Assembly (NCBI GenBank): GCA_963706595.1
Contig: OY970166.1
Span: forward strand, 5,248,001 to 5,312,000
Source: an uncultured cyanobacterium
GTDB taxonomy: Bacteria; Cyanobacteriota; Cyanobacteriia; Cyanobacteriales; Nostocaceae
Direction: 5' to 3'
DNA length: 64,000 bases
The position numbers were made by a program, and so were the translations under genes. The notes under the pieces were generated by a model. It was not told the origin of the DNA, searched no databases, and saw only the letters and a list, made by a program, of their open reading frames with translations. Positions 1 through 64,000 of this stretch are shown one piece after another (position 1 is the first letter of the stretch; the number at the start of each line of letters is the position of its first letter).

Positions 1-1
1 T

Positions 2-538
2 ACCTCATCGAAAGGATGGAGTAGTTGGCAAGAAAATCTGATTCTGATCGCGATCGCCTTATGTTTAGCTATCCTGATTAGAACATTTATCGCCGAACCT
101 CGTTATATACCCTCAGACTCCATGCTACCAACCTTACACACAGGCGATCGCTTGGTGATAGAAAAAGTCTCATATCGTTTTCACCCTCCCGCAGCTAGAG
201 ATATTATCGTTTTTCAGCCTCCCGCAGAACTGCAACGCCGGGGATATCCCTCAGACCAAGCCTTTATTAAGCGCGTCATTGGTCTCCCTGGTCAAATACT
301 CAAAGTCACTAACGGCAAAGTTTACCTGAACGGTGAAGCTTTAGAAGAAAACTACATCGCCGAACCTCCAAATCAGCCATTTCCCGCCGTCCAAGTCCCA
401 GAAGAGCAATTTTTTGTCATGGGAGATAACCGCAACGATAGCAACGACTCTCGCTACTGGGGGTTTTTACCGAGACAAAATATCATCGGTCGGGCTGCAT
501 TTCGCTTTTGGCCTCCTGATCGCATTGGCTTTATTTAG
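2..538 (+). CDS. lepB: Signal peptidase I (5' end lies outside the window)
   Basis: Frame is open from position 2 (TSSKGWSSWQENLILIAIALCLAILIRTFIAEPRYIPSDSM). It has the catalytic Ser box PSDSM, the Lys box FIKRVIG and GDNRNDSNDSR. Confidence 0.95.
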   Translation, partial: TSSKGWSSWQENLILIAIALCLAILIRTFIAEPRYIPSDSMLPTLHTGDRLVIEKVSYRFHPPAARDIIVFQPPAELQRRGYPSDQAFIKRVIGLPGQILKVTNGKVYLNGEALEENYIAEPPNQPFPAVQVPEEQFFVMGDNRNDSNDSRYWGFLPRQNIIGRAAFRFWPPDRIGFI

Positions 539-579
539 ACTCCCGTTTTGCGCCGAATTCTCCCCTCTCCTTGCTAAGG

Positions 580-734
580 CTACAGTGTACACACATCCTG
601 ACCCAAAGAGAGTTTCCAGCCCTAAAAACAAGATTTAATCAGAAATCTTGTTCCCCTCCTCGCTTGCGGGGAGGGGCTAGGGGTGGGGTTTTATGACGCA
701 AAAGAGAATTTCCTGACTTGTGTGTACACCGTAG
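580..734. mobile_element. 155-bp MITE (Nezha-like) with terminal inverted repeats and an 11-bp target duplication
   Basis: Ends CTACAGTGTACACACA (580-595) and TGTGTGTACACCGTAG (719-734). Direct repeat CCTTGCTAAGG at 569-579 and 735-745. Confidence 0.85.
651..690. repeat. Dispersed G/C-rich palindromic repeat, copy 1, nested inside the MITE
   Basis: TCCCCTCCTCGCTTGCGGGGAGGGGCTAGGGGTGGGGTT. Near-identical copies at 55811-55849 and, inverted, at 46079-46117. Confidence 0.85.
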
Positions 735-776
735 CCTTGCTAAGGAGAGGGGTTGGGGGTGAGGTTGGTGGTTGTA

Positions 777-1307
777 TCAAAACCTGAGAAAATACATCAG
801 CTGGGCAATCGCCTCCCCCGATAGATCCAACCGTCGCCCGAAATCGGCCAAATTCCGGTAACTCCCAGCTGATAGCCGATTTTGGATGACAGCTTCAGCC
901 AGAGACACATCCATAAAAGGAATTTTAACTAATTGCTCAATTGTCGCAGTATTCGGGTTAACTAACTGATTCGGAGCATCCAAAGATTCATTGTCATAAT
1001 AAATAAAATTGAGTAGCGGCTGTAATGGTGCTAATCGCTGAGTTGGTATAGTTAAAGCCGCAGCAATATCTTCAATACAGTAAAATTTAACACCAGAGCG
1101 GGAAAGTTCCACAAGCGATCGCGCTTGGTGAATTGACAACCCAGGTAGCCGTAACCAATCATCTACAGTCGCCTGATTAGCATCAATTTGAATACCCAAT
1201 TTAATCGCTAGCTGAATTTCCTCCCCAGACTGTAAGCGATAATAAGGGTCATTCAGGAGTTTGGCACGGAGTTTTTGCAACTTGGGGTTTAAAGGTAGCC
1301 AATTCAT
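777..1307 (-). CDS. ComEA-like helix-hairpin-helix DNA-binding protein
   Basis: Two HhH repeats: IDANQATVDDWLRLPGLS and VNPNTATIEQLVKIPFM. Confidence 0.8.
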   Translation of the reverse strand: MNWLPLNPKLQKLRAKLLNDPYYRLQSGEEIQLAIKLGIQIDANQATVDDWLRLPGLSIHQARSLVELSRSGVKFYCIEDIAAALTIPTQRLAPLQPLLNFIYYDNESLDAPNQLVNPNTATIEQLVKIPFMDVSLAEAVIQNRLSAGSYRNLADFGRRLDLSGEAIAQLMYFLRF

Positions 1308-1320
1308 ATTTTTGCGGACA

Positions 1321-1704
1321 TCAAGAAATTTGGTCTAGCAGCTGGCGGCGCTTTTGCTCAAATTCGTACTCAGAAATCAATCCATCTTGGCGCAGAATAT
1401 CTAACTCTCGCACAGCTTTAGCGATCGCTTCCACCTGATTCCCTGTTTGCGGCGAGTTCCTCACGGCTGACTTACCCAAATTAAAATGACGATCAAAAGC
1501 CGCTTCATCTTGCGCCAAATACCAAACTCCCTCAATAGCACTAGCTACCTTGGGGATAGGTGTCCAGGAAAGCAACACATACAACACACCCCACAACGGC
1601 TGACCCAAATAAAACTTATGTAACCCTGAAATAGTCAGCGTCCCGGATAAAGCTAAAATTGCCGCAATACTGCGACTTTTGCGTTTAGTCAACATATTCC
1701 CCAT
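1321..1704 (-). CDS. TM2/NINE-domain membrane protein with C-terminal SHOCT domain
   Basis: GLHKFYLGQ TM2 motif; C-terminal LRQDGLISEYEFEQKRRQLL. Confidence 0.8.
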   Translation of the reverse strand: MGNMLTKRKSRSIAAILALSGTLTISGLHKFYLGQPLWGVLYVLLSWTPIPKVASAIEGVWYLAQDEAAFDRHFNLGKSAVRNSPQTGNQVEAIAKAVRELDILRQDGLISEYEFEQKRRQLLDQIS

Positions 1705-1787
1705 TCACCTACCACTACCATAATTTCTACAATAAAACAGCAACTGCCGCAAAACACCAACCTTGGTGTTAATTCCCTGACTCTTCC

Positions 1788-1843
1788 CCCCACTCCCCAC
1801 TCCCCACTCCCCACTCCCCACTCCCCACTCCCCACTCCCCACT
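1788..1843. repeat. STRR-type heptamer tandem repeat (CCCCACT)x8
   Basis: Eight perfect copies read directly. Confidence 0.95.
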
Positions 1844-1864
1844 CCCTACGCAAGCTATCAAAAA

Positions 1865-2380
1865 TCAAAGCGGATTACTATATTTCAGAATTATGTCTGA
1901 TAACTCATGTGTTTTCCCTGGGCAGATATCAACAGCCTCACCCAATTTGACAAATCCATAATTTTCATAAAATGATCTAGCTGCCAAATTATCGTAATTG
2001 GTAAAAACCCAAATTTCCTGAAATTGAAAACTGTGGGCATATTCCTTTAACCTATCCAGCATAATTGTTCCCCAACCTTGTCTGCGGAAGTTTGGCCGCA
2101 AACCAAACCATCCCATCCACACAACATTACAAGGACTATCAATTAGTTGATAAAGACCCATCACACCAATTGATTCTGCTGCTAGTTTAGCAATATATAC
2201 CTGCCAAAAACCAATTGATTGATCACGCTGGCCAATACCACACCAACTCAGCATAGCTAAACTAAACTGATCTCCAAATTCCAACTCTTTTAAAAGTGGA
2301 ATAAAATCTTCAACATCTGTTGTTTGGATTATACTCAGAGCTTGATTATTCAACATATCATTTATTACACTCACCTGCAA
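1865..2380 (-). CDS. GNAT-family N-acetyltransferase
   Basis: LRPNFRRQGWGT acetyl-CoA motif; NLAARSFYENYGF. Confidence 0.85.
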   Translation of the reverse strand: MQVSVINDMLNNQALSIIQTTDVEDFIPLLKELEFGDQFSLAMLSWCGIGQRDQSIGFWQVYIAKLAAESIGVMGLYQLIDSPCNVVWMGWFGLRPNFRRQGWGTIMLDRLKEYAHSFQFQEIWVFTNYDNLAARSFYENYGFVKLGEAVDICPGKTHELSDIILKYSNPL

Positions 2381-2446
2381 AATGCTGTAGGATAAAAAGG
2401 ACTAAAGTCCTGACTACAAACCACTGATGATGAATTAAATAATTAA

Positions 2447-4255
2447 CTAAGTAATTGCGGAAAAGACAACCCGAAAACCTGGATTTCTCAAACTACCATC
2501 GGAGTCATCCCAACTACGGCTAGCACTACGACAAAGTTCTGCACTATAACGCCAAGAACCGCCACGTAATAGCCGACGGTACAATTCACCCTCAATTTCC
2601 CAGGCGCTACCATCGGCAGGTGCGCCCCGATAATTATTATGCCAAGTATCAGCACACCACTCCCAAACTAGCCCGTGCATATCATATAATCCGAAGGCAT
2701 TGGCAATCTTAAAACTACCAACATCGGTTGTTTCTTTACGGCTACAATTAACTAAATCAGTGGTAATCATTTCGCCAAAGTGGAAAGATGTCGTAGTTCC
2801 GGCGCGACAAGCATATTCCCATTCAGATTCGCTGGGTAAACGATATTCACGTCCAGTTTTTTCTGAGAGTCTGGCGCAAAACTCCACAGCTTCATCCCAA
2901 GATACACTTTCTACTGGAAGATTAGAACCTTTAAATTTAGAGGGATGAGTATTTAACCGTTGTTTGATTTGAGGTAAAGCAGCTACGGCTCTCCATTGAG
3001 CTTGAGTTATGGGATATTTACCCATAAAGAATGGTTGAAGAATCACTTCATGTTGAGGACGTTCATCAGCATCTCCTTCAAACTCTGGCGAACCCATCAT
3101 GAAACTACCGCCGGGAATTGACACCATTTCCAGTGTTACTGCTTGGTTCAATTTTTCGGCAAAAAATTTGGCTGTCAGGAAATCGCGGTTAACTTCTCTC
3201 CCGGCTGTATCTACTGTAACTACTTCAAATTTAAAGGTTTCCAAGGGAGGTAATGGAGGTGCGACTTTCTTTGCTGGTGGTAATTTGATTAATACAGCCG
3301 GAATTTCTGGTATTTTTGGTTCAAAAGCTGTTTTTTTGAGAGAGTTTAAATCATTAATCACATCTGTTGCTGTTTGATATCTTTCACTAGCTAAATGTTT
3401 TAATAATTTATTTAAAATTTGGCTTAATTCATCGCTAATAGTAATGCCTTTTTTTTGCAATTCTTCTTGCCATAACCAATTACCATTCATGGCATCATAA
3501 AGAGGATCATTGATTTCTCCATAAGTATTTTGTAATGGTAAACATTGCGTTAACAAACGCACGCAAGTTACACCCAAAGCATATAAATCACTCCCATGAC
3601 AAGGAAATCCCGCCATTTGTTCAGATGGCGCATAACCAATGGTATAAATGACCGTAGCTTGTCTCGCTAAAGTTGTTTGTGTTACCTGTTTAGCACCGCC
3701 GAAGTCAATTAATACTGGTTTACCGTCACTGTCACGGCGAATAATATTTTCTGGTTTGATATCTCGATGAATAACGTTAGCCGCATGAACAAATTGCAGA
3801 ACTGGTAATAAATCAGTTAAGAGTTGATAAATTTGCTTTTCAGTAAAAGCTTGTTTCTTCACTTCTTGCAGAAGAGTTAGCCCTTCGATAAATTCTTGGA
3901 CAAGATACAAGCTGGAACCTTGTTCAAAATAAGCTAATAATCTGGGAATTTGAGTGTGATTTTCTCCCAGTTCATATAACCGAAATGCCTCTTCTCTGAA
4001 AAATTCGGCGGCTTTATTGCGTTGAATTGTTCCTTGAACTTGCGGGAAAAATTGTTTGATAACACAAGGCGCATTCAGTCTATCTGCGTCTTGTGTTGCA
4101 TAAGTTCGACTAAATCCACCTTCACCTAAAAGCCTCAATACGCGATAGCGATTTCTCAGGAATTTGCCAAAGTTGCTTTGTCCGCAACTCATGCAAAATA
4201 TATTCCCTTCAGGGTTGAATGGATTCGAGCAATTGGGATTTTGGCAAATTTGCAT
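2447..4255 (-). CDS. Ser/Thr protein kinase with N-terminal 4-Cys motif and C-terminal FGE-sulfatase (SUMF1) domain
   Basis: LGEGGF, HRDIKPEN and DFG kinase motifs; RLPSESEWEYACR, NAFGLYDMHG, RGGSW and GFRVV FGE motifs. Confidence 0.92.
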   Translation of the reverse strand: MQICQNPNCSNPFNPEGNIFCMSCGQSNFGKFLRNRYRVLRLLGEGGFSRTYATQDADRLNAPCVIKQFFPQVQGTIQRNKAAEFFREEAFRLYELGENHTQIPRLLAYFEQGSSLYLVQEFIEGLTLLQEVKKQAFTEKQIYQLLTDLLPVLQFVHAANVIHRDIKPENIIRRDSDGKPVLIDFGGAKQVTQTTLARQATVIYTIGYAPSEQMAGFPCHGSDLYALGVTCVRLLTQCLPLQNTYGEINDPLYDAMNGNWLWQEELQKKGITISDELSQILNKLLKHLASERYQTATDVINDLNSLKKTAFEPKIPEIPAVLIKLPPAKKVAPPLPPLETFKFEVVTVDTAGREVNRDFLTAKFFAEKLNQAVTLEMVSIPGGSFMMGSPEFEGDADERPQHEVILQPFFMGKYPITQAQWRAVAALPQIKQRLNTHPSKFKGSNLPVESVSWDEAVEFCARLSEKTGREYRLPSESEWEYACRAGTTTSFHFGEMITTDLVNCSRKETTDVGSFKIANAFGLYDMHGLVWEWCADTWHNNYRGAPADGSAWEIEGELYRRLLRGGSWRYSAELCRSASRSWDDSDGSLRNPGFRVVFSAIT

Positions 4256-4531
4256 AATGAGGAGGAAATAGCATCTTATCCAAACTTCGCCCCAATAATA
4301 TCAAATTCAGAATACATATATAGACAAATAAACCTGAACAAAGCAGCATCTGCATATATACTAGTAGGGATAAATACAAATGCAGAAATTTAACTTATTT
4401 TTCTGTTCTGGCTACTATTTAAATACGAGGACTTCTGAGATTATATATTTTGATCACAATCAAAATAATATTGTGAAACTCTTGAGTTTGTCAAGTATAT
4501 TGATCTATGTTAATTCTGCACATCATCCCAA

Positions 4532-5329
4532 TTATTTATTGTGATCAAAAGCACGTATTAATTCGGCTATAAAGGCCACAATTGCAGATACTGTAATCAG
4601 GAGAACACTCAGCGCATTCATATCAGGCTGGACTCCTATTCTAATGCGACTAAAAATTTCTATGGGTAAGGTGTTAGAACCGCTACCTGATGTGAAACTG
4701 GCAATGAGAAAGTCATCTAAACTCAGCACAAAAGCTAGCAGACAACCAGCGATAATACCGGGCATTAACTGAGGTAGCAATACTTGTATAAATGCTTGTA
4801 TTGGTGTAGCGCCTAAATCTAGTGCTGCTTCTTCTAAGTGGGGGTCTAAATTTGTCAGTCTTGAAGAAACTACAACTGCGATATAAGCTAGGCAAAATAC
4901 GATATGTGCGCCAATAATTGTCCATAAACTCAAGGGGATGGCAAAGGCTGCGAGAAAAACTAAAGTAGCTACTGCGATCGCAATATCTGGAATAATCAAC
5001 GGTAGGTAAGAAATACCCCGATACAAGTTCTTACCCAAAAACTGATAACGTGCCAATCCTACCGCCATTAAGGTTCCCAATACAGATGAAATACCCACGG
5101 CACAAAAGGCAACTATCAAACTATTTTTCAAAGCTGATAAAATTCGCTCGTCGCTGAATAATTTGTAGTACCAATCGAGGGTGAAACCTTGCCAAGTTGC
5201 ACTATAGGGCGACTGGTTGAAGCTATAAAAGCCCAATACCAGTATAGGTAAATACATAAACACAGATAAAATTACTGTGAAAACCGCCTGCCAGGAGACA
5301 CGCGGTTTTTTTGATGAAGAAATATGCAC
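4532..5329 (-). CDS. potC: Spermidine/putrescine ABC transporter permease
   Basis: EAA motif LEEAALDLGA, FVLSLDDF and six TM segments. Confidence 0.85.
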   Translation of the reverse strand: MHISSSKKPRVSWQAVFTVILSVFMYLPILVLGFYSFNQSPYSATWQGFTLDWYYKLFSDERILSALKNSLIVAFCAVGISSVLGTLMAVGLARYQFLGKNLYRGISYLPLIIPDIAIAVATLVFLAAFAIPLSLWTIIGAHIVFCLAYIAVVVSSRLTNLDPHLEEAALDLGATPIQAFIQVLLPQLMPGIIAGCLLAFVLSLDDFLIASFTSGSGSNTLPIEIFSRIRIGVQPDMNALSVLLITVSAIVAFIAELIRAFDHNK

Positions 5330-5821
5330 GTTGATGATATTTGGGATTTTTTATAACTGATGAACGTGTTATATGTAACTTAAAAATTGAAAATTGTCAA
5401 TATTGGAGAATGGGAAGTGGGGAAGTGTAAAATAATCCTTCTTGAGAGGAATATCTTTTATAGCCCTCTTACTATGGAGTGAGAGAGGCAAAATGATAGC
5501 CTAGCAAAAACATCCTAAAAATTTGTCTCCATAAATTTAATTTTGCCGGAAAATTGCCCAATTTAAGCAACATTTCCGATAAAATTCTCAGAAATATATT
5601 TGCTCATATTTTAATTATCTAGAATCGAGTTTATTTCCTGTCCTCAGCAATATTTCCCTACAAAGGTAGAAACGAAATCTAGGCTATGGGCAATATAATT
5701 TGAATGAAAGTGTTTATTAAATTGGTATTGAATTGGATTTAAAAGTGCTAATTGCATCGTTCCCAGGCACTGCTAAAACAGCCAAGTAATATCTCGTTTA
5801 AGCTTATTTTTTAGGAGTTGT

Positions 5822-6910
5822 GTGATGCGAATTGCTCAGATTGCCCCATTATTCGAGAGAGTACCACCTCCAGCTTATGGGGGTATAGAGTTAGTTGTAG
5901 GGTTACTAACTGATGAATTAGTCCGACGGGGACATGAAGTGACGCTATTTGCTTCAGGAGATTCTATTAGTTTGGCAAAACTAGTATCAGTTCATCCCCG
6001 TGCTTTACGACTCGATCCTGATGTCAAGGAACACAATATCTATGAAATGCTACAACTAGGCTTTGTCTATGAACGGGCTGAGGAATTTGACATTATTCAT
6101 TCCCATGTGTGCTGTGCGGCGCTACCTTATGCAAATCTGATTAAAACACCCACAGTTCACACTCTGCACGGTATTTTTACCCCTGATAATGAAAAGATGT
6201 TTCAATACGCTAAACATCAACCTTTTGTGAGTATTTCCAACGCTCAGAGGGAACTCAGGTTAGGGTTAAACTATGTATCAACGGTTTACAATGGGATTGA
6301 TGTTGACAGTTATATATTTCATCCCCAACCTGATAATCCGCCATACTTGGCGTTTTTAGGGCGGATATCTCCAGAGAAAGGGACACACCTTGCGATCGCC
6401 ATTGCTAAACAAACAGGTTATCATTTGAAAATTGCCGGCAAAGTAGATGTGGTTGACCGAGAATACTTTGAGCAAGAAGTCAAGCCCCACATTGATGGTC
6501 AGCAAATTGAATATTTAGGTGAAGCGAATCATATCCAAAAAAACGCCCTGATGGGAGGTGCTGTGGCAACTCTTTTTCCCATCACTTGGCGCGAGCCTTT
6601 TGGCTTAGTTATGGTAGAATCAATGGCAGCAGGTACACCCGTGATTGCCATGAAACTAGGGTCTACTGTTGAGATAATTAAACACGGAAAAACGGGTTTT
6701 CTTTGTAATAATGTTGAAGATTTTATTAGTGCTATTGACCAGGTAACACAGTTAGACCGCTCTGTTTGCCGAGAGTATGTCAATAATTATTTTAGTCTGC
6801 AACAGATGACTGATGGTTATGAGGCTGTTTATCAGCAAATTATTCAAGCACAAGCTGCTAAAAATGCTCATATCCCGGATGTGGTGAGTCTAGGTATAAG
6901 CCTAGGTTAA
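5822..6910 (+). CDS. Glycosyltransferase family 4
   Basis: RIAQIAP..ERVPPPAYGGIE; EPFGLVMVESMAAGTPVI. Confidence 0.9.
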   Translation: MMRIAQIAPLFERVPPPAYGGIELVVGLLTDELVRRGHEVTLFASGDSISLAKLVSVHPRALRLDPDVKEHNIYEMLQLGFVYERAEEFDIIHSHVCCAALPYANLIKTPTVHTLHGIFTPDNEKMFQYAKHQPFVSISNAQRELRLGLNYVSTVYNGIDVDSYIFHPQPDNPPYLAFLGRISPEKGTHLAIAIAKQTGYHLKIAGKVDVVDREYFEQEVKPHIDGQQIEYLGEANHIQKNALMGGAVATLFPITWREPFGLVMVESMAAGTPVIAMKLGSTVEIIKHGKTGFLCNNVEDFISAIDQVTQLDRSVCREYVNNYFSLQQMTDGYEAVYQQIIQAQAAKNAHIPDVVSLGISLG

Positions 6911-6925
6911 GTGGTTTCGTTGAAC

Positions 6926-6961
6926 CAAGAATCCCCGTCGATTTATCGCGGGGAGTGTCAA
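6926..6961 (+). mobile_element. Orphan IS200/IS605/IS607-type right-end hairpin
   Basis: AAGAATCCCCG-TCGATTTATCG-CGGGGAGTGTCAA: a subterminal hairpin ending in TCAA. No transposase or tnpB nearby. Confidence 0.6.
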
Positions 6962-6990
6962 GAACAGAGCAAACCAATGGCCTCATGCTG

Positions 6991-7725
6991 CTATTGTTCC
7001 TGTAATTGTCCGTCTTCTATGTTAACAATACGATCAGCTATGTATAAAATACGGTCATCGTGAGTTACCAACAACACAGAACAACCTTCTTCTTTAGCAA
7101 GACGCTGAACAATATCAATCACATCCCGCCCAGTTTTACTATCTAATGATGCAGTGGGTTCGTCTGCCAAAATTAACTTAGGTTGAGCAACTAAAGCGCG
7201 CGCGATCGCTACTCGTTGCTTTTGTCCCCCTGATAATTTTTTTGGGTAATAGTCTATGTGATCGCTTAATCCGACTGCATCTAAAATAGCTACAGCCCTT
7301 TGTCGATATTCATGTTTGGGAATTTCTGGGTGCAATTTCAACGACATCCGCACATTACCATAAGCAGTTAAGCATTTAAGTAAGTTGTGATGTTGAAAGA
7401 TAAAGCCAATTTGGTTGCGTATTTGTGTTAACTGCTTTTGATTACAACTTTTGAGTTCTTGATTGAACAGTTTTAAGCTTCCTGACTGTACTGAACGCAA
7501 ACCACCAATCAATGACAGTAAAGTTGTCTTACCGCTACCGGAATGGCCTGTAAGAATTACAATTTCTCCTGGGTAAATTACCAAATCTATATCAGTTAAG
7601 ACAGCTTTGCGTAATATTCCTTGTCCAAAAGCATGGTTAAGCTTGGTAACGCTAATAGTAGCTGAGGGAATCATAGAAGTTTTCATTCTCGATTTAAAAT
7701 TTTGGGCGTTGCATAATTTCAGCAA
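6991..7725 (-). CDS. devA: DevA-family ABC exporter ATP-binding subunit
   Basis: GHSGSGKTT, LSGGQKQRVAIARAL, LADEPT; in an operon with DevC and DevB homologues. Confidence 0.9.
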   Translation of the reverse strand: MLKLCNAQNFKSRMKTSMIPSATISVTKLNHAFGQGILRKAVLTDIDLVIYPGEIVILTGHSGSGKTTLLSLIGGLRSVQSGSLKLFNQELKSCNQKQLTQIRNQIGFIFQHHNLLKCLTAYGNVRMSLKLHPEIPKHEYRQRAVAILDAVGLSDHIDYYPKKLSGGQKQRVAIARALVAQPKLILADEPTASLDSKTGRDVIDIVQRLAKEEGCSVLLVTHDDRILYIADRIVNIEDGQLQEQ

Positions 7726-7830
7726 AAGCCTTATTTACTGGAGTTTCCTTAAAGTAATACCTTTGTATTATTAAAGGCGATGCCTGCGGCGAGCGTAGCG
7801 GTCGCTGTGCCAGTTGCATAAGTCCTGTGT

Positions 7831-9051
7831 TTAAAAAACATCGGCGGGATCAGCACTACGGAGTTTATTCGTGGCGATCGCACCGGAAATGCTACACATG
7901 ATAATAGTTAAAACAAATACCTGGATTGCTACACTTGCCTTCATAGTTAAGGGAATACGTGTAAGTGTTACCAATAATTCATAAATACCTAATGAGGCTA
8001 AGAAGCCAGGGACAAATCCCATTACCCCAAGAATGATCGCTTCTTGTAAAATTACCATCAGTAGTGAGCGATCGCTATAACCCATAGCTTTGAGAGTGGC
8101 ATATTCTGGCAAATGATCGCTGACATCAGAATAGAGAACTTGATATAAAATAATCACCCCAACCACAAAACCAACAATCGTACCAAATTTGAGAATTATC
8201 CCCTCTGGCTGGGAAGCGTAAAACTGTTGTTCCCGTTGAATTAACTCCTTGTGGTTAAACACACTTACATCTGAGGGGAGATGTTGACGTAATTTTGCTT
8301 GCACAGTGTTAATATTTGCACCTGTTTTCAGGCTGACAACTCCCAGCGTGACTGAGTTGAGGCTATTTTGCCCATTCTTGAGAGCATAGTTCCAGTCACT
8401 CATAATGACATTACCTTTATCATTCATCGTGCTACCCATGCTAAAAAGTCCCATGACATAGGTGCGTTGATTTTCCATGAGAGTGACTAACTCTTGTTGC
8501 TGAGTGAATAATTGCTCAATGTCTCCTAAAGAAGCTTGAGAGAGACGGTCAAATAAAACTGCATCTGGGGCATTTAATTTGGAAAGTTGCTGTTTGATTT
8601 CCGGTGATTTCAATACAAAAGATTGAGTAGGGTTGAAGGCAATCACCCGAACTTCATTACCAAAAGAACCTCTTCTGCGTGTAATTTTTTGTTGATAATT
8701 TATGGGCTGAGATAACTGGTTAGGGTTTACCCAATTAGCTCGACTGAGATAAACTGGTGCCACAGCCTTTACGCCACTTACCGAAGCTGCTTGATAAAGA
8801 TAAGCACGAGGAAAAGAAATTCTAAACTCTAAACTCGGGCTAAATGTAGAGACTAAAATTAATTCTCCGCCTAAAGTTTCATGTAGTTTGGTGGTTCCCT
8901 CAGTGAGCATAGCTAAAAGTCCCATCTGAGAAAACATCAGAATATTAGCAAAACATACACCTGTAGTTGCTACAAGTAAGCGTACCTTTTGATGGGATAA
9001 TTGCGCCCAAGCTAGAGGAGTTTCTAATCCGAGATTTTTCAGAATTTTCAT
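7831..9051 (-). CDS. devC: DevC-family ABC exporter permease (FtsX-like)
   Basis: TPLAWAQL N-terminus, EYATLKAMGY and C-terminal ADPADVF. Confidence 0.9.
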   Translation of the reverse strand: MKILKNLGLETPLAWAQLSHQKVRLLVATTGVCFANILMFSQMGLLAMLTEGTTKLHETLGGELILVSTFSPSLEFRISFPRAYLYQAASVSGVKAVAPVYLSRANWVNPNQLSQPINYQQKITRRRGSFGNEVRVIAFNPTQSFVLKSPEIKQQLSKLNAPDAVLFDRLSQASLGDIEQLFTQQQELVTLMENQRTYVMGLFSMGSTMNDKGNVIMSDWNYALKNGQNSLNSVTLGVVSLKTGANINTVQAKLRQHLPSDVSVFNHKELIQREQQFYASQPEGIILKFGTIVGFVVGVIILYQVLYSDVSDHLPEYATLKAMGYSDRSLLMVILQEAIILGVMGFVPGFLASLGIYELLVTLTRIPLTMKASVAIQVFVLTIIMCSISGAIATNKLRSADPADVF

Positions 9052-9058
9052 GATATTT

Positions 9059-10246
9059 TCAAAAATTAATCTTCACTCGTACTTGCATCCCAGTTAAAGT
9101 CGCCACTTTGGGACTATCTTGGGGAGCAATGCGAATTTTAGCTTCCACTACTCGTGCATTTACATCATTTGTTGGGTTATTTTGGTCTTGACTGAGGCGG
9201 TTTTTCCCGATTTGCAAACTAATTTGAGTCACTATACCCCGTAGTTCGCCACTAAAGCCTCCGTACTCACTAGTGATAGTCGCTTTTTGTCCTAACTTTA
9301 CTTTGCCAATATCAGCTTCGTAGATTTCTGCGATTACATACATTTGTTTTGTTTGTCCCAATTCGGCGATTCCTTGTTGGGTGTTTACCTGTTCGCCAAC
9401 GCGAGTATTGATGCGTAAAATTTGCCCAGCTACAGGAACTTGGACTTGCGTGTCTTCTAATTGTGCTTTGCTCTGTTCTACTTGAATTTGGGCTTGTTGG
9501 AGTTCCGCTTTAGCGATTTCTATATCAACTGGCCGTACTTCTTGTAAACTTTTGAGATTAGCTTCTTCTTTAGCCAGTTGGGCTTTTAAGGTGGTGTTGG
9601 TATTTTCTAATTCGGCTTGATTTTGTGCAACAATTGCTTTAGCTATTTCAAATTGCTCTTGAGCGTCGTCTAATTCAGAACGTCGGATAGCTCCTTCCTT
9701 AGCTAATGTCAGAGAACGTTGGTATTTTAGTTCAGCATTACGCATTGTTGCTTGGGATCGAACGATAGCTGCTTGTTTTTGTTTCTTTTCAGTGCGTAAC
9801 TTAGCTGCTAATTCTACAAGCACTGCCTTTTGAGCTATGATTTCTCCCTGTTTAGAATCTCCTTGTTGAATTTTACGCAGTTGTGCGCGTTTAATTGCAA
9901 CATTCGCTTGTGCTTGTCTTAGTTGCTGCTCAACTTTATTTTGTCCTTGCAAAATAGCAATTACTTGATTGGCTTGTACAAAATCGCCTTCTTTCACCAA
10001 AAGTTCGTTCACACGACTATCTTGAGCATTCACCACAGAAATTTTAATCACGCCCCCTTCAGGAATTAACTTACCTAGAGCTACTACTAGAGAGGAGGTA
10101 GCAACTTTAGTTGGGTTAGGAAAGTCATAAGGTTTATGTTGTGCTTGTCTGAAACTGCAAGCAGTACAAGCAATTAGAGTGAGAATCACCGTGCTAGCTA
10201 CACTTCTTTGCATTATAGAATATACGCCTTCCTGCAACTTAACCAT
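9059..10246 (-). CDS. devB: DevB-family membrane fusion protein (HlyD)
   Basis: VALGKLIPEG, long coiled coil, ARVVEAKIRI...LTGMQVRV. Confidence 0.9.
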   Translation of the reverse strand: MVKLQEGVYSIMQRSVASTVILTLIACTACSFRQAQHKPYDFPNPTKVATSSLVVALGKLIPEGGVIKISVVNAQDSRVNELLVKEGDFVQANQVIAILQGQNKVEQQLRQAQANVAIKRAQLRKIQQGDSKQGEIIAQKAVLVELAAKLRTEKKQKQAAIVRSQATMRNAELKYQRSLTLAKEGAIRRSELDDAQEQFEIAKAIVAQNQAELENTNTTLKAQLAKEEANLKSLQEVRPVDIEIAKAELQQAQIQVEQSKAQLEDTQVQVPVAGQILRINTRVGEQVNTQQGIAELGQTKQMYVIAEIYEADIGKVKLGQKATITSEYGGFSGELRGIVTQISLQIGKNRLSQDQNNPTNDVNARVVEAKIRIAPQDSPKVATLTGMQVRVKINF

Positions 10247-10503
10247 ATTGTTAGGTGGAGAGCTTAGGTTTTTCCTTAAGCCATAAATAACTTAGAGAAC
10301 AGTGCTAATTATTAGCTACAATTTGTGCTGTTGGATATTATTTACGAGCAATTATTAAATGCATTTTAATAGTTAATCCGTGCTAAGTAGGTGGGTGGAA
10401 AAACTTATAAATGTACTCAGCACTCCGTAGTAATCGCTTTGCCAGTTAGTTTATACTGTGCTTCTATTTATTATGTTCAAAAAGTGATAGAGGAGGGATA
10501 ACT

Positions 10504-11837
10504 TTAAAACATCCTCTTAGCATCAGGTAATAAAGTTTCAATTTCTCGTAGATTAGGTAAACTATAAGCAGATATTCCTACAATAATTAAACCCACCGAA
10601 GAAAGTGTATATAAAAGAGCAATTCCACTCCCATTTCCTACTCCAAAAATTCCACCAAAAATTCTAGTTAAGAATCCTCCTGGCTCCATCGCTGGTGTAA
10701 ACAGTTGGTCAGTTAAAAACCCTGCTATTAATTTCGCCAGAGGAGAAGCAACACCAATTAAAGCGGAACTAGTAGCAATGATTCGTCCCTGTATATTCGC
10801 TTCTACTTTGGTTATTATAATTGCTTGTTTAGCACTACCCATAATCGGAAAACTAATTGAGGATAGGAATTGAGTGGGAAACCAAATTAATAGGTTTTGT
10901 CCCATACCAAACACAGTTTTACTTAACCGGCTCCCATTATACTCCACAAAAATAAATCGATTTTTCTACCTTTAATTTGCCATACACTAATAACTATTGA
11001 ACCAAAAATGCCACCAATTCCTGCTGCTGCACTCACTATTCCTAAAAGTTGAGTATCATTGCCACTGCGCGCCAAAATCATCGGTGAATAAAGAGTTTTG
11101 CCAATATCATGGGAAAATTGGAAAAGGGCTGCAATTATTATCAATGAGAGCAAACTGGGGCGAGTGAAGATATATTCAAAACCAAATTTAATTTGCTGCC
11201 ACAGAGAGGAACGAGGTTTAATTTCTGTTGGTGAAGGAGAGGTGGATAGAGGATGAGGAATAGTTACAAATAAGACAGTTGTAACAGCAACTATAAAAGT
11301 TAGGATATCAACACACAGGATTCCTAATAAATCTACAACCGGATATAAAACACCAGCAACTGCTGGAGCAATAATTACAGAACCATAATGTAATGCCGAA
11401 CCCATGCCACTGGCGCGAGTATAACCCTCTGGGGGAACAAGCATTGTAATCGAAGCAGTATAAGCAAGTTTCTGTAAACGTGCAAATGCACCATTAAACG
11501 CCCCTGTCAAGTACAAATGCCAAAGTTCTAAATTATCCGTAAGATAAAGTAACAATATGATCATGGTTGAGCAGCCTACTACTGTATCCCCCAGAATCAT
11601 TAACTTTTTACGGGAAAACTGATCGGCGATCGCCCCAGCCAGTGGAGAAATTAGCAAAGCTGGCACTTCTGTAAAAAATGCCAGTAATGCAATGGGAGTT
11701 GCTTGTCCGGTCGAGTTCCATAGCCAAATCGTGAGTGCAAAGCGAGTCATATAGCTACCAATTGTGGAAGCCATTTGACCACTCCAGACAATTATAAACG
11801 TGCGCCAATTGGTGGGTGGGGTTAAAAACTGCATCAA
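10504..11837 (-). pseudogene. MFS efflux transporter split by a 1-bp frameshift near 10925
   Basis: ORFs 10923-11837 and 10504-10947 join as ...MGAG|LSKTVFGMG... if one T is restored (GGTTAAGT to GGTTTAAGT). MFS motif GAIADQFSRKK. Confidence 0.8.
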
Positions 11838-11908
11838 TATTTGATTCTATTTATTGCTATAGATATGCATTAACTTGTGTAACTTATGATATTCTATGCC
11901 ATATTGGC

Positions 11909-11931
11909 AATTGAGAATAGTTTTGATTATT
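11909..11931. promoter_or_regulatory. Putative Fur box upstream of the MFS gene
   Basis: AATTGAGAATAGTTTTGATTATT, an imperfect AT-rich palindrome in a siderophore cluster promoter region. Confidence 0.45.
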
Positions 11932-12015
11932 TTACTGGTTTTCATCTAGTCCGGTTCCGGACTTAACCCCTGAGAACCAGCATAACCCCGTGTTGGAATC
12001 GTATTTCTATCCGGT

Positions 12016-12036
12016 AATTGAGATAATTTCTTAATT
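12016..12036. promoter_or_regulatory. Putative Fur box in the divergent MFS/PKS promoter region
   Basis: AATTGAGA-TAATT-TCTTAATT near-perfect palindrome. Confidence 0.55.
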
Positions 12037-12370
12037 TTTATCTTAAAATATCGGCAAATTGATGCTAGTATTCTATGAGTCAATTGAAAGTAACTTCTAA
12101 GAGTGAACGAGCAATTGGTAGGCAGGAGCAAAAATAACTATGGTTGACGTGAGTTTAACCGGATCACCTTTGATGCGATGCTTCACTCAACTGAAGCCAC
12201 GTCAGGGGGTTTGATTGTGCTAGTTGAAGTCAAGCATCAATGATTTAACTGATTTAACTGATTTACGAATGTGCCATAAGTCTCATCGTTCATTGATGAG
12301 TAATAAGATCGCGCTTTTGTCGTTGCGATCGCCTTTATCTCTATAAAATTTCCTTAATTCCCTTACTGCA

Positions 12371-15300
12371 ATGACTCCTCTGAAAGAGATCGCGTCTTTA
12401 CCGTTTGTAGCAACTCTGGTGAGTTTATTAACCCATCGAGCCAAACATCAACCCCTAGAAATTGCTTTTACCTTTCTCAATTATGGGGAAACTGAATCGA
12501 CGAGTTTAACCTATGCAGAATTACATCGTGCGGCTTGTAGTTTAGCAGTGCGGTTACAAACTCTAAATTTAGTAGGAGAACGCGCTCTCATCTTGCATCA
12601 ACCAGGATTCAACTACCTGATCGCTCTATTCGGATGTTGGTATGCAGGAGTAGTTGCTGTTCCCGCTTATCCACCACGCAATCAGCGTAACGCCGGTAGG
12701 ATTCAAAGTATTGGGGTTGATGCACAAGTATCGGCAGTTTTCACAGAAGAAAACAATTTGGCTAATACTCGTCAATGGTTAGAACCGGTTTTGGATATCC
12801 AACACTTGCACTGGTTCACACCCAAAGAATTTTTTATAGACTGTGCAGACATCTGGGAACATCCGCCCATTCATGACAATACCCTTGCCTTCTTACAATA
12901 CACTTCTGGTTCAACAGGAAATCCAAAAGGAGTCATGCTGACTCACCGCAACTTATTAGCTAACTCGGCGGTGATTCAGAAAAAAATTGGCAGTAGTTCG
13001 GAAGATGTGGCTGTGACTTGGCTTCCCCCGTATCACGATATGGGCTTGATTGGAGGTATTCTTCACCCTCTTTATATAGGATGTCACTGTATCTGGATGA
13101 GTCCGGTTTCCTTTTTACAACAACCACATCGTTGGTTAAAAGCAATCTCTGATTATAGAGGGACAATCAGTGTTGCTCCTAATTTTGCTTATCAATTGTG
13201 TCTCGATAAAATTTCCTCTGAACAACGACAAAGCCTAGATTTAAAGACTTGGCGCGTGGCTTTGACTGGTGCTGAACCTATCCGTCCTCAAACTTTAAAA
13301 CAATTCTCTCAAGTCTTTGCTGAGTGTGGCTTTGAATATAAAAAATTCTATCCCTGCTATGGGTTAGCAGAAGCAACATTAATAGTTACCGGCGGCGATC
13401 CTGAAACATCACCAGAGATGCAGAATTTTAGTATTACTGCACTGAGGGAAAATCGCGCGGTTTCCACTGATGATCCCACAGATATGCAAACTTTTATTAG
13501 TTGTGGTCAACCGCCCCAAGCACAAGAAATTGTGATTGTGAATCCTGAAACATTAGCCAGGGTTCAACCCCATGAAATTGGTGAAATTTGGGTAGCTAGT
13601 GAAAGTGTTGCTCAAGGCTATTGGGGAAAAGACAAAGAGACAGCACAAACCTTTCAAGCCTATCTGCCAGATATTCCCAACCAACCGTTTCTCCGGACAG
13701 GGGACTTAGGAACTTATCAAAATGGAGAACTCTATGTTACGGGCAGATGTAAGGATATTATTATTATTCGGGGTCGCAACTATTATCCCCAAGATATTGA
13801 ACAAACAGTAGAACAAGCCCATTCAGGACTCAGAAAAAACTGTGGCGCAGCGTTTGGGATTACTCATTCTGAGATTGAGCAATTAGTGGTTGTGCAAGAA
13901 GTTGAACGAAATTATCGTCATCAGCCATTAGAACCCATAATTAAGGCAATTCGGGAGGCTATTTCTCAGCAGCATAATTTACAAGTTGCTAGTATTGTTT
14001 TGATTAAACCGACCACAATTCCTAAGACATCAAGCGGTAAGATTCAGCGTCAGGCGTGTCGGCAGATGTTCTTGGATGGGGAGTTAGAGATTTTAGATCA
14101 ATGGCATTTAAAGACTCAAGGACAAACAGCCTCGACCTACTCGGTAACAGATGTTCAGAGTTGGTTGGTAGCTAAATTAGCAGAAATACTTCATTGTTCT
14201 CCACAAGAAATTGATATTTATGCTGAATTTGCTAGTTATGGTTTAGATTCTGTGGCAATGGTAAGTTTAAGTGGTGAGTTAGAAAACTGGCTAGAAACAA
14301 GTTTAGATCCAACCTCAGCATACAATTATCCGACGATCGCTTCCCTCTCTAACTATCTCAGTCAACCTCATTCCCCTGTTTTCACTGCTACCGAAAACAC
14401 GCGATCGCGCAATACTGAAACCATTGCCATTATTGGGGATAGTTGCCGATTTCCACAAGCAGATACCCCGGAAGCCTTTTGGGAACTGTTACGCAGTGGC
14501 AAAGATACTGTGAGCGAGAAACCGTGCGATCGCCCTAACATCAGTATGCCCGGTAATTTTTTAAAGGACGTTGCTGCTTTTGATGCTGAATTTTTCCGTA
14601 CTGCCCCCCGTGAAGCCAAATATCTTGATCCCCAACAACGTCTGCTTCTAGAAGTTACTTGGGAAGCCCTAGAACGAGCAGGTATTGCCCCTGCTTCTTT
14701 AGCTGGAAGTAAGACAGGAGTATTTATTGGCATCAGCAGTCATGATTATTTTCAACTCCAGTCCGCCAACGTTGTTAATGCTTACACCGCAACGGGAAAC
14801 GCCCATAGTATTGCTGCCAACCGCATTTCCTACTTCTTAGACTTACAAGGGCCGAGTCTTGCTGTCGATACCGCCTGTTCTTCTTCTTTGGTGGCGGTTC
14901 ATTTGGCTTGTCAAAGTTTGCAGCAACAAGAGTGTGATTTGGCAATTGTTGGGGGAGTGAATCTGATTCTTGCCGATGCTTTAAATACTGGACTGGCTGC
15001 GGGGAATATGATTGCCCATGATGGACGTTGCAAAACCTTTGCTGCTAGTGCAGATGGTTATGGCAGAGGAGAAGGCTGTGGGGTCGTGATTCTCAAACGA
15101 GTCAGTGAAGCACAGGGCGATCGCATTTTAGCTGTGATTTCAGGGTCTGCCATCAACCAAGATGGACGCAGTAACGGCTTAACTGCCCCCAATGGACGCT
15201 CTCAACAAGCGGTGATTCGCCAAGCCCTTGCCAACGCCAGTGCAACTCCTGACCAATTAGGGTACATTGAAGCCCACGGCACAGGAACACCATTAGGAGA

Positions 15301-18300
15301 TCCTATTGAAGTTGCTGCCATCCAAGCTGTGTTATCCACCGGAGAACGGCAACAGCCCTGTCTTCTCAGTTCAGTGAAAACCAATATTGGACATCTAGAA
15401 GCAGCCGCAGGTATTGCAGGTTTAATCAAAGTCGTACATTCATTACAGCATCAAGAAATTCCCCAGCATCGACTATGGGATGAACTCAACCCACATCTGC
15501 GACTAGATTCACACACAGTAAAAATTCCCACTGTCACCCATCCTTGGTCATCAAGTCAGCCCTTGATGGGAGTCAGTTCTTTCGGCTTTGGTGGAACCAA
15601 TGCTCATGTTATTGTTGCTCCACCACCCCCTGCGCTACAGCCAGAACCGGAAATAGAGCGATCGCGCCATATATTCACCCTGGCGGCGAAAACCGCAACG
15701 GCACTGCAAACGCTAATTCAACGCTACCAAGATTATCTCAAAGATAATTCTGAATCTGTCCTGGCTGATATTTGTTTTACAGCCAACCTCGGACGCTCCC
15801 CATTTGCTCATCGTATAGCAATAACAGCAGCCAGTATTGCAGAACTGCAACAACAACTAGCTCAAGTTCTTCCCCACCCTTGCCATCGACAAACTTCTCC
15901 CAAAATAGCCATGCTGTTTACTGGACAAGGATCACAACGTCCCAATCTAGGTCGGCAGCTGTATGAAACACAACCAGTTTTTCGGGAAGTTTTAGATCAG
16001 TGCGATCCCATTTTACAAGAAATATTACCAACATCATTACTAACGGTACTGTATGGCGGAGATACTTCTGACATCCATCAAACTAGCTACACGCAACCTG
16101 TTTTATTTGCTGTTGAATATGCTTTAGCAAAACTATGGCAGTCTTGGGGCGTTACCCCTGATGTAGTTTGCGGACACAGCATTGGCGAGTATGTAGCAGC
16201 CTGTTTAGCGGGAGCATTTTCATTAGAAGACGGGCTAAAGTTAGTCACAGCACGCGGAAAATTGATGGCTAGTATCTCCACACCAGGAGAGATGCACGCA
16301 GTTTTTGCTGAGGAAGCAATAGTTAGGGAAGCAATCACCCATCATCCCCAAGTTGCCATTGCTGCAATTAATACACCCCAACAAGTGGTCATTTCTGGAG
16401 AAGACAACGCTGTTTCTGCTGTATTAGAACAACTTCATACCCAAGGAATCACTACCAAAGCCCTGAAGGTATCACAAGCCTTTCATTCTCCTCTCATGAA
16501 CCCGATTTTAGCGGAATTTCGAGACTTTGCCAGCCAAATTAAGTTCTCTCCTCTGCAACTACCTCTAGTATCTAATGTCACCGGAACAGTCCAAGCCCCA
16601 GGAACCATTTTAGACGCTGACTATTGGTGTCGTCATTTACGAGAAACAGTGAATTTTGCACCAGGAATAAAATCTCTCCCACCGTGGGGTATTGATATTT
16701 TCTTAGAAGTGGGATCCCATCCTACCTTATCAGCATTAGTACAACAAACACTACCGCAAAATACAGCTTTTTATTTACCCTCTTTACATCACCAGCGAGA
16801 TGATTGGGAACAACTATTAGATAGTTTAGCCCAGATGTATTTACAAGGAGTCAAGATTGATTGGGCAGGTTTTGATGCCCCTTATACTCGTCAAAAAATC
16901 ATCTTACCCACTTATCCGTTTGCTAAATCACATTATTGGTTAGATACAACTTCCTATCCCCAGCAATTTCCCTTTAAAGAACTGAGGTTTCAACTAGAAA
17001 TTGCTCCAGAAGCATTTGCATTAGTTCCAGAGTTGCCCCTTTCTGCTTATCAAGATATCGCCAAAACAGCAGGGAATTTATTTTTCCCAACTCAGCCATA
17101 TCAGGTTGATAAATTAATTATTGAAACACCATTAGTTTTAGACCAAAATAAAATATTGCAAGTTGTAGTGACTCCTGAAAAATCCCTAAAAGCAACTTGG
17201 CAGTTATTTAGTCAACAGGGAGAAGATTGGTTATTGCACGCTTCAGCTACCTTGCTTTCTATGACTGAAGCCGAAAAATATGACATTAAATCTCCCACAG
17301 AAGTATGTGAGAACCTTACACCATTTATAGACGAAATTAACCAAGTTTATCAACTTAATCACTATCAAGAAATTCATCACCAATTAGAAAATTTCAGCGT
17401 TGTATATATCTTAAACGCACTACATACTTTAGGTAAAAATCTAGAAATCAATGAGATATTTTCCACAAGGGAACTTATTCAAGAACTATCAATTGTAGAA
17501 CAGCATCATCAACTTTGCCAAAGACTCCTAGAAATTCTCGCAGAAGAGGGCATTTTAGAAAGTACAGAAAACGGTTGGCAAGTGCTAAAAAATCCTCATA
17601 TTTCCCATCCCGATGTAAAAATAAATTCGCTGATCCATTCTTATCCTGAAGCACTTGCTGAACTGACACTTTTACAAAACTGTGGCTCAAATTTAGCCGC
17701 CGTTTTACAAGGGAAATGCGATCCCTTAAAACTGATTTTTCCTGATAATGATGTCAGCCTGGCCACACAACTCTATCAAGATTCACCTCCGGCGAAGGCA
17801 ATGAATGATTTATTGCAAAAAGTCTGCGTAAGTGCATTAGAAAAATTTCCGCAAAATCAAATTATTCAATTCCTAGAAATTGGCGCAGGAACAGGGGGGA
17901 GTACCGCTTATATATTACCCGATTTAGCCCAACGTGCGGCACAATATACCTTTACTGATGTTGCTCCTTTATTCCTGTTCAACGCTCAGAAAAAATTTGC
18001 CGAATATTCCTTTATTTCTTATCAACGCTTAGATATTGAACAAGACATCACAGCACAAAATTTTCCTCAACACAACTACAACATTATTATTGCAGCCAAT
18101 GTGCTTCATGCCACAGAAAACTTAACTGTCAGCCTCCAACAGATCAAACAACTGTTAGCCCCCAACGGATTACTGATTTTATTAGAAGGAACACAACCAA
18201 CACGCTGGTTAGACTTAATTTTTGGCTTAACCACAGGTTGGTGGCGATTTAATGACCAATGGCGCAGCAATTATCCTTTACTGTCAGCATTACAATGGCA

Positions 18301-18883
18301 AACCTTACTAGAAAGTAGCGGTTTTCGGGAAGTTAGTACAATTACGCCCACTTCTCAACAAGGGATCATTATTGCCCAAAATGAAGAGTTTGAGGTAAAA
18401 CTACAGCCTATTTCAGAGAATCAGCAGAATCAGTGGCAAATCGAAAAAGAAGAAGCTCAAGCCTTTCTTAAAAAGTATCAAACTGCATCATTGAGCGAAC
18501 ATATTCCTTTACTAGAAACCTATGTTTGTACCAAAATTGCTAAAATTTTGCGTCTTTCTTCACCTGAAATAATTGATATTAATCAACCTTTTTTAGAGTT
18601 AGGAATGGATTCCCTGACAGCAGGGGAATTGGCAAATGATCTAGAAGAATATCTGGGAATTTCTCTTACTTCTACCCTCGCCCTTGAATATCCTACCGTT
18701 AGTGCCTTGGTTGGAGAACTGGAAACAAAGTTATCTGCAACAGTCGATAAACCACACTCTATCCCTGCTTTAACAGAAACTCCGTTACGCAATCAACCCA
18801 GCGATACTACAGAGCAAGAGTTAGAACAGCTTTCAGAAAAACAACTTGATGCCCTTCTTAAAGAAGTAATCCAAGAAGAATAA
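12371..18883 (+). CDS. Starter PKS: FAAL-ACP-KS-AT-(degenerate DH)-cMT-ACP
   Basis: [16 protein letters not shown] and [40 protein letters not shown] (malonyl-type); [11 protein letters not shown] and [16 protein letters not shown]. Confidence 0.93.
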
Positions 18884-18944
18884 GCTAAAACTTCTCACTC
18901 TTTAACCATTTTTTCTAAATCCCTGAACTATTTCCCTACTCAAG

Positions 18945-21419
18945 ATGGCTCAATTACCACAAGATATTGCTAATTTATCCGAATCAGAAAAACGTACCCT
19001 TTTAGCCAAACTACTAGCGAAAACAGGGCAGTCTGTGCAAACTTTTCCTTTGTCTTTTGCCCAACAACGGTTATGGTTTATCGATCAAATGGAACCGGAA
19101 GACTGCGCCTATAATATTCCTGTCGCAGTGCGTCTCACAGGTCAACTCAAGGTAGCTGTTTTAGAACAAAGCGTTAATGCCTTGATTGAACGCCATGAAA
19201 CCCTCCGCACCTCTTTCATCACAATTAAGGGAGAACCGAAACAGGTAGTTGTACCTAAACTCACTATCACCATTCCCTTGATTAATTTGCATGGTGTGGA
19301 AGAAGAAGCAACAGTAATTAACCAGTTTGCCCGTGAAGAAGCGCAAACACCTTTTCATCTCAGTCAAGCTCCTTTGCTGCGGGTGAAGTTATTGCAAATT
19401 CATCCAACAGAACACATCCTCTTGCTAACCATGCACCACATTGTGTCTGATGGTTGGTCGATGGGGATATTAGTGCGAGAATTGGCAATCCTCTACGAAG
19501 CATTTTCCCAAGGTAATCCCTCTCCATTACCTAAACTCCCGATTCAGTATGGGGATTATAGCGTTTGGCAACGTCAATGGTTGCAAGGAGAGGTTTTAGA
19601 CTCTCTCTCATCTTATTGGAAACGGCAATTAGGAGGCAGCAAGACCGTTCTTCCTCTCCCCAAGGAGAGTTCGTTGGAGAAGGGAAAAACAACCCAAGGA
19701 GGAACTATATCCTTTCATTTCCCTCCAGAAAAACTACAACAACTAAAACAGATTTGCCATCAGGAAGGGGTGACATTGTTCATGTTGCTATTAGCTGCAT
19801 TTAAGACGCTGTTATGGCACTACACAAATGCAGAAGATATTACCGTGGGAACAGATGTCGCCAATCGTAATCGCTCAGAAACTGAAACGTTAATTGGCTT
19901 TTTTGTCAATATTTTAGTTTTACGCACCGATCTTTCCCAAAATCCCACCTTTCGGGAACTCTTGCAACGGGTACGACAAGTTGCACTAAAAGCATACGCC
20001 CATCAAGACTTACCGTTTAGCAAGTTAGTAGAGGAATTGAAACCCGAACGAAAAGCGGGTCAAACTCCTTTATTTGAGGTGCTGTTTGTGTTACAAAATA
20101 CACCTTTACCTAAATTTAAAACCTCTGATTTACAACTAGGTGCGATCGCCATCAATGATCAAACTTCTAAATTCAATTTAGGGTTCTTTGTCGCGGAACG
20201 AGAAAGCGGTTTATTAGGCACATGGCGTTATCGCTCAGAGTTATTTAATTCTAGCACGATTGAACAAATGTCAATGCGCTTCACCGCATTATTAAACAGT
20301 GTCATTGCTAACCCTAACACTAGACTAAAACAACTTGATTTCCAAACTCCAGCCGAAAAAGATCAGAAAATGAAACAACAGCAAAAAAGCAACCCCATTA
20401 GGATTAAATCTTTGAAAACAATTAAGCCAAAACTAGTTAATATTAATCATAGTTCTTTGGTGAAATTCGATTATTTAGATCAGAATAAACTCCCATTAGT
20501 GATTCAACCTGCTGTTACAGATGTGGATTTAGTTAGTTGGATAGAACAGCATCGAGACTATATTAATACCGAACTACTCAAACACGGCGGGATTTTATTT
20601 CGAGGATTTAATATCCAAACTGCTGCTGATTTTCAAACTGTAGCAGAAGCTATTTCCACCTTATTTGATGAATACAACGACTTACCCAGAGAAAACTTAA
20701 CACATAAGGTTTACGGTGCAACGCCTTATCCGGCTGATTTACCAATCTTATTTCATAATGAAAGTTCTCATATGCACCGCTTTCCCCAAAAAATTTGGTT
20801 TTTCTGTTTGAAAGCAGCCCAAGCAGGTGGAGAAACTCCTATTGTCGATTGTCGCAAAATTTATCAACGACTAGACCCGAAGTTACAAGAAAAATTTGCT
20901 CAGAAAAAACTCATGTATGTGCGTAACTATATCCAAGATTTAGATGTTCCTTGGCAAGAATTTTTCCATACCAATGATAAAACAGAAGTTGAATTATTTT
21001 GTCGCCAAGCGGGAATGCAATGGGAATGGAAAGCAGAAAATATACTGCACACATCACAAATTAGTCCAGCAATTATTGAACATCCCAAAACAGGAGAAAA
21101 ATCCTTTTTTAATCAAATTCAATTGCACCATGTTTCTTGTTTAGACTCTCAAGTAAAAGAATCTTTACTGTCTCTCTTCTCCCAGAATGATTTACCTCGC
21201 AACGTACTTTATGGCGATGGTACTCCCATTGAGGAGGAAGTTGTGCAAGAAATTATGCAAATTTACCAAGAAGAACAGTGTAGTTTTCCTTGGCAAGAAG
21301 GAGATGTTCTCATGCTAGATAATTTAACAACTGCTCACGCGAGAAATCCTTATGTGGGAGAGCGAAAAACAGTTGTTGCTATGGGAGAAATCATTAATCA
21401 ATCAGAAGTTAATTTTTAA
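18945..21419 (+). CDS. NRPS condensation domain fused to a TauD/SyrP-like Fe(II)/2-oxoglutarate hydroxylase (putative Asp beta-hydroxylase)
   Basis: C-domain HHIVSDGWS; TauD FHNESSH, GGETPIVD and TAHAR. No A or PCP domain. Confidence 0.9.
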   Translation: MAQLPQDIANLSESEKRTLLAKLLAKTGQSVQTFPLSFAQQRLWFIDQMEPEDCAYNIPVAVRLTGQLKVAVLEQSVNALIERHETLRTSFITIKGEPKQVVVPKLTITIPLINLHGVEEEATVINQFAREEAQTPFHLSQAPLLRVKLLQIHPTEHILLLTMHHIVSDGWSMGILVRELAILYEAFSQGNPSPLPKLPIQYGDYSVWQRQWLQGEVLDSLSSYWKRQLGGSKTVLPLPKESSLEKGKTTQGGTISFHFPPEKLQQLKQICHQEGVTLFMLLLAAFKTLLWHYTNAEDITVGTDVANRNRSETETLIGFFVNILVLRTDLSQNPTFRELLQRVRQVALKAYAHQDLPFSKLVEELKPERKAGQTPLFEVLFVLQNTPLPKFKTSDLQLGAIAINDQTSKFNLGFFVAERESGLLGTWRYRSELFNSSTIEQMSMRFTALLNSVIANPNTRLKQLDFQTPAEKDQKMKQQQKSNPIRIKSLKTIKPKLVNINHSSLVKFDYLDQNKLPLVIQPAVTDVDLVSWIEQHRDYINTELLKHGGILFRGFNIQTAADFQTVAEAISTLFDEYNDLPRENLTHKVYGATPYPADLPILFHNESSHMHRFPQKIWFFCLKAAQAGGETPIVDCRKIYQRLDPKLQEKFAQKKLMYVRNYIQDLDVPWQEFFHTNDKTEVELFCRQAGMQWEWKAENILHTSQISPAIIEHPKTGEKSFFNQIQLHHVSCLDSQVKESLLSLFSQNDLPRNVLYGDGTPIEEEVVQEIMQIYQEEQCSFPWQEGDVLMLDNLTTAHARNPYVGERKTVVAMGEIINQSEVNF

Positions 21420-21428
21420 TTAGGGGTC

Positions 21429-24400
21429 ATGATGCAAGCAATCAAAGGATATCAACTTTCTTTACAACAAAAACGACTGTGGCAATTACAGCAACAGAAT
21501 AATGGTGAATATTTTCGTCATCAAGTTGCAGTGCGATTACAGGGAAACTTAAATTTTGAAAAACTGCAAAAAGTTATTGCAAAAATTAGCCAGCAAACGG
21601 ATATTTTACGAACCATATTTCAAAAAAATGTGGGAATTAAATTTCCTTTCCAAGTAATTGCGGAGACAGGAAAATTACCTTGGGATTTTTGTAACTTAGA
21701 AGCTGTAATTGCAGATGATCAAACCCAAAAAATTGCAGAAATTTGGCATCAAGTAACTGCTGAACACCCATTCAAGGTAACTCTAATTAAGTTAGGGAAT
21801 GCTCAACATCTATTAATCATAACTCTGCCTGCTTTATGTGCAGATACAAAAACCTTAGACTTGCTAGTTAGTGCAATTCGGGATGGTTACGAAAACCTAT
21901 CATCTCTGGAGACGGAGAATATTATTCAGTATTTACAAGTCTCAGAATGGCAACATGAACTATTGGCTGAGACTGATAAAAGTTATTGGTTACAACCTCA
22001 ATTTAACCAGACATCGCAGCTAATACTACCCACTCAAACTGCATCCCCAACTGGAAATCAACAGGCTTATGATGCGGTTTTAGTGCCAGAAACACTGTCA
22101 GAAAAGTTAAAAATACAAGTTGATGATCTCGAAGATTGGCTGTTAACTACTTGGGTAGTTTTACTATGGCGATTAACCCAACAAACTGAAATTGTCATTA
22201 ACTATGGTAGCGACGGACGACCCTATGAGGAAATAGAGAAAACCTTGGGGACATTAAGTAAATGGCTACCCCTAAATGTTTCTTTGGCGGGGGCTTTAGA
22301 TTTTCAGGAATTGTTAGAACAAATTCAACTTCGTCGTCGGGAAATTTTAGACTGTCAAGATCAGTGGGACTGCAATCCACATTTAGAAGCAAATGTCAGT
22401 TTCGCTTTTCACGACTGGTCATTCCCTGGAGATGCAGATGGTGTTAGTTTCTCCCTAGAACGGTTACAAATCCAAGATTGTCCGGCGCAACTACAACTAG
22501 CTTGTCATCGGACGGACAAGGGTTTAATGCTGCAATTTCACTACAATTCTCAACAGTTCACACCCATAGCTATTGAACGTCTCCAAGAAGAATATTTTAC
22601 CCTCTTGGAAAGTAGTTTGAACCAGCCGAGAACTTCCATTGCTCATCTGAATGTTGTCGGTGAACAGGAACGTCAGCAATTACTTGTTAACTGGAATCAA
22701 ACACAACAAGACTTTGCTACTGAAGATTGTCTCCACGCAAGGATTACGCAACAAGCCCAAGCTACTCCTGGGGCAATCGCACTGCGGTTGGGAGAACAAT
22801 TCTTAACCTATCAGGAACTGAATGAACGCGCTAACCAACTTGCCCATTATCTGCAACAACAGGGTATCGGCACAGAAACCCTAGTGGGAATTTGTCTCGA
22901 ACGGTCTTTAGAAGGGATCATCAGCTTGTTGGCAATTCTCAAGGCGGGTGCTGCCTATGTTCCTCTTGATCCAGGAATGCCCCCACAACGGTTGTCTCTG
23001 ATGTTAGCAGATGCCCCAGTGGCACTGGTTTTAACCCAGTCTCAATGGTGTGACAAATTACCAGATACAGTGACTCAGGTGTGCTTAGATACCCAGTGGC
23101 GGATAATTGCGGAACAACCCACCCACAACCCAAACACAGAGGTGAAAATCCATCATCTGGCTTATGTCATCTTTACCTCCGGTTCTACGGGGAAACCGAA
23201 AGGTGTGGCGGTGGAACATCGTGGGATTATGAATTATGTCGATGGCATCATAGAACGGTTGCAACTTCCTCCAGGTGCGAGTTACGCCACAGTTTCGACT
23301 CTAGGGGCAGATTTAGGCAATACAGCAGTGTTTAGCGCCCTTTGTACGGGGGGAACCTTACACATCTTTTCCCAAGAACAGGTAAGTGATCCTGTTGCTT
23401 TTACTACCTATTGCCAGTCCTATCCCATTGATTGCCTGAAAATTGTTCCCTCTCATTTAGCCGTACTTTTATCTACAGGTAAGACAGAGGATATTCTCCC
23501 GAAACAGCAACTTATCTTAGGGGGAGAAGTGGCAACTTGGGATTTAATCGAGCAAGTGCGGGAAAATGCCCCGAATTGTCAAATTTTTAACCATTATGGT
23601 CCGACAGAAAGCACTATTGGGGTGTTGACCTATCTGGTGACAGAAAAAGTCCCTACCAGTAAAACTGTACCTTTGGGTCGCCCACTCCCAAATATCGAAA
23701 TTTATCTGTTGGATCAAAATTTACAGCCCGTTCCTATTGGTGTTCCTGGTGAAATCTATATTGGCGGTGCGGGATTAGCCAGAGGGTACTACAATCAGCC
23801 AGAATTAACTGCCCAGAGGTTTATTTCTCATCCCTTTCAGGAGAATTGCCGCCTTTATCAAACGGGAGATCAGGCTTGCTATCACCCTGATGGCACATTG
23901 GAATTTTTAGGGCGCGTTGACCAACAGATCAAAATTCGGGGTTTTCGCGTTGAACTAGGGGAAATTGAAGCTCAATTAAGGGAACATCCCCAGATTGAAG
24001 AAGCAGTAGTTGCCTATCGGACTGATGAGTGGAATGGCCAACATCTTGATGCTTATTTTGCCCCTGGTTGTTTGAGTGGTGAGGAAATTCGCAACTTTTT
24101 GCGCGATCGCATTCCAGAATACATGATTCCCAGCACATTCACACCCTTGTCAGTCTTACCCCGCACCGCCAGTGGCAAAGTAGATCGTCAGTCTTTACCT
24201 GCACCCAATCTCACCAACGAACAACAGGATTATATTGCTCCTCGTAATTCCATTGAAAGTGCGATCGTGGAGATTTTGTCCGAACTGTTGCACTTAGAAC
24301 AAGTCAGTATTAACGCTAACTTTTTTGATTTGGGGGGACATTCTCTGTTAGCCACCCAAGTCATGTCCCGCTTACGCAGTACTTTTGGAGTGGAAATTCC

Positions 24401-24518
24401 CCTGCGCTATCTCTTTGAAGCCCCAACCATCGCTGAATTAGCGGCACTGATTACCCAAGAACTTGCCCAACAAACTGATATGGAACAACTCTTATCCGAA
24501 TTGGAGGACGAATCATGA
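21429..24518 (+). CDS. NRPS module: interface-like C - A(Asp) - PCP
   Basis: C-like domain lacks HHxxxDG (LPALCAD instead). A-domain code read by eye is about DLTKIGHIGK (Asp). PCP GGHSL. Confidence 0.88.
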   Translation: MMQAIKGYQLSLQQKRLWQLQQQNNGEYFRHQVAVRLQGNLNFEKLQKVIAKISQQTDILRTIFQKNVGIKFPFQVIAETGKLPWDFCNLEAVIADDQTQKIAEIWHQVTAEHPFKVTLIKLGNAQHLLIITLPALCADTKTLDLLVSAIRDGYENLSSLETENIIQYLQVSEWQHELLAETDKSYWLQPQFNQTSQLILPTQTASPTGNQQAYDAVLVPETLSEKLKIQVDDLEDWLLTTWVVLLWRLTQQTEIVINYGSDGRPYEEIEKTLGTLSKWLPLNVSLAGALDFQELLEQIQLRRREILDCQDQWDCNPHLEANVSFAFHDWSFPGDADGVSFSLERLQIQDCPAQLQLACHRTDKGLMLQFHYNSQQFTPIAIERLQEEYFTLLESSLNQPRTSIAHLNVVGEQERQQLLVNWNQTQQDFATEDCLHARITQQAQATPGAIALRLGEQFLTYQELNERANQLAHYLQQQGIGTETLVGICLERSLEGIISLLAILKAGAAYVPLDPGMPPQRLSLMLADAPVALVLTQSQWCDKLPDTVTQVCLDTQWRIIAEQPTHNPNTEVKIHHLAYVIFTSGSTGKPKGVAVEHRGIMNYVDGIIERLQLPPGASYATVSTLGADLGNTAVFSALCTGGTLHIFSQEQVSDPVAFTTYCQSYPIDCLKIVPSHLAVLLSTGKTEDILPKQQLILGGEVATWDLIEQVRENAPNCQIFNHYGPTESTIGVLTYLVTEKVPTSKTVPLGRPLPNIEIYLLDQNLQPVPIGVPGEIYIGGAGLARGYYNQPELTAQRFISHPFQENCRLYQTGDQACYHPDGTLEFLGRVDQQIKIRGFRVELGEIEAQLREHPQIEEAVVAYRTDEWNGQHLDAYFAPGCLSGEEIRNFLRDRIPEYMIPSTFTPLSVLPRTASGKVDRQSLPAPNLTNEQQDYIAPRNSIESAIVEILSELLHLEQVSINANFFDLGGHSLLATQVMSRLRSTFGVEIPLRYLFEAPTIAELAALITQELAQQTDMEQLLSELEDES

Positions 24519-27500
24519 CCCCATCTGATCTCGCCCAACGCATCGCCTCCCTTCCCCCTGAAAAACAACAACAGCTATTACAACGATTACAACAGCAAAA
24601 ACAAACCAGTAACAATATTCCCCCACAACCCCGCACTGCCAGTAATGCTTTCCCCCTTTCTTTCTCCCAACAACGTCTGTGGTTTCTGCATCAACTAGAA
24701 CGAAATAATGCCTTTTATAATGTCCCTGGGGCAGTGCAAATTGACGGTAAGCTAGATGTCACTCTGCTGCAACAATGTTTTGCAGAGATTGTTTCTCGCC
24801 ATGAACTTCTTCGCACCCACTTTGAATTGCAGGGAGAGGAACCAAAGCAGGTAATTAATCCATCGTCAGAATTGACGATTCCCATCACGGATTTACAATC
24901 CCTGTTGGTAGCAGAACGCCAGCCAGAAATTCACAGACTAATTCAGGCAGAAGCCAGTAAACCATTTGACCTTTCCCAAGCCCCATTATTACGGATAAGT
25001 TTGCTCCGGTTACACCCCCAGCAACATATTCTGATATTTATCCTGCATCATATTGTCTCTGATGCTTGGTCACGGGGTGTGATGCTCCAGGAATTTACCG
25101 CCCTGTATAATAGTTTGCGCCAGAAACAGGCAATTCGCTTACCAGAATTACCAATTCAATATGCCGATTTCGCTGTTTGGCAACGGCAAAGATTAGAACA
25201 ACACGGCTTACAACAACAACTAGCCTATTGGCAAAAACAACTGTCTCCTTTGCCACCAGTTCTGGAATTACCCTGTGATTATCCCCGTCAAGAGGTGCAA
25301 ACCTTTAGCGGTGGACAAGTAAAACTGACGCTTTGTGATCAGTTAACCACACAACTACAAACCCTGAGCCAACGGGAAAATGTTACCCTGTTTATGACTC
25401 TGTTGCTAGGGTGGCAGATTTTACTCTCTCGTTACACAGGACAAACGGATATTACAGTCGGTTGCCCCATTGCTAATCGTAACCGTCCAGAAATTGAAAA
25501 TTTAATCGGCTTTTTTACCAATACTTTGGTCTTACGGACTGATTTAGCTAATAACCCCAGTTTCTCAGAAGCTTTACAAAGGGTGCGGGAAACCGCTTTA
25601 TCCGCCTATTCCCATCAAGATATTCCCTTTGAAAAATTAGTAGAAGTATTACAACCTGAACGCGATCTGAGTCGCCCTCCCTTATTTCAGGTGATGTTTG
25701 CCTTCCACGACTTGCCCATTTTACCTAACCTGCCCGATTTAGAACTCACTCTCCTAAATGCTGACAGTGGCACTGCAAAGTTTGATTTAAGTTTACTGAT
25801 GCGGTTAGATGCCGAGGAGGGTTTAATAGGAGTCTGGGAATATAACAGCGATCTGTTTGCTGAGGAAACTGTAGTGCGGATGGCGCAGCAGTTCCAGATT
25901 TTACTGCAAAATTTGGTCAAACATCCAGAAGAACAGATTACGAAAGTACCTCTTCTGACTCCAACCGAAGCACAAAACTTTGCCAGTTGGAATCATACAG
26001 CCGTTAATTATCCCCATGAATGTGTTCATCACTGCTTTACGGAACAAGTAGCAAAAACCCCTGAGCAAATTGCCCTGATTGCTGGGGAACAGCATTTGAC
26101 ATACCAAATTCTCAATCAATACGCAAATCAACTAGCCGATTACCTGAAAAAACAGGGGATTCAAGCTCACGATGTAGTGGGGATTAGTTTATTCCGAAAT
26201 CATTTCCTCCCCATTGCCGTGTTAGCGATACTCAAAGTTGGTGCGGCTTATGTTCCACTCGATCCAAATTATCCATTAGATCGTCTGGCATTTATGTTAG
26301 AGGATTCCCAGGCGAAAGTAGTATTAACCCATTCTGACATCAGCCCACAGTTACCCATATCAGCACCCACTATAGAAATAGATAGGCACTGGGATGAAAT
26401 TCTCCAGCGATCGCCGGAAAATCCACAAACCCTGATCACCGATGAGGCACTAGCTTACATTATCTATACCTCTGGATCAACTGGCAAACCGAAAGGTGTA
26501 GCCATGCCCCATCGTTCCCTTAACAATCTGATTAATTGGCAACGAAACCAGTCCCCATTGGGAATGAAAACCCTACAGTTTGCCTCACTCAGCTTTGATG
26601 TGTCTTTCCAAGAGTGCTTTGCCACTTGGAGTAGTGGGGGAACGTTAGTCATGATTTCCGAAGACCAAAGGCGCGATCCCGATCAGCTATTAGCAATCAT
26701 CAATGCACAAAATATTGAGCGGTTATTTCTGCCCTTTGTTGCTCTTTGTCAGTTAGCAGAATCTGCTCAACATCTGGGTTTATTTCCCTCGTCCTTAAAA
26801 GAGGTGATCACTGCTGGGGAACAGTTACAGATTACCCCAGTTATTCGCAGCTTTTTTCAACAACTCCCACACTGTCAATTAGTTAATCAATATGGTCCTT
26901 CCGAAACCCATGTTGTGACTGCTTATCGAATGACAGGTAATCCAGAAAATTGGCCTCAGTTACCACCTATTGGGACTCCGGTGGCAAATGTCCAAGTTTA
27001 TCTCCTCGATTGCCATCAAAATCGAGTTCCGGTTGGGGTGGCGGGGGAAATTTATATTGGTGGTATGGCAACAGCCAGAGGGTATTTAAACCGTCCTGAG
27101 TTAACCGCAAACCGTTTTCTTGATCATCCATTAGCTGATTCTCTGCTTTATAAAACTGGAGATTTAGCCCGCTATCTTCCCGATGGCAATTTGCAATACT
27201 TAGGACGGCAGGATCACCAAGTCAAAGTCCGGGGGTTTCGGATTGAACTGGGAGAAGTTGAGGCAGTTTTAGCTCAACATAGCGCGATCGCACACACAGC
27301 AGTAACAGTCAAAACTGATGACTCAGGAAGTTCCAGTCTCATTGCCTATATCGTTACTAATACTGAAGTCACTCATGAGGAATTACGACAATTTCTCAGT
27401 AAACAACTCCCCAACTACAGCATTCCTTCACAATTTGTGATTCTCGATGTCTTGCCCTTAACGCCCAGTGGCAAAGTAGATCGTCGGTCTCTCCCACAAA

Positions 27501-27865
27501 TACAAATGGCAAGACCAGAATTAACCACTACCTATACTGCACCTACTTCCACATTAGAACAGCAAATTGCAGATATCTGGCAAGACCTTCTGCAAATGGA
27601 CAAAGTGGGAATCCACGATAACTTTTTTGATTTGGGGGGACACTCTTTACTAATTATACGGGCGCGGAGTCGCTTAGAAGCCCTTCTCCAACGGGAAATT
27701 CCCCTCGTTACCCTATTTCAATATTCCACAATTCATGCTTTAGCAACTGAGCTAAATCAGCAATCTCCAAGCAATTCTCACTGGCAAGAAACCGCCAACC
27801 GGGGGCAAAAACGCGCCCAATTGATGGAACAACAACGCCAGCGTCGTCGAGGAAACAGAAATTAA
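24515..27865 (+). CDS. NRPS module: C - A(Pro-like) - PCP
   Basis: HHIVSDAWS. A-domain code read by eye is about DVQFIAQVVK, close to the Pro code DVQFIAHVVK. PCP GGHSL. Confidence 0.88.
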   Translation: MTPSDLAQRIASLPPEKQQQLLQRLQQQKQTSNNIPPQPRTASNAFPLSFSQQRLWFLHQLERNNAFYNVPGAVQIDGKLDVTLLQQCFAEIVSRHELLRTHFELQGEEPKQVINPSSELTIPITDLQSLLVAERQPEIHRLIQAEASKPFDLSQAPLLRISLLRLHPQQHILIFILHHIVSDAWSRGVMLQEFTALYNSLRQKQAIRLPELPIQYADFAVWQRQRLEQHGLQQQLAYWQKQLSPLPPVLELPCDYPRQEVQTFSGGQVKLTLCDQLTTQLQTLSQRENVTLFMTLLLGWQILLSRYTGQTDITVGCPIANRNRPEIENLIGFFTNTLVLRTDLANNPSFSEALQRVRETALSAYSHQDIPFEKLVEVLQPERDLSRPPLFQVMFAFHDLPILPNLPDLELTLLNADSGTAKFDLSLLMRLDAEEGLIGVWEYNSDLFAEETVVRMAQQFQILLQNLVKHPEEQITKVPLLTPTEAQNFASWNHTAVNYPHECVHHCFTEQVAKTPEQIALIAGEQHLTYQILNQYANQLADYLKKQGIQAHDVVGISLFRNHFLPIAVLAILKVGAAYVPLDPNYPLDRLAFMLEDSQAKVVLTHSDISPQLPISAPTIEIDRHWDEILQRSPENPQTLITDEALAYIIYTSGSTGKPKGVAMPHRSLNNLINWQRNQSPLGMKTLQFASLSFDVSFQECFATWSSGGTLVMISEDQRRDPDQLLAIINAQNIERLFLPFVALCQLAESAQHLGLFPSSLKEVITAGEQLQITPVIRSFFQQLPHCQLVNQYGPSETHVVTAYRMTGNPENWPQLPPIGTPVANVQVYLLDCHQNRVPVGVAGEIYIGGMATARGYLNRPELTANRFLDHPLADSLLYKTGDLARYLPDGNLQYLGRQDHQVKVRGFRIELGEVEAVLAQHSAIAHTAVTVKTDDSGSSSLIAYIVTNTEVTHEELRQFLSKQLPNYSIPSQFVILDVLPLTPSGKVDRRSLPQIQMARPELTTTYTAPTSTLEQQIADIWQDLLQMDKVGIHDNFFDLGGHSLLIIRARSRLEALLQREIPLVTLFQYSTIHALATELNQQSPSNSHWQETANRGQKRAQLMEQQRQRRRGNRN

Positions 27866-27880
27866 TACTCACAAACAGAA

Positions 27881-30800
27881 ATGACAAACGATATTGCAAT
27901 TATTGGCATGAGCGGACGTTTCCCAGGTGCGAGTAGCATAGATGAGTTCTGGGAAAATCTCAAACAGGGAAAAGAAGCAATTACCCCCTTAAGCGATGAA
28001 CAGTTAAACCAAGGGGGAATTAGTCCGAATATTTATCAACAGCCCAACTATGTTAAAGCTGCACCCATTCTCAAAGATGATATTGCTGCCTTTGATGCAG
28101 ACTTCTTTGGTTATAGTCCCAGAGAAGCCGAAAGGAGTGACCCTCAACAACGCTTATTTTTGGAAGTAGCCTGGGAAGCTCTGGAAAATGCAGGTTGTCA
28201 CCATAAAACCTCTTCAGCCCGAATTGGCGTATTTGGTGGGGTAGGACGCAATACCTATCTTTTATTTAATCTGTACCACCAACTACATCAACTGGATTCT
28301 ATTGGGGCATTTCAAACCTTAATTGGTAATGATAAGGATTTTTTATCCACGCGCATCTCCTATTTATTAAATCTCACTGGCCCTAGTGTTACCATTCAAA
28401 CCGCTTGTTCTACTTCCCTTGTTGCTGTCCATACTGCCGTCTCTAGTTTACTCAGTGGCGAAAGTGATATTGCCCTAGCCGGGGGCGTTTCTTTAAAAGT
28501 TCCCCATATCGCAGGTTATCACTATCAACAAGGAGGCATATATTCCCCTGATGGTCACTGTCGCAGTTTTGATGCCCAAGCTCAAGGAACAGTGGGTGGT
28601 AGTGGTGCAGGAATAGTAGTTCTCAAACGCTTAGAAGATGCCCAGGCGGATGGCAATACCATTTATGCGGTAATTAAAGGGTCAGCCGTGAATAACGATG
28701 GATCAGCCAAGGTGGGTTACACCGCCCCCAGTGTTACAGGTCAAGCCAGTGCGATTCGGGAAGCCTTATTTGTGGCTGACATTGATCCTAGTACCATTCA
28801 ATATATCGAAACTCACGGTACAGCCACCCCATTAGGCGACCCCATTGAAGTCCAAGCACTGACTGAGGCTTTTCAAACCAGTACCCAACAGAAAAGATTT
28901 TGCGCTTTAGGGTCAGTTAAAAGTACCTGTGGGACATCTTGATGCCGCAGCAGGGGTGACAGGACTGATTAAAACTGTTCTGGCTCTCTATCATCAGGCA
29001 ATTCCGCCCAGTTTACATTTTCAACAACCGAACCCAGAAATTGATTTTGAGCATAGCCCGTTCTTTGTGAATACGACGCTAACACCTTGGCAACGCCAAG
29101 AAACGCCCCGGCGGGCAGGTGTGAGTGCCTTTGGCATTGGGGGAACCAATGCTCATGTAGTTTTAGAAGAAGCCCCAACGCCCTTTCCTAGTAGTGAATC
29201 TCGTCCTTGGCAATTACTGCTGATTTCAGCCAAAACTGCAACCGCCCTCACTAAGGCAACTGAGAACCTTGCCCAACATCTTACCAATCATCCTGATTTG
29301 AAACTCGCAGATGTTGCTTATACCCTCAACACTGGTCGTCAGGCATTTCCCTATCGAGGAATGGTAGTTTGTGCGGATTCAGCTTCAGCTATCACCCATT
29401 TGCAAGGTACAAATTCTCACTATTGCCCTGACAAATCTCCTGTGTTAACCTTTCTCTTCCCAGGACAGGGTACACAGTTTGTCAATATGGGGCGAGACTT
29501 ATATCAATCCGAATCTGTGTTTCGAGAACATCTGGATGCAGGATTAGAAAAACTCCAATCATTACTTAATCTCGATTTACGCCAAATTTTTTATCCTCCC
29601 CAGGGAAAAGAAGCTGCGGCACAAGCTCAATTAACGCAAACTAATATCACACAACCAGCGTTATTTATTTTTGAGTATGCTTTAGCCCGTCTCTGGCAAT
29701 CTTGGGGAATCCAGCCCCAAGCCATGATCGGACATAGTATTGGAGAGTATGTAGCAGCCTGTTTGGCTGATGTTCTTGCCTTTGCTGATGGGTTGTGCTT
29801 GGTGGTGCGACGCGCTCAATTAATGCAGTCGTTACCCACAGGAAAAATGTTGAGTGTGACGGCATCGGCTGTTGAAATTGCACCGTTATTGGGGGATGAT
29901 TTGACATTAGCGGCGATTAATGCTCCGCAATTGTGTGTAGTTTCCGGTGCAGAAAAGGCGATCGCCTCATTCCAGTCTCAATTAAACGCCAAAGGAATCA
30001 ACAATCATCTTCTGCATACATCCCATGCCTTTCATTCTCCGATGATGAACGCCATCTTGGAGAAATTTACAGATGAAGTCACAAAAGTTAAGTTAAATCC
30101 ACCGAAAATTCCTTTTATTTCTAACCTGACTGGAACTTGGATTACAAATGACCAAGCCACTAATCCCGCATACTGGGCAAAACAACTCCGCCACACAGTT
30201 CAGTTTGCCACTGGTGTTCAGGAACTCTTGCAACAAGAACGCTTATTCTTGGAAGTAGGCCCCGGAATTACCTTGAGTACGTTAGTCAAACAGCAACGGA
30301 CAACGGCAAAAGTAATCCATTCCATCCCTCACCCCAAAGCTAAAACGTCTGATAACGAGCAGATTTTACACGCCTTGGGAGAATTGTGGTTAAACGGAGT
30401 TTACCCTGATTGGTCAGAGTTTTATGCTCAACAAAAACGACAACTGCTTCCTTTACCCACCTATCCCTTTCAACGTCAGCGTTATTGGATTGATCCACCA
30501 AACACTCCAGCCGATCAAATATCTTCTCAAGCAAAACTTCGCAAAAATGACAATCTTAGCGAGTGGTTTTATGTTCCTTCTTGGAAAAGAGAACTGTTAC
30601 CCTTCCGAGAAAATCCCATCTCAACCACATCTTGGTTAATCTTTCTCGATGGGATGGGCTTAGGAGAAAGCATTGCCCAACGTTTGCAACAAAAGGGATA
30701 CACGGTTATCACTGTTCAACCCGGTAAAACCTTTACTCAACTCAAAGAACAGTCTTACGAAATTAATCCGGATACACGACAAGACTACGAAACCCTTTTT

Positions 30801-32498
30801 AGTACCCTAGCGCAACAGGATCAATTACCCCAACAACTTCTGCATCTGTGGAATGTCAACCAAAACTCTCAGCCAGCAGAAGAGTGCTTTTTTCAGTTGC
30901 TGTTTTTAGCCCAAGCCTTGGGTAAACAGAAGTTATCAAACAAGCTATTACTAACGGTGATCACCAGTCAACTGTACGATATTATCGGCACAGAAACTTT
31001 GTCTCCTGAAAAAGCCACGGTAGAGGGAATTTGTAAAGTGATTCCCCAAGAGTATCCGCAACTTCCCTGTCGCCTCATTGATCTTGATTTAACAGCGTTA
31101 AATGAACAGCAAGAATCTCTCGGTGAACAGTTAGTAGCAGAAGTTACAACTGAAAAAATATCAAGTGGCAATATTGCCTATCGTAACGGACATCGCTGGC
31201 GACAAACCTTTGATGCCATTTCTCTCACGACGCAGACTCATTCTTTGATTCGGGAGGGAGGTGTTTATTTGTTGACAGGGGGATTAGGGGGAATCGGTTT
31301 AGCTTTAGCTGAGATGATTGCAGCACACCCCAACATTAAACTCGTTTTAGTCAGTCGTTCGGGATTACCGGATCGCCGAGAGTGGCAAGATTGGCTAACT
31401 ACAGAAGCAGCAGAAAAAACTATCACCGACAAAATCCGGCGAGTGCAAGCCTTGGAAGCAAAGGGTGCGGAAGTTTTGGTTTTAGCGGCCGATGTTAGCG
31501 ATCGCACAGCGATGACAACAGCAATTCAAGAAGCGGAAGCACATTTTGGCATCATTAATGGCTTGATTCACACTGCTGGTATTCCTGGGGGAGGTATTAT
31601 CCAACTCAAAACTCCAGAAACAGCAGCAACCGTCCTCTCAGCAAAAGTACAAGGTACGCGCATCCTCAATGATTGCTTTGAGGATAAACCCCTAGATTTT
31701 ATGATTCTTAATTCATCTCTTAGTTCCATTATGGGGGGTGTGGGTCAAGTGGACTATTGTGCTGCCAATGCATTTCTTGACAGTTTCGCCCATTATCGTA
31801 CCCACCGTAAACATCAACTCACCCTTGCCATTAATTGGGACACTTGGCAGGAAGTGGGAATGGCTGTCAACACCACTATTCCCGAAAAGTTGCAAAAATT
31901 ACGTCAGGAAGGTCTAGAACTGGGTATTTCCCCTCAAGAAGGACAAGAAGCCTTCCGCCGCCTCTTAGGATTATCCTCTCCTCAAGTGATTGTCTGTACC
32001 AAAGATTTAACTACAGTCATTCAACGCCGTTCAACTCCCCAATCTCTGGAACAATTAGTCACACTCACCTCCCAAGAAGAGCAAGTTCGGCAACTACCTA
32101 CCTATCCCCGTCCTCATCTTCATGTTCCTTATGTCCCTCCTCGTAACCCAACGGAAACAATTATCGCTGCAACTTGGCAAAGATTTCTGGGAATTGAAAA
32201 AGTGGGAATGGATGATGACTTTTTTGAATTAGGTGGTCATTCTCTATTAGCAACGGAAATTATCTCCACATTGCGCGATCAATTTCAACAAGAACTTCCT
32301 TTAAATTACTTATTTGAAGTATCTACTGTGGCTGGATTAGCGTCCATGATCACCAAAACAGACAGTACTGGTTTGCAAAATATCCAACCTACCCAAGTAG
32401 ATGAGACTCAAAATCTGCTATTGGAACTCAATGAACTATCTACTAATGAAGTAGATTCTCTACTCAACCAAATTTTAACCAGTGATCAACATGACTAA
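27881..32498 (+). pseudogene. PKS module KS-AT-KR-ACP split by a +1 frameshift near 28928
   Basis: The KS motif GSVKS-x-VGHLDAAAG is broken between ORFs 27881-28942 and 28929-32498 (AAA AGT ACC T GTG GGA CAT). AT GHSIG/HAFHS, KR GGLGGIG and YCAAN, carrier GGHSL. Confidence 0.82.
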
Positions 32499-33252
32499 CG
32501 TTTCTACAGATATTGTTCTAGACCAATGGTTTAAACCATTACCTGCTAATCCCCAAGCTGATCTCCGTTTATTTTGCTTTCCTTATGCTGGGGGAAGCGC
32601 ACAAATTTTTCGCCCTTGGTCAAATCAACTATCAAATATGCTGGAGGTTTATCCGATTGAGTTACCTGGACACGGACGGCGACGTAAAGAAACTCCTTTT
32701 CGAGATTTCCAGACTCTGCTAAACGCAATAGTCCCTGTGATTATCCCTGATCTGGACAAACCTTTTGCCTTCTTTGGTCACAGCATGGGGGCATTGATTG
32801 CCTTTGAACTTGCTTGTAAACTACGTGATCAAGGTCAACCTCTACCTAGTCATCTGTTTGTTTCCGGTCGTCGCGCCCCGCAACTGCAAGACAAAAATCC
32901 ACCCACATACAACCTAACTGATGAAGAACTAGTGAAGAAGTTGCACTGGTTAAAAGGAACATCCTCAAGCCTTCTCGATGACCCAGAAATGATGCAACTG
33001 ATGTTGCCGATTTTGCGAGCTGATTTTACTGTGTGTGAAACTTACCAATATATAAAAAAAGCCCCTCTTCCTTGTCCCATCACCGCTTTTGGAGGATGGC
33101 GCGATCCGGCGAGTCGTAGAGGTGGTTTGCAAGGATGGCGAGAACACACAACTGCTAATTTCACGAAGAAAACTTTTCCTGGAAATCATTTTTTCTTACA
33201 CTCCGCCCAAACCCACCTGCTGAAGTTTCTCAATCAGCAATTAATGAAGTGA
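32482..33252 (+). CDS. Stand-alone type II thioesterase (likely ATG start at 32491)
   Basis: LFCFPYAGG, GHSMG, GNHFF. Confidence 0.9.
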   Translation: MINMTNVSTDIVLDQWFKPLPANPQADLRLFCFPYAGGSAQIFRPWSNQLSNMLEVYPIELPGHGRRRKETPFRDFQTLLNAIVPVIIPDLDKPFAFFGHSMGALIAFELACKLRDQGQPLPSHLFVSGRRAPQLQDKNPPTYNLTDEELVKKLHWLKGTSSSLLDDPEMMQLMLPILRADFTVCETYQYIKKAPLPCPITAFGGWRDPASRRGGLQGWREHTTANFTKKTFPGNHFFLHSAQTHLLKFLNQQLMK

Positions 33253-33540
33253 TGTCTAAAAATACTTGACAGTAGATAGCAATACTGAAATAATGAGATA
33301 TGTAATAGCTAAGAAAAACTATTAATATCTCAAACAGTAATTCCTGCATATCCTAGTTGGGTGTGTTGCTCAATCGTGAAAAAAAATATTGAAGTACCGA
33401 TGAGTGCGATCGCACTAATTTTCTTCGATTTATGCCCATATTCAGAGTATTTTGAGTTAAATATCTCTGATATTGGGGTTAACGGATACCCATTTCTAGA
33501 TTTAGTTCTGGGGTGTAAATTTCTGCCAATCTTGACTTTT

Positions 33541-33592
33541 TATTGAGATTATATCTTGATAATGTGTTTATTGGTTGATAAATATTTTCAAT
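33541..33592. promoter_or_regulatory. Two putative Fur boxes upstream of the TonB-dependent receptor
   Basis: TATTGAGA-TTATA-TCTTGATA and TTGATAAATATTTTCAA palindromes. Confidence 0.55.
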
Positions 33593-33619
33593 TTATAAAA
33601 AACTAAGCATTCAGTAACT

Positions 33620-36208
33620 TTGATGAACAAACACTTTTTTTTGTACCCTATTATCCCAATAACAACAATCTTGATGACAACTGTGGTTCAGGCCGCACCG
33701 TCTTCTGTAACTGATGTGCAACTAAATAGTATCGATGATGATAGTCTGCAACTGATCATCGTCTCGCCTAATTCTGCCGAAATAGAAGTTATAGAAAGCT
33801 TTTCAGGGGATAGAACGGTTGTAATTGACCTTCTGCAAACACAACTACAATTACCAGGACAAGAAAGCCTTCTTTGGTCTGATCCGTCTGTGGACATTAA
33901 AGAAATCACCGTTTTTCAGGAATCTCCTGAGCGGATTCAGTTAAGAATTGAGGGAGCAAGCACATTTCCAGATGTCAATATTGAATCAACTGTTGAAGGA
34001 CTTATTTTCAACTTACCCAAGCCAGGAAGTTTAGCAGAAACAACTCCTGAAGCACCAGCAGAAACAACTTCTACAGAAGAAGCAACTGAACCAATTGAAT
34101 TATTTGTTACCGCAACTCGTACAGAAGAAAATATACTTAATATTCCTCGCTCGATAACTGTGATTCGCCGAGAAGCAATTGAACAACAATCACAACTATC
34201 TAATAATCTTGCAGATATTTTAGGGAACACTGTACCTGGTTTTGGTCCACCCAGCCAAAGTGCTTCTAACCGCGCTCAATCCTTACGTGGTCGTCAACCT
34301 TCAGTCTTAATTGATGGTGTACCTTTATCTAGCAACCTGAGCGTTTTTCAAGATTTACGTAGTATTTCTCCTGATGCAGTTGAACGAGTAGAAGTTGTTC
34401 GAGGTCCCACATCAATCTACGGTGCAGAAGCACGGGGTGGCGTAATCAATATTATTACTCGTCAACCTACAGAAGAAGCATTTACTGCTAGTACCAACTT
34501 CAAAATTGGTCCAAGAATTTCCTTGTCTAATTTTTCTCAGAGTTTCGGCGCAGGAATTGAACAACTATTTTCTGGTCGTGTAGGAAATTTTGATTATATT
34601 CTCAATACTTCCTACGAAGGAACTGGTAACATTTTTGATGCTCAAGGAGATATTATTCCCGTAGGTAGGTCACAAGGTTTAGATAACTTAGAGACTTTTA
34701 ACATCTTAGCCAAAGCAGGTTTAAATATTACTCCTGACCAACGGTTACAGCTAACAGTTAATTATTTTGACGATAAACAAAATCCACCAACATTACCAGA
34801 TCCTAGCGTTGATCAAATTAATGAGCGAGTTAAATCAAGACCATTAAACCTTGACAGGGGATTAGAATTAGAAAACTTACCTGGTCGAGAAAACTTAACC
34901 ATTAATTTGAATTATTCTCATGAAAATTTTTTAAATAGTGATTTAAATGTACAAGCATTCTTTAATGAATCTAGTGTTGTAACTATTCCCCAAGATAATC
35001 GCCGGACAATTTTTCAGTCTGTTTCTCGTAGTATTACCGAATCAAATAAATATGGCGCACGCCTTGGTATTAATACACCCTTGGCAACAAATTTAAAGTT
35101 GCTTTGGGGAGCAGATTATTCTAAGGAATCTATTGAACAGCCCTTAGATATTTTTAATCCTAATGTCTTTGATCAAAGTGGTGGTACAAGATTTGAAAAA
35201 ATTGATGAAGCCTTCTTTTCTCCGCCTTATGATTTAGAAACATTAGGTTTATTTAGTCAATTAAATTGGCAAGCTAATGAGCGATTATCTTTGACTGGAG
35301 GACTAAGATTTGAACGTTTTAATATGTCAGTTGATAATTTTAATGTCCTTGGCTCTATTAATGTCCCTCAGCTTCCAGATGCAGCAGAAGAAGTTACTGG
35401 TGGTCAAGTAAGTTTTAATGATGTTGTATTTAACATCGGGGCAAATTATGATGTAAGCGATACTGTGAGCGTTTATGCTAATTTTGCTCAAGGATTTTCT
35501 GCACCAGATTTTCGTCGTTTCTTGAGATTTCTGCCATTATTTGTGAGTAATTTACCAGCACGAGTGAGTGAAGATATTCAAGTCACTCAACCAATTATTG
35601 TTGATAATTATGAAATTGGTGTCAGAGGCAACTGGGATAAATTACAAGCCTCTCTTGCTGGATTTTTTACTTACTCAGAATTAGGACAAAATGAACGTCG
35701 CAGCCAAGATGGCTCTTTTTTAGAATCTAGTCGAGAACCTACACGCACTTATGGAATAGAGGCAACGGTTGATTATCAAATTGATAATAACTGGCAGTTG
35801 GGAGGCAATTTTACTTGGGTTGAGGGAGACAGTAATCCTGCAACAGTGGATAATTTTCTTCCTTTAAGTACTGTGGATATTCAGCCAATAAAAATTGGTT
35901 TATATGCCCAAAATCAAACTACTCCTACTTGGGCAAATCGCTTACAATTGCTGATGGTTGGAAGTCGCAATCGTGCTTTTGAAAACACAATCAATAATAA
36001 TCCTATTGACCCTTTCCCTATTAATAGCTACACCACTCTAGACTGGATTAGTCAGTTACAAATAGGAAGAGGAAACTTAACCTTAGCAGTTCAAAATCTT
36101 CTCAATAATCAATATTTCCCCATTGACTCCCAAACTCAGAGGAGAAACCAAGAAAATGCAGCTGCGCTAGGACGTACCATTAGTTTGCAATATCAGTTTA
36201 GGTGGTAA
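33620..36208 (+). CDS. TonB-dependent siderophore receptor with N-terminal AMIN-like domain
   Basis: TonB box ELFVTATRTEE; plug VERVEVVRGPTSIYG..GGVINIIT; C-terminal GRTISLQYQFRW. Confidence 0.92.
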   Translation: MMNKHFFLYPIIPITTILMTTVVQAAPSSVTDVQLNSIDDDSLQLIIVSPNSAEIEVIESFSGDRTVVIDLLQTQLQLPGQESLLWSDPSVDIKEITVFQESPERIQLRIEGASTFPDVNIESTVEGLIFNLPKPGSLAETTPEAPAETTSTEEATEPIELFVTATRTEENILNIPRSITVIRREAIEQQSQLSNNLADILGNTVPGFGPPSQSASNRAQSLRGRQPSVLIDGVPLSSNLSVFQDLRSISPDAVERVEVVRGPTSIYGAEARGGVINIITRQPTEEAFTASTNFKIGPRISLSNFSQSFGAGIEQLFSGRVGNFDYILNTSYEGTGNIFDAQGDIIPVGRSQGLDNLETFNILAKAGLNITPDQRLQLTVNYFDDKQNPPTLPDPSVDQINERVKSRPLNLDRGLELENLPGRENLTINLNYSHENFLNSDLNVQAFFNESSVVTIPQDNRRTIFQSVSRSITESNKYGARLGINTPLATNLKLLWGADYSKESIEQPLDIFNPNVFDQSGGTRFEKIDEAFFSPPYDLETLGLFSQLNWQANERLSLTGGLRFERFNMSVDNFNVLGSINVPQLPDAAEEVTGGQVSFNDVVFNIGANYDVSDTVSVYANFAQGFSAPDFRRFLRFLPLFVSNLPARVSEDIQVTQPIIVDNYEIGVRGNWDKLQASLAGFFTYSELGQNERRSQDGSFLESSREPTRTYGIEATVDYQIDNNWQLGGNFTWVEGDSNPATVDNFLPLSTVDIQPIKIGLYAQNQTTPTWANRLQLLMVGSRNRAFENTINNNPIDPFPINSYTTLDWISQLQIGRGNLTLAVQNLLNNQYFPIDSQTQRRNQENAAALGRTISLQYQFRW

Positions 36209-36269
36209 TACCAACTTGAAAACTTTGATATAGAAGGCGATCGCCAATCCAAAATCCCCAATTGTATTT

Positions 36270-37199
36270 ATGTTACAGCGTTTTTCCTTATCCCTTTTTC
36301 TTTTAGGATTACTCACTCTCATTAGTTGTCAAAGCAATGAAACTGTCTCCCGGCCTATTCCTGATCCTGCTAATTTAATTACTCATACTAGAGGAGAAAC
36401 TGCTGTTCCAATTAATCCTGAGCGTGTAGTAGCTTTAGATAATATTGCTCTGGATAGTGTACTCACTCTAGGAGTACAGCCAATAGCAGCCCTTATTGAC
36501 CAAAGTACACGGGAATTTCCAGTACATCTGCGCGATCAGATTACAGATAGGACGGAAAAACTGTCTTCTAACCAGCCAAATTTAGAAAGAATTATTCAAC
36601 TAAAGCCAGATTTAATTATTGGTGGAAAAAATGTCGAGCCAGTTTATGGTCAACTTAATCAAATTGCACCAACCATTTTGTTAGAACAGGGTGGAAGCAA
36701 TGACTGGAAAAGTGGATTTTTACTGACAGCTAAAGCACTGGGAAAATTGAAGCAGGGAGAAACTTTGTTAGATAACTATAATCAGCGTGTAGAACAGTTG
36801 CGATCGCGCTTAAAAAATCCTGAAGAAATCGAGGTGTCAGTAGTACGAATTTTTCCACAAGGACTACGGCTTTATCAAAATGATACTTTTATTGGAGGTA
36901 TACTAAAAGATATTGGATTATCTCGTCCTGCCAGTCAAAATGAAAATAATTCATGGTTACAAATTTCACGGGAAAGATTAGAGGAAGCAGATGGAGATGT
37001 CATATTTGTCTGGAATTTAGGGGAGGAAGCACAAAATAATTTAGCACAATTAAAAAAAGATCCGTTATGGTCTAAATTGAATGCTGTGCAGGCAGGGAAA
37101 GTTTATGAAGTTCCCGCTTATTGGATAGGTAGTGGTTCTATTGCTGCTAACAAAGTCTTGAATGACCTGACAACTTACTTGTTAGACAAAGAAGATTAA
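36270..37199 (+). CDS. Fe-siderophore ABC transporter substrate-binding lipoprotein (FhuD/FecB family)
   Basis: Lipobox LISC; PERVVAL; PNLERIIQLKPDLII; LWSKLNAVQAGKVY. Confidence 0.9.
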   Translation: MLQRFSLSLFLLGLLTLISCQSNETVSRPIPDPANLITHTRGETAVPINPERVVALDNIALDSVLTLGVQPIAALIDQSTREFPVHLRDQITDRTEKLSSNQPNLERIIQLKPDLIIGGKNVEPVYGQLNQIAPTILLEQGGSNDWKSGFLLTAKALGKLKQGETLLDNYNQRVEQLRSRLKNPEEIEVSVVRIFPQGLRLYQNDTFIGGILKDIGLSRPASQNENNSWLQISRERLEEADGDVIFVWNLGEEAQNNLAQLKKDPLWSKLNAVQAGKVYEVPAYWIGSGSIAANKVLNDLTTYLLDKED

Positions 37200-37380
37200 G
37201 CTAAACTTACCCCAGCGCAAATTTACTAAGGAGACATCAAAAGTTAGTAGTTTGAAGAATGCAGGCTTTTGAAAATTTATACAAGTATTTTCCAAGTTAA
37301 ACCAGATTTTCAAATTTAAAACTATTGATTATCTAGGTTCTCTTTTAGTCGTGTTATGTATCATTTAAATAATCTGTAAT

Positions 37381-38358
37381 ATGTCAATATCAGAAATAGA
37401 TTTTCAGCAATGTCGATTTTGCTCGGATATATCACAAGCTGTAGGAGAAAGCCCAACTGGAACAGCAGGTTATTATGATTATTGGTTAGTAGTTGAATTA
37501 CCTCAACCGTGGTCAGAAACTGCTTTTGAACAAAGTCAAGTTTTAAAACCTTATTTAGAAATAATCAAATTCTTGATTTATAAAAAAGGTATGAAAATTC
37601 GACCACTGGCAATCGCATCTGATCCTGAATATTCTCAGCCCGGTTATACAAGAGTTTTATTTTATCGTCGTCCTCAATATTTGTTTGCTCGTTATCAGCA
37701 AGAAGAATATTTAATTCCTGATGTGGAGTTAGGTAACTTAGTTTCAGCACTCCTTGTTGAACCTGAAAGACTGATTGACTTTAATCAATATCAACAAGAT
37801 AATACCCATCAGTATGATATTTTAATTTGTACTCATGGAAATATTGATGTCGCTTGTTCCCGTTATGGCTATCCTCTCTATGAAAATTGGCGAAAGCAGG
37901 CTAATTCCCAGTTTCGAGTTTGGCGGTGTAGTCATTTTGGTGGACATCGGTTTGCTCCAACTGCGATTAGTCTTCCAGATGGACGTTACTGGGGACATTT
38001 AGTGCCAGAAGCATTGAGTTTAATAATTAAACAAAAAGGAAATCTGAATGATATCAAGTCCTATTATCGTGGTTGGGCTGGCGTAAACCAATGGGTGCAA
38101 ATCGCTGAAGGAGAAATTTGGTTAAATCATGGTTGGGATTGGTGTAATTATCTGAAAGCAGGAGAAGTCTTAGAAGCAGACAAAAACAAAGAATGGGCAA
38201 CAGTTCGCATTCATTATTCCTCTGTTAATGGAGAAGATAATGGTACATACAATGCAAAAATCGAGAGTATTAAAGAATTAACAACAGCAGGAGACTCTGG
38301 TTCTCCTCCTAGTAGTGCTGTAGTTAAACAGTATCAAGCTACTATTCTATACCGATAA
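37381..38358 (+). CDS. Sucrase/ferredoxin-like protein
   Basis: ICTHGNIDVACSRYG and CSHFGGHRFAPT. Confidence 0.85.
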   Translation: MSISEIDFQQCRFCSDISQAVGESPTGTAGYYDYWLVVELPQPWSETAFEQSQVLKPYLEIIKFLIYKKGMKIRPLAIASDPEYSQPGYTRVLFYRRPQYLFARYQQEEYLIPDVELGNLVSALLVEPERLIDFNQYQQDNTHQYDILICTHGNIDVACSRYGYPLYENWRKQANSQFRVWRCSHFGGHRFAPTAISLPDGRYWGHLVPEALSLIIKQKGNLNDIKSYYRGWAGVNQWVQIAEGEIWLNHGWDWCNYLKAGEVLEADKNKEWATVRIHYSSVNGEDNGTYNAKIESIKELTTAGDSGSPPSSAVVKQYQATILYR

Positions 38359-38498
38359 TTAACCCTTGCTGAGTGCGTTGCCTAATTAGTAAAATAGAAA
38401 TATTGCGATTGCTCATAGCAGAAAGCGCAGATCAAGAAATAATGGTCTTACGCCAATACAGAGACGAAGAAGAATATATAAATTTGAGAAGGTAAACA

Positions 38499-39362
38499 AT
38501 GAAACAAAATTCATTATTTACTAACCGCATAGCCGTGCTAGCAACAATGCACCAAAAAGAAAAAGCGATCGCTCCGATTTTAGAATCAGAATTAGGCATT
38601 TATATTACCGTACCTAAACATTTTAATACAGATAGTTTTGGTACATTTACGAGAAAAATTAACCGGATAAATACTCAAATTGCCACGGCTAGATTAAAAG
38701 CGGAAAAAGCATTAGAATTGACAGGTGAAACTCTAGTAATAGCGAGCGAAGGTAGTTTTGCACCTCACCCTAGTACACCTTTTCTGGCTAGTAATAGAGA
38801 AATTGTGATTATTTTAGATAAAAAACATAATTTAGAAATAATTGGAGAAGAATTTTCCCTAGAAACTAATCATAATCATATAGTTGTGGAAAGTGTAGAA
38901 CAGGCATTTGAGTTTGCTGAAAAAATAGGCTTTCCTGAACATGGTTTGGTAGTTATGTTTAGTGAATATCCGCCATCTAGCCAACAAATTATTCAAGGCA
39001 TTATTACACCAGAACAACTTGTAGAATCTGTAAATTATGTTCTAGAAAATTCACCAACAGGTAAAGCACATCTGGAAACAGATATGCGGGCAATGTATAA
39101 CCCTACACGCATGAATAATATCGCCAAAGCTACTCAAGATTTGGTCAGAAAAATTAACAGTCTTTGTCCAAAATGTTCCGCCCCTGGTTTTGCAATTACC
39201 CAAAAAATTCCGGGTTTACCTTGTGCAATCTGCCACTCTCCAACTCTTGTAACGCTAACTGTGATTTATCAATGTCAAAAATGCGGTTTTAGTCAAAAAA
39301 AACCATTTCCCCAAACAAGTCAATATGCTGACCCAGCACAATGTCTGTATTGCAATCCTTAA
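38499..39362 (+). CDS. Conserved hypothetical protein with Cys-rich C-terminus (DUF6671-like)
   Basis: ATMHQKEKAI, ASEGSFAPHP, ETDMRAMYNPTRM and four CxxC pairs. Confidence 0.65.
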   Translation: MKQNSLFTNRIAVLATMHQKEKAIAPILESELGIYITVPKHFNTDSFGTFTRKINRINTQIATARLKAEKALELTGETLVIASEGSFAPHPSTPFLASNREIVIILDKKHNLEIIGEEFSLETNHNHIVVESVEQAFEFAEKIGFPEHGLVVMFSEYPPSSQQIIQGIITPEQLVESVNYVLENSPTGKAHLETDMRAMYNPTRMNNIAKATQDLVRKINSLCPKCSAPGFAITQKIPGLPCAICHSPTLVTLTVIYQCQKCGFSQKKPFPQTSQYADPAQCLYCNP

Positions 39363-39714
39363 TGATACAGTACGCGATACCTGACGGTAAGCTTCGCTAA
39401 CGCGCCGGAATTATCAGCGAGCGATGGCTTCGGGGTGGGGAACTTGAGCGCACAAAATTACTTCAATTGTTTAGAATTAAATTCATACCATTCGTGATGC
39501 TGTGGAAGAACTAGGAAGCGTGATGAATACAAGTTAAGTATTTATTGGGTTTATAAAGTATTTATATTTACATAAAATATCATCTTGATGGGGCAGAGCA
39601 ATCCCATTCAACGGTCTACTTTTAGAGTACCTCGCAAATGTTGGGGATAAATTAGCATAAATCCTGATGGTGCGATTGGTTTGTAATGGATATATTAGGC
39701 GGATAAAACTTTAA

Positions 39715-40707
39715 GTGAATAAGATGAAAAATATACACAATACCCAAAGGCTATTACTAGTATTGCTGCTTGTGCTATCTCCTCTGAAAATCAGGGAAGC
39801 AGTAGCTCAAACAACACCTTTAACATCAGCAGTTGAAGAACAGAACATACCATTCGATTTAGCCCCCAAGGAGAATCCACAATTAGATAATCAACCTGAT
39901 ACACAATTGCCTCAAGCCGCAAAAAATCCTCGCCAGAAGTCTAATATTGATGTTATTGTGCAACTTCAAGCTGATGATGAAATATGGCAACAGATGCGCG
40001 CTGGTAAGCCATGCTTAGAAAACTCAGCGACTTGTTTACAGCAGCTGCAAGATCAAGCGATCGCTCAGTCACCTTTACTCAAAGAAATTGATCATCGTAT
40101 TGCTGAGGCTAATGAAACTATAAACCAAGCTAGAGCTAAGAATCAAAAATCTATTCAGCTTGCGGCTTTAACGCCAGCACTGCAATATATTCTAGGACCA
40201 GCACCACAACCAGAACAACCACAACAACGAGAAAATAGGCTTATTGATCATGTTTTGGGCATTATTCGTGGTGATACAGGATTGATTCAGGGGCTATTCC
40301 GAGTAGTTAGCATACCATTTTTTAATAGAAATCGAAGTATAAATACTGAGGCTCAACGTCAGGCACTACCTATTACGGATGTTCAAGTAAAAGTAGATGA
40401 GTTGCAACGAGGAAGAGCAAAGTTAGTAGATGAAATTAGGGAAAATGTAGCTTTATCTTTGAGTAATTTTGATACAGCAAGAACAGATTTTCAAACTGCT
40501 CAATCTTCAGCTAATCGGGCTATTGACGAGTTTAAAGATATTGAAAGTAGATTTGTTCAGGGTAATTATGATTCTGAAACTTATCTTTTACGTCATAATC
40601 AACTTGAGAATACAAAAGTTCAAACTTATCGCTCTTGGATAAATATGCGAAGGGCTTTATTTGATTTAAAATTGCTTGTTCTCAATATTAAAGATGTAGA
40701 AATTTAA
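39715..40707 (+). CDS. Exported helical hypothetical protein (weakly outer-membrane-efflux-like)
   Basis: Signal peptide ending AVAQ; long coiled-coil C-terminal half. Confidence 0.55.
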   Translation: MNKMKNIHNTQRLLLVLLLVLSPLKIREAVAQTTPLTSAVEEQNIPFDLAPKENPQLDNQPDTQLPQAAKNPRQKSNIDVIVQLQADDEIWQQMRAGKPCLENSATCLQQLQDQAIAQSPLLKEIDHRIAEANETINQARAKNQKSIQLAALTPALQYILGPAPQPEQPQQRENRLIDHVLGIIRGDTGLIQGLFRVVSIPFFNRNRSINTEAQRQALPITDVQVKVDELQRGRAKLVDEIRENVALSLSNFDTARTDFQTAQSSANRAIDEFKDIESRFVQGNYDSETYLLRHNQLENTKVQTYRSWINMRRALFDLKLLVLNIKDVEI

Positions 40708-40905
40708 TTAACAGGCAACAGGGAACAGAAAAATTTTCATCCCTACTCTAACAGGGATAAAATTTGCGCTAACCTAACAACATCAATCCCCGCAACATTA
40801 GCCCAAGCCTCTAACTGCTAGGGAAGACAGCATTGGTCGGGGCTTGTTACCCCTTTCTTTGTTGGATCTGTCTCGAACCTGCAACCCCGTTGGTGCGGGG
40901 TTTGG

Positions 40906-41934
40906 TCATACCATTTGCCATGTCATTTCCTGCCCCGCCCCCAAAGGTACAAGCCCAGATTCCATAAATGAAACTTGATTAGGAACGCGCCAAGTCGTTT
41001 TGGACAAGGTAATTCGCTCGGTATTACGTGGCAGTTGATAAAAATCTGGGCCATAGAAGCTAGCGAACGCCTCCAGTTTATCCAGGGCTTTCACGCTTTC
41101 AAATGCTGCGGCATACAACTCAAGGGCGTGCAGAGCCGAAAAGCATCCCGCGCAGCCACAGGAACTTTCTTTGCTGGTGCGGGTATGGGGAGCGCTATCG
41201 GTACCTAGAAAAAACTTCGGATTCCCCGATGTTGCCGCTTGCAACAAAGCCTGACGATGCTCCTCTCGTTTCAAAATGGGCAGGCAATAAAAATGGGGGC
41301 GAAGGCCGCCTTTGAACATGGCATTACGGTTAAACAACAAATGTTGTGGCGTAATTGTGGCCGCGATGGTGTTGGCAGACAGGACATACTGCACCGCATC
41401 GGAGGTGGTGATATGCTCAAGCACCACCCGCAGGTTGGGAAAACGCTGCTTGAGGGGGATTAGATGTCGCTCGATAAAAACCTTCTCGCGATCAAACGTA
41501 TCAACATCGTTATCGGTCACTTCCCCGTGCAGTAATAATGGCATTTCCACCTGCTGCATCACTTCAAAGACGCGATCGCACTTCCGAATATCTGTCACAC
41601 CGGAGTCTGAGTTGGTCGTTGCACCAGCTGGGTAGTATTTGACCGCTTTGATAAACTGGGATGCTTTCGCCCGGAGAATGTCGTCGGGGCTGGTGTTGTC
41701 GGTGAGGTAGAGCGTCATCAATGGCTCAAATTGTTGCCCCTCTGGAATGGCGGCGAGGATGCGATCGCGATAAGCAGCCGCATCTGCCACCGAGCGGATA
41801 GGGGGCTTCAAGTTCGGCATGATGATCGCGCGGGCAAACTGACGCACCGTGTAGGGCAGAACCGCTTTCAGTGCTGCACCGTCGCGGAGATGCAGATGCC
41901 AATCGTCAGGTCGGGTAATGGTAAGCTTTTGCAT
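40906..41934 (-). CDS. pyrC: Dihydroorotase (homodimeric, E. coli type)
   Basis: [35 protein letters not shown]. Confidence 0.97.
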
Positions 41935-42011
41935 CCTTATCCAGGTAACTTATATGACATTTTTTTATTAAACTCAGCAAATCGCGTTGCTCCCCGTTGG
42001 ACTTGTCTCAC

Positions 42012-42422
42012 TCAATTAAGATCGTTACGATTAGGTGTCGGCAATTGCATTACCTCAGAAAAACGTGAATACTTAACTTCATCTGTAGGAGGATAATCTG
42101 CTGATACAGCAATTAAGCCCATTTTTATATCCTCGAAATAAATTACACCCCCAATACGTCTTTCAACTTGGAAAGGGGCATGAAAAAAATGATACTCTGC
42201 AATGTAAATCGGGAGAAAGTCAGTAATTTTTATAGACCTACCAAACATTTGCTGACAAGTGTTGTGCAGGACAGCATCTAGGTATTTATTATAGGCAGGC
42301 TTACCCAGATCAGTAAATTCGGCATGATCCGCAAAATGATCCATATAAAATAACCAGATATTGGATAAGTCTGCTTCAATAGTCAGTTTTTGCTTAAGTT
42401 CCTGCAATCGGTCGATGTTCAT
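42012..42422 (-). CDS. Conserved hypothetical protein
   Basis: 136-aa ATG ORF with globular composition, co-oriented with pyrC. Confidence 0.65.
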   Translation of the reverse strand: MNIDRLQELKQKLTIEADLSNIWLFYMDHFADHAEFTDLGKPAYNKYLDAVLHNTCQQMFGRSIKITDFLPIYIAEYHFFHAPFQVERRIGGVIYFEDIKMGLIAVSADYPPTDEVKYSRFSEVMQLPTPNRNDLN

Positions 42423-42977
42423 GTTCGGATATTGATGAAGTGGGACGAGCAGACAGCACTGTTAAAATCTAACATGAGCATAACTTGATTCGGAATTATT
42501 GCATATTTTGGCGATGAAGCAGAGTTGTTGCGTGAAATCCGGATTTTTGGTAAGGGAAAAGTTGGGAGACAGGCGATCGCTTCCTCCTGCTGCGCTCCGC
42601 GCCATCGCTGCTGGCTGGTGCTGTTTTAAGAAAAACGGGTGAAGTTTGGGAATTTGCATCAGTTGCCACACTATAAAATCTTATTTGGGATAAAATCTAC
42701 AGCAGTTATTACGATTTACCACCCTAAAGCAACAGTAATCTGTTAAAGGTGAAGTCTGCGATATTCTAGCTGTTAATTAACCCTAAGCAATCGCCTTCAA
42801 TATCCTAGCCAAAATCTGTAAGTTGGCGGCTTTAATTAAACCCACTTATCCACAAGCGAATTCGCTTCAAACATAACACGGAGACAAAAAAGTGCAAATT
42901 ACGAAGCGCAATGTCGAGTTAAGAGTAGATGACAGTTTAATGCGTGTTTATGTAGCGGCTCCCAAAGCACCAGGAGT

Positions 42978-43194
42978 TTACCCAGGTATAGAACCACAAA
43001 AATTATCCCAACTTTTAGCTATCCATTGACAACGCAGATGTAACATAATTTCTGCATTATTTTGTAACCAAAACTTACTGTTGCCTTTCATGCGTAAATT
43101 AACAACTTGACGAATTAAACTTTCAACTGCACCACTACCGAGAGGTAATTTTCGAGATGCCACCTCGTTATATTTTAAAAGCCTCCTTCTATGG
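42978..43194 (-). mobile_element. ISLre2/ISKra4-like transposase C-terminal remnant
   Basis: LPLGSGAVESLIRQVVNLRMKG...W motif; N-terminus missing. Confidence 0.75.
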
Positions 43195-43447
43195 CAGGGT
43201 AAGAGCATCTCAATTAGGCTTGATATAAGGGCTGAGATGAATCTATTGTAGAGTCAATGAAACAAGAACTGAGAACTCGAATCATATAATCATTGTCCAT
43301 ACCAGTGCGTTTCATTTTTTGACGCATCCTACGTTTGTAAGTGTGTTCACGATTGAGAGCATTGAGAGCAATGCGTCGTAAAAGAGCAAAATTACGGGGA
43401 CTATTCCAAGAGCGAATACGGCAAGCATCCTCAGCAAAAGTACAATT
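43195..43447 (-). mobile_element. ISAs1-family transposase C-terminal remnant with terminal IR
   Basis: Minus-strand frame TFAEDACRIRSWNSPRNFALLRRIALNAL...YQA* (stop at 43214). End sequence CAGGGTAAGAGCATCTC starts at 43195. Confidence 0.78.
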
Positions 43448-43509
43448 CCCGTGTCCAATGAGAAAGAGAAATGTTCACATCTTATTTAGGATCGCTATAT
43501 TATCCAATT

Positions 43510-43776
43510 TTAAGGACCAGAAAAAACAGCTTGTTCTATATCTTCCCGGCTGAGAGAATACAAAAACGAGCGTTGGATTTCTTGGTTATTTTCTTCAGAT
43601 TTGATATATCTAACTGTAATTTGCTCAGTATCAAGCCACAGTTGAGCTTCCCAATTAGGTCGCTGTACACGCCAACAATGTAGCTCATTTTCATCTTGTT
43701 GACAGCCTTGCTCTTTTAACCACTTTTCAATTTGTGGTAAGGGATGACTATATAAAGGTGTATCGGGAGTAAGCAT
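43510..43776 (-). CDS. DUF3143-family protein
   Basis: TPLYSHPLPQIEKWL ... YSLSREDIEQAVFSGP; adjacent to a J-domain gene. Confidence 0.75.
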   Translation of the reverse strand: MLTPDTPLYSHPLPQIEKWLKEQGCQQDENELHCWRVQRPNWEAQLWLDTEQITVRYIKSEENNQEIQRSFLYSLSREDIEQAVFSGP

Positions 43777-43802
43777 ATAAAATTACAAAAAACTACTAAA
43801 AA

Positions 43803-44333
43803 TTAAATAATCTTCACTTGTTCAGGGGTGGAGACTTGAGAAATATGGGTAATTTGTGGTTGTGTAACTTGGGTGGGGATGCTGCTTTCACCACGAATCA
43901 CAGCCACAGCGATCGCCACTAATACACAACCTGCCAAAGTTAAGCCTAACACAAATAATACAAAGAGTTCGCCGGCGGATAAAGGGCGATCGCTCGCATC
44001 CAGATACATTGATTTAGAAAAATCGTAGGGTTGACGCACCGGATGGTTTAAATCCGTTGGGGCTTGAATTACCCCAAAGCGAGAATAGCCAATTTTCGCA
44101 TCATAACTTAAACGCCGTTCTGGACTGCTCAGAGTGGCGTAAGCTTCATTAATTTGCTGAAATTTCGTAGTCGCAACCGTAGCAGGTAATTCCGTAGTAT
44201 CTGGGTGATACTGTTTACTCAACTCCCAATAAGCCCGACGGATATCAATCACCGACGCTGAAGGATGCAGTCCTAGCAGTCCGTAATATGTTGTATTCTT
44301 GCTGATTTGTCGCTTTATCCCGTTTTCAGTCAC
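43803..44333 (-). CDS. DnaJ-domain membrane protein
   Basis: HPD motif (YHPDT) and a C-terminal TM helix. Confidence 0.88.
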   Translation of the reverse strand: MTENGIKRQISKNTTYYGLLGLHPSASVIDIRRAYWELSKQYHPDTTELPATVATTKFQQINEAYATLSSPERRLSYDAKIGYSRFGVIQAPTDLNHPVRQPYDFSKSMYLDASDRPLSAGELFVLFVLGLTLAGCVLVAIAVAVIRGESSIPTQVTQPQITHISQVSTPEQVKII

Positions 44334-44474
44334 GGCTTTGATTCACTTTGCTCAAATTCAGTTTTTTATATTTTAATTCTTTTATGAATTGACGCGCCGC
44401 AAAACTTCAAACTTTCAACCCCCAGATGAAGCAGGGGGTTTGAATCTAGTTTATATTTGTGCCATGATCGCCAA

Positions 44475-45233
44475 TTATTTATTTGATAAATCAGCAATTT
44501 GACGGCGCAATTCCTGGCGCTCACGATCAAAAATAAAAGCCTGCTCAACCACAAACCAGTTACCACGATCCACAACTTGGGGATATAGTAACACTGCCGC
44601 CGGTATCTTATTTGTCGAAAATTTTATCTCCTTGATAATCTCAGTAGCTTGGGCTGCTGTGAAGTAATTGTGAGGAACCGCCTGAGCTAAGAAATCAAGT
44701 GGTTTAGACCAATTACTGTCCAAACCATTCATGAGTTGCTTAAAAGCAGCATCACTGATCACGGCTTTACTAGACTGAGGGGGCGTACTAATAGGAGACT
44801 CACCGATGTTAGTGACAATAGAATTGAACACAGAATTAAAGTTAGCCGCAGACACACCTTTTGTTCCAGCAACCATCAATACTGCTTCTGATAACTGAGG
44901 ATTAATCCGGCGACAGAAGACGGTAGCAGTGATATCTCTTCCTTGAGCATTAATCGAGTTTTGTCTGGTATTTTGACGCACTAACCCAGAGCTTTTTATA
45001 GCAGCTTCGGCGCGGTTGAGACAAGTAGATAAATTACCATTCACTTCTACAAACTCATAGAGTAGTTGCGGCGATGCTTGAGCGGGTAGACTCCATCCTA
45101 CTATACCTAAACTCAGCAGCATAGTTCCCAGATACTTGCTCCCAAAGGCGTTGGTGTAAATTGGCATAGTGGATACTCTTAAACCAAATTTCCCCAAATC
45201 CCCTGGCTTCGGGACTGATTTTTCTGTTTTCAT
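44475..45233 (-). CDS. Exported hypothetical protein, possible C-terminal DUF4476 (true start probably the downstream Met of MPIYT)
   Basis: Signal peptide ending PAQA; C-terminal FTAAQATEIIKEIKFS...LYPQVVDR pattern. Confidence 0.6.
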   Translation of the reverse strand: MKTEKSVPKPGDLGKFGLRVSTMPIYTNAFGSKYLGTMLLSLGIVGWSLPAQASPQLLYEFVEVNGNLSTCLNRAEAAIKSSGLVRQNTRQNSINAQGRDITATVFCRRINPQLSEAVLMVAGTKGVSAANFNSVFNSIVTNIGESPISTPPQSSKAVISDAAFKQLMNGLDSNWSKPLDFLAQAVPHNYFTAAQATEIIKEIKFSTNKIPAAVLLYPQVVDRGNWFVVEQAFIFDRERQELRRQIADLSNK

Positions 45234-45239
45234 TTTATA

Positions 45240-46079
45240 GTGCAGAATGTAGGTAACTTATATTACCCAATTTTCTCAAATAACAACATCCTTATGTTAT
45301 TTTTATCTCGTCAAGCTGTAATCACGCCTTTGGTAGCCTGTTTGTGTTTGTTGGGAGTTAGCTTAATTCAGTTTCCTCAACTACAAACTTTGTTAACCAG
45401 CAAAGAAGATATCTCTTTAGATGTTCTCGAAAGAGACATTAAAACCGAAAGCTTGCGGCTGAATTTGCTGAAAAAAATGCCCAGTTTTGGTTATGGTAAT
45501 TTAATGGCTAATTGGGTTTATCTGGGTTATTTACAATATTTTGGTGATGAAGAAACTCGTGCTAAAACAGGTTATCGCCTCAGTCCAGAATATTTTGAAA
45601 TTGTTTTAGAACAAGACCCACGCTTTTTAGCAGCTTATTTGAGCCTTTCTACCAGTGCTTCTATATACGCTGGGATGCCAGAACGCTCTATAGAAATTAT
45701 GGAGAGGGGTTTACAGTCTTTGTCTCCCTGGGTTCCTCAAAGGTCTTATTATGTGTGGCGTTATAAGGGCATTGATGAGTTATTATTTTTAGGAGACACG
45801 AAATCTGCTCAGGAATCTTTTGCGACTGCGGCAGAATGGGCTAGTAATTTTTCAGATGATGAAAGTCAATCAATTGCTGCGAGTTCTCGGCAAACTTCTA
45901 TATTTTTAAGTCAAAATCCTGATAGTAAAAACGCGCAGATATCCGCCTGGGTTATGGTGTTAAATAATCAAATTGATGACAAGACTCGTGCCAGAGCAAT
46001 TAGCGAAATTGAGGCTTTGGGCGCACAGGTGACTATTACCCCGGAAGGAAATAGAATTTCATTTCCTGAACAAGAATAA
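45240..46079 (+). CDS. Conserved cyanobacterial hypothetical protein, TPR-like with an N-terminal TM helix
   Basis: 279-aa ORF; MPSFGYGNLMANWVYLGYLQYFGD block. Confidence 0.65.
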   Translation: MQNVGNLYYPIFSNNNILMLFLSRQAVITPLVACLCLLGVSLIQFPQLQTLLTSKEDISLDVLERDIKTESLRLNLLKKMPSFGYGNLMANWVYLGYLQYFGDEETRAKTGYRLSPEYFEIVLEQDPRFLAAYLSLSTSASIYAGMPERSIEIMERGLQSLSPWVPQRSYYVWRYKGIDELLFLGDTKSAQESFATAAEWASNFSDDESQSIAASSRQTSIFLSQNPDSKNAQISAWVMVLNNQIDDKTRARAISEIEALGAQVTITPEGNRISFPEQE

Positions 46080-46117
46080 ACCCCACCCCCAGCCCCTCCC
46101 CGCAAGCGAGAAGGAGA
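46079..46117. repeat. Dispersed G/C-rich palindromic repeat, copy 2 (inverted)
   Basis: Reverse complement of the 651-690 repeat. Confidence 0.8.
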
Positions 46118-46148
46118 GTTTAAGAGTTGTATATAGTAGGTTAGTGTT

Positions 46149-46922
46149 ATTTATTGGTATAAAGGCAAATTTATAGAATCCCAAACTCTGGAGTTAGATA
46201 TTAATGATCCGGGGTTACTTTTTGGGGCTACGGTATTTACAACGGTGCGGGTTTATGGTAATAGCCTCGATAGTAGTTTAACTAATTGGGTGGGACATTG
46301 CGATCGCCTACTTTTCTCTTTACAATCTTTTGGTTGGCGAGAACCAAATTGGCATCTGGTGCGTCAAGGTGCGGAAATTCTGGCGGAACATTTCCCGATT
46401 CTGAGAATTACTCTGTTTGCTGATGGCCGAGAATGGATAACTGGAAGGTTATTACCACCGGATTTAATCGAAAGACAACAACACGGCATTACCACAAATC
46501 TGGCATTATCGAACTTTTATCGCAGTCTGCCTTCTCATAAAACTGGCAACTATCTGAGTGCTTGGTTGGCGAAGACTCACGCCCAACAGTTAAATTCTCA
46601 GGAAGCCATTTTAATCGATGCCACAGGCAATTGGCTAGAAACTACCACAGGAAACCTTTGGGGATGGCAGAATGGTAGTTGGTGGACTCCACCATTAACA
46701 GAGGGCATTTTACCGGGAATCGTGCGATCGCAATTAATCAAGAATCTGTCCACAGTCTTGGAGTCACCTTGGAATGCCGAGTTAGTGCGGGGATTTGAAG
46801 CGATCGCCTACACTAATAGTGTGGTAGAAATTATTCCCATTCACACCGTTGTGCAGCCCACAGGGTCGCTACAATATAATCCCTACCATTCTAGTTTTCT
46901 ACAAATCAGGGAGCTTTTTTAA
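46149..46922 (+). CDS. Aminotransferase class IV / 4-amino-4-deoxychorismate lyase-like
   Basis: HKTGNY, ETTTGN and GILPGIVR motifs. The frame extends upstream of 46245 as IYWYKG...DPGLLFGATVFTTVR to a TAG at 46137. Confidence 0.85.
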   Translation: MYWYKGKFIESQTLELDINDPGLLFGATVFTTVRVYGNSLDSSLTNWVGHCDRLLFSLQSFGWREPNWHLVRQGAEILAEHFPILRITLFADGREWITGRLLPPDLIERQQHGITTNLALSNFYRSLPSHKTGNYLSAWLAKTHAQQLNSQEAILIDATGNWLETTTGNLWGWQNGSWWTPPLTEGILPGIVRSQLIKNLSTVLESPWNAELVRGFEAIAYTNSVVEIIPIHTVVQPTGSLQYNPYHSSFLQIRELF

Positions 46923-47039
46923 CATGACAGCCGCACCGTTATGTTATACCTTAAGATAAGTTAACATAATTCTTAATAATGCCCTCTCATATCAGAGAAG
47001 CTACGCTAACTCACAAAAAATACAGGAGGATAGACCTCA

Positions 47040-48878
47040 GTGAATAAAAGATGGAGAAATGCGGGGCTGTATGCGCTGCTATTTATAGTTGTCATTGCTC
47101 TAGGAACAGCATTCTTTGACAAACAACCTCAAACTAGAGAAACATGGCGATACAGTCAATTTATTCAAGAAGTTGACAAAGGCAGTGTAGATAGAGTCAG
47201 TCTGAGTGCAGACCGCTCTACAGCACTTGTTACCTCCAGAGATGGTGACAAAAAGGTAGTAACTTTAGTCAATGACCCTGATTTAATCAATAATTTGACT
47301 GAAAAGGGCGTTGATATCGCTGTTATGCCCCAAACTGACGAAGGATTTTGGTTTAAAGCACTGAGCAGTTTATTTTTCCCTGTATTGCTTCTGGTGGGTT
47401 TATTCTTCTTACTACGTCGCGCTCAAAGTGGTCCTGGAAACCAAGCCATGAACTTTGGTAAATCCAAAGCCAGAGTGCAAATGGAACCACAAACACAGGT
47501 AACATTTGGCGATGTCGCTGGTATTGACCAAGCCAAGCTGGAATTAAACGAAGTAGTAGACTTTCTGAAAAACGCCGACCGCTTTACCGCAGTTGGAGCC
47601 AAAATTCCTAAAGGTGTATTATTAGTTGGACCTCCTGGTACAGGTAAAACCCTCCTCGCTCGTGCTGTAGCTGGTGAAGCTGGTGTACCCTTCTTTTCCA
47701 TCTCTGGTTCTGAATTTGTGGAAATGTTCGTTGGTGTGGGTGCTTCCCGCGTCCGCGATTTGTTTGAACAAGCTAAAACCAACGCTCCTTGTATCGTATT
47801 TATCGATGAAATTGACGCTGTAGGTCGTCAACGGGGTGCAGGTTTAGGCGGTGGTAACGATGAACGGGAGCAAACCCTCAACCAGTTACTCACCGAAATG
47901 GATGGTTTTGAAGGTAATACAGGCATTATTATAATTGCTGCTACCAACCGTCCTGATGTCTTAGATGCAGCCTTATTGCGTCCTGGTCGTTTTGACCGTC
48001 AAGTAGTTGTAGACCGTCCTGACTATGCTGGACGTAGCGAAATTCTCAAAGTTCACGCCCGTGGTAAGACCTTAGCCAAGGATGTAGACTTAGATAAAAT
48101 TGCTCGTCGGACTCCTGGTTTTACCGGCGCAGACTTATCCAACTTGCTCAACGAAGCGGCAATTTTGGCAGCACGGCGCAACTTGACTGAAATTTCCATG
48201 GATGAAATCAATGATGCCATTGATCGCGTCTTAGCTGGACCAGAGAAGAAAGACCGGGTAATGAGCGAGAAGCGCAAAACCCTAGTAGCTTATCACGAAG
48301 CTGGTCACGCTTTAGTTGGTGCTTTGATGCCCGACTATGACCCAGTACAAAAAATCAGCATTATTCCTCGCGGTCGTGCTGGTGGTTTAACTTGGTTTAC
48401 TCCTAGTGAAGACCGGATGGACACAGGCTTGTATAGCCGTTCTTATCTGGAAAATCAAATGGCTGTAGCTTTAGGCGGTCGTTTAGCTGAAGAATTAATC
48501 TTTGGTGATGAAGAAGTTACCACTGGTGCTTCTAATGACTTGCAACAAGTAGCCCGTGTAGCGCGTCAGATGATTACTCGCTTTGGAATGAGCGATCGCT
48601 TGGGACCAGTCGCTCTTGGTCGTCAGCAAGGTAATATGTTCTTAGGCAGAGATATCATGTCAGAGCGTGATTTCTCCGAAGAAACTGCTGCTGCGATTGA
48701 TGAAGAAGTTCGTAAACTGGTGGATGTAGCTTATACACGAGCTAAAGAAGTATTAGTTAACAATCGCCACATTCTTGATTTGATTGCGAAAATGCTGGTG
48801 GAAAAAGAAACAGTAGATTCCGACGAACTGCAAGAAATTTTGACAAATAACGATGTCAAAACTGCTGCTTTCGCTTAA
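47040..48878 (+). CDS. ftsH3: ATP-dependent zinc metalloprotease FtsH (FtsH3 type)
   Basis: [22 protein letters not shown]-terminus [12 protein letters not shown]. Confidence 0.95.
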
Positions 48879-48901
48879 TTAACTTTGGTTGCAGTTTAAC
48901 T

Positions 48902-48945
48902 AAAATTGGGTAGTTCTGGTTTTTCCAGAGTTACCCAATTTTTTT
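48902..48945 (+). terminator. Rho-independent terminator of ftsH (possibly bidirectional)
   Basis: AAAATTGGGTAGTTCTGG-TTTT-TCCAGAGTTACCCAATTTTTTT. Confidence 0.8.
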
Positions 48946-48959
48946 ATATCGAGAGGCTT

Positions 48960-48992
48960 AGATCCCCGACTTCTTGAAGAAGTCGGGGATCT
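48960..48992. repeat. Perfect 16-bp-arm palindrome (REP-like)
   Basis: AGATCCCCGACTTCTT-G-AAGAAGTCGGGGATCT. Confidence 0.85.
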
Positions 48993-49022
48993 TTCTTTTC
49001 TTTGGGTTAGTAAATAATGCTG

Positions 49023-51497
49023 CTAATTGAAATTTATATATTCAGAAGTATATTCAGCAGGAAGTAAACGAATAAACTGACTTGGAGATTTTTGGTAGTT
49101 TTTAGAATCTCGGAGAAAAGCCGAAATAAACAAACGTTTTTTTGCCCTTGTCATCGCCACATAAAACAGGCGCTTTTCCTCTTCTAGCTTACCATCCCGG
49201 ACACTGAAATAAGTTGGAAACTCATCTTCAGATAAACCTGCGAGAAAAACCGTATCGAATTCCAAACCTTTTGATTGATGAATCGTGATAATCAGAACTT
49301 GATTATTATCCTGAGAAATTTGGTCTAAATTTTTCGCTAATGCAGTATAATCAATAATACTTCGTAGTGCAGTATCTGGATGTAGTTCTAAATCATCCTG
49401 CTTTTGAAAAATCTTGACTAGCCTTTTGAGATTTTCTAGACGTTGTGGTTCCTGCTGTTGATAATAGTCATATAAACGAGACTCAACTAAAATTTTACCC
49501 AACAAATCTGCTGGGCGCAACCTCTGGCTTGCATCTCTCCACGCTTCAATAGTATTAGCTAAAGTTTCAAATTCTTCTCCATAACGATAGACTAAAGCTT
49601 GACGATAGTCAGCACGTACTTTGACTAAAGGTATGAGAATTGCCAATAATTCAACCGTTGTCAGAGTATCATCCATAGCATGATGATTTGGTACTTGATG
49701 CAGGTTTAATTTATTTGCTAAATTTGACAAACTATAGCTATCTGATTTTATAAACCTTTTAGCTAAATCCCAAGTATCCGCCCATTGAAATTTAGGAGTT
49801 GATAAACCTAACTTTTGAGCATGGGCTATGATCATTTTAATATCAAAACCCAGATTATGCCCAACTAAAAAGGCATCTTGAATAAAATCTAAAAATCTCT
49901 CAAATACATCAATTGCATTCTCGCCATTAGTTGCTAAGAACTCATCACTGTAACCATGTATTTGTTCAGAATCTCCCACAGCAACAGTATTTTGAATATA
50001 AGCATGAAATTCTGCTTTCACCTGTCCCTTAACTAATTTTACCGCCGCAATTTCGATGACTTCATCTTGACTCACTGAAAAACCAGTTGTTTCCACATCA
50101 AAAACAACAATTGTGCCATTATTATAAGCAGATATTAAATTACTAAAAGGGTCGCCATCAATAAAGGTTTGAGTAGATACCATATCAGTGAGTTTAAACC
50201 CACAAGCGTCACCCTCTTGGATAACATTTTCAATGGTGACAGAACCTATACCACGACTGGGACGTATTAATAGCCGCCGCATTGAACCTGTATCAAAAGG
50301 GTTTAAAACTAACCGCAGATAAGCCAGAGCATCCTTAACTTCCTGACGCATAAAAAATTGATGCTGCTCGACTGTAACACAGGGAATATTTAACTGTTCT
50401 AGAACTTTAGTAACAATCTCAATTCGTTTGTGATTTCTAGTTAAAACAGCAACACGATTATAGAGCATATCGGGGTCATTATGAGATAATTTTTTAATCT
50501 GCGCCCCAATCCATTGAGCTTCATCGAGTTCATTTTTAGCTGCATAAATGGGAATTAATTCTCCCACTTCACAAACAGGTGCGGGAGTAATTTTTGTATA
50601 TCTTTGTTCAAAAGAATCAGCAAAACCAGAAGCAGCCTTGAGTAATGTTTGAGTCGCGCGGTAGTTCCAAGTGAGAGAGTATTCTTGAGGTTGAAATTCT
50701 TGTTTAAATTGACTAATAACTTTATCAGGTTCGGAACCTCGCCACTCGTAAATAGTTTGGTCTAAATCACCAATCATGGCGATATTACCAGTAGGAGAAG
50801 CTAAACATCTGACAATTTCATATTCAGATAGATGAGTATCTTGGACTTCATCAACTTGGATAAACTCAAAGCGTTGCTTCCATCTTTGTTGAATTTCCGG
50901 ATAATATTGCAGCATGGAACGCACGTAAAATATTAAGTCTGCAAAATCGACAGCATGACGTTCTTGAAGAATGCTTTGATATTTACTCGCTAATTGTGCT
51001 TGACGTATTCCTAGAGATGCAAACAGTTTTTCTAAGGGATAATGGGGTGATAACTGCAACTGACTAGCTTTAACTTTACAATCAGCTAATTTAGAAAATA
51101 TATCTTGAGCTTCTTTGTCCTTTGTGAAACGGAAAATATCTTTAATCAGTCCTAGACAGTCAGCATCATCATAAACTACAAAATCTGCTGGTAAACCAAT
51201 TTGACGAGCTTCAACTCGCAGCATGGAAGTACATAAACTATGAAAGGTTTTTATAGTGATGTAGCGAAATTCTTGAGGACACATTTCTGCTAACCTTTCT
51301 TGCATTTCTTTAGCTGCTCGGTTAGTGAAAGTCAAACACAGAATTTTTTCAGCAGGAATACCGCTTTGAATAGCTTGAACTACTCTTGATGATAAAACGC
51401 GGGTTTTACCAGTTCCCACGGGAGCAAGAACTAAAATTGCTCCGTTGATGTGGTTGATGATTTTTAATTGGTCTGGATTGGGTCGGGTTTGTGACAT
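49023..51497 (-). CDS. UvrD/PcrA-like SF1 helicase with an inserted DEDDh 3'-5' exonuclease domain
   Basis: APVGTGKT, TFTNRAA, VDEVQD, GDLDQTIYEWRGS, TIHQSKGLEFD, EEKRLFYVAMTRAK. Insert: FDVETTG..HNLGFD..HHAMDD. Confidence 0.92.
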   Translation of the reverse strand: MSQTRPNPDQLKIINHINGAILVLAPVGTGKTRVLSSRVVQAIQSGIPAEKILCLTFTNRAAKEMQERLAEMCPQEFRYITIKTFHSLCTSMLRVEARQIGLPADFVVYDDADCLGLIKDIFRFTKDKEAQDIFSKLADCKVKASQLQLSPHYPLEKLFASLGIRQAQLASKYQSILQERHAVDFADLIFYVRSMLQYYPEIQQRWKQRFEFIQVDEVQDTHLSEYEIVRCLASPTGNIAMIGDLDQTIYEWRGSEPDKVISQFKQEFQPQEYSLTWNYRATQTLLKAASGFADSFEQRYTKITPAPVCEVGELIPIYAAKNELDEAQWIGAQIKKLSHNDPDMLYNRVAVLTRNHKRIEIVTKVLEQLNIPCVTVEQHQFFMRQEVKDALAYLRLVLNPFDTGSMRRLLIRPSRGIGSVTIENVIQEGDACGFKLTDMVSTQTFIDGDPFSNLISAYNNGTIVVFDVETTGFSVSQDEVIEIAAVKLVKGQVKAEFHAYIQNTVAVGDSEQIHGYSDEFLATNGENAIDVFERFLDFIQDAFLVGHNLGFDIKMIIAHAQKLGLSTPKFQWADTWDLAKRFIKSDSYSLSNLANKLNLHQVPNHHAMDDTLTTVELLAILIPLVKVRADYRQALVYRYGEEFETLANTIEAWRDASQRLRPADLLGKILVESRLYDYYQQQEPQRLENLKRLVKIFQKQDDLELHPDTALRSIIDYTALAKNLDQISQDNNQVLIITIHQSKGLEFDTVFLAGLSEDEFPTYFSVRDGKLEEEKRLFYVAMTRAKKRLFISAFLRDSKNYQKSPSQFIRLLPAEYTSEYINFN

Positions 51498-51508
51498 AGA
51501 AAACTTAT

Positions 51509-54500
51509 TTAAATACCGAGAGATTTATAGGGTTTATCTTCTCGAGAACTTGATTGTTTTAGACTGTAATAAGAACGAACTAATGCAGGTTCATCTTGAT
51601 CAAAAAGTACTGAGACTTTTCCATCTAATGCAAGCTTACATGAATCAGAAATGAGATAATCTGTTGCTTTGCATAAATCTTCTAAATTGGAAAGACTAGC
51701 CAACTTTGCTGGGTCATGTAATCCCAAAATTAATATATAGTTTTTCTTTATCCTAGTAATAATTTGAGGAGAACTAGCTAATATGTCGCAAATTGATTGA
51801 ATAGTTTGGTGATCCTCAAACTGTTTAGCAACAGATCCTAGATATAACCATGTTTCAGTTGCTTTGAGGCGTTCAATATCAGATTTACCTTCTATGGCAG
51901 ATTTGAAAATAAATTCCCAATCTTTTACATCAAGATTTGGCAAAAAACGCATGGCTTCCAGAATAACAGCACGCAGGTAATTACTTGTTTCATTTGTTTT
52001 GTTAATATACTCTTCTTGTAGCTGTTTAATAGCTTCAGTATAACCTTGACGTGCCAGACTAAGAATAACATCTAGTAAGTCTCTTATGACAAATAATTCT
52101 TCGTCGCAAATCAGTTTAACAATTTCTATCCATACGTCATCAAACTCTTGCCATGCGTCATAAAACTCTTTATTAAAACCTAAAATTGATAATTTATTGA
52201 TAGCAAATCTTAAGTGGGTTTCCTCCTTTCTTTGTTTAATTTTAAGTTTACGTTTTTCTTCATTTGTACTGGGTGTGCGACTTTTTCTTTGTGCAATAAC
52301 TTCTCTCAATGAAGCAAGGCTATTATAAAACAACTGAAGAATTTTTTGTTTTAAATCTTTTTTATCTTTTAGCCATAGACATTCTAAATTATCAAAGCTT
52401 CTTGTCCAGTTGGAAATGATATTAAAATTACTGCCATTAGGAAAATGTGGTAATTTTAATTCGTTAATTGTATTCTCGCTCTGCTGGAATAAAATCTGAT
52501 AAATTTTTCTGCTTAGATAAGTATCGCTAACATATATATTAATTGAAAAAAGACACTGCTGATATATTTTTATTAACTGCCACCAAAGAATTTCTTTTTC
52601 ACTATTATGAGCAAATCTAAATTTTGTACGGTAGTTCGAGTTCATTAACCATAATTTATACATTAAAAAGTTAAATTCTTTGCCTAATTTTTCTAACGCA
52701 TCATCGTCAGCAAAAACTTCTAAAAACAAATTTATATTTTTATAAACATCAGTTTTATCATTATTAATTGCAAGTCCAAGCTTTTCTAACTCGTCATACA
52801 ATACAGATTTAACATTCTCAATATATCTGACATCTGCACTAGGTAGAATCATAATTATATCATCAACATAGCGGTAAAAATCTAGTTGAAATTGCTTATT
52901 ATTTCTCAAATTGTTATCTAAAGAGATTAAATATAAATTTGCATAAAATCCTGATGTATTTGTACCTTGATTCAGCCCTATTTCCTCTCGAATTTTGGCG
53001 GAATTATCATAACTTAAATCTCTATAAATAAGTTTCCTTAATAACCACTCAATACGTTTACTACTTTGTCCATCTTTTTCTAGTTTATACTTAACAATAT
53101 CGAGAAGCTTATTTTGCTTTATTTTGGTATAGTAAGCTTGGATGTCAGTTCTCAGAACTACACCATCTTTATTTTTTTGCCTTTTCGCACTTTTAGTCAC
53201 ATCTTCTCTAAACTTTTTCCAGTCTTCCCACCAGTTTTCATATAAATATTCTGTTTCATTCTCATAGGATTTTTTTTGGGGCTTATAGGTATAAAAATCA
53301 AGCTCCATTTTTTGACCAATTACTTGAATAATTGCATTTGCTAAGATTTCTTCCTCTAGCCTCGAAAGTTGTTTAGGACGACTACTGGTACTTCCTTTGG
53401 GAATATTAGCTGATACTGTTTCTTTACGAGCATCTATGAGATAGCAATAATCTATTAAGCACTGCTGCATTTCTCGAAGATGATGTTCTAGATGTCTTTC
53501 AAACAATAAAATTTCTATGTCATCATATAGGAATTCATCCAATACATTTTTTCTGGCTCTAACCCAGGCTAACTCAAGATTTTTAAGATCGATAACTCCC
53601 GCCCAATTTTTATCTTGTTCTACTTCACGATTAGTAATAGTTAAAAAGCTAACTGGAAAGGTTGAAGAATAATGTGATTTATTATTATCAAACCAATAAC
53701 TATCAATAGGATTATTAAATTCAACTTGCTGTAATTGTTTTAAATTATCATTTTTGCACAGTGCATGACTATCATTAATTACTTTTTCAACAGCTTTAAC
53801 TATTTCTGCCATCCCTTCGTTTAATTGATAATAAGAATAATTTTGGCGAATATGCTTATCCATATCTTTTGTGCCTACAGTCAATAGATGTAAATTTTCT
53901 AGTGGTACTTCTTCTAATAGTTGCTTATATGATAAAGCTTCTTCTTGCCAAATTTCTTTCTCATCTGGCATAATTAAATCAACCTCTACACCTAAATCTT
54001 TGAGCTTTTCATATTGTTGTTTTTTAAAAAGTTCTTCTTGATTTAATGATGAAACAATATCAAGTTGGGTAATTAAAAGATTGGATATAACAGGATGCTC
54101 CCAAAATATGCGTTTCTTTTGAAGATAGCGCATTGTAGTAATAATTCCTTTGGGAACACTCTCACAGATAGGCTGAAACTCTAAATGAATGTTGAATGAT
54201 TTAATATTCTCTTTGATTTCCTGCATTAACTTGCTATATAGTGTAAAACCATAAATACTAGGGTCAATACCTAGACAAATAATTTCCAGTGGATTTGAAA
54301 TTTCTTCATCCTTCTTCCACGCTAAAATTCTCTCAATAAAAGCAGCAGAGGCGGCTCCCATAGCACCTATATCTATTAGACAGATACGTGGGTTATATTT
54401 GAGTCTGTTGAGTAGTTTAGTTGATTGAATAGTTTTTTCTAGAATATGGGCAGCTTCAAAATAGTAACGCGGAAAAAGAGCATAGAATTGAAAAGCTGTA

Positions 54501-55057
54501 TTTTTTAAATCTGCTTTATCTAACGAATACCAAATATCTTGTGCATAATCGAGTTCCTTGTATCCGTTAGCTTCTGGCCTTTCTGATAACCATTGATGTA
54601 CAGCAGAGTAAGCAGATTCAATCACAGGATGAAAAGAGCGATAAATTTTGGCCTCTTTAGCCATAACTAAATTCGTGAGTTGTTTCGACTTTTGCGCGGG
54701 AAGTCCTGATAGTGCTTGTAACAAGAGTTCCTTGGCTATGTCATTAATAGCCTTTCCATCATTTTCGGCTCTCTGTTTTAAAGCTTCTATGGTTTCATCC
54801 TCTAGTCGAATAGTGACTACCCTTCCTGGTTCCCATAAGATAGTTAACTCACCATTGAGAACCTGAACAACATCTTCAATAGTTTCTAGTCTAGATTTAC
54901 CAGGATTTTCTATTGCTTTACTAATAGAACTGTGATATCGCGAAGCAGGGGAAACATCTCCTCCTATGGCTCGATATTCTGCAAATTCCTTGGCTAGTTT
55001 GTACAACGTCCAGTCCAACTTCTTGAGACGTTGCTCGAAATCCTCTTTTTGTATCAT
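51509..55057 (-). CDS. Multidomain reverse transcriptase (UG/Abi-like): HTH - RHH - SAM methyltransferase-like - RT - alpha-helical repeats
   Basis: RT blocks NLELAW, PKGSTSSRP, TDIQAYYTKI, GLNQGTNTSGFYANLYL, YRYVDDI and LGLAINNDKT. N-terminal Cro-like HTH, then RHH VTIRLEDETIEALKQRA. LIDIGAMGAAS and LGIDPS resemble MTase motifs. Confidence 0.88.
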   Translation of the reverse strand: MIQKEDFEQRLKKLDWTLYKLAKEFAEYRAIGGDVSPASRYHSSISKAIENPGKSRLETIEDVVQVLNGELTILWEPGRVVTIRLEDETIEALKQRAENDGKAINDIAKELLLQALSGLPAQKSKQLTNLVMAKEAKIYRSFHPVIESAYSAVHQWLSERPEANGYKELDYAQDIWYSLDKADLKNTAFQFYALFPRYYFEAAHILEKTIQSTKLLNRLKYNPRICLIDIGAMGAASAAFIERILAWKKDEEISNPLEIICLGIDPSIYGFTLYSKLMQEIKENIKSFNIHLEFQPICESVPKGIITTMRYLQKKRIFWEHPVISNLLITQLDIVSSLNQEELFKKQQYEKLKDLGVEVDLIMPDEKEIWQEEALSYKQLLEEVPLENLHLLTVGTKDMDKHIRQNYSYYQLNEGMAEIVKAVEKVINDSHALCKNDNLKQLQQVEFNNPIDSYWFDNNKSHYSSTFPVSFLTITNREVEQDKNWAGVIDLKNLELAWVRARKNVLDEFLYDDIEILLFERHLEHHLREMQQCLIDYCYLIDARKETVSANIPKGSTSSRPKQLSRLEEEILANAIIQVIGQKMELDFYTYKPQKKSYENETEYLYENWWEDWKKFREDVTKSAKRQKNKDGVVLRTDIQAYYTKIKQNKLLDIVKYKLEKDGQSSKRIEWLLRKLIYRDLSYDNSAKIREEIGLNQGTNTSGFYANLYLISLDNNLRNNKQFQLDFYRYVDDIIMILPSADVRYIENVKSVLYDELEKLGLAINNDKTDVYKNINLFLEVFADDDALEKLGKEFNFLMYKLWLMNSNYRTKFRFAHNSEKEILWWQLIKIYQQCLFSINIYVSDTYLSRKIYQILFQQSENTINELKLPHFPNGSNFNIISNWTRSFDNLECLWLKDKKDLKQKILQLFYNSLASLREVIAQRKSRTPSTNEEKRKLKIKQRKEETHLRFAINKLSILGFNKEFYDAWQEFDDVWIEIVKLICDEELFVIRDLLDVILSLARQGYTEAIKQLQEEYINKTNETSNYLRAVILEAMRFLPNLDVKDWEFIFKSAIEGKSDIERLKATETWLYLGSVAKQFEDHQTIQSICDILASSPQIITRIKKNYILILGLHDPAKLASLSNLEDLCKATDYLISDSCKLALDGKVSVLFDQDEPALVRSYYSLKQSSSREDKPYKSLGI

Positions 55058-55096
55058 TTTTGTCTGCTCCCCTATGTGTTGGCTGTTGATAAACTC

Positions 55097-55125
55097 AGCT
55101 TATCCCCATTTATGTATTACGTCAA
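55097..55125 (-). promoter_or_regulatory. Sigma70-type promoter for the RT-helicase operon
   Basis: Minus strand TTGACG-N17-TAAGCT; RBS AGGGGAG at 55067-55073. Confidence 0.65.
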
Positions 55126-55164
55126 TGATATAGTTTACTAAAAAAGTTGGCGACAACAAAAATC

Positions 55165-55193
55165 TTGACAGTGTTTAATTTGCGTGTAACAAT
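55165..55193 (+). promoter_or_regulatory. Divergent sigma70-type promoter
   Basis: TTGACA-N17-AACAAT with extended -10 TG. Confidence 0.6.
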
Positions 55194-55203
55194 AGCTGAA
55201 GAC

Positions 55204-55285
55204 GCAAAAAAGAAGGCACTCCAACTTCATTGGAATGCCTTTTGCTCTAGTGAACCTCTCCCAATTGCCTTGGGATGGGCTACTA
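55204..55285 (+). other. Two-hairpin structured leader or candidate ncRNA
   Basis: AAGGCACTCCAA-CTTCA-TTGGAATGCCTT and TCCCAA-TTGCC-TTGGGA, closed by TAGT/ACTA. Confidence 0.5.
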
Positions 55286-55349
55286 ACTTGCTTCATTTAA
55301 ATTGTTTGTAGAATTCTCAAACTCCGAAATAAAATCAAAGGAACGAAAA

Positions 55350-55682
55350 ATGAGAACTATATCTAACCATGATAACTCATCGGCTGTTGACATAGCACAA
55401 ACACTTGCCCCTCTTCCTGCTCCTCTGCCTGAAAAAATTACATTTATGGAAGTGACGCTGGCTTTAGTCAACGCACAAAACCAACAAATTCAGGAAAAAC
55501 GGGATGATGAGAGACGTGGGTATTTAATGCAAGACATTATGCGGTTAATTGCACAGCTTGGAATTCCCTCTGGTAATCAGCGTGTTCTCAAAGCAATGAC
55601 AACTTCACAACTTGATGCTTATGCAGAGGAGTTGTCTCAGCAGCTAAAAAACCGTCCGATGAAACATCTGTCAGTAGCATAG
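55350..55682 (+). CDS. Small hypothetical helical protein divergent from the RT
   Basis: ATG at 55350 after AAAGGA; 110 aa; followed by a hairpin. Confidence 0.65.
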   Translation: MRTISNHDNSSAVDIAQTLAPLPAPLPEKITFMEVTLALVNAQNQQIQEKRDDERRGYLMQDIMRLIAQLGIPSGNQRVLKAMTTSQLDAYAEELSQQLKNRPMKHLSVA

Positions 55683-55697
55683 TACAATGTAATTTGA

Positions 55698-55728
55698 CCA
55701 GGAGGGGCATTTATTATGCCTTTCTTGG
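55698..55728 (+). terminator. Hairpin after the small ORF
   Basis: CCAGGAGGGGCAT-TTATT-ATGCCTTTCTTGG. Confidence 0.5.
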
Positions 55729-55810
55729 GTTGCGAAGTCAGGTAGTGAACTCCAATTTCCCCATTAAGCCCCAAAAACAGCAATATTTTCAAACTTTTCT
55801 ATCATATTTC

Positions 55811-55849
55811 TCCCCTCCTCGCTTGCGGGGAGGGGCTGGGGGTGGGGTT
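55811..55849. repeat. Dispersed G/C-rich palindromic repeat, copy 3
   Basis: Near-identical to 651-690; abuts the bioB stop codon. Confidence 0.85.
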
Positions 55850-56861
55850 AAACTACAACGACTGGAGTTGTCACCTTTTCCGGTCTTTGGTGGGGAGGAC
55901 GCATTTCTAAGCCCAACAAATTCAGCATTTCTTTGTCAGCGTCATAATCTGGACAGGGAGTAGTGACTGTGAGCATTTGATTATCATCGCTGGAGAAGAT
56001 GGAATTTGCCCCAGCCATAAAGCATAAGGCTTGTTCCACTTGGGAAAGTCTCGCCCTACCAGCACTCAGACGCACGTCAGAATTTGGCATAATTATTCTG
56101 GCTGTGGCGATCATGCGTACTACTTCCCAAATCGGTACATCTGGTTGGTTTTCTAGGGGTGTACCGGGGACTTGGGAAAGAATATTAATGGGGACGGACT
56201 CTGGATGAGGTTGTAAATTTGATAGAGTTTCTAACATCCCCACACGATCTTCGACGCTTTCGCCTAAACCGAGGATACCGCCAGAACAGACGGTGACATT
56301 TGTCTGTCGGACATTATCGATTGTATTCAGGCGATCGCCATAAGTTCTCGTGGTAATAATCGTATTATAATATTCCGCAGAAGTATCCAAGTTATGGTTA
56401 TAAGCATATAGTCCGGCTGCTTCTAAGCGTTTCGCCTGATTTGTGGTCAGCATTCCCAGAGTACAGCAGACTTCTAAACCCATATCGGTGACTTCTTTCA
56501 CCATTTCCAGGACTGTCTCAAATTGCGAGTTATCCCGCACTTCCCGCCAAGCTGCACCCATGCAAACGCGACTTACGCCCGTTGCTTTGGCTTTTTGGGC
56601 AATATTAATCACTGTTTCCTTCTCTAACAGTGCTTGAGGCTTGACTTCGGTTTGATAACGGGAAGACTGGGCGCAGTAGCCGCAATCTTCGGGACAAGCA
56701 CCTGTTTTAATGGAGATTAGCTTACAAACTTGTATTTTTGTTGAATCATGATATTGGCGATGCACGCTAGCAGCTTGATAAATCAGCTCTAGGAATGGAG
56801 TGTTGTATATCGCCTGAATCTCTGCTTTCTGCCAATTATAGCGTATTCCCACCGACATCAC
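55848..56861 (-). CDS. bioB: Biotin synthase
   Basis: CPEDCGYC radical-SAM motif, [15 protein letters not shown]. Confidence 0.97.
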
Positions 56862-56957
56862 TATCCTTCTTATAAACTGGATTGATCAAGAGCCATGTTT
56901 TGCTGGCTCTTTTAAATATTAGACATCAGCTTACCAAGATTTTGGTGATCTGGCAGA

Positions 56958-57563
56958 TTGATTGTAAAAATTATTACTCTTATGAAATCAGAACTCCCAC
57001 TTATTACGAGCGATCGCCTGACATTAAGAATTGCTATTAAAAAGGATATACCACAACTAATTAAATATTTCTCTGACAATAAAACTTATTTTACACCATT
57101 TTATCCGATTTTATTTAATCAGTTGTATACAGAAGAATATTGGCAATATCAAATTGAAAACAATGTCTTGGAGTTCATCCATGACCAATCATTAAAGCTG
57201 TTTATTTTTCCGCAGAAAAAAGCCACGAAAGTTATTGGAACAATAAATTTTACTAATTTCATCCGAGGCGCAGCGCATTTTTGCTATGTGGGATATAGTT
57301 TGGCAGAATCTGAGCAAGGTCAAGGGTATATGACAGAAGCCTTAAAAGTTGCGACTGATTATGTATTTGAAGAATTAAATTTTCATCGCATCATGGCTAA
57401 TTATATGCCTCACAATCGGCGTAGTGGTAATGTCTTAAAAAGACTCGGTTTTGTGGTGGAAGGATATGCGAGAGATTATTTATTAATTAATGGTAAATGG
57501 GAAGATCATATTCTCACAAGTTTAGTCAATCCCCACTGGAAACCAGAGGATTTGACTTTGTAA
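56958..57563 (+). CDS. rimJ: RimJ-like ribosomal-protein-alanine N-acetyltransferase (likely ATG at 56982)
   Basis: GYSLAESEQGQGYMTEAL, HRIMANYMPHNRRS, INGKWEDH. Confidence 0.85.
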   Translation: MIVKIITLMKSELPLITSDRLTLRIAIKKDIPQLIKYFSDNKTYFTPFYPILFNQLYTEEYWQYQIENNVLEFIHDQSLKLFIFPQKKATKVIGTINFTNFIRGAAHFCYVGYSLAESEQGQGYMTEALKVATDYVFEELNFHRIMANYMPHNRRSGNVLKRLGFVVEGYARDYLLINGKWEDHILTSLVNPHWKPEDLTL

Positions 57564-57602
57564 GGGATGAGTAGAACCTCACCCCCAACCCCTCTCCTTA
57601 TT

Positions 57603-57922
57603 AAGGAGAGGGGAGAATTAAGCCGCCGGGAGTCCAAAGTAATTTCCAATCCCCCTGCTCCCTGCTCCCTGCTTCTTTCTCAATCTGGTCTCAAGTTTGT
57701 AGGGTGTGTTGTCGCGTAGCGCAACGCACCATCCTAAATTTCGGTGCGTTAGGACTAAAGTCCATAACGCACCCTACCAAATGAAAGGTTTTTGGACTTG
57801 TGTGTACACCGTAGTTCCTTCCCAAGGAGAGGGGAGAATTAAGCCGCCGGGAGGGAGTCCAAAGTAATTTCCAATCCCCCTGCTCCCTGCTCCCCCGCTT
57901 CTTTTTCAATCTGGTCTCAAGT
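57603..57922. repeat. ~95-bp direct duplication (57603-57696 and 57824-57922) bracketing a REP-like palindrome and a lone MITE end
   Basis: Both copies read AAGGAGAGGGGAGAATTAAGCCGCCGGGAG...CAATCTGGTCTCAAGT. GTAGGGTG...CACCCTAC at 57699-57777. GACTTGTGTGTACACCGTAG at 57795-57814 is identical to 715-734. Confidence 0.85.
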
Positions 57923-60803
57923 CGTTAGATAATTCGATAATTCCTCTAGAGCCATCCATCCGTACCCGTTGCCCATCCTGTAATATCCAGGTGGCATTGT
58001 GAACATCCATGATGGCGGGAATTCCGTACTCACGCGCGATGATTGCACCGTGGGAAAGTCGCCCACCAGCCTCAGCAATTAAGCCGCCAGCCCTGACTAA
58101 CAGAGGGGCCCAGCCGGAATCTGTGTAAGGTACTACCAAAATTGTTTCGCGGTTGATTTCTGGTAAATCTTGTAAATTCCTTACCACCTTGATTCTTCCT
58201 TCGGCTTGTCCGTGACTGGCGGGAATACCCTGTAATGTTTGGTCTGAGTAAAGAGGCGAGGGGGGAAGGGGATGGGGTGGTGTATGCCCGTAAACTAAAA
58301 GGGGGATTTGATTAAACTGACTATCTTGGTCGAATTGCGATCGCCTCAATTGTACTATCTCAGATAAATTTTTCCTGAGTTGAAAATCATCACCCACTAC
58401 TAAGCGCCGCACTTCCGGTAATTCTAGAAAAAAGATATCCCCAGTTTGCTGAAGTAAGCCGGATTTTAACCAAATTTGCTCTAAGGCTACAAATCGCCAG
58501 CGCAATTCAGCCAATAGTCGAGAATACAGTTCGGTAACTCGTCCTTTAATATCTACCCGTCGCTGTACTACCCCTCGTTTGCGCTTGGCTGATAAAATTC
58601 GATTGATGGCATCTCCACCATCTCCATCTGTCTCTGCTCTATTTTGCAATAACTGCACAAACAATTGCTTGATGGGTTGGGGGTTTTCCTTCCAGGTCGG
58701 AACAGCAATATTTGTCCCCACATCACTTAAATAACCGTAATCTTCCAGCAGTTCGTTAAATTCATCGAGAATTTTTTCTCCCTCTGGGGTTTGTGACAAT
58801 TGTTCAAATACTTGATTTGGTTCGCACTCAGGTAATACTTGTTTCGCATCTGCGGCTAAAGCAGTGAGCGATCGCAATGCTGATACTTCTGGAGCTACAC
58901 TGTGATCAATTTCCTCATCTTTGACCCGAAAAATGGCCTGTCTCAAGGCTGCACTCAAGGGCGCTAAGATGCTGTAATAAGTGCCACTGCGGAGCAATTG
59001 CAGAATCAAATCTATTTTTTCTAAGAGCTGGGGCGCTGTCAGTTCTTCTATAGATTCATTTGCTAGTTGTGACAAACCGGGAATAAATTTTCGACTATAA
59101 TCCCGCTTAAAGTCTTTTTCTAAGCTGAGTTCTTGCTTCAGCAGCCGCATTAATCCCGGCAAATTCGCCAAAGTGGACTTTAACGCTGGTTTGCTCATTT
59201 TAGCGCCTCTGGTTAAAAATTCCAGACTTTCCGGTGGTAAGCCCATCCGCAGAAAAATCTGTCCTAAGAGGGATGCGTTAAAATAAGCTCTAGAGTGATG
59301 CAGTGTGGCAGTTTCGGTAAAATCTAATCCCAAGGCGCGATCGCCTAAAACCAAAGTGAAAATATCTCCCCAAACCCCACAAGTTAGGGGGCGATTAATT
59401 GACCAGGTTAAGGGTTGAATGACACCAGGAATAACTTCGGCGGCGATTTTCCTGGTCCAGATAGGTAACAGGGTCGTAATGGGTCGAGATTGCAAAACCC
59501 AGAGATTTTGACTGTCATAGGTCCATTCAATATCTTGGGGCAGACCGTGATATTGTTTTTCTAGTCGCCGGACTAAGTATACTACTTGTTTAATTAATGC
59601 TTGTGGTACTTGCCCTCTGCCCTCTAACTGCACAGAGGAAATATTCTCTGTTTCTACCACAAAAGCGCGATATTGTTCTGGTGTAACTTTGCCGGAAACA
59701 ACTTGAGTGGCGCTACCGGGTAAAGCTTCAATGACAATTGCATCGCCTTGTTGGGTGATGGGGTCGCGACTGAAAGCTACGCCAGAATACACACTCTGAA
59801 TTTGTTGTTGTACCAGTACTGCCATTGCTGTATCTGGTAAACCGCGATCGCGCCGATATTGGACAGCCGATGGATGATTGTATGAAGCTTGGACTTGAGC
59901 GATCGCCACTTTTAATTCCTGTTGGCTGGTAACATTCAAAATTGTTATGTACTGTCCAGCCGCCGAAGCTTGTTCCGAGTCTTCCCCGATAGCCGAGGAA
60001 CGCACCACTAAAGGAGATAAATCAGAAGGCTGAAGCATTGCAATCAAGCCTTCGGGATCATCCGTTGGGGAAATCACCCATCCTTTCGGCACTGGATAGC
60101 CCCAGCGCTTAATTTGAGATAATGTAGCGGCTTTTTGACCGACCACAGCCGGATCTAACTCGTCATCTAGAGAAAGAAGCGAGCGATTACCGCGTAAATA
60201 TGCAAAAGCTGCTTGTGAATCTGTCTCGGCTGCTTGGACTGGCAAATTCAAATCATCGGGAATTTTTGTGTAAATCCACCCCAATACACTAGCTAGGACA
60301 ATAGCCGCCATGACTTTGGGGAAATTGCCAACATTCAGAAGCAAGACAAACACGGGAAACACAAATAAAACTCCGAATTTTACCCGTTGCCGAGATTGCA
60401 GAACTGTAAAACTGATAATTGCCAACAAACCTGTAAATATCGAAACCAGGGGGTCATGGACGATAAATCCCCAAACGACGTTGGTTGTACCTGCCCCTCT
60501 ACCTACCCCATATCTACCTAATACCAAAGTCATCAGGGCGATTAATTCCCAAGCCGATCCTTCGGGAAAAAACACGCGAGACAGGAATACTGCCACAATT
60601 CCTTTGATTGCTTCTGACAAAACAGCCAGAATACCTACTAGTCTGCCGCCATGATAAAAAGCGGCTGAAACGCTGATGTTTTTAGTGCCAATTTGTGATA
60701 ACTGCCTACCTTTGAGGGCGTAGGTAATCCAATCAATAATTGGTAACGCTCCCAAGACTGGACAGGCAATTAAAATAACTAAGGCTCCCCAAAGTTCACT
60801 CAT
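57906..60803 (-). CDS. PlsY-like acyltransferase membrane domain fused to PEP-synthase/PPDK-like nucleotide-binding and phosphohistidine domains
   Basis: GTKNISVSAA, SEAIKG and GRGAGT (PlsY-like); VVRSSAIGEDS, QDIEW, LQSRPIT; GGRLSHGAIIAREYGIPA. Confidence 0.85.
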   Translation of the reverse strand: MSELWGALVILIACPVLGALPIIDWITYALKGRQLSQIGTKNISVSAAFYHGGRLVGILAVLSEAIKGIVAVFLSRVFFPEGSAWELIALMTLVLGRYGVGRGAGTTNVVWGFIVHDPLVSIFTGLLAIISFTVLQSRQRVKFGVLFVFPVFVLLLNVGNFPKVMAAIVLASVLGWIYTKIPDDLNLPVQAAETDSQAAFAYLRGNRSLLSLDDELDPAVVGQKAATLSQIKRWGYPVPKGWVISPTDDPEGLIAMLQPSDLSPLVVRSSAIGEDSEQASAAGQYITILNVTSQQELKVAIAQVQASYNHPSAVQYRRDRGLPDTAMAVLVQQQIQSVYSGVAFSRDPITQQGDAIVIEALPGSATQVVSGKVTPEQYRAFVVETENISSVQLEGRGQVPQALIKQVVYLVRRLEKQYHGLPQDIEWTYDSQNLWVLQSRPITTLLPIWTRKIAAEVIPGVIQPLTWSINRPLTCGVWGDIFTLVLGDRALGLDFTETATLHHSRAYFNASLLGQIFLRMGLPPESLEFLTRGAKMSKPALKSTLANLPGLMRLLKQELSLEKDFKRDYSRKFIPGLSQLANESIEELTAPQLLEKIDLILQLLRSGTYYSILAPLSAALRQAIFRVKDEEIDHSVAPEVSALRSLTALAADAKQVLPECEPNQVFEQLSQTPEGEKILDEFNELLEDYGYLSDVGTNIAVPTWKENPQPIKQLFVQLLQNRAETDGDGGDAINRILSAKRKRGVVQRRVDIKGRVTELYSRLLAELRWRFVALEQIWLKSGLLQQTGDIFFLELPEVRRLVVGDDFQLRKNLSEIVQLRRSQFDQDSQFNQIPLLVYGHTPPHPLPPSPLYSDQTLQGIPASHGQAEGRIKVVRNLQDLPEINRETILVVPYTDSGWAPLLVRAGGLIAEAGGRLSHGAIIAREYGIPAIMDVHNATWILQDGQRVRMDGSRGIIELSNDLRPD

Positions 60804-60973
60804 TATGGATTTTTAATTTTAGATTTATTTTCCCTCTAAAACCTTAAATCTAAAATTATCAAATTTTTCTGAAATTTTTTGATGGTAGTTAGGGCGCTTT
60901 TTTTACTTGATTGATGGACACTTGGCTCAGGTAGAAACCTTTGTTGCAAGTGTCCCTCTCAATTGTTAATTAC

Positions 60974-61114
60974 TTAGTTTAGCGCATAGGCAGCTTGCAA
61001 CGCCCAAAGAATTAAGGCAGCAATCGATCCCAATAGCAGCACAGTAGAGATGGTAACTACTCTGGGAGAATCTGCACCCTTAAATTTCATAATTCCGCGA
61101 TTTAAATCGGACAT
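60974..61114 (-). CDS. ndhQ: NDH-1 complex small subunit NdhQ (46 aa, absent from the ORF track)
   Basis: MSDLNRGIMKFKGADSPRVVTISTVLLLGSIAALILWALQAAYALN; AGGAGG RBS at 61125-61130. Confidence 0.88.
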   Translation of the reverse strand: MSDLNRGIMKFKGADSPRVVTISTVLLLGSIAALILWALQAAYALN

Positions 61115-61275
61115 AGCTTGTAAACCTCCTTTGTTACAGTGCTAATTTGTCCGTTTTGATTGTAGTCTTTCTATTTGCCGATCAAGCTAAATTACAGATA
61201 ATATTTTGTTTAAGCTTTGCAACAATGACCAAAAGAGGCAGGGGAGCAGGGAGCAAGGTGGAATTTTGTTTTTTA

Positions 61276-61318
61276 ACGCAAAGGTACGCGGAGGTTCACG
61301 CAAAGGTACGCGGAGGTT
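61276..61318. repeat. 21-bp direct repeat x2
   Basis: ACGCAAAGGTACGCGGAGGTT twice, separated by one C. Confidence 0.8.
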
Positions 61319-61350
61319 TTTTGCATCTCCGGATTTATGAATAATCTCAT

Positions 61351-61380
61351 AAAAAACCCTTGGCTGCATACCAAGGGCTT
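61351..61380 (-). terminator. Rho-independent terminator on the minus strand
   Basis: Minus strand AAGCCCTTGG-TATGCAG-CCAAGGGTTTTTT. Confidence 0.7.
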
Positions 61381-61606
61381 GTGTGAAAACTAATGCAATT
61401 GTACTACTCTAGTTCGGTAATTGCCTAGAACTGTGCATCTGCTTGCTGACAAGCAGCTAAACTGCCCTTTTTTGCACTGCTAGAGGCTCTCAATGAGCCT
61501 GCACTGCTGGAGAGTTAATTTCAATGGAGTGAAGTGCTGTTCATTTTTTGCAGAATCGTTATTTGGCAGTTGGGTCAGTTGTTGGTCATTTTAGAGTTAG
61601 CAATTT

Positions 61607-62983
61607 TTAAAATGCTCTAACTGGTACAGAGATAGGCTGTTTTTTACGTTGTATGACAAGTGAAGGTGTAATAATTCTGCGGATTTCATCAACACATTCT
61701 TGAGGAACTTGAAGAATTTTTGCCATGCGGTCGTGAAGTGCTAATTCTTGCTCATCTATTTTGCCATCTGCTTTAGCTATTTCCCAAGTAATAGCTAAAA
61801 TTAATCTGCGTTTGATTTCTCTCTTATCCTGTTTATCTTCATGGAGCAAATTTTTTCTAATAATATCATCAAATTTATCGTTAGAATCTAGTGACACCTG
61901 AACTCTATTTTTATCTTCTTGAGTGATTTGAGGATTATTCAACAGTTGCAGAACTGCCATTTTTTCTTCATCAGAAACTTCTCCATCAGCTTTGAGCATT
62001 GGTAGGGAAGATATAATAATATCAGAGAGAAACTGGCTTAACTTCTTCTCTTCTATCTTGCCAAGAGTAAACATAGTTGCACTGAACACTCCTGTCCCAA
62101 TTGTTAAGCCTAAAGCAATTGGAGCGGCGACTGTACACATACTAAAAGTAGCAGCACTGACAACAGTTTTGCTACCAAATACAAGCGTGTGAAGCGCTCC
62201 TGGGACAAAAGGAGTCCACCAAGCTGCTGGTGCTAAATTAGCAGCTGCCACTGTTGAAGCTAACATTCCACTCCCTGCACCGAATCCAGCACCTAAGACA
62301 AAAGAACCACCCACTTTTTTCCAAGGTTCAAGACTTTCACAAATTGTCTTAATTTCCGATTCATTTATAGTGGTTTTAGCAGAAGTTTTTGGATTTAAAT
62401 ACAAGACTAATTCGTGTATTTGCTTACTGAAGTATTTATTTATCTCTTTTGCTATATCTTCACCTTTTTCAGATATTTTCGGGGCTAGATTATTGAAAAT
62501 GTTTTGAATCTTTTGGGTGATTTCTGCCCATTTCGGACCCAACTGAACTTGTATAGTGAGAATATCATCTTGCATACTTTGCATATCATTAGCATAAATA
62601 GCTTTGAGATTTTCTAGATAAGGTTCGTTAAGTTGTGTGATTAAATCTAAAGTTGTCAAAATAACAACTAAAGAAATTAGTAACGCAATTGGAGTTGTGA
62701 CTGCACCAATAATGGGAACACCTGTAAATGGCACAAAAGAATGAGCCATAAAGGTTAAGATACTCCCTAGAATTAATAGAGCGCTTGTCACATACTTTCT
62801 CGTTTGTGATTCAGGTGCGGCATCTTGATATAAAATAATTAAAGCTTTAATATAATGGGGGATTTGAGCAGATCGCGGAAGTGCAAACCCTAATAAACCT
62901 CCAAGTGAAGCAAAGATAATTGGAATGACAGAGGCAAAAAGACTGGTTACAGCTGGTAAAGCAAGCCCTGTGAATACAAACAT
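61607..62983 (-). CDS. Membrane protein with glycine-zipper segment and C-terminal TerB-like domain
   Basis: KADGEVSDEEK and IAKADGKIDEQE repeats; several TM segments. Confidence 0.7.
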   Translation of the reverse strand: MFVFTGLALPAVTSLFASVIPIIFASLGGLLGFALPRSAQIPHYIKALIILYQDAAPESQTRKYVTSALLILGSILTFMAHSFVPFTGVPIIGAVTTPIALLISLVVILTTLDLITQLNEPYLENLKAIYANDMQSMQDDILTIQVQLGPKWAEITQKIQNIFNNLAPKISEKGEDIAKEINKYFSKQIHELVLYLNPKTSAKTTINESEIKTICESLEPWKKVGGSFVLGAGFGAGSGMLASTVAAANLAPAAWWTPFVPGALHTLVFGSKTVVSAATFSMCTVAAPIALGLTIGTGVFSATMFTLGKIEEKKLSQFLSDIIISSLPMLKADGEVSDEEKMAVLQLLNNPQITQEDKNRVQVSLDSNDKFDDIIRKNLLHEDKQDKREIKRRLILAITWEIAKADGKIDEQELALHDRMAKILQVPQECVDEIRRIITPSLVIQRKKQPISVPVRAF

Positions 62984-63516
62984 TTTTTCTCCAAATTTAA
63001 AATCTAGTTATACAGTCAGGATGAGAAGCAAACTCTTAATCTTTATGGAATGTTAATTGTTTATACTACAAGGAAACATTCCGAAGTTTTGTAAACTCCT
63101 TCACCAGCATCCGTTATTTATATTGCTACCACCACAGTAGTAATAATGATATTTAATTTAAGAGATGATGAAGAGGAGAATTGATAAACCTTTAACTGTG
63201 ATGTTGCGTTGGCCTTACAGTCATAGCGTTTAGCATCATCCATAATATTGGAATACTTCATTAAGTACCTGCAAATCTAGCTAATACTAATCATAGTTGG
63301 GTAGATATACTAGGTAAGCATCCCAATTTTTTAAGTCCAGTCTCATGGAATTCACTACTACACAGAAAAGACGTATAGCTTTTGTACCAGAGGGAAGGCT
63401 ACCTACGCGGGTTTCAAGTTCCTGGAGTCCGAGCAGGCTGACTTCGTTTGTATAGCCGCTTAAACTATGTTAGATCATTGGTTCTTAATAAAAGTTTTAT
63501 CGGAGGGCGTTTATAG

Positions 63517-64000
63517 GTGAAGTTAGCACTAATTATATTTTTGGCGGTTGTGGGGTTATTTGTGGTGCTGGAAGTAGGATTGCGATCGCTCTTGGGTTTT
63601 GGTAATCCTTTGATTTATATTGGTGATCCGCAAATTGGTTATTTATTAGCCCCAAATCAACGCACTCGCCGTTTTGGTAATCGCATTGAAGTTAATCAGT
63701 ATTCTATGCGAAGCGCACCTGTGGAAAAAATACCCGCAGCTTCTACTCTCCGGGTGCTAATTATTGGCGATTCTATTGCTAATGGTGGTTGGTGGACAGA
63801 CCAGGATAATACAATATCCAATTTGATCAGCCTGGCTTTAAAAGCAAAAAATCTTAGTAATTACCAGGATATCGAAGTCTTAAATGCTTCGGCTAATTCT
63901 TGGGGACCGAGAAACGAATTAGCCTATTTACAACGATTTGGTAACTTTCAGGCTCAAGTAGTGGTGTTATTAATTAATACTGATGATTTATTTGGCACTG
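63517..64000 (+). CDS. SGNH/GDSL hydrolase family protein (3' end lies outside the window)
   Basis: GTG start after GGAGG; N-terminal TM helix; VLIIGDSIANGG, NASANSWGP, LINTDD. Confidence 0.85.
   Translation, partial: MKLALIIFLAVVGLFVVLEVGLRSLLGFGNPLIYIGDPQIGYLLAPNQRTRRFGNRIEVNQYSMRSAPVEKIPAASTLRVLIIGDSIANGGWWTDQDNTISNLISLALKAKNLSNYQDIEVLNASANSWGPRNELAYLQRFGNFQAQVVVLLINTDDLFGT

What the first reader, a model, noticed from the sequence alone, without database searches (positions are those of the whole stretch)
49023..55682. Candidate new RT-based anti-phage system: multidomain RT, helicase-exonuclease and a divergent small gene
Seen: a 1182-aa protein with an intact RT core (YVDD) lies 11 bp upstream of a co-oriented UvrD helicase carrying a DEDDh exonuclease. 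The pair forms an island between ftsH and bioB. Established: UG/Abi RTs with helical-repeat C-termini (AbiK, Abi-P2, several DRTs) act in phage defence, and some polymerise DNA without a template. The RT lacks a group II intron maturase/HNH tail, a retron VTG motif, Cas1 and DGR accessory elements. Inference: the RT makes a ssDNA product that the helicase-exonuclease turns over, and phage disturbance of this balance triggers defence. I do not recall this RT + UvrD-DEDDh pairing among named DRT types, but could not search.
Basis: partly seen in the sequence, partly recalled or inferred. Interest (0 to 1): 0.92.

Follow-up and report, generated by a model that had tools for sequence, protein, structure and literature searches.

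The report
Catalogued UG35 reverse transcriptase–helicase module
This cyanobacterial island carries a reverse transcriptase and a helicase-exonuclease that were already listed together in 2022 as an untested candidate anti-phage system (UG35), here in a variant with an extra DNA-binding head and a small partner gene.

Summary
A 1182-aa RT with YVDD at aa 730-733 lies 11 bp upstream of an 824-aa UvrD/PcrA-like helicase with an intact DEDDh exonuclease. A real small gene diverges from the RT, and the island sits between ftsH and bioB.

The pairing is not new. PADLOC scores the RT as RT_UG35 (976 bits) and the helicase as RTasHel (1039 bits). Mestre et al. 2022 describe UG35 as a Class 1 UG/Abi RT with an N-terminal methylase, associated with a UvrD-like helicase. 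They did not test it and called its defence signal inconclusive.

- RT and helicase co-diverge. 13 of 18 assessable helicase-bearing genomes have the RT adjacent.
- All 30 full-length helicases keep the SF1 and DEDDh motifs.
- The methylase-like domain resembles METTL17/Rsm22.
- The window belongs to a long-form clade with a ribbon-helix-helix N-terminus and an orphan 110-aa divergent gene.
- Sister UG35 clades carry DUF1848 or no partner.

Most likely function is phage defence by untemplated DNA synthesis, with the helicase-exonuclease turning over the product. This is inferred and untested.

The parts
48949..55818 (.). Accessory island between ftsH and bioB. The left edge lies between 48948 and 49031.
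   Evidence: blastn against same-genus genomes: G318 homology ends at 48948 and resumes at 55819; G376 homology runs to 49031. GC is 0.347 against 0.42-0.43 in the flanks. G318 holds 1.87 kb of unrelated cargo at this site.
49023..51497 (-). SF1A UvrD/PcrA-like helicase with an embedded DEDDh 3'-5' exonuclease (PADLOC RTasHel), 824 aa
   Evidence: PADLOC RTasHel 1039 bits. Pfam UvrD-helicase, UvrD_C and RNase_T. PDB sequence matches: PcrA/UvrD/Rep to aa 7-427 and aa 733-815. Motifs I, Ia, II, III, IV, V and VI are conserved in 30 of 30 full-length RT-linked helicases.
49617..50132 (-). DEDDh exonuclease domain (aa 456-627), at the position of helicase subdomain 2B
   Evidence: Matches the PolC exonuclease 2p1j at aa 456-627, E 1.5e-24. 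The ExoI (D467, E469), ExoII (D552) and ExoIII (H605, D610) residues are conserved in 30 of 30. Placement in 2B is inferred from the alignment boundaries and was not modelled here.
51509..55057 (-). UG35 Class 1 UG/Abi reverse transcriptase, long form, 1182 aa
   Evidence: PADLOC RT_UG35 976 bits, aa 137-1176 against model positions 2-937 of 938. 93 homologous clusters, nearly all cyanobacterial by name.
54653..55057 (-). N-terminal extension (aa 1-135): a helical segment followed by a ribbon-helix-helix at aa 81-116
   Evidence: FitA-like RHH matched in 16 of 18 clade members and RHH_1 in 13 of 18, at E<=0.01. Mean column identity is 80%. Present only in the long-form clade. AF2 confidence is low here, pLDDT 36-67. 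No HTH family matched.
53630..54649 (-). Class I methyltransferase-like domain (aa 137-476), closest to METTL17/Rsm22
   Evidence: The AF2 model is confident here, pLDDT mostly 80-96. Foldseek gave 144 PDB matches at E<=0.001, led by METTL17/Rsm22 chains and SAM methyltransferases. In VIA-align the top 11 rows are all METTL17/Rsm22 (Z 17.7-20.4, 243-269 residues aligned, rmsd 3.4-5.3); the next best methyltransferase scores Z 13.5. Motif I residues D229, G231 and G234 are invariant. The window has a one-residue deletion in the glycine loop.
52598..53593 (-). RT fingers/palm core (about aa 489-820); YVDD encoded at 52859-52870
   Evidence: Pfam RVT_1 at 552-772. PADLOC RT models cover aa 489-807. 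A profile of the family matches solved group II intron-like RTs, Drt2, Drt3a, Abi-P2 and UG15 RT cores.
51512..52597 (-). C-terminal region (aa 821-1182), reported for UG35 as alpha-helical repeats (alphaRep)
   Evidence: Covered by the UG35 profile match. The alphaRep assignment comes from Mestre 2022 and was not modelled here.
55350..55682 (+). SMALL: a divergent 110-aa orphan gene of no known family
   Evidence: tblastn finds it in 12 long-form loci plus the window. In the alignment 18 columns are invariant. Only 10 clusters were found among 1.84 billion representatives. AF2 gives pLDDT 75.8, with a long helix at 26-70 and two short helices. No Pfam, PADLOC or NCBIfam hit.
55201..55316 (-). 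Conserved structured non-coding element between SMALL and the RT, with a terminator-like hairpin at 55213-55241
   Evidence: Alignment and RNAalifold: 19 predicted pairs, 8 of them with compensatory changes. Terminator scan. Covariance model R1 hits only the 12 SMALL-bearing loci plus the window among 75 sources. Those loci are the sequences the model was built from.
55125..55193 (.). Back-to-back predicted promoters: + strand 55165-55193 (TTGACA-17-AACAAT) towards SMALL; - strand 55153-55125 (TCGCCA-17-TATCAT) towards the RT
   Evidence: Consensus scan only. The 7.1-kb scan found 28 promoter-like sites against 25.7 expected from shuffles, so this is not evidence of function.

Best explanation
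The locus is a member of the catalogued but experimentally untested UG35 system. It pairs a Class 1 UG/Abi reverse transcriptase, fused to a methyltransferase-like domain, with a dedicated UvrD/PcrA-like helicase that carries a DEDDh 3'-5' exonuclease. It sits as a horizontally acquired island. The window holds the long-form variant: gene order SMALL <-> RT -> helicase, with a ribbon-helix-helix N-terminus on the RT.

Proposed working (inferred, not shown):
1. Like the characterised Class 1 relatives, the RT makes DNA without a nucleic-acid template, probably primed on the protein. This leaves a free 3' end.
2. The helicase translocates 3'->5', and its built-in 3'-5' exonuclease engages that end and keeps the product short in uninfected cells.
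3. A phage factor that protects ssDNA ends or blocks the helicase-exonuclease lets the product accumulate. That stops the infected cell or the phage.
4. The RHH N-terminus and SMALL form an add-on regulatory layer acting at the shared divergent promoter region.

Identity is close to certain. Defence function I put at about 0.65. The write-and-erase mechanism I put at about 0.35.
For: Identity:
- RT_UG35 976 bits and RTasHel 1039 bits.
- Mestre 2022 describe the same architecture and partner.

RT and helicase as a functional unit, counting from the RT:
- In the tree of 54 full-length RTs, the two helicase-linked clades hold 36 rows.
- 13 of 16 long-form rows have helicase sequence directly downstream. 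Three of these are partial: L004 and L010 are cut by the contig end, and L006 has a 227-aa fragment.
- 18 of 20 short-form rows have a full helicase directly upstream.

Counting from the helicase:
- 21 cyanobacterial genomes had the helicase: 8 of 401 in the phylum sample and 19 of 401 in the order sample, both including the window's genome.
- 13 of the 18 assessable genomes have UG35 adjacent.
- The helicase tree separates the RT-upstream and RT-downstream types, mirroring the RT tree.

Catalytic competence:
- RT residues D638, Y730, D732 and D733 are invariant in 20 of 20.
- All SF1 and DEDDh motifs are kept in 30 of 30 helicases.

Accessory, mobile character:
- UG35 was found in 4 of 401 sampled cyanobacterial genomes and in 0 of 2 other same-genus genomes.
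- The island has low GC, and a relative carries different cargo at the same site.
- In genus g7 a type II restriction-modification pair occupies the RT's place next to the same helicase.

No family-wide ncRNA, consistent with untemplated synthesis:
- Rfam found nothing meaningful.
- Model R1 hits only SMALL-bearing loci.
- The short-form flanks hold no conserved non-coding block.

Analogy from papers:
- Class 1 DRTs catalyse untemplated synthesis (abstract of PMC13174585, seen in the search listing).
- DRT4 ssDNA is degraded by exonucleases until a phage protein protects its 3' end (PMC13213688, part 1 of 2 of the text read).
- The host exonuclease SbcB restrains DRT10 (abstract of 10.64898/2026.04.29.721553).
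Against: - No experiment exists for UG35. Mestre 2022 call its defence-island signal inconclusive.
- The flanks here are housekeeping genes, not known defence genes.
- The helicase is not obligatory. Three long-form loci (L003, L005, L008) keep RT and SMALL without it.
- 13 of 74 loci pair a UG35-scoring RT with DUF1848 instead.
- Chloroflexota and Acidobacteriota members show no conserved partner.
- 22 of 22 helicase-less full-length RTs still score as UG35.
- The helicase can persist without the RT: G104, G208 and G494.
- No effector domain is evident, so the way accumulated DNA would stop infection is open.
- No match in the phage or plasmid collections.
- Product, priming mode and binding between the proteins were not tested.
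Confidence: 0.45

Rival explanations
1. The helicase-exonuclease is the effector, not the eraser. The RT, through its product or through its methyltransferase-like and repeat domains, senses infection. It then recruits or licenses the helicase-exonuclease to unwind and degrade phage DNA (or host DNA) from 3' ends. This would be interference in the manner of nuclease-helicase defences.
For: - Every catalytic motif of the helicase and the exonuclease is conserved in 30 of 30.
- The helicase is far more conserved than the RT: 60-88% against 33-56% identity to the window.
- The same helicase sits 15 nt downstream of a type II restriction-modification pair in G208 and G104, where degrading cut DNA would make sense.
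- PADLOC GajB profiles match the helicase at about 300 bits.
- No other effector is encoded in the island.
Against: - The R-M-linked helicases are nested beside an RT-linked one (96% SH-aLRT). In G168 the helicase is truncated. So the R-M linkage looks like a recent replacement of the RT, not a designed partnership.
- Three loci keep RT and SMALL without the helicase.
- A single-strand 3'-5' exonuclease is a weak weapon against duplex phage genomes.
Confidence: 0.25
2. The module is not a phage-defence system. It is an accessory DNA-damage or replication-stress module, or a selfish addiction-type cassette. In the second case the antitoxin-like RHH head and SMALL would control a toxic polymerase.
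For: - The defence-island signal for UG35 is inconclusive.
- The neighbours here are housekeeping genes.
- A PrimPol-RT of the same superfamily is reported to contribute to an oxidative DNA-damage response (abstract of 10.1101/2025.09.07.674619, seen in the search listing).
- The RHH domain matches antitoxin families: FitA-like, CopG and BrnA.
- The locus moves between sites: in G086 it lies elsewhere than ftsH-bioB.
Against: - Distribution is sporadic: 4 of 401 genomes.
- The RT core diverges fast and is mosaic.
- The site carries interchangeable cargo, and in one genus an R-M cassette replaces the RT. These are hallmarks of defence loci.
- Every experimentally characterised UG/Abi system I saw in the papers searched is anti-phage.
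Confidence: 0.15
3. The RT is RNA-templated after all. The METTL17/Rsm22-like domain holds a structured RNA that serves as template or primer. The candidates are the conserved element upstream of the RT in long-form loci, or a host RNA such as rRNA.
For: - The methyltransferase-like domain is specifically closest to the rRNA-binding assembly factors METTL17/Rsm22: Z 17.7-20.4 against <=13.5 for other methyltransferases.
- A conserved structured element of about 115 nt, with a terminator in the RT sense, lies 150-260 nt upstream of the RT start.
Against: - The element occurs only where SMALL occurs and in none of the short-form, DUF1848-linked or non-cyanobacterial loci.
- The short-form flanks hold no conserved non-coding block.
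- By the abstract seen, characterised Class 1 relatives are untemplated.
- A shared fold shows no function.
Confidence: 0.12

Closest known systems
UG35 system of Mestre et al. 2022 (Class 1 UG/Abi RT + cluster 22 UvrD-like helicase; PADLOC RT_UG35 + RTasHel)
   Same: Full-length profile matches for both proteins. An N-terminal methylase-like domain fused to the RT, and an adjacent co-oriented UvrD-like helicase.
   Different: The main text of that paper does not mention four features. Its terms 'exonuclease', 'DEDD', 'ribbon-helix', 'Rsm22' and 'METTL17' each give 0 hits.
- The DEDDh exonuclease inside the helicase.
- The RHH N-terminal extension: the PADLOC model starts at aa 137 of this protein.
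- The divergent small gene.
- The reversed gene order in the long-form clade.

Its Table S2 was not available to me, so some of this may be noted there.
DRT4 (UG15) and DRT10 (UG17)
   Same: UG/Abi RTs whose DNA product is kept down by exonucleases until phage factors interfere. That is the logic proposed here.
   Different: In those systems the exonucleases are host enzymes (SbcB for DRT10); here one is encoded in the operon and fused to a helicase. DRT10 is Class 2, ncRNA-templated, and has a SLATT effector. DRT4 is a single gene. PADLOC scores for other UG models are at most 111 bits, against 976 for UG35.
AbiK / Abi-P2 (Class 1 UG/Abi, protein-primed untemplated polymerases)
   Same: Same RT class. 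The RT core of the family profile matches the solved Abi-P2 chain 7r08 at E 5.9e-07.
   Different: Those are stand-alone proteins with no methyltransferase-like domain and no helicase partner. Priming and product of UG35 are unknown.
UG25 / DUF1848-associated RTs (PADLOC RT_UG25, RTasDUF1848)
   Same: A sister architecture, methylase-like domain plus RT. 13 of 74 related loci here carry a DUF1848 gene next to the RT.
   Different: Those RTs still score far higher on RT_UG35 (783-1341 bits) than on RT_UG25 (<=204 bits). So within what PADLOC calls UG35, the helicase and DUF1848 are alternative partners.
PcrA / UvrD / Rep and Gabija GajB
   Same: An SF1A helicase core with all motifs. GajB profiles match at about 300 bits.
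   Different: A DEDDh exonuclease domain sits where subdomain 2B lies. No GajA is adjacent. The genome has a separate PcrA-like gene at 30% identity.

Membership tests
UG35 (Class 1 UG/Abi RT system) | Full-length similarity of the RT to the UG35 profile | tested here: met
   PDLC03774 RT_UG35: E 4.5e-294, 976 bits, aa 137-1176 against positions 2-937 of 938. The next best model is RT_UG25 at 111 bits.
UG35 (Class 1 UG/Abi RT system) | Intact RT catalytic core | tested here: met
   YVDD at aa 730-733. D638, Y730, D732 and D733 are invariant in 20 of 20. Pfam RVT_1 at E 9e-12.
UG35 (Class 1 UG/Abi RT system) | N-terminal methyltransferase-like domain fused to the RT | tested here: met
   AF2 model plus Foldseek and VIA-align: class I methyltransferase fold at aa 137-476; METTL17/Rsm22 at Z 17.7-20.4. 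A weak profile hit to AprA MT1, E 0.0036. SAM binding was not tested. The window has a one-residue deletion in motif I.
UG35 (Class 1 UG/Abi RT system) | C-terminal alpha-helical repeat (alphaRep) domain that defines Class 1 | not tested
The assignment rests on Mestre 2022.
UG35 (Class 1 UG/Abi RT system) | Adjacent UvrD-like helicase (cluster 22 / RTasHel) | tested here: met
   PDLC03802 RTasHel at 1039 bits; co-oriented, 11-bp gap. The neighbour is conserved.
UG35 (Class 1 UG/Abi RT system) | Anti-phage activity | not testable with these tools
   Not tested for UG35 in Mestre 2022, where the defence prediction is 'inconclusive'. No later paper was found with 'UG35'.
Named DRT types 1-10 | RT belongs to the UG group that defines the type (UG1, 2, 3+8, 15, 16, 12, 10, 7, 28, 17) | tested here: not met
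   PADLOC scores: Drt2 54.5 bits, RT_UG10_large 60.5, RT_UG17 69.2, against 976 for UG35. The mapping of types to UG numbers is partly recalled.
Group II intron RT/maturase | Maturase/X domain, intron RNA, full-length match to TIGR04416 | tested here: not met
   TIGR04416 scores 76.6 bits against a cut-off of 300, over the RT core only. No intron RNA in the Rfam scan at E<=1.
Retron | msr/msd ncRNA next to a short RT with a VTG motif | tested here: not met
   No VTG. No retron RNA family. PADLOC retron RT_outgroup scores only 29.5 bits.
Gabija | GajB helicase paired with the GajA OLD-family nuclease | tested here: not met
   GajB profiles match at 310 bits or less, below RTasHel at 1039. The island holds only three genes and none is GajA-like.
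Type II toxin-antitoxin (RHH antitoxin) | Small RHH antitoxin gene paired with a toxin gene | tested here: inconclusive
   An RHH domain is present: 16 of 18 members match FitA-like RHH. It is fused to the RT rather than being a separate antitoxin. SMALL matches no toxin or antitoxin family.

The most novel reading that the evidence does not exclude
A self-contained 'write-and-erase' DNA immune module, the first DRT-type system to carry its own product-erasing enzyme.

- An RT fused to a METTL17/Rsm22-like domain makes untemplated, protein-tethered ssDNA.
- A dedicated SF1A helicase with a DEDDh exonuclease in its 2B position continuously removes that DNA.
- Phage proteins that protect 3' ends or block the helicase tip the balance.
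- In the long-form clade, an RHH head on the RT, an orphan 110-aa protein and a structured RNA element add a second switch.
- The RT core (aa 241 onward) is exchanged between loci as a cassette, while the head and the helicase stay conserved.
Probability: 0.25. Interest if true: 0.8.

Novelty: new member of a known kind. Interest (0 to 1): 0.45.

Why it matters
UG35 is one of the UG/Abi groups still without a phenotype or a mechanism. Meanwhile DRT1-DRT10 have each revealed an unexpected way of making DNA.

If the helicase-exonuclease is a built-in eraser of the RT product, UG35 would put into one operon a control logic that DRT4 and DRT10 leave to host exonucleases. That logic could then be tested with three point mutants.

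The comparative map made here says which architecture to clone and which controls nature has already run:
- two gene orders;
- alternative DUF1848 partners;
- helicase-less loci;
- replacement of the RT by a restriction-modification pair;
- a long form with an RHH head and the SMALL gene.

For the scan itself, the lesson is that the locus is catalogued, not new.

Tried and rejected
- Family-wide ncRNA or template: Rfam at E<=1 gave only a chance-level sRNA match, 29.8 bits against a gathering score of 65.2. Covariance model R1 hit only the loci it was built from, plus weak reverse-strand echoes, among 75 sources. No conserved block lies upstream of the helicase (16 loci) or downstream of the RT (18 loci) in the short-form clade.
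- Function of SMALL: no Pfam, PADLOC or NCBIfam family. Foldseek against PDB gave no match at E<=0.001; the best rows, including PezA and epsilon antitoxins, have E 2-8. The ESM Atlas gave no usable hit.
- SMALL-RT binding: complex prediction (RT aa 1-490 with SMALL) found the queue full. It was declared unavailable, so nothing was folded.
- Expression: no RNA holder was listed for the island, and read laying was therefore not used.
- Mobile-element carriage: tblastn of the RT against the plasmid (E<=1e-20) and phage (E<=1e-10) collections gave no match.
- HTH in aa 1-75: no HTH family among 18 members at E<=0.01. Only weak PDB profile hits to CodY, E 0.24-0.88. I call it a helical segment, not an HTH.
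- Island att sites: no convincing flanking direct repeats.
- UG25 membership of the DUF1848-linked RTs: rejected, because they score best on RT_UG35.
- Mestre 2022 Table S2 (domain notes on cluster 22): not held. Only the tree file could be searched.
- Literature on a described UvrD-DEDDh + RT pairing: searches found none. PMC13069673 was checked by passages and is unrelated.


Full report
**Observation.**
- The RT occupies 51509-55057(-) and is 1182 aa. Pfam RVT_1 covers aa 552-772. The motif YVDD lies at aa 730-733.
- In an alignment of 20 homologues, D638 (motif A), Y730, D732 and D733 are invariant.
- The helicase occupies 49023-51497(-), is 824 aa, and starts 11 bp after the RT stop. Pfam finds UvrD-helicase (7-269), UvrD_C (273-794) and an RNase_T/DEDDh exonuclease at 464-618.
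- The flanks are FtsH (47040-48878 +) and BioB (55848-56861 -).
- The divergent small ORF is real. Homologues align only from residue 13-19, so it most likely starts at the ATG at 55350, giving 110 aa.

**Identity.** PADLOC-DB scores the RT as RT_UG35 (E 4.5e-294, 976 bits; aa 137-1176 against positions 2-937 of 938). It scores the helicase as RTasHel (1039 bits). Both models are filed under DRT.
- Mestre et al. 2022 (PMC9226505; passages read) define UG35 as an entirely new Class 1 UG/Abi group. In their description it is fused to an N-terminal methylase and associated with cluster 22, a putative UvrD-like helicase.
- They list UG35 among the 16 groups whose defence prediction was inconclusive, and they did not test it.
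- A full-text search for 'UG35' with 'reverse transcriptase' returned only that paper as relevant. Two further searches found no description of a UvrD-DEDDh + RT pairing.
- So the pairing is catalogued and untested, not new.
- The locus is not a group II intron RT: TIGR04416 scores 76.6 bits against a cut-off of 300 and Rfam finds no intron RNA.
- It is not a retron: there is no VTG motif and no retron RNA.
- It is not Gabija: no GajA is present, and RTasHel far outscores the GajB profiles.

**Distribution.** The RT has 93 homologous clusters, nearly all cyanobacterial by their source names.
- The UG35 profile hit 4 of 401 sampled cyanobacterial genomes, the window's own included, and 0 of the 2 other same-genus genomes.
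- The window's genome has one UG35 RT and one helicase-DEDDh. It also has a separate PcrA-like gene at 30% identity.
- Against the same-genus genome G318, homology stops at 48948 and resumes at 55819. G318 holds 1.87 kb of unrelated cargo there: three ORFs with no Pfam or PADLOC family.
- Island GC is 0.347, against 0.42-0.43 in the flanks.
- In G086 the module lies at a different chromosomal site.
- No match was found in the plasmid or phage collections.

**Is the helicase a true partner?** I asked this from both sides.

*From the RT.* A scan of species-representative genomes gave 74 loci, of which 53 have a full-length RT ORF. A tree of these plus the window (54 rows) shows four groupings.
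- *Long-form clade* (16 rows, SH-aLRT 100). These RTs carry an N-terminal extension.
  - 13 of 16 have helicase sequence directly downstream. Of these, 10 are full length, L004 and L010 are cut by the contig end, and L006 has a 227-aa fragment.
  - L003, L005 and L008 have none.
- *Short-form clade* (20 rows, SH-aLRT 100). 18 have a full helicase directly upstream, so the gene order is reversed. L031 keeps only a C-terminal remnant and L033 has none.
- *DUF1848 group.* 13 of the 74 loci carry a DUF1848 gene beside the RT. Pfam PF08902 was checked on the representative, and PADLOC scores it as RTasDUF1848.
- *Chloroflexota and Acidobacteriota members.* These have no conserved partner.
- All 22 of 22 helicase-less full-length RTs still score best on RT_UG35, at 612-1341 bits.

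*From the helicase.* Its DEDDh-containing middle part hit 8 of 401 genomes in the phylum sample and 19 of 401 in the order sample. Both counts include the window's genome, and the union is 21 genomes. After fetching the flanks and running tblastn:
- 13 have UG35 adjacent.
- 3 have a type II restriction-modification pair exactly where the RT should be. These are G208, G104 and G168, all in one genus. The pair is a HindVP endonuclease (PF09519) and a C5 methylase (PF00145). In G168 the helicase is truncated.
- G494 has neither.
- G125 has a distant helicase (50% identity) standing alone.
- 3 sit at contig ends and cannot be judged.

The helicase tree separates the RT-upstream and RT-downstream types as the RT tree does. 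It nests the R-M-linked helicases beside the RT-linked G086 (SH-aLRT 96) and places G494's helicase beside RT-linked L036. So RT linkage is ancestral and the exceptions are recent replacements or losses.

An earlier scan note (e1-691767) had described this helicase type in another genome. It called the family widespread, with some cyanobacterial members beside RTs. My counts refine that for cyanobacteria.

**The helicase.**
- PcrA, UvrD and Rep align to aa 7-427 and aa 733-815. A PolC-type exonuclease (2p1j) aligns to aa 456-627. The exonuclease therefore sits where subdomain 2B lies. This is inferred from the alignment boundaries and was not modelled.
- In 30 of 30 full-length RT-linked helicases, motifs I, Ia, II (DEVQD), III, IV, V and VI are conserved, as are ExoI (D467, E469), ExoII (D552) and ExoIII (H605, D610).
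- The helicase is 60-88% identical to the window's across loci, while the RT is 33-56% identical.

**The RT.**
- An AlphaFold2 model of aa 1-490 (34-row alignment, mean pLDDT 73.9) is confident over aa 140-480.
- Foldseek finds 144 PDB matches at E<=0.001, led by METTL17/Rsm22 chains and SAM methyltransferases.
- In VIA-align the top 11 rows are all METTL17/Rsm22: Z 17.7-20.4, 243-269 residues aligned, rmsd 3.4-5.3. The next methyltransferase scores Z 13.5.
- This confirms the 'methylase' of Mestre 2022 and narrows it to the fold of an rRNA-binding assembly factor. A shared fold shows no function.
- Motif I residues D229, G231 and G234 are invariant. The long-form clade reads GCAMG where others read GCGAG, and the window lacks one loop residue. 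SAM binding may therefore be altered. This was not tested.
- The N-terminal 135 aa exist only in the long-form clade and are unusually conserved, with a mean column identity of 80%.
- They contain a ribbon-helix-helix at aa 81-116. FitA-like RHH matches 16 of 18 members and RHH_1 matches 13 of 18.
- The first 75 aa match no HTH family.
- The window's RT is mosaic. Aa 1-240 are 67-92% identical to L023, L045 and L024, while aa 241-1182 are only 30-58% identical. L023 against L045 is 63-88% throughout. GC falls to 0.29-0.31 over 52000-54000.

**The small gene and the intergenic region.**
- SMALL is found by tblastn in 12 long-form loci plus the window. L001 and L026 have an unrelated ORF in its place, and L010 is cut by the contig end.
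- It stays with the RT in the three loci that lack the helicase.
- A profile search of 1.84 billion representatives found only 10 clusters.
- The model (pLDDT 75.8) is a long helix followed by two short ones, and no significant fold match was found.
- Between SMALL and the RT lies a conserved element of about 115 nt (55201-55316, - strand). It carries a terminator-like hairpin followed by a T-run in the RT sense.
- RNAalifold predicts 19 pairs, 8 of them with compensatory changes.
- A covariance model finds the element only in the SMALL-bearing loci from which it was built.
- Predicted back-to-back promoters lie at 55125-55193. The scan as a whole found no more promoter-like sites than shuffled sequence gives.
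- Whether the element is an RT-sense small RNA or the SMALL leader is open, because no RNA runs were listed.

**Mechanism.** Shown: identity, conservation of the catalytic residues, co-inheritance of RT and helicase, and the accessory, mobile character of the module. Inferred: everything about activity.
- Characterised Class 1 relatives make DNA without a nucleic-acid template (abstract of PMC13174585, seen in the search listing).
- DRT4's random ssDNA is degraded by exonucleases until a phage protein protects its 3' end (PMC13213688, part 1 of 2 of the text read).
- The host exonuclease SbcB restrains DRT10 (abstract).
- A 3'->5' SF1A translocase fused to a 3'-5' exonuclease is what one would want to engage the free 3' end of a protein-tethered ssDNA.
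- I therefore favour a write-and-erase model in which a phage-caused failure of erasure triggers the response. I put this at about 0.35. The RHH head and SMALL would act as a regulatory add-on.
- No family-wide ncRNA was found, which fits untemplated synthesis.
- Rival: the helicase-exonuclease is the effector (0.25).
- Rival: the module has a non-defence role (0.15).
- Rival: RNA-templated synthesis through the Rsm22-like domain (0.12).
- Against all defence readings: the defence-island signal is inconclusive and the neighbours here are housekeeping genes.
- Against an obligatory partnership: helicase-less and DUF1848-linked UG35 loci exist.

**Verdict.** This is a new member of a catalogued, untested kind, in a long-form variant whose extra parts I did not find described. 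Interest is moderate.

Noticed in passing
L094 (G318:C11) 2415-4283, the site equivalent to window 48949-55818: A same-genus genome carries three unrelated small ORFs (114, 210 and 139 aa) between ftsH and bioB instead of the RT island. None matches a Pfam or PADLOC family. The site looks like a cargo hotspot.
   Followed up: partly
L097 4802-9435 (G208), L098 4617-9205 (G104), L100 6833-10039 (G168): A HindVP-type restriction endonuclease and a C5 DNA methylase sit directly upstream of the helicase-DEDDh gene, in the place of the UG35 RT. In G168 the helicase has lost its N-terminal half, and the endonuclease hit is split in two.
   Followed up: partly
window 51509-54340 (RT aa 241-1182) versus 54341-55057: The RT is mosaic. 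The first 240 aa and the helicase are 67-92% identical to the Nostoc, Floridaenema and Dolichospermum loci, but the rest of the RT is only 30-58% identical. GC dips to about 0.29-0.31 there. This suggests exchange of the RT core between loci.
   Followed up: partly
L019 8004-12821, L057 7980-12520, L013, L027, L039, L046, L047, L060: Several related loci have the UG35 RT split into two ORFs. In L019 and L057 the split is caused by an inserted opposite-strand ORF of 430-457 aa. These may be insertion elements or decayed copies.
   Followed up: no
window 57906-60803 (-): A 965-aa ORF combines an N-terminal G3P_acyltransf (PlsY-like) domain with PPDK_N and PEP-utilizers domains. This is an unusual fusion.
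   Followed up: no
window 48902-48942 and 48960-48992: Two strong hairpin terminators lie between the ftsH stop and the helicase stop. The second is a perfect 16-bp palindrome, also present in G376, and probably serves both convergent genes.
   Followed up: no
L002 13951-14975, L021, L023: In three Nostoc loci an HTH_17 protein and a PIN-domain protein, a toxin-antitoxin-like pair, follow the helicase.
   Followed up: no
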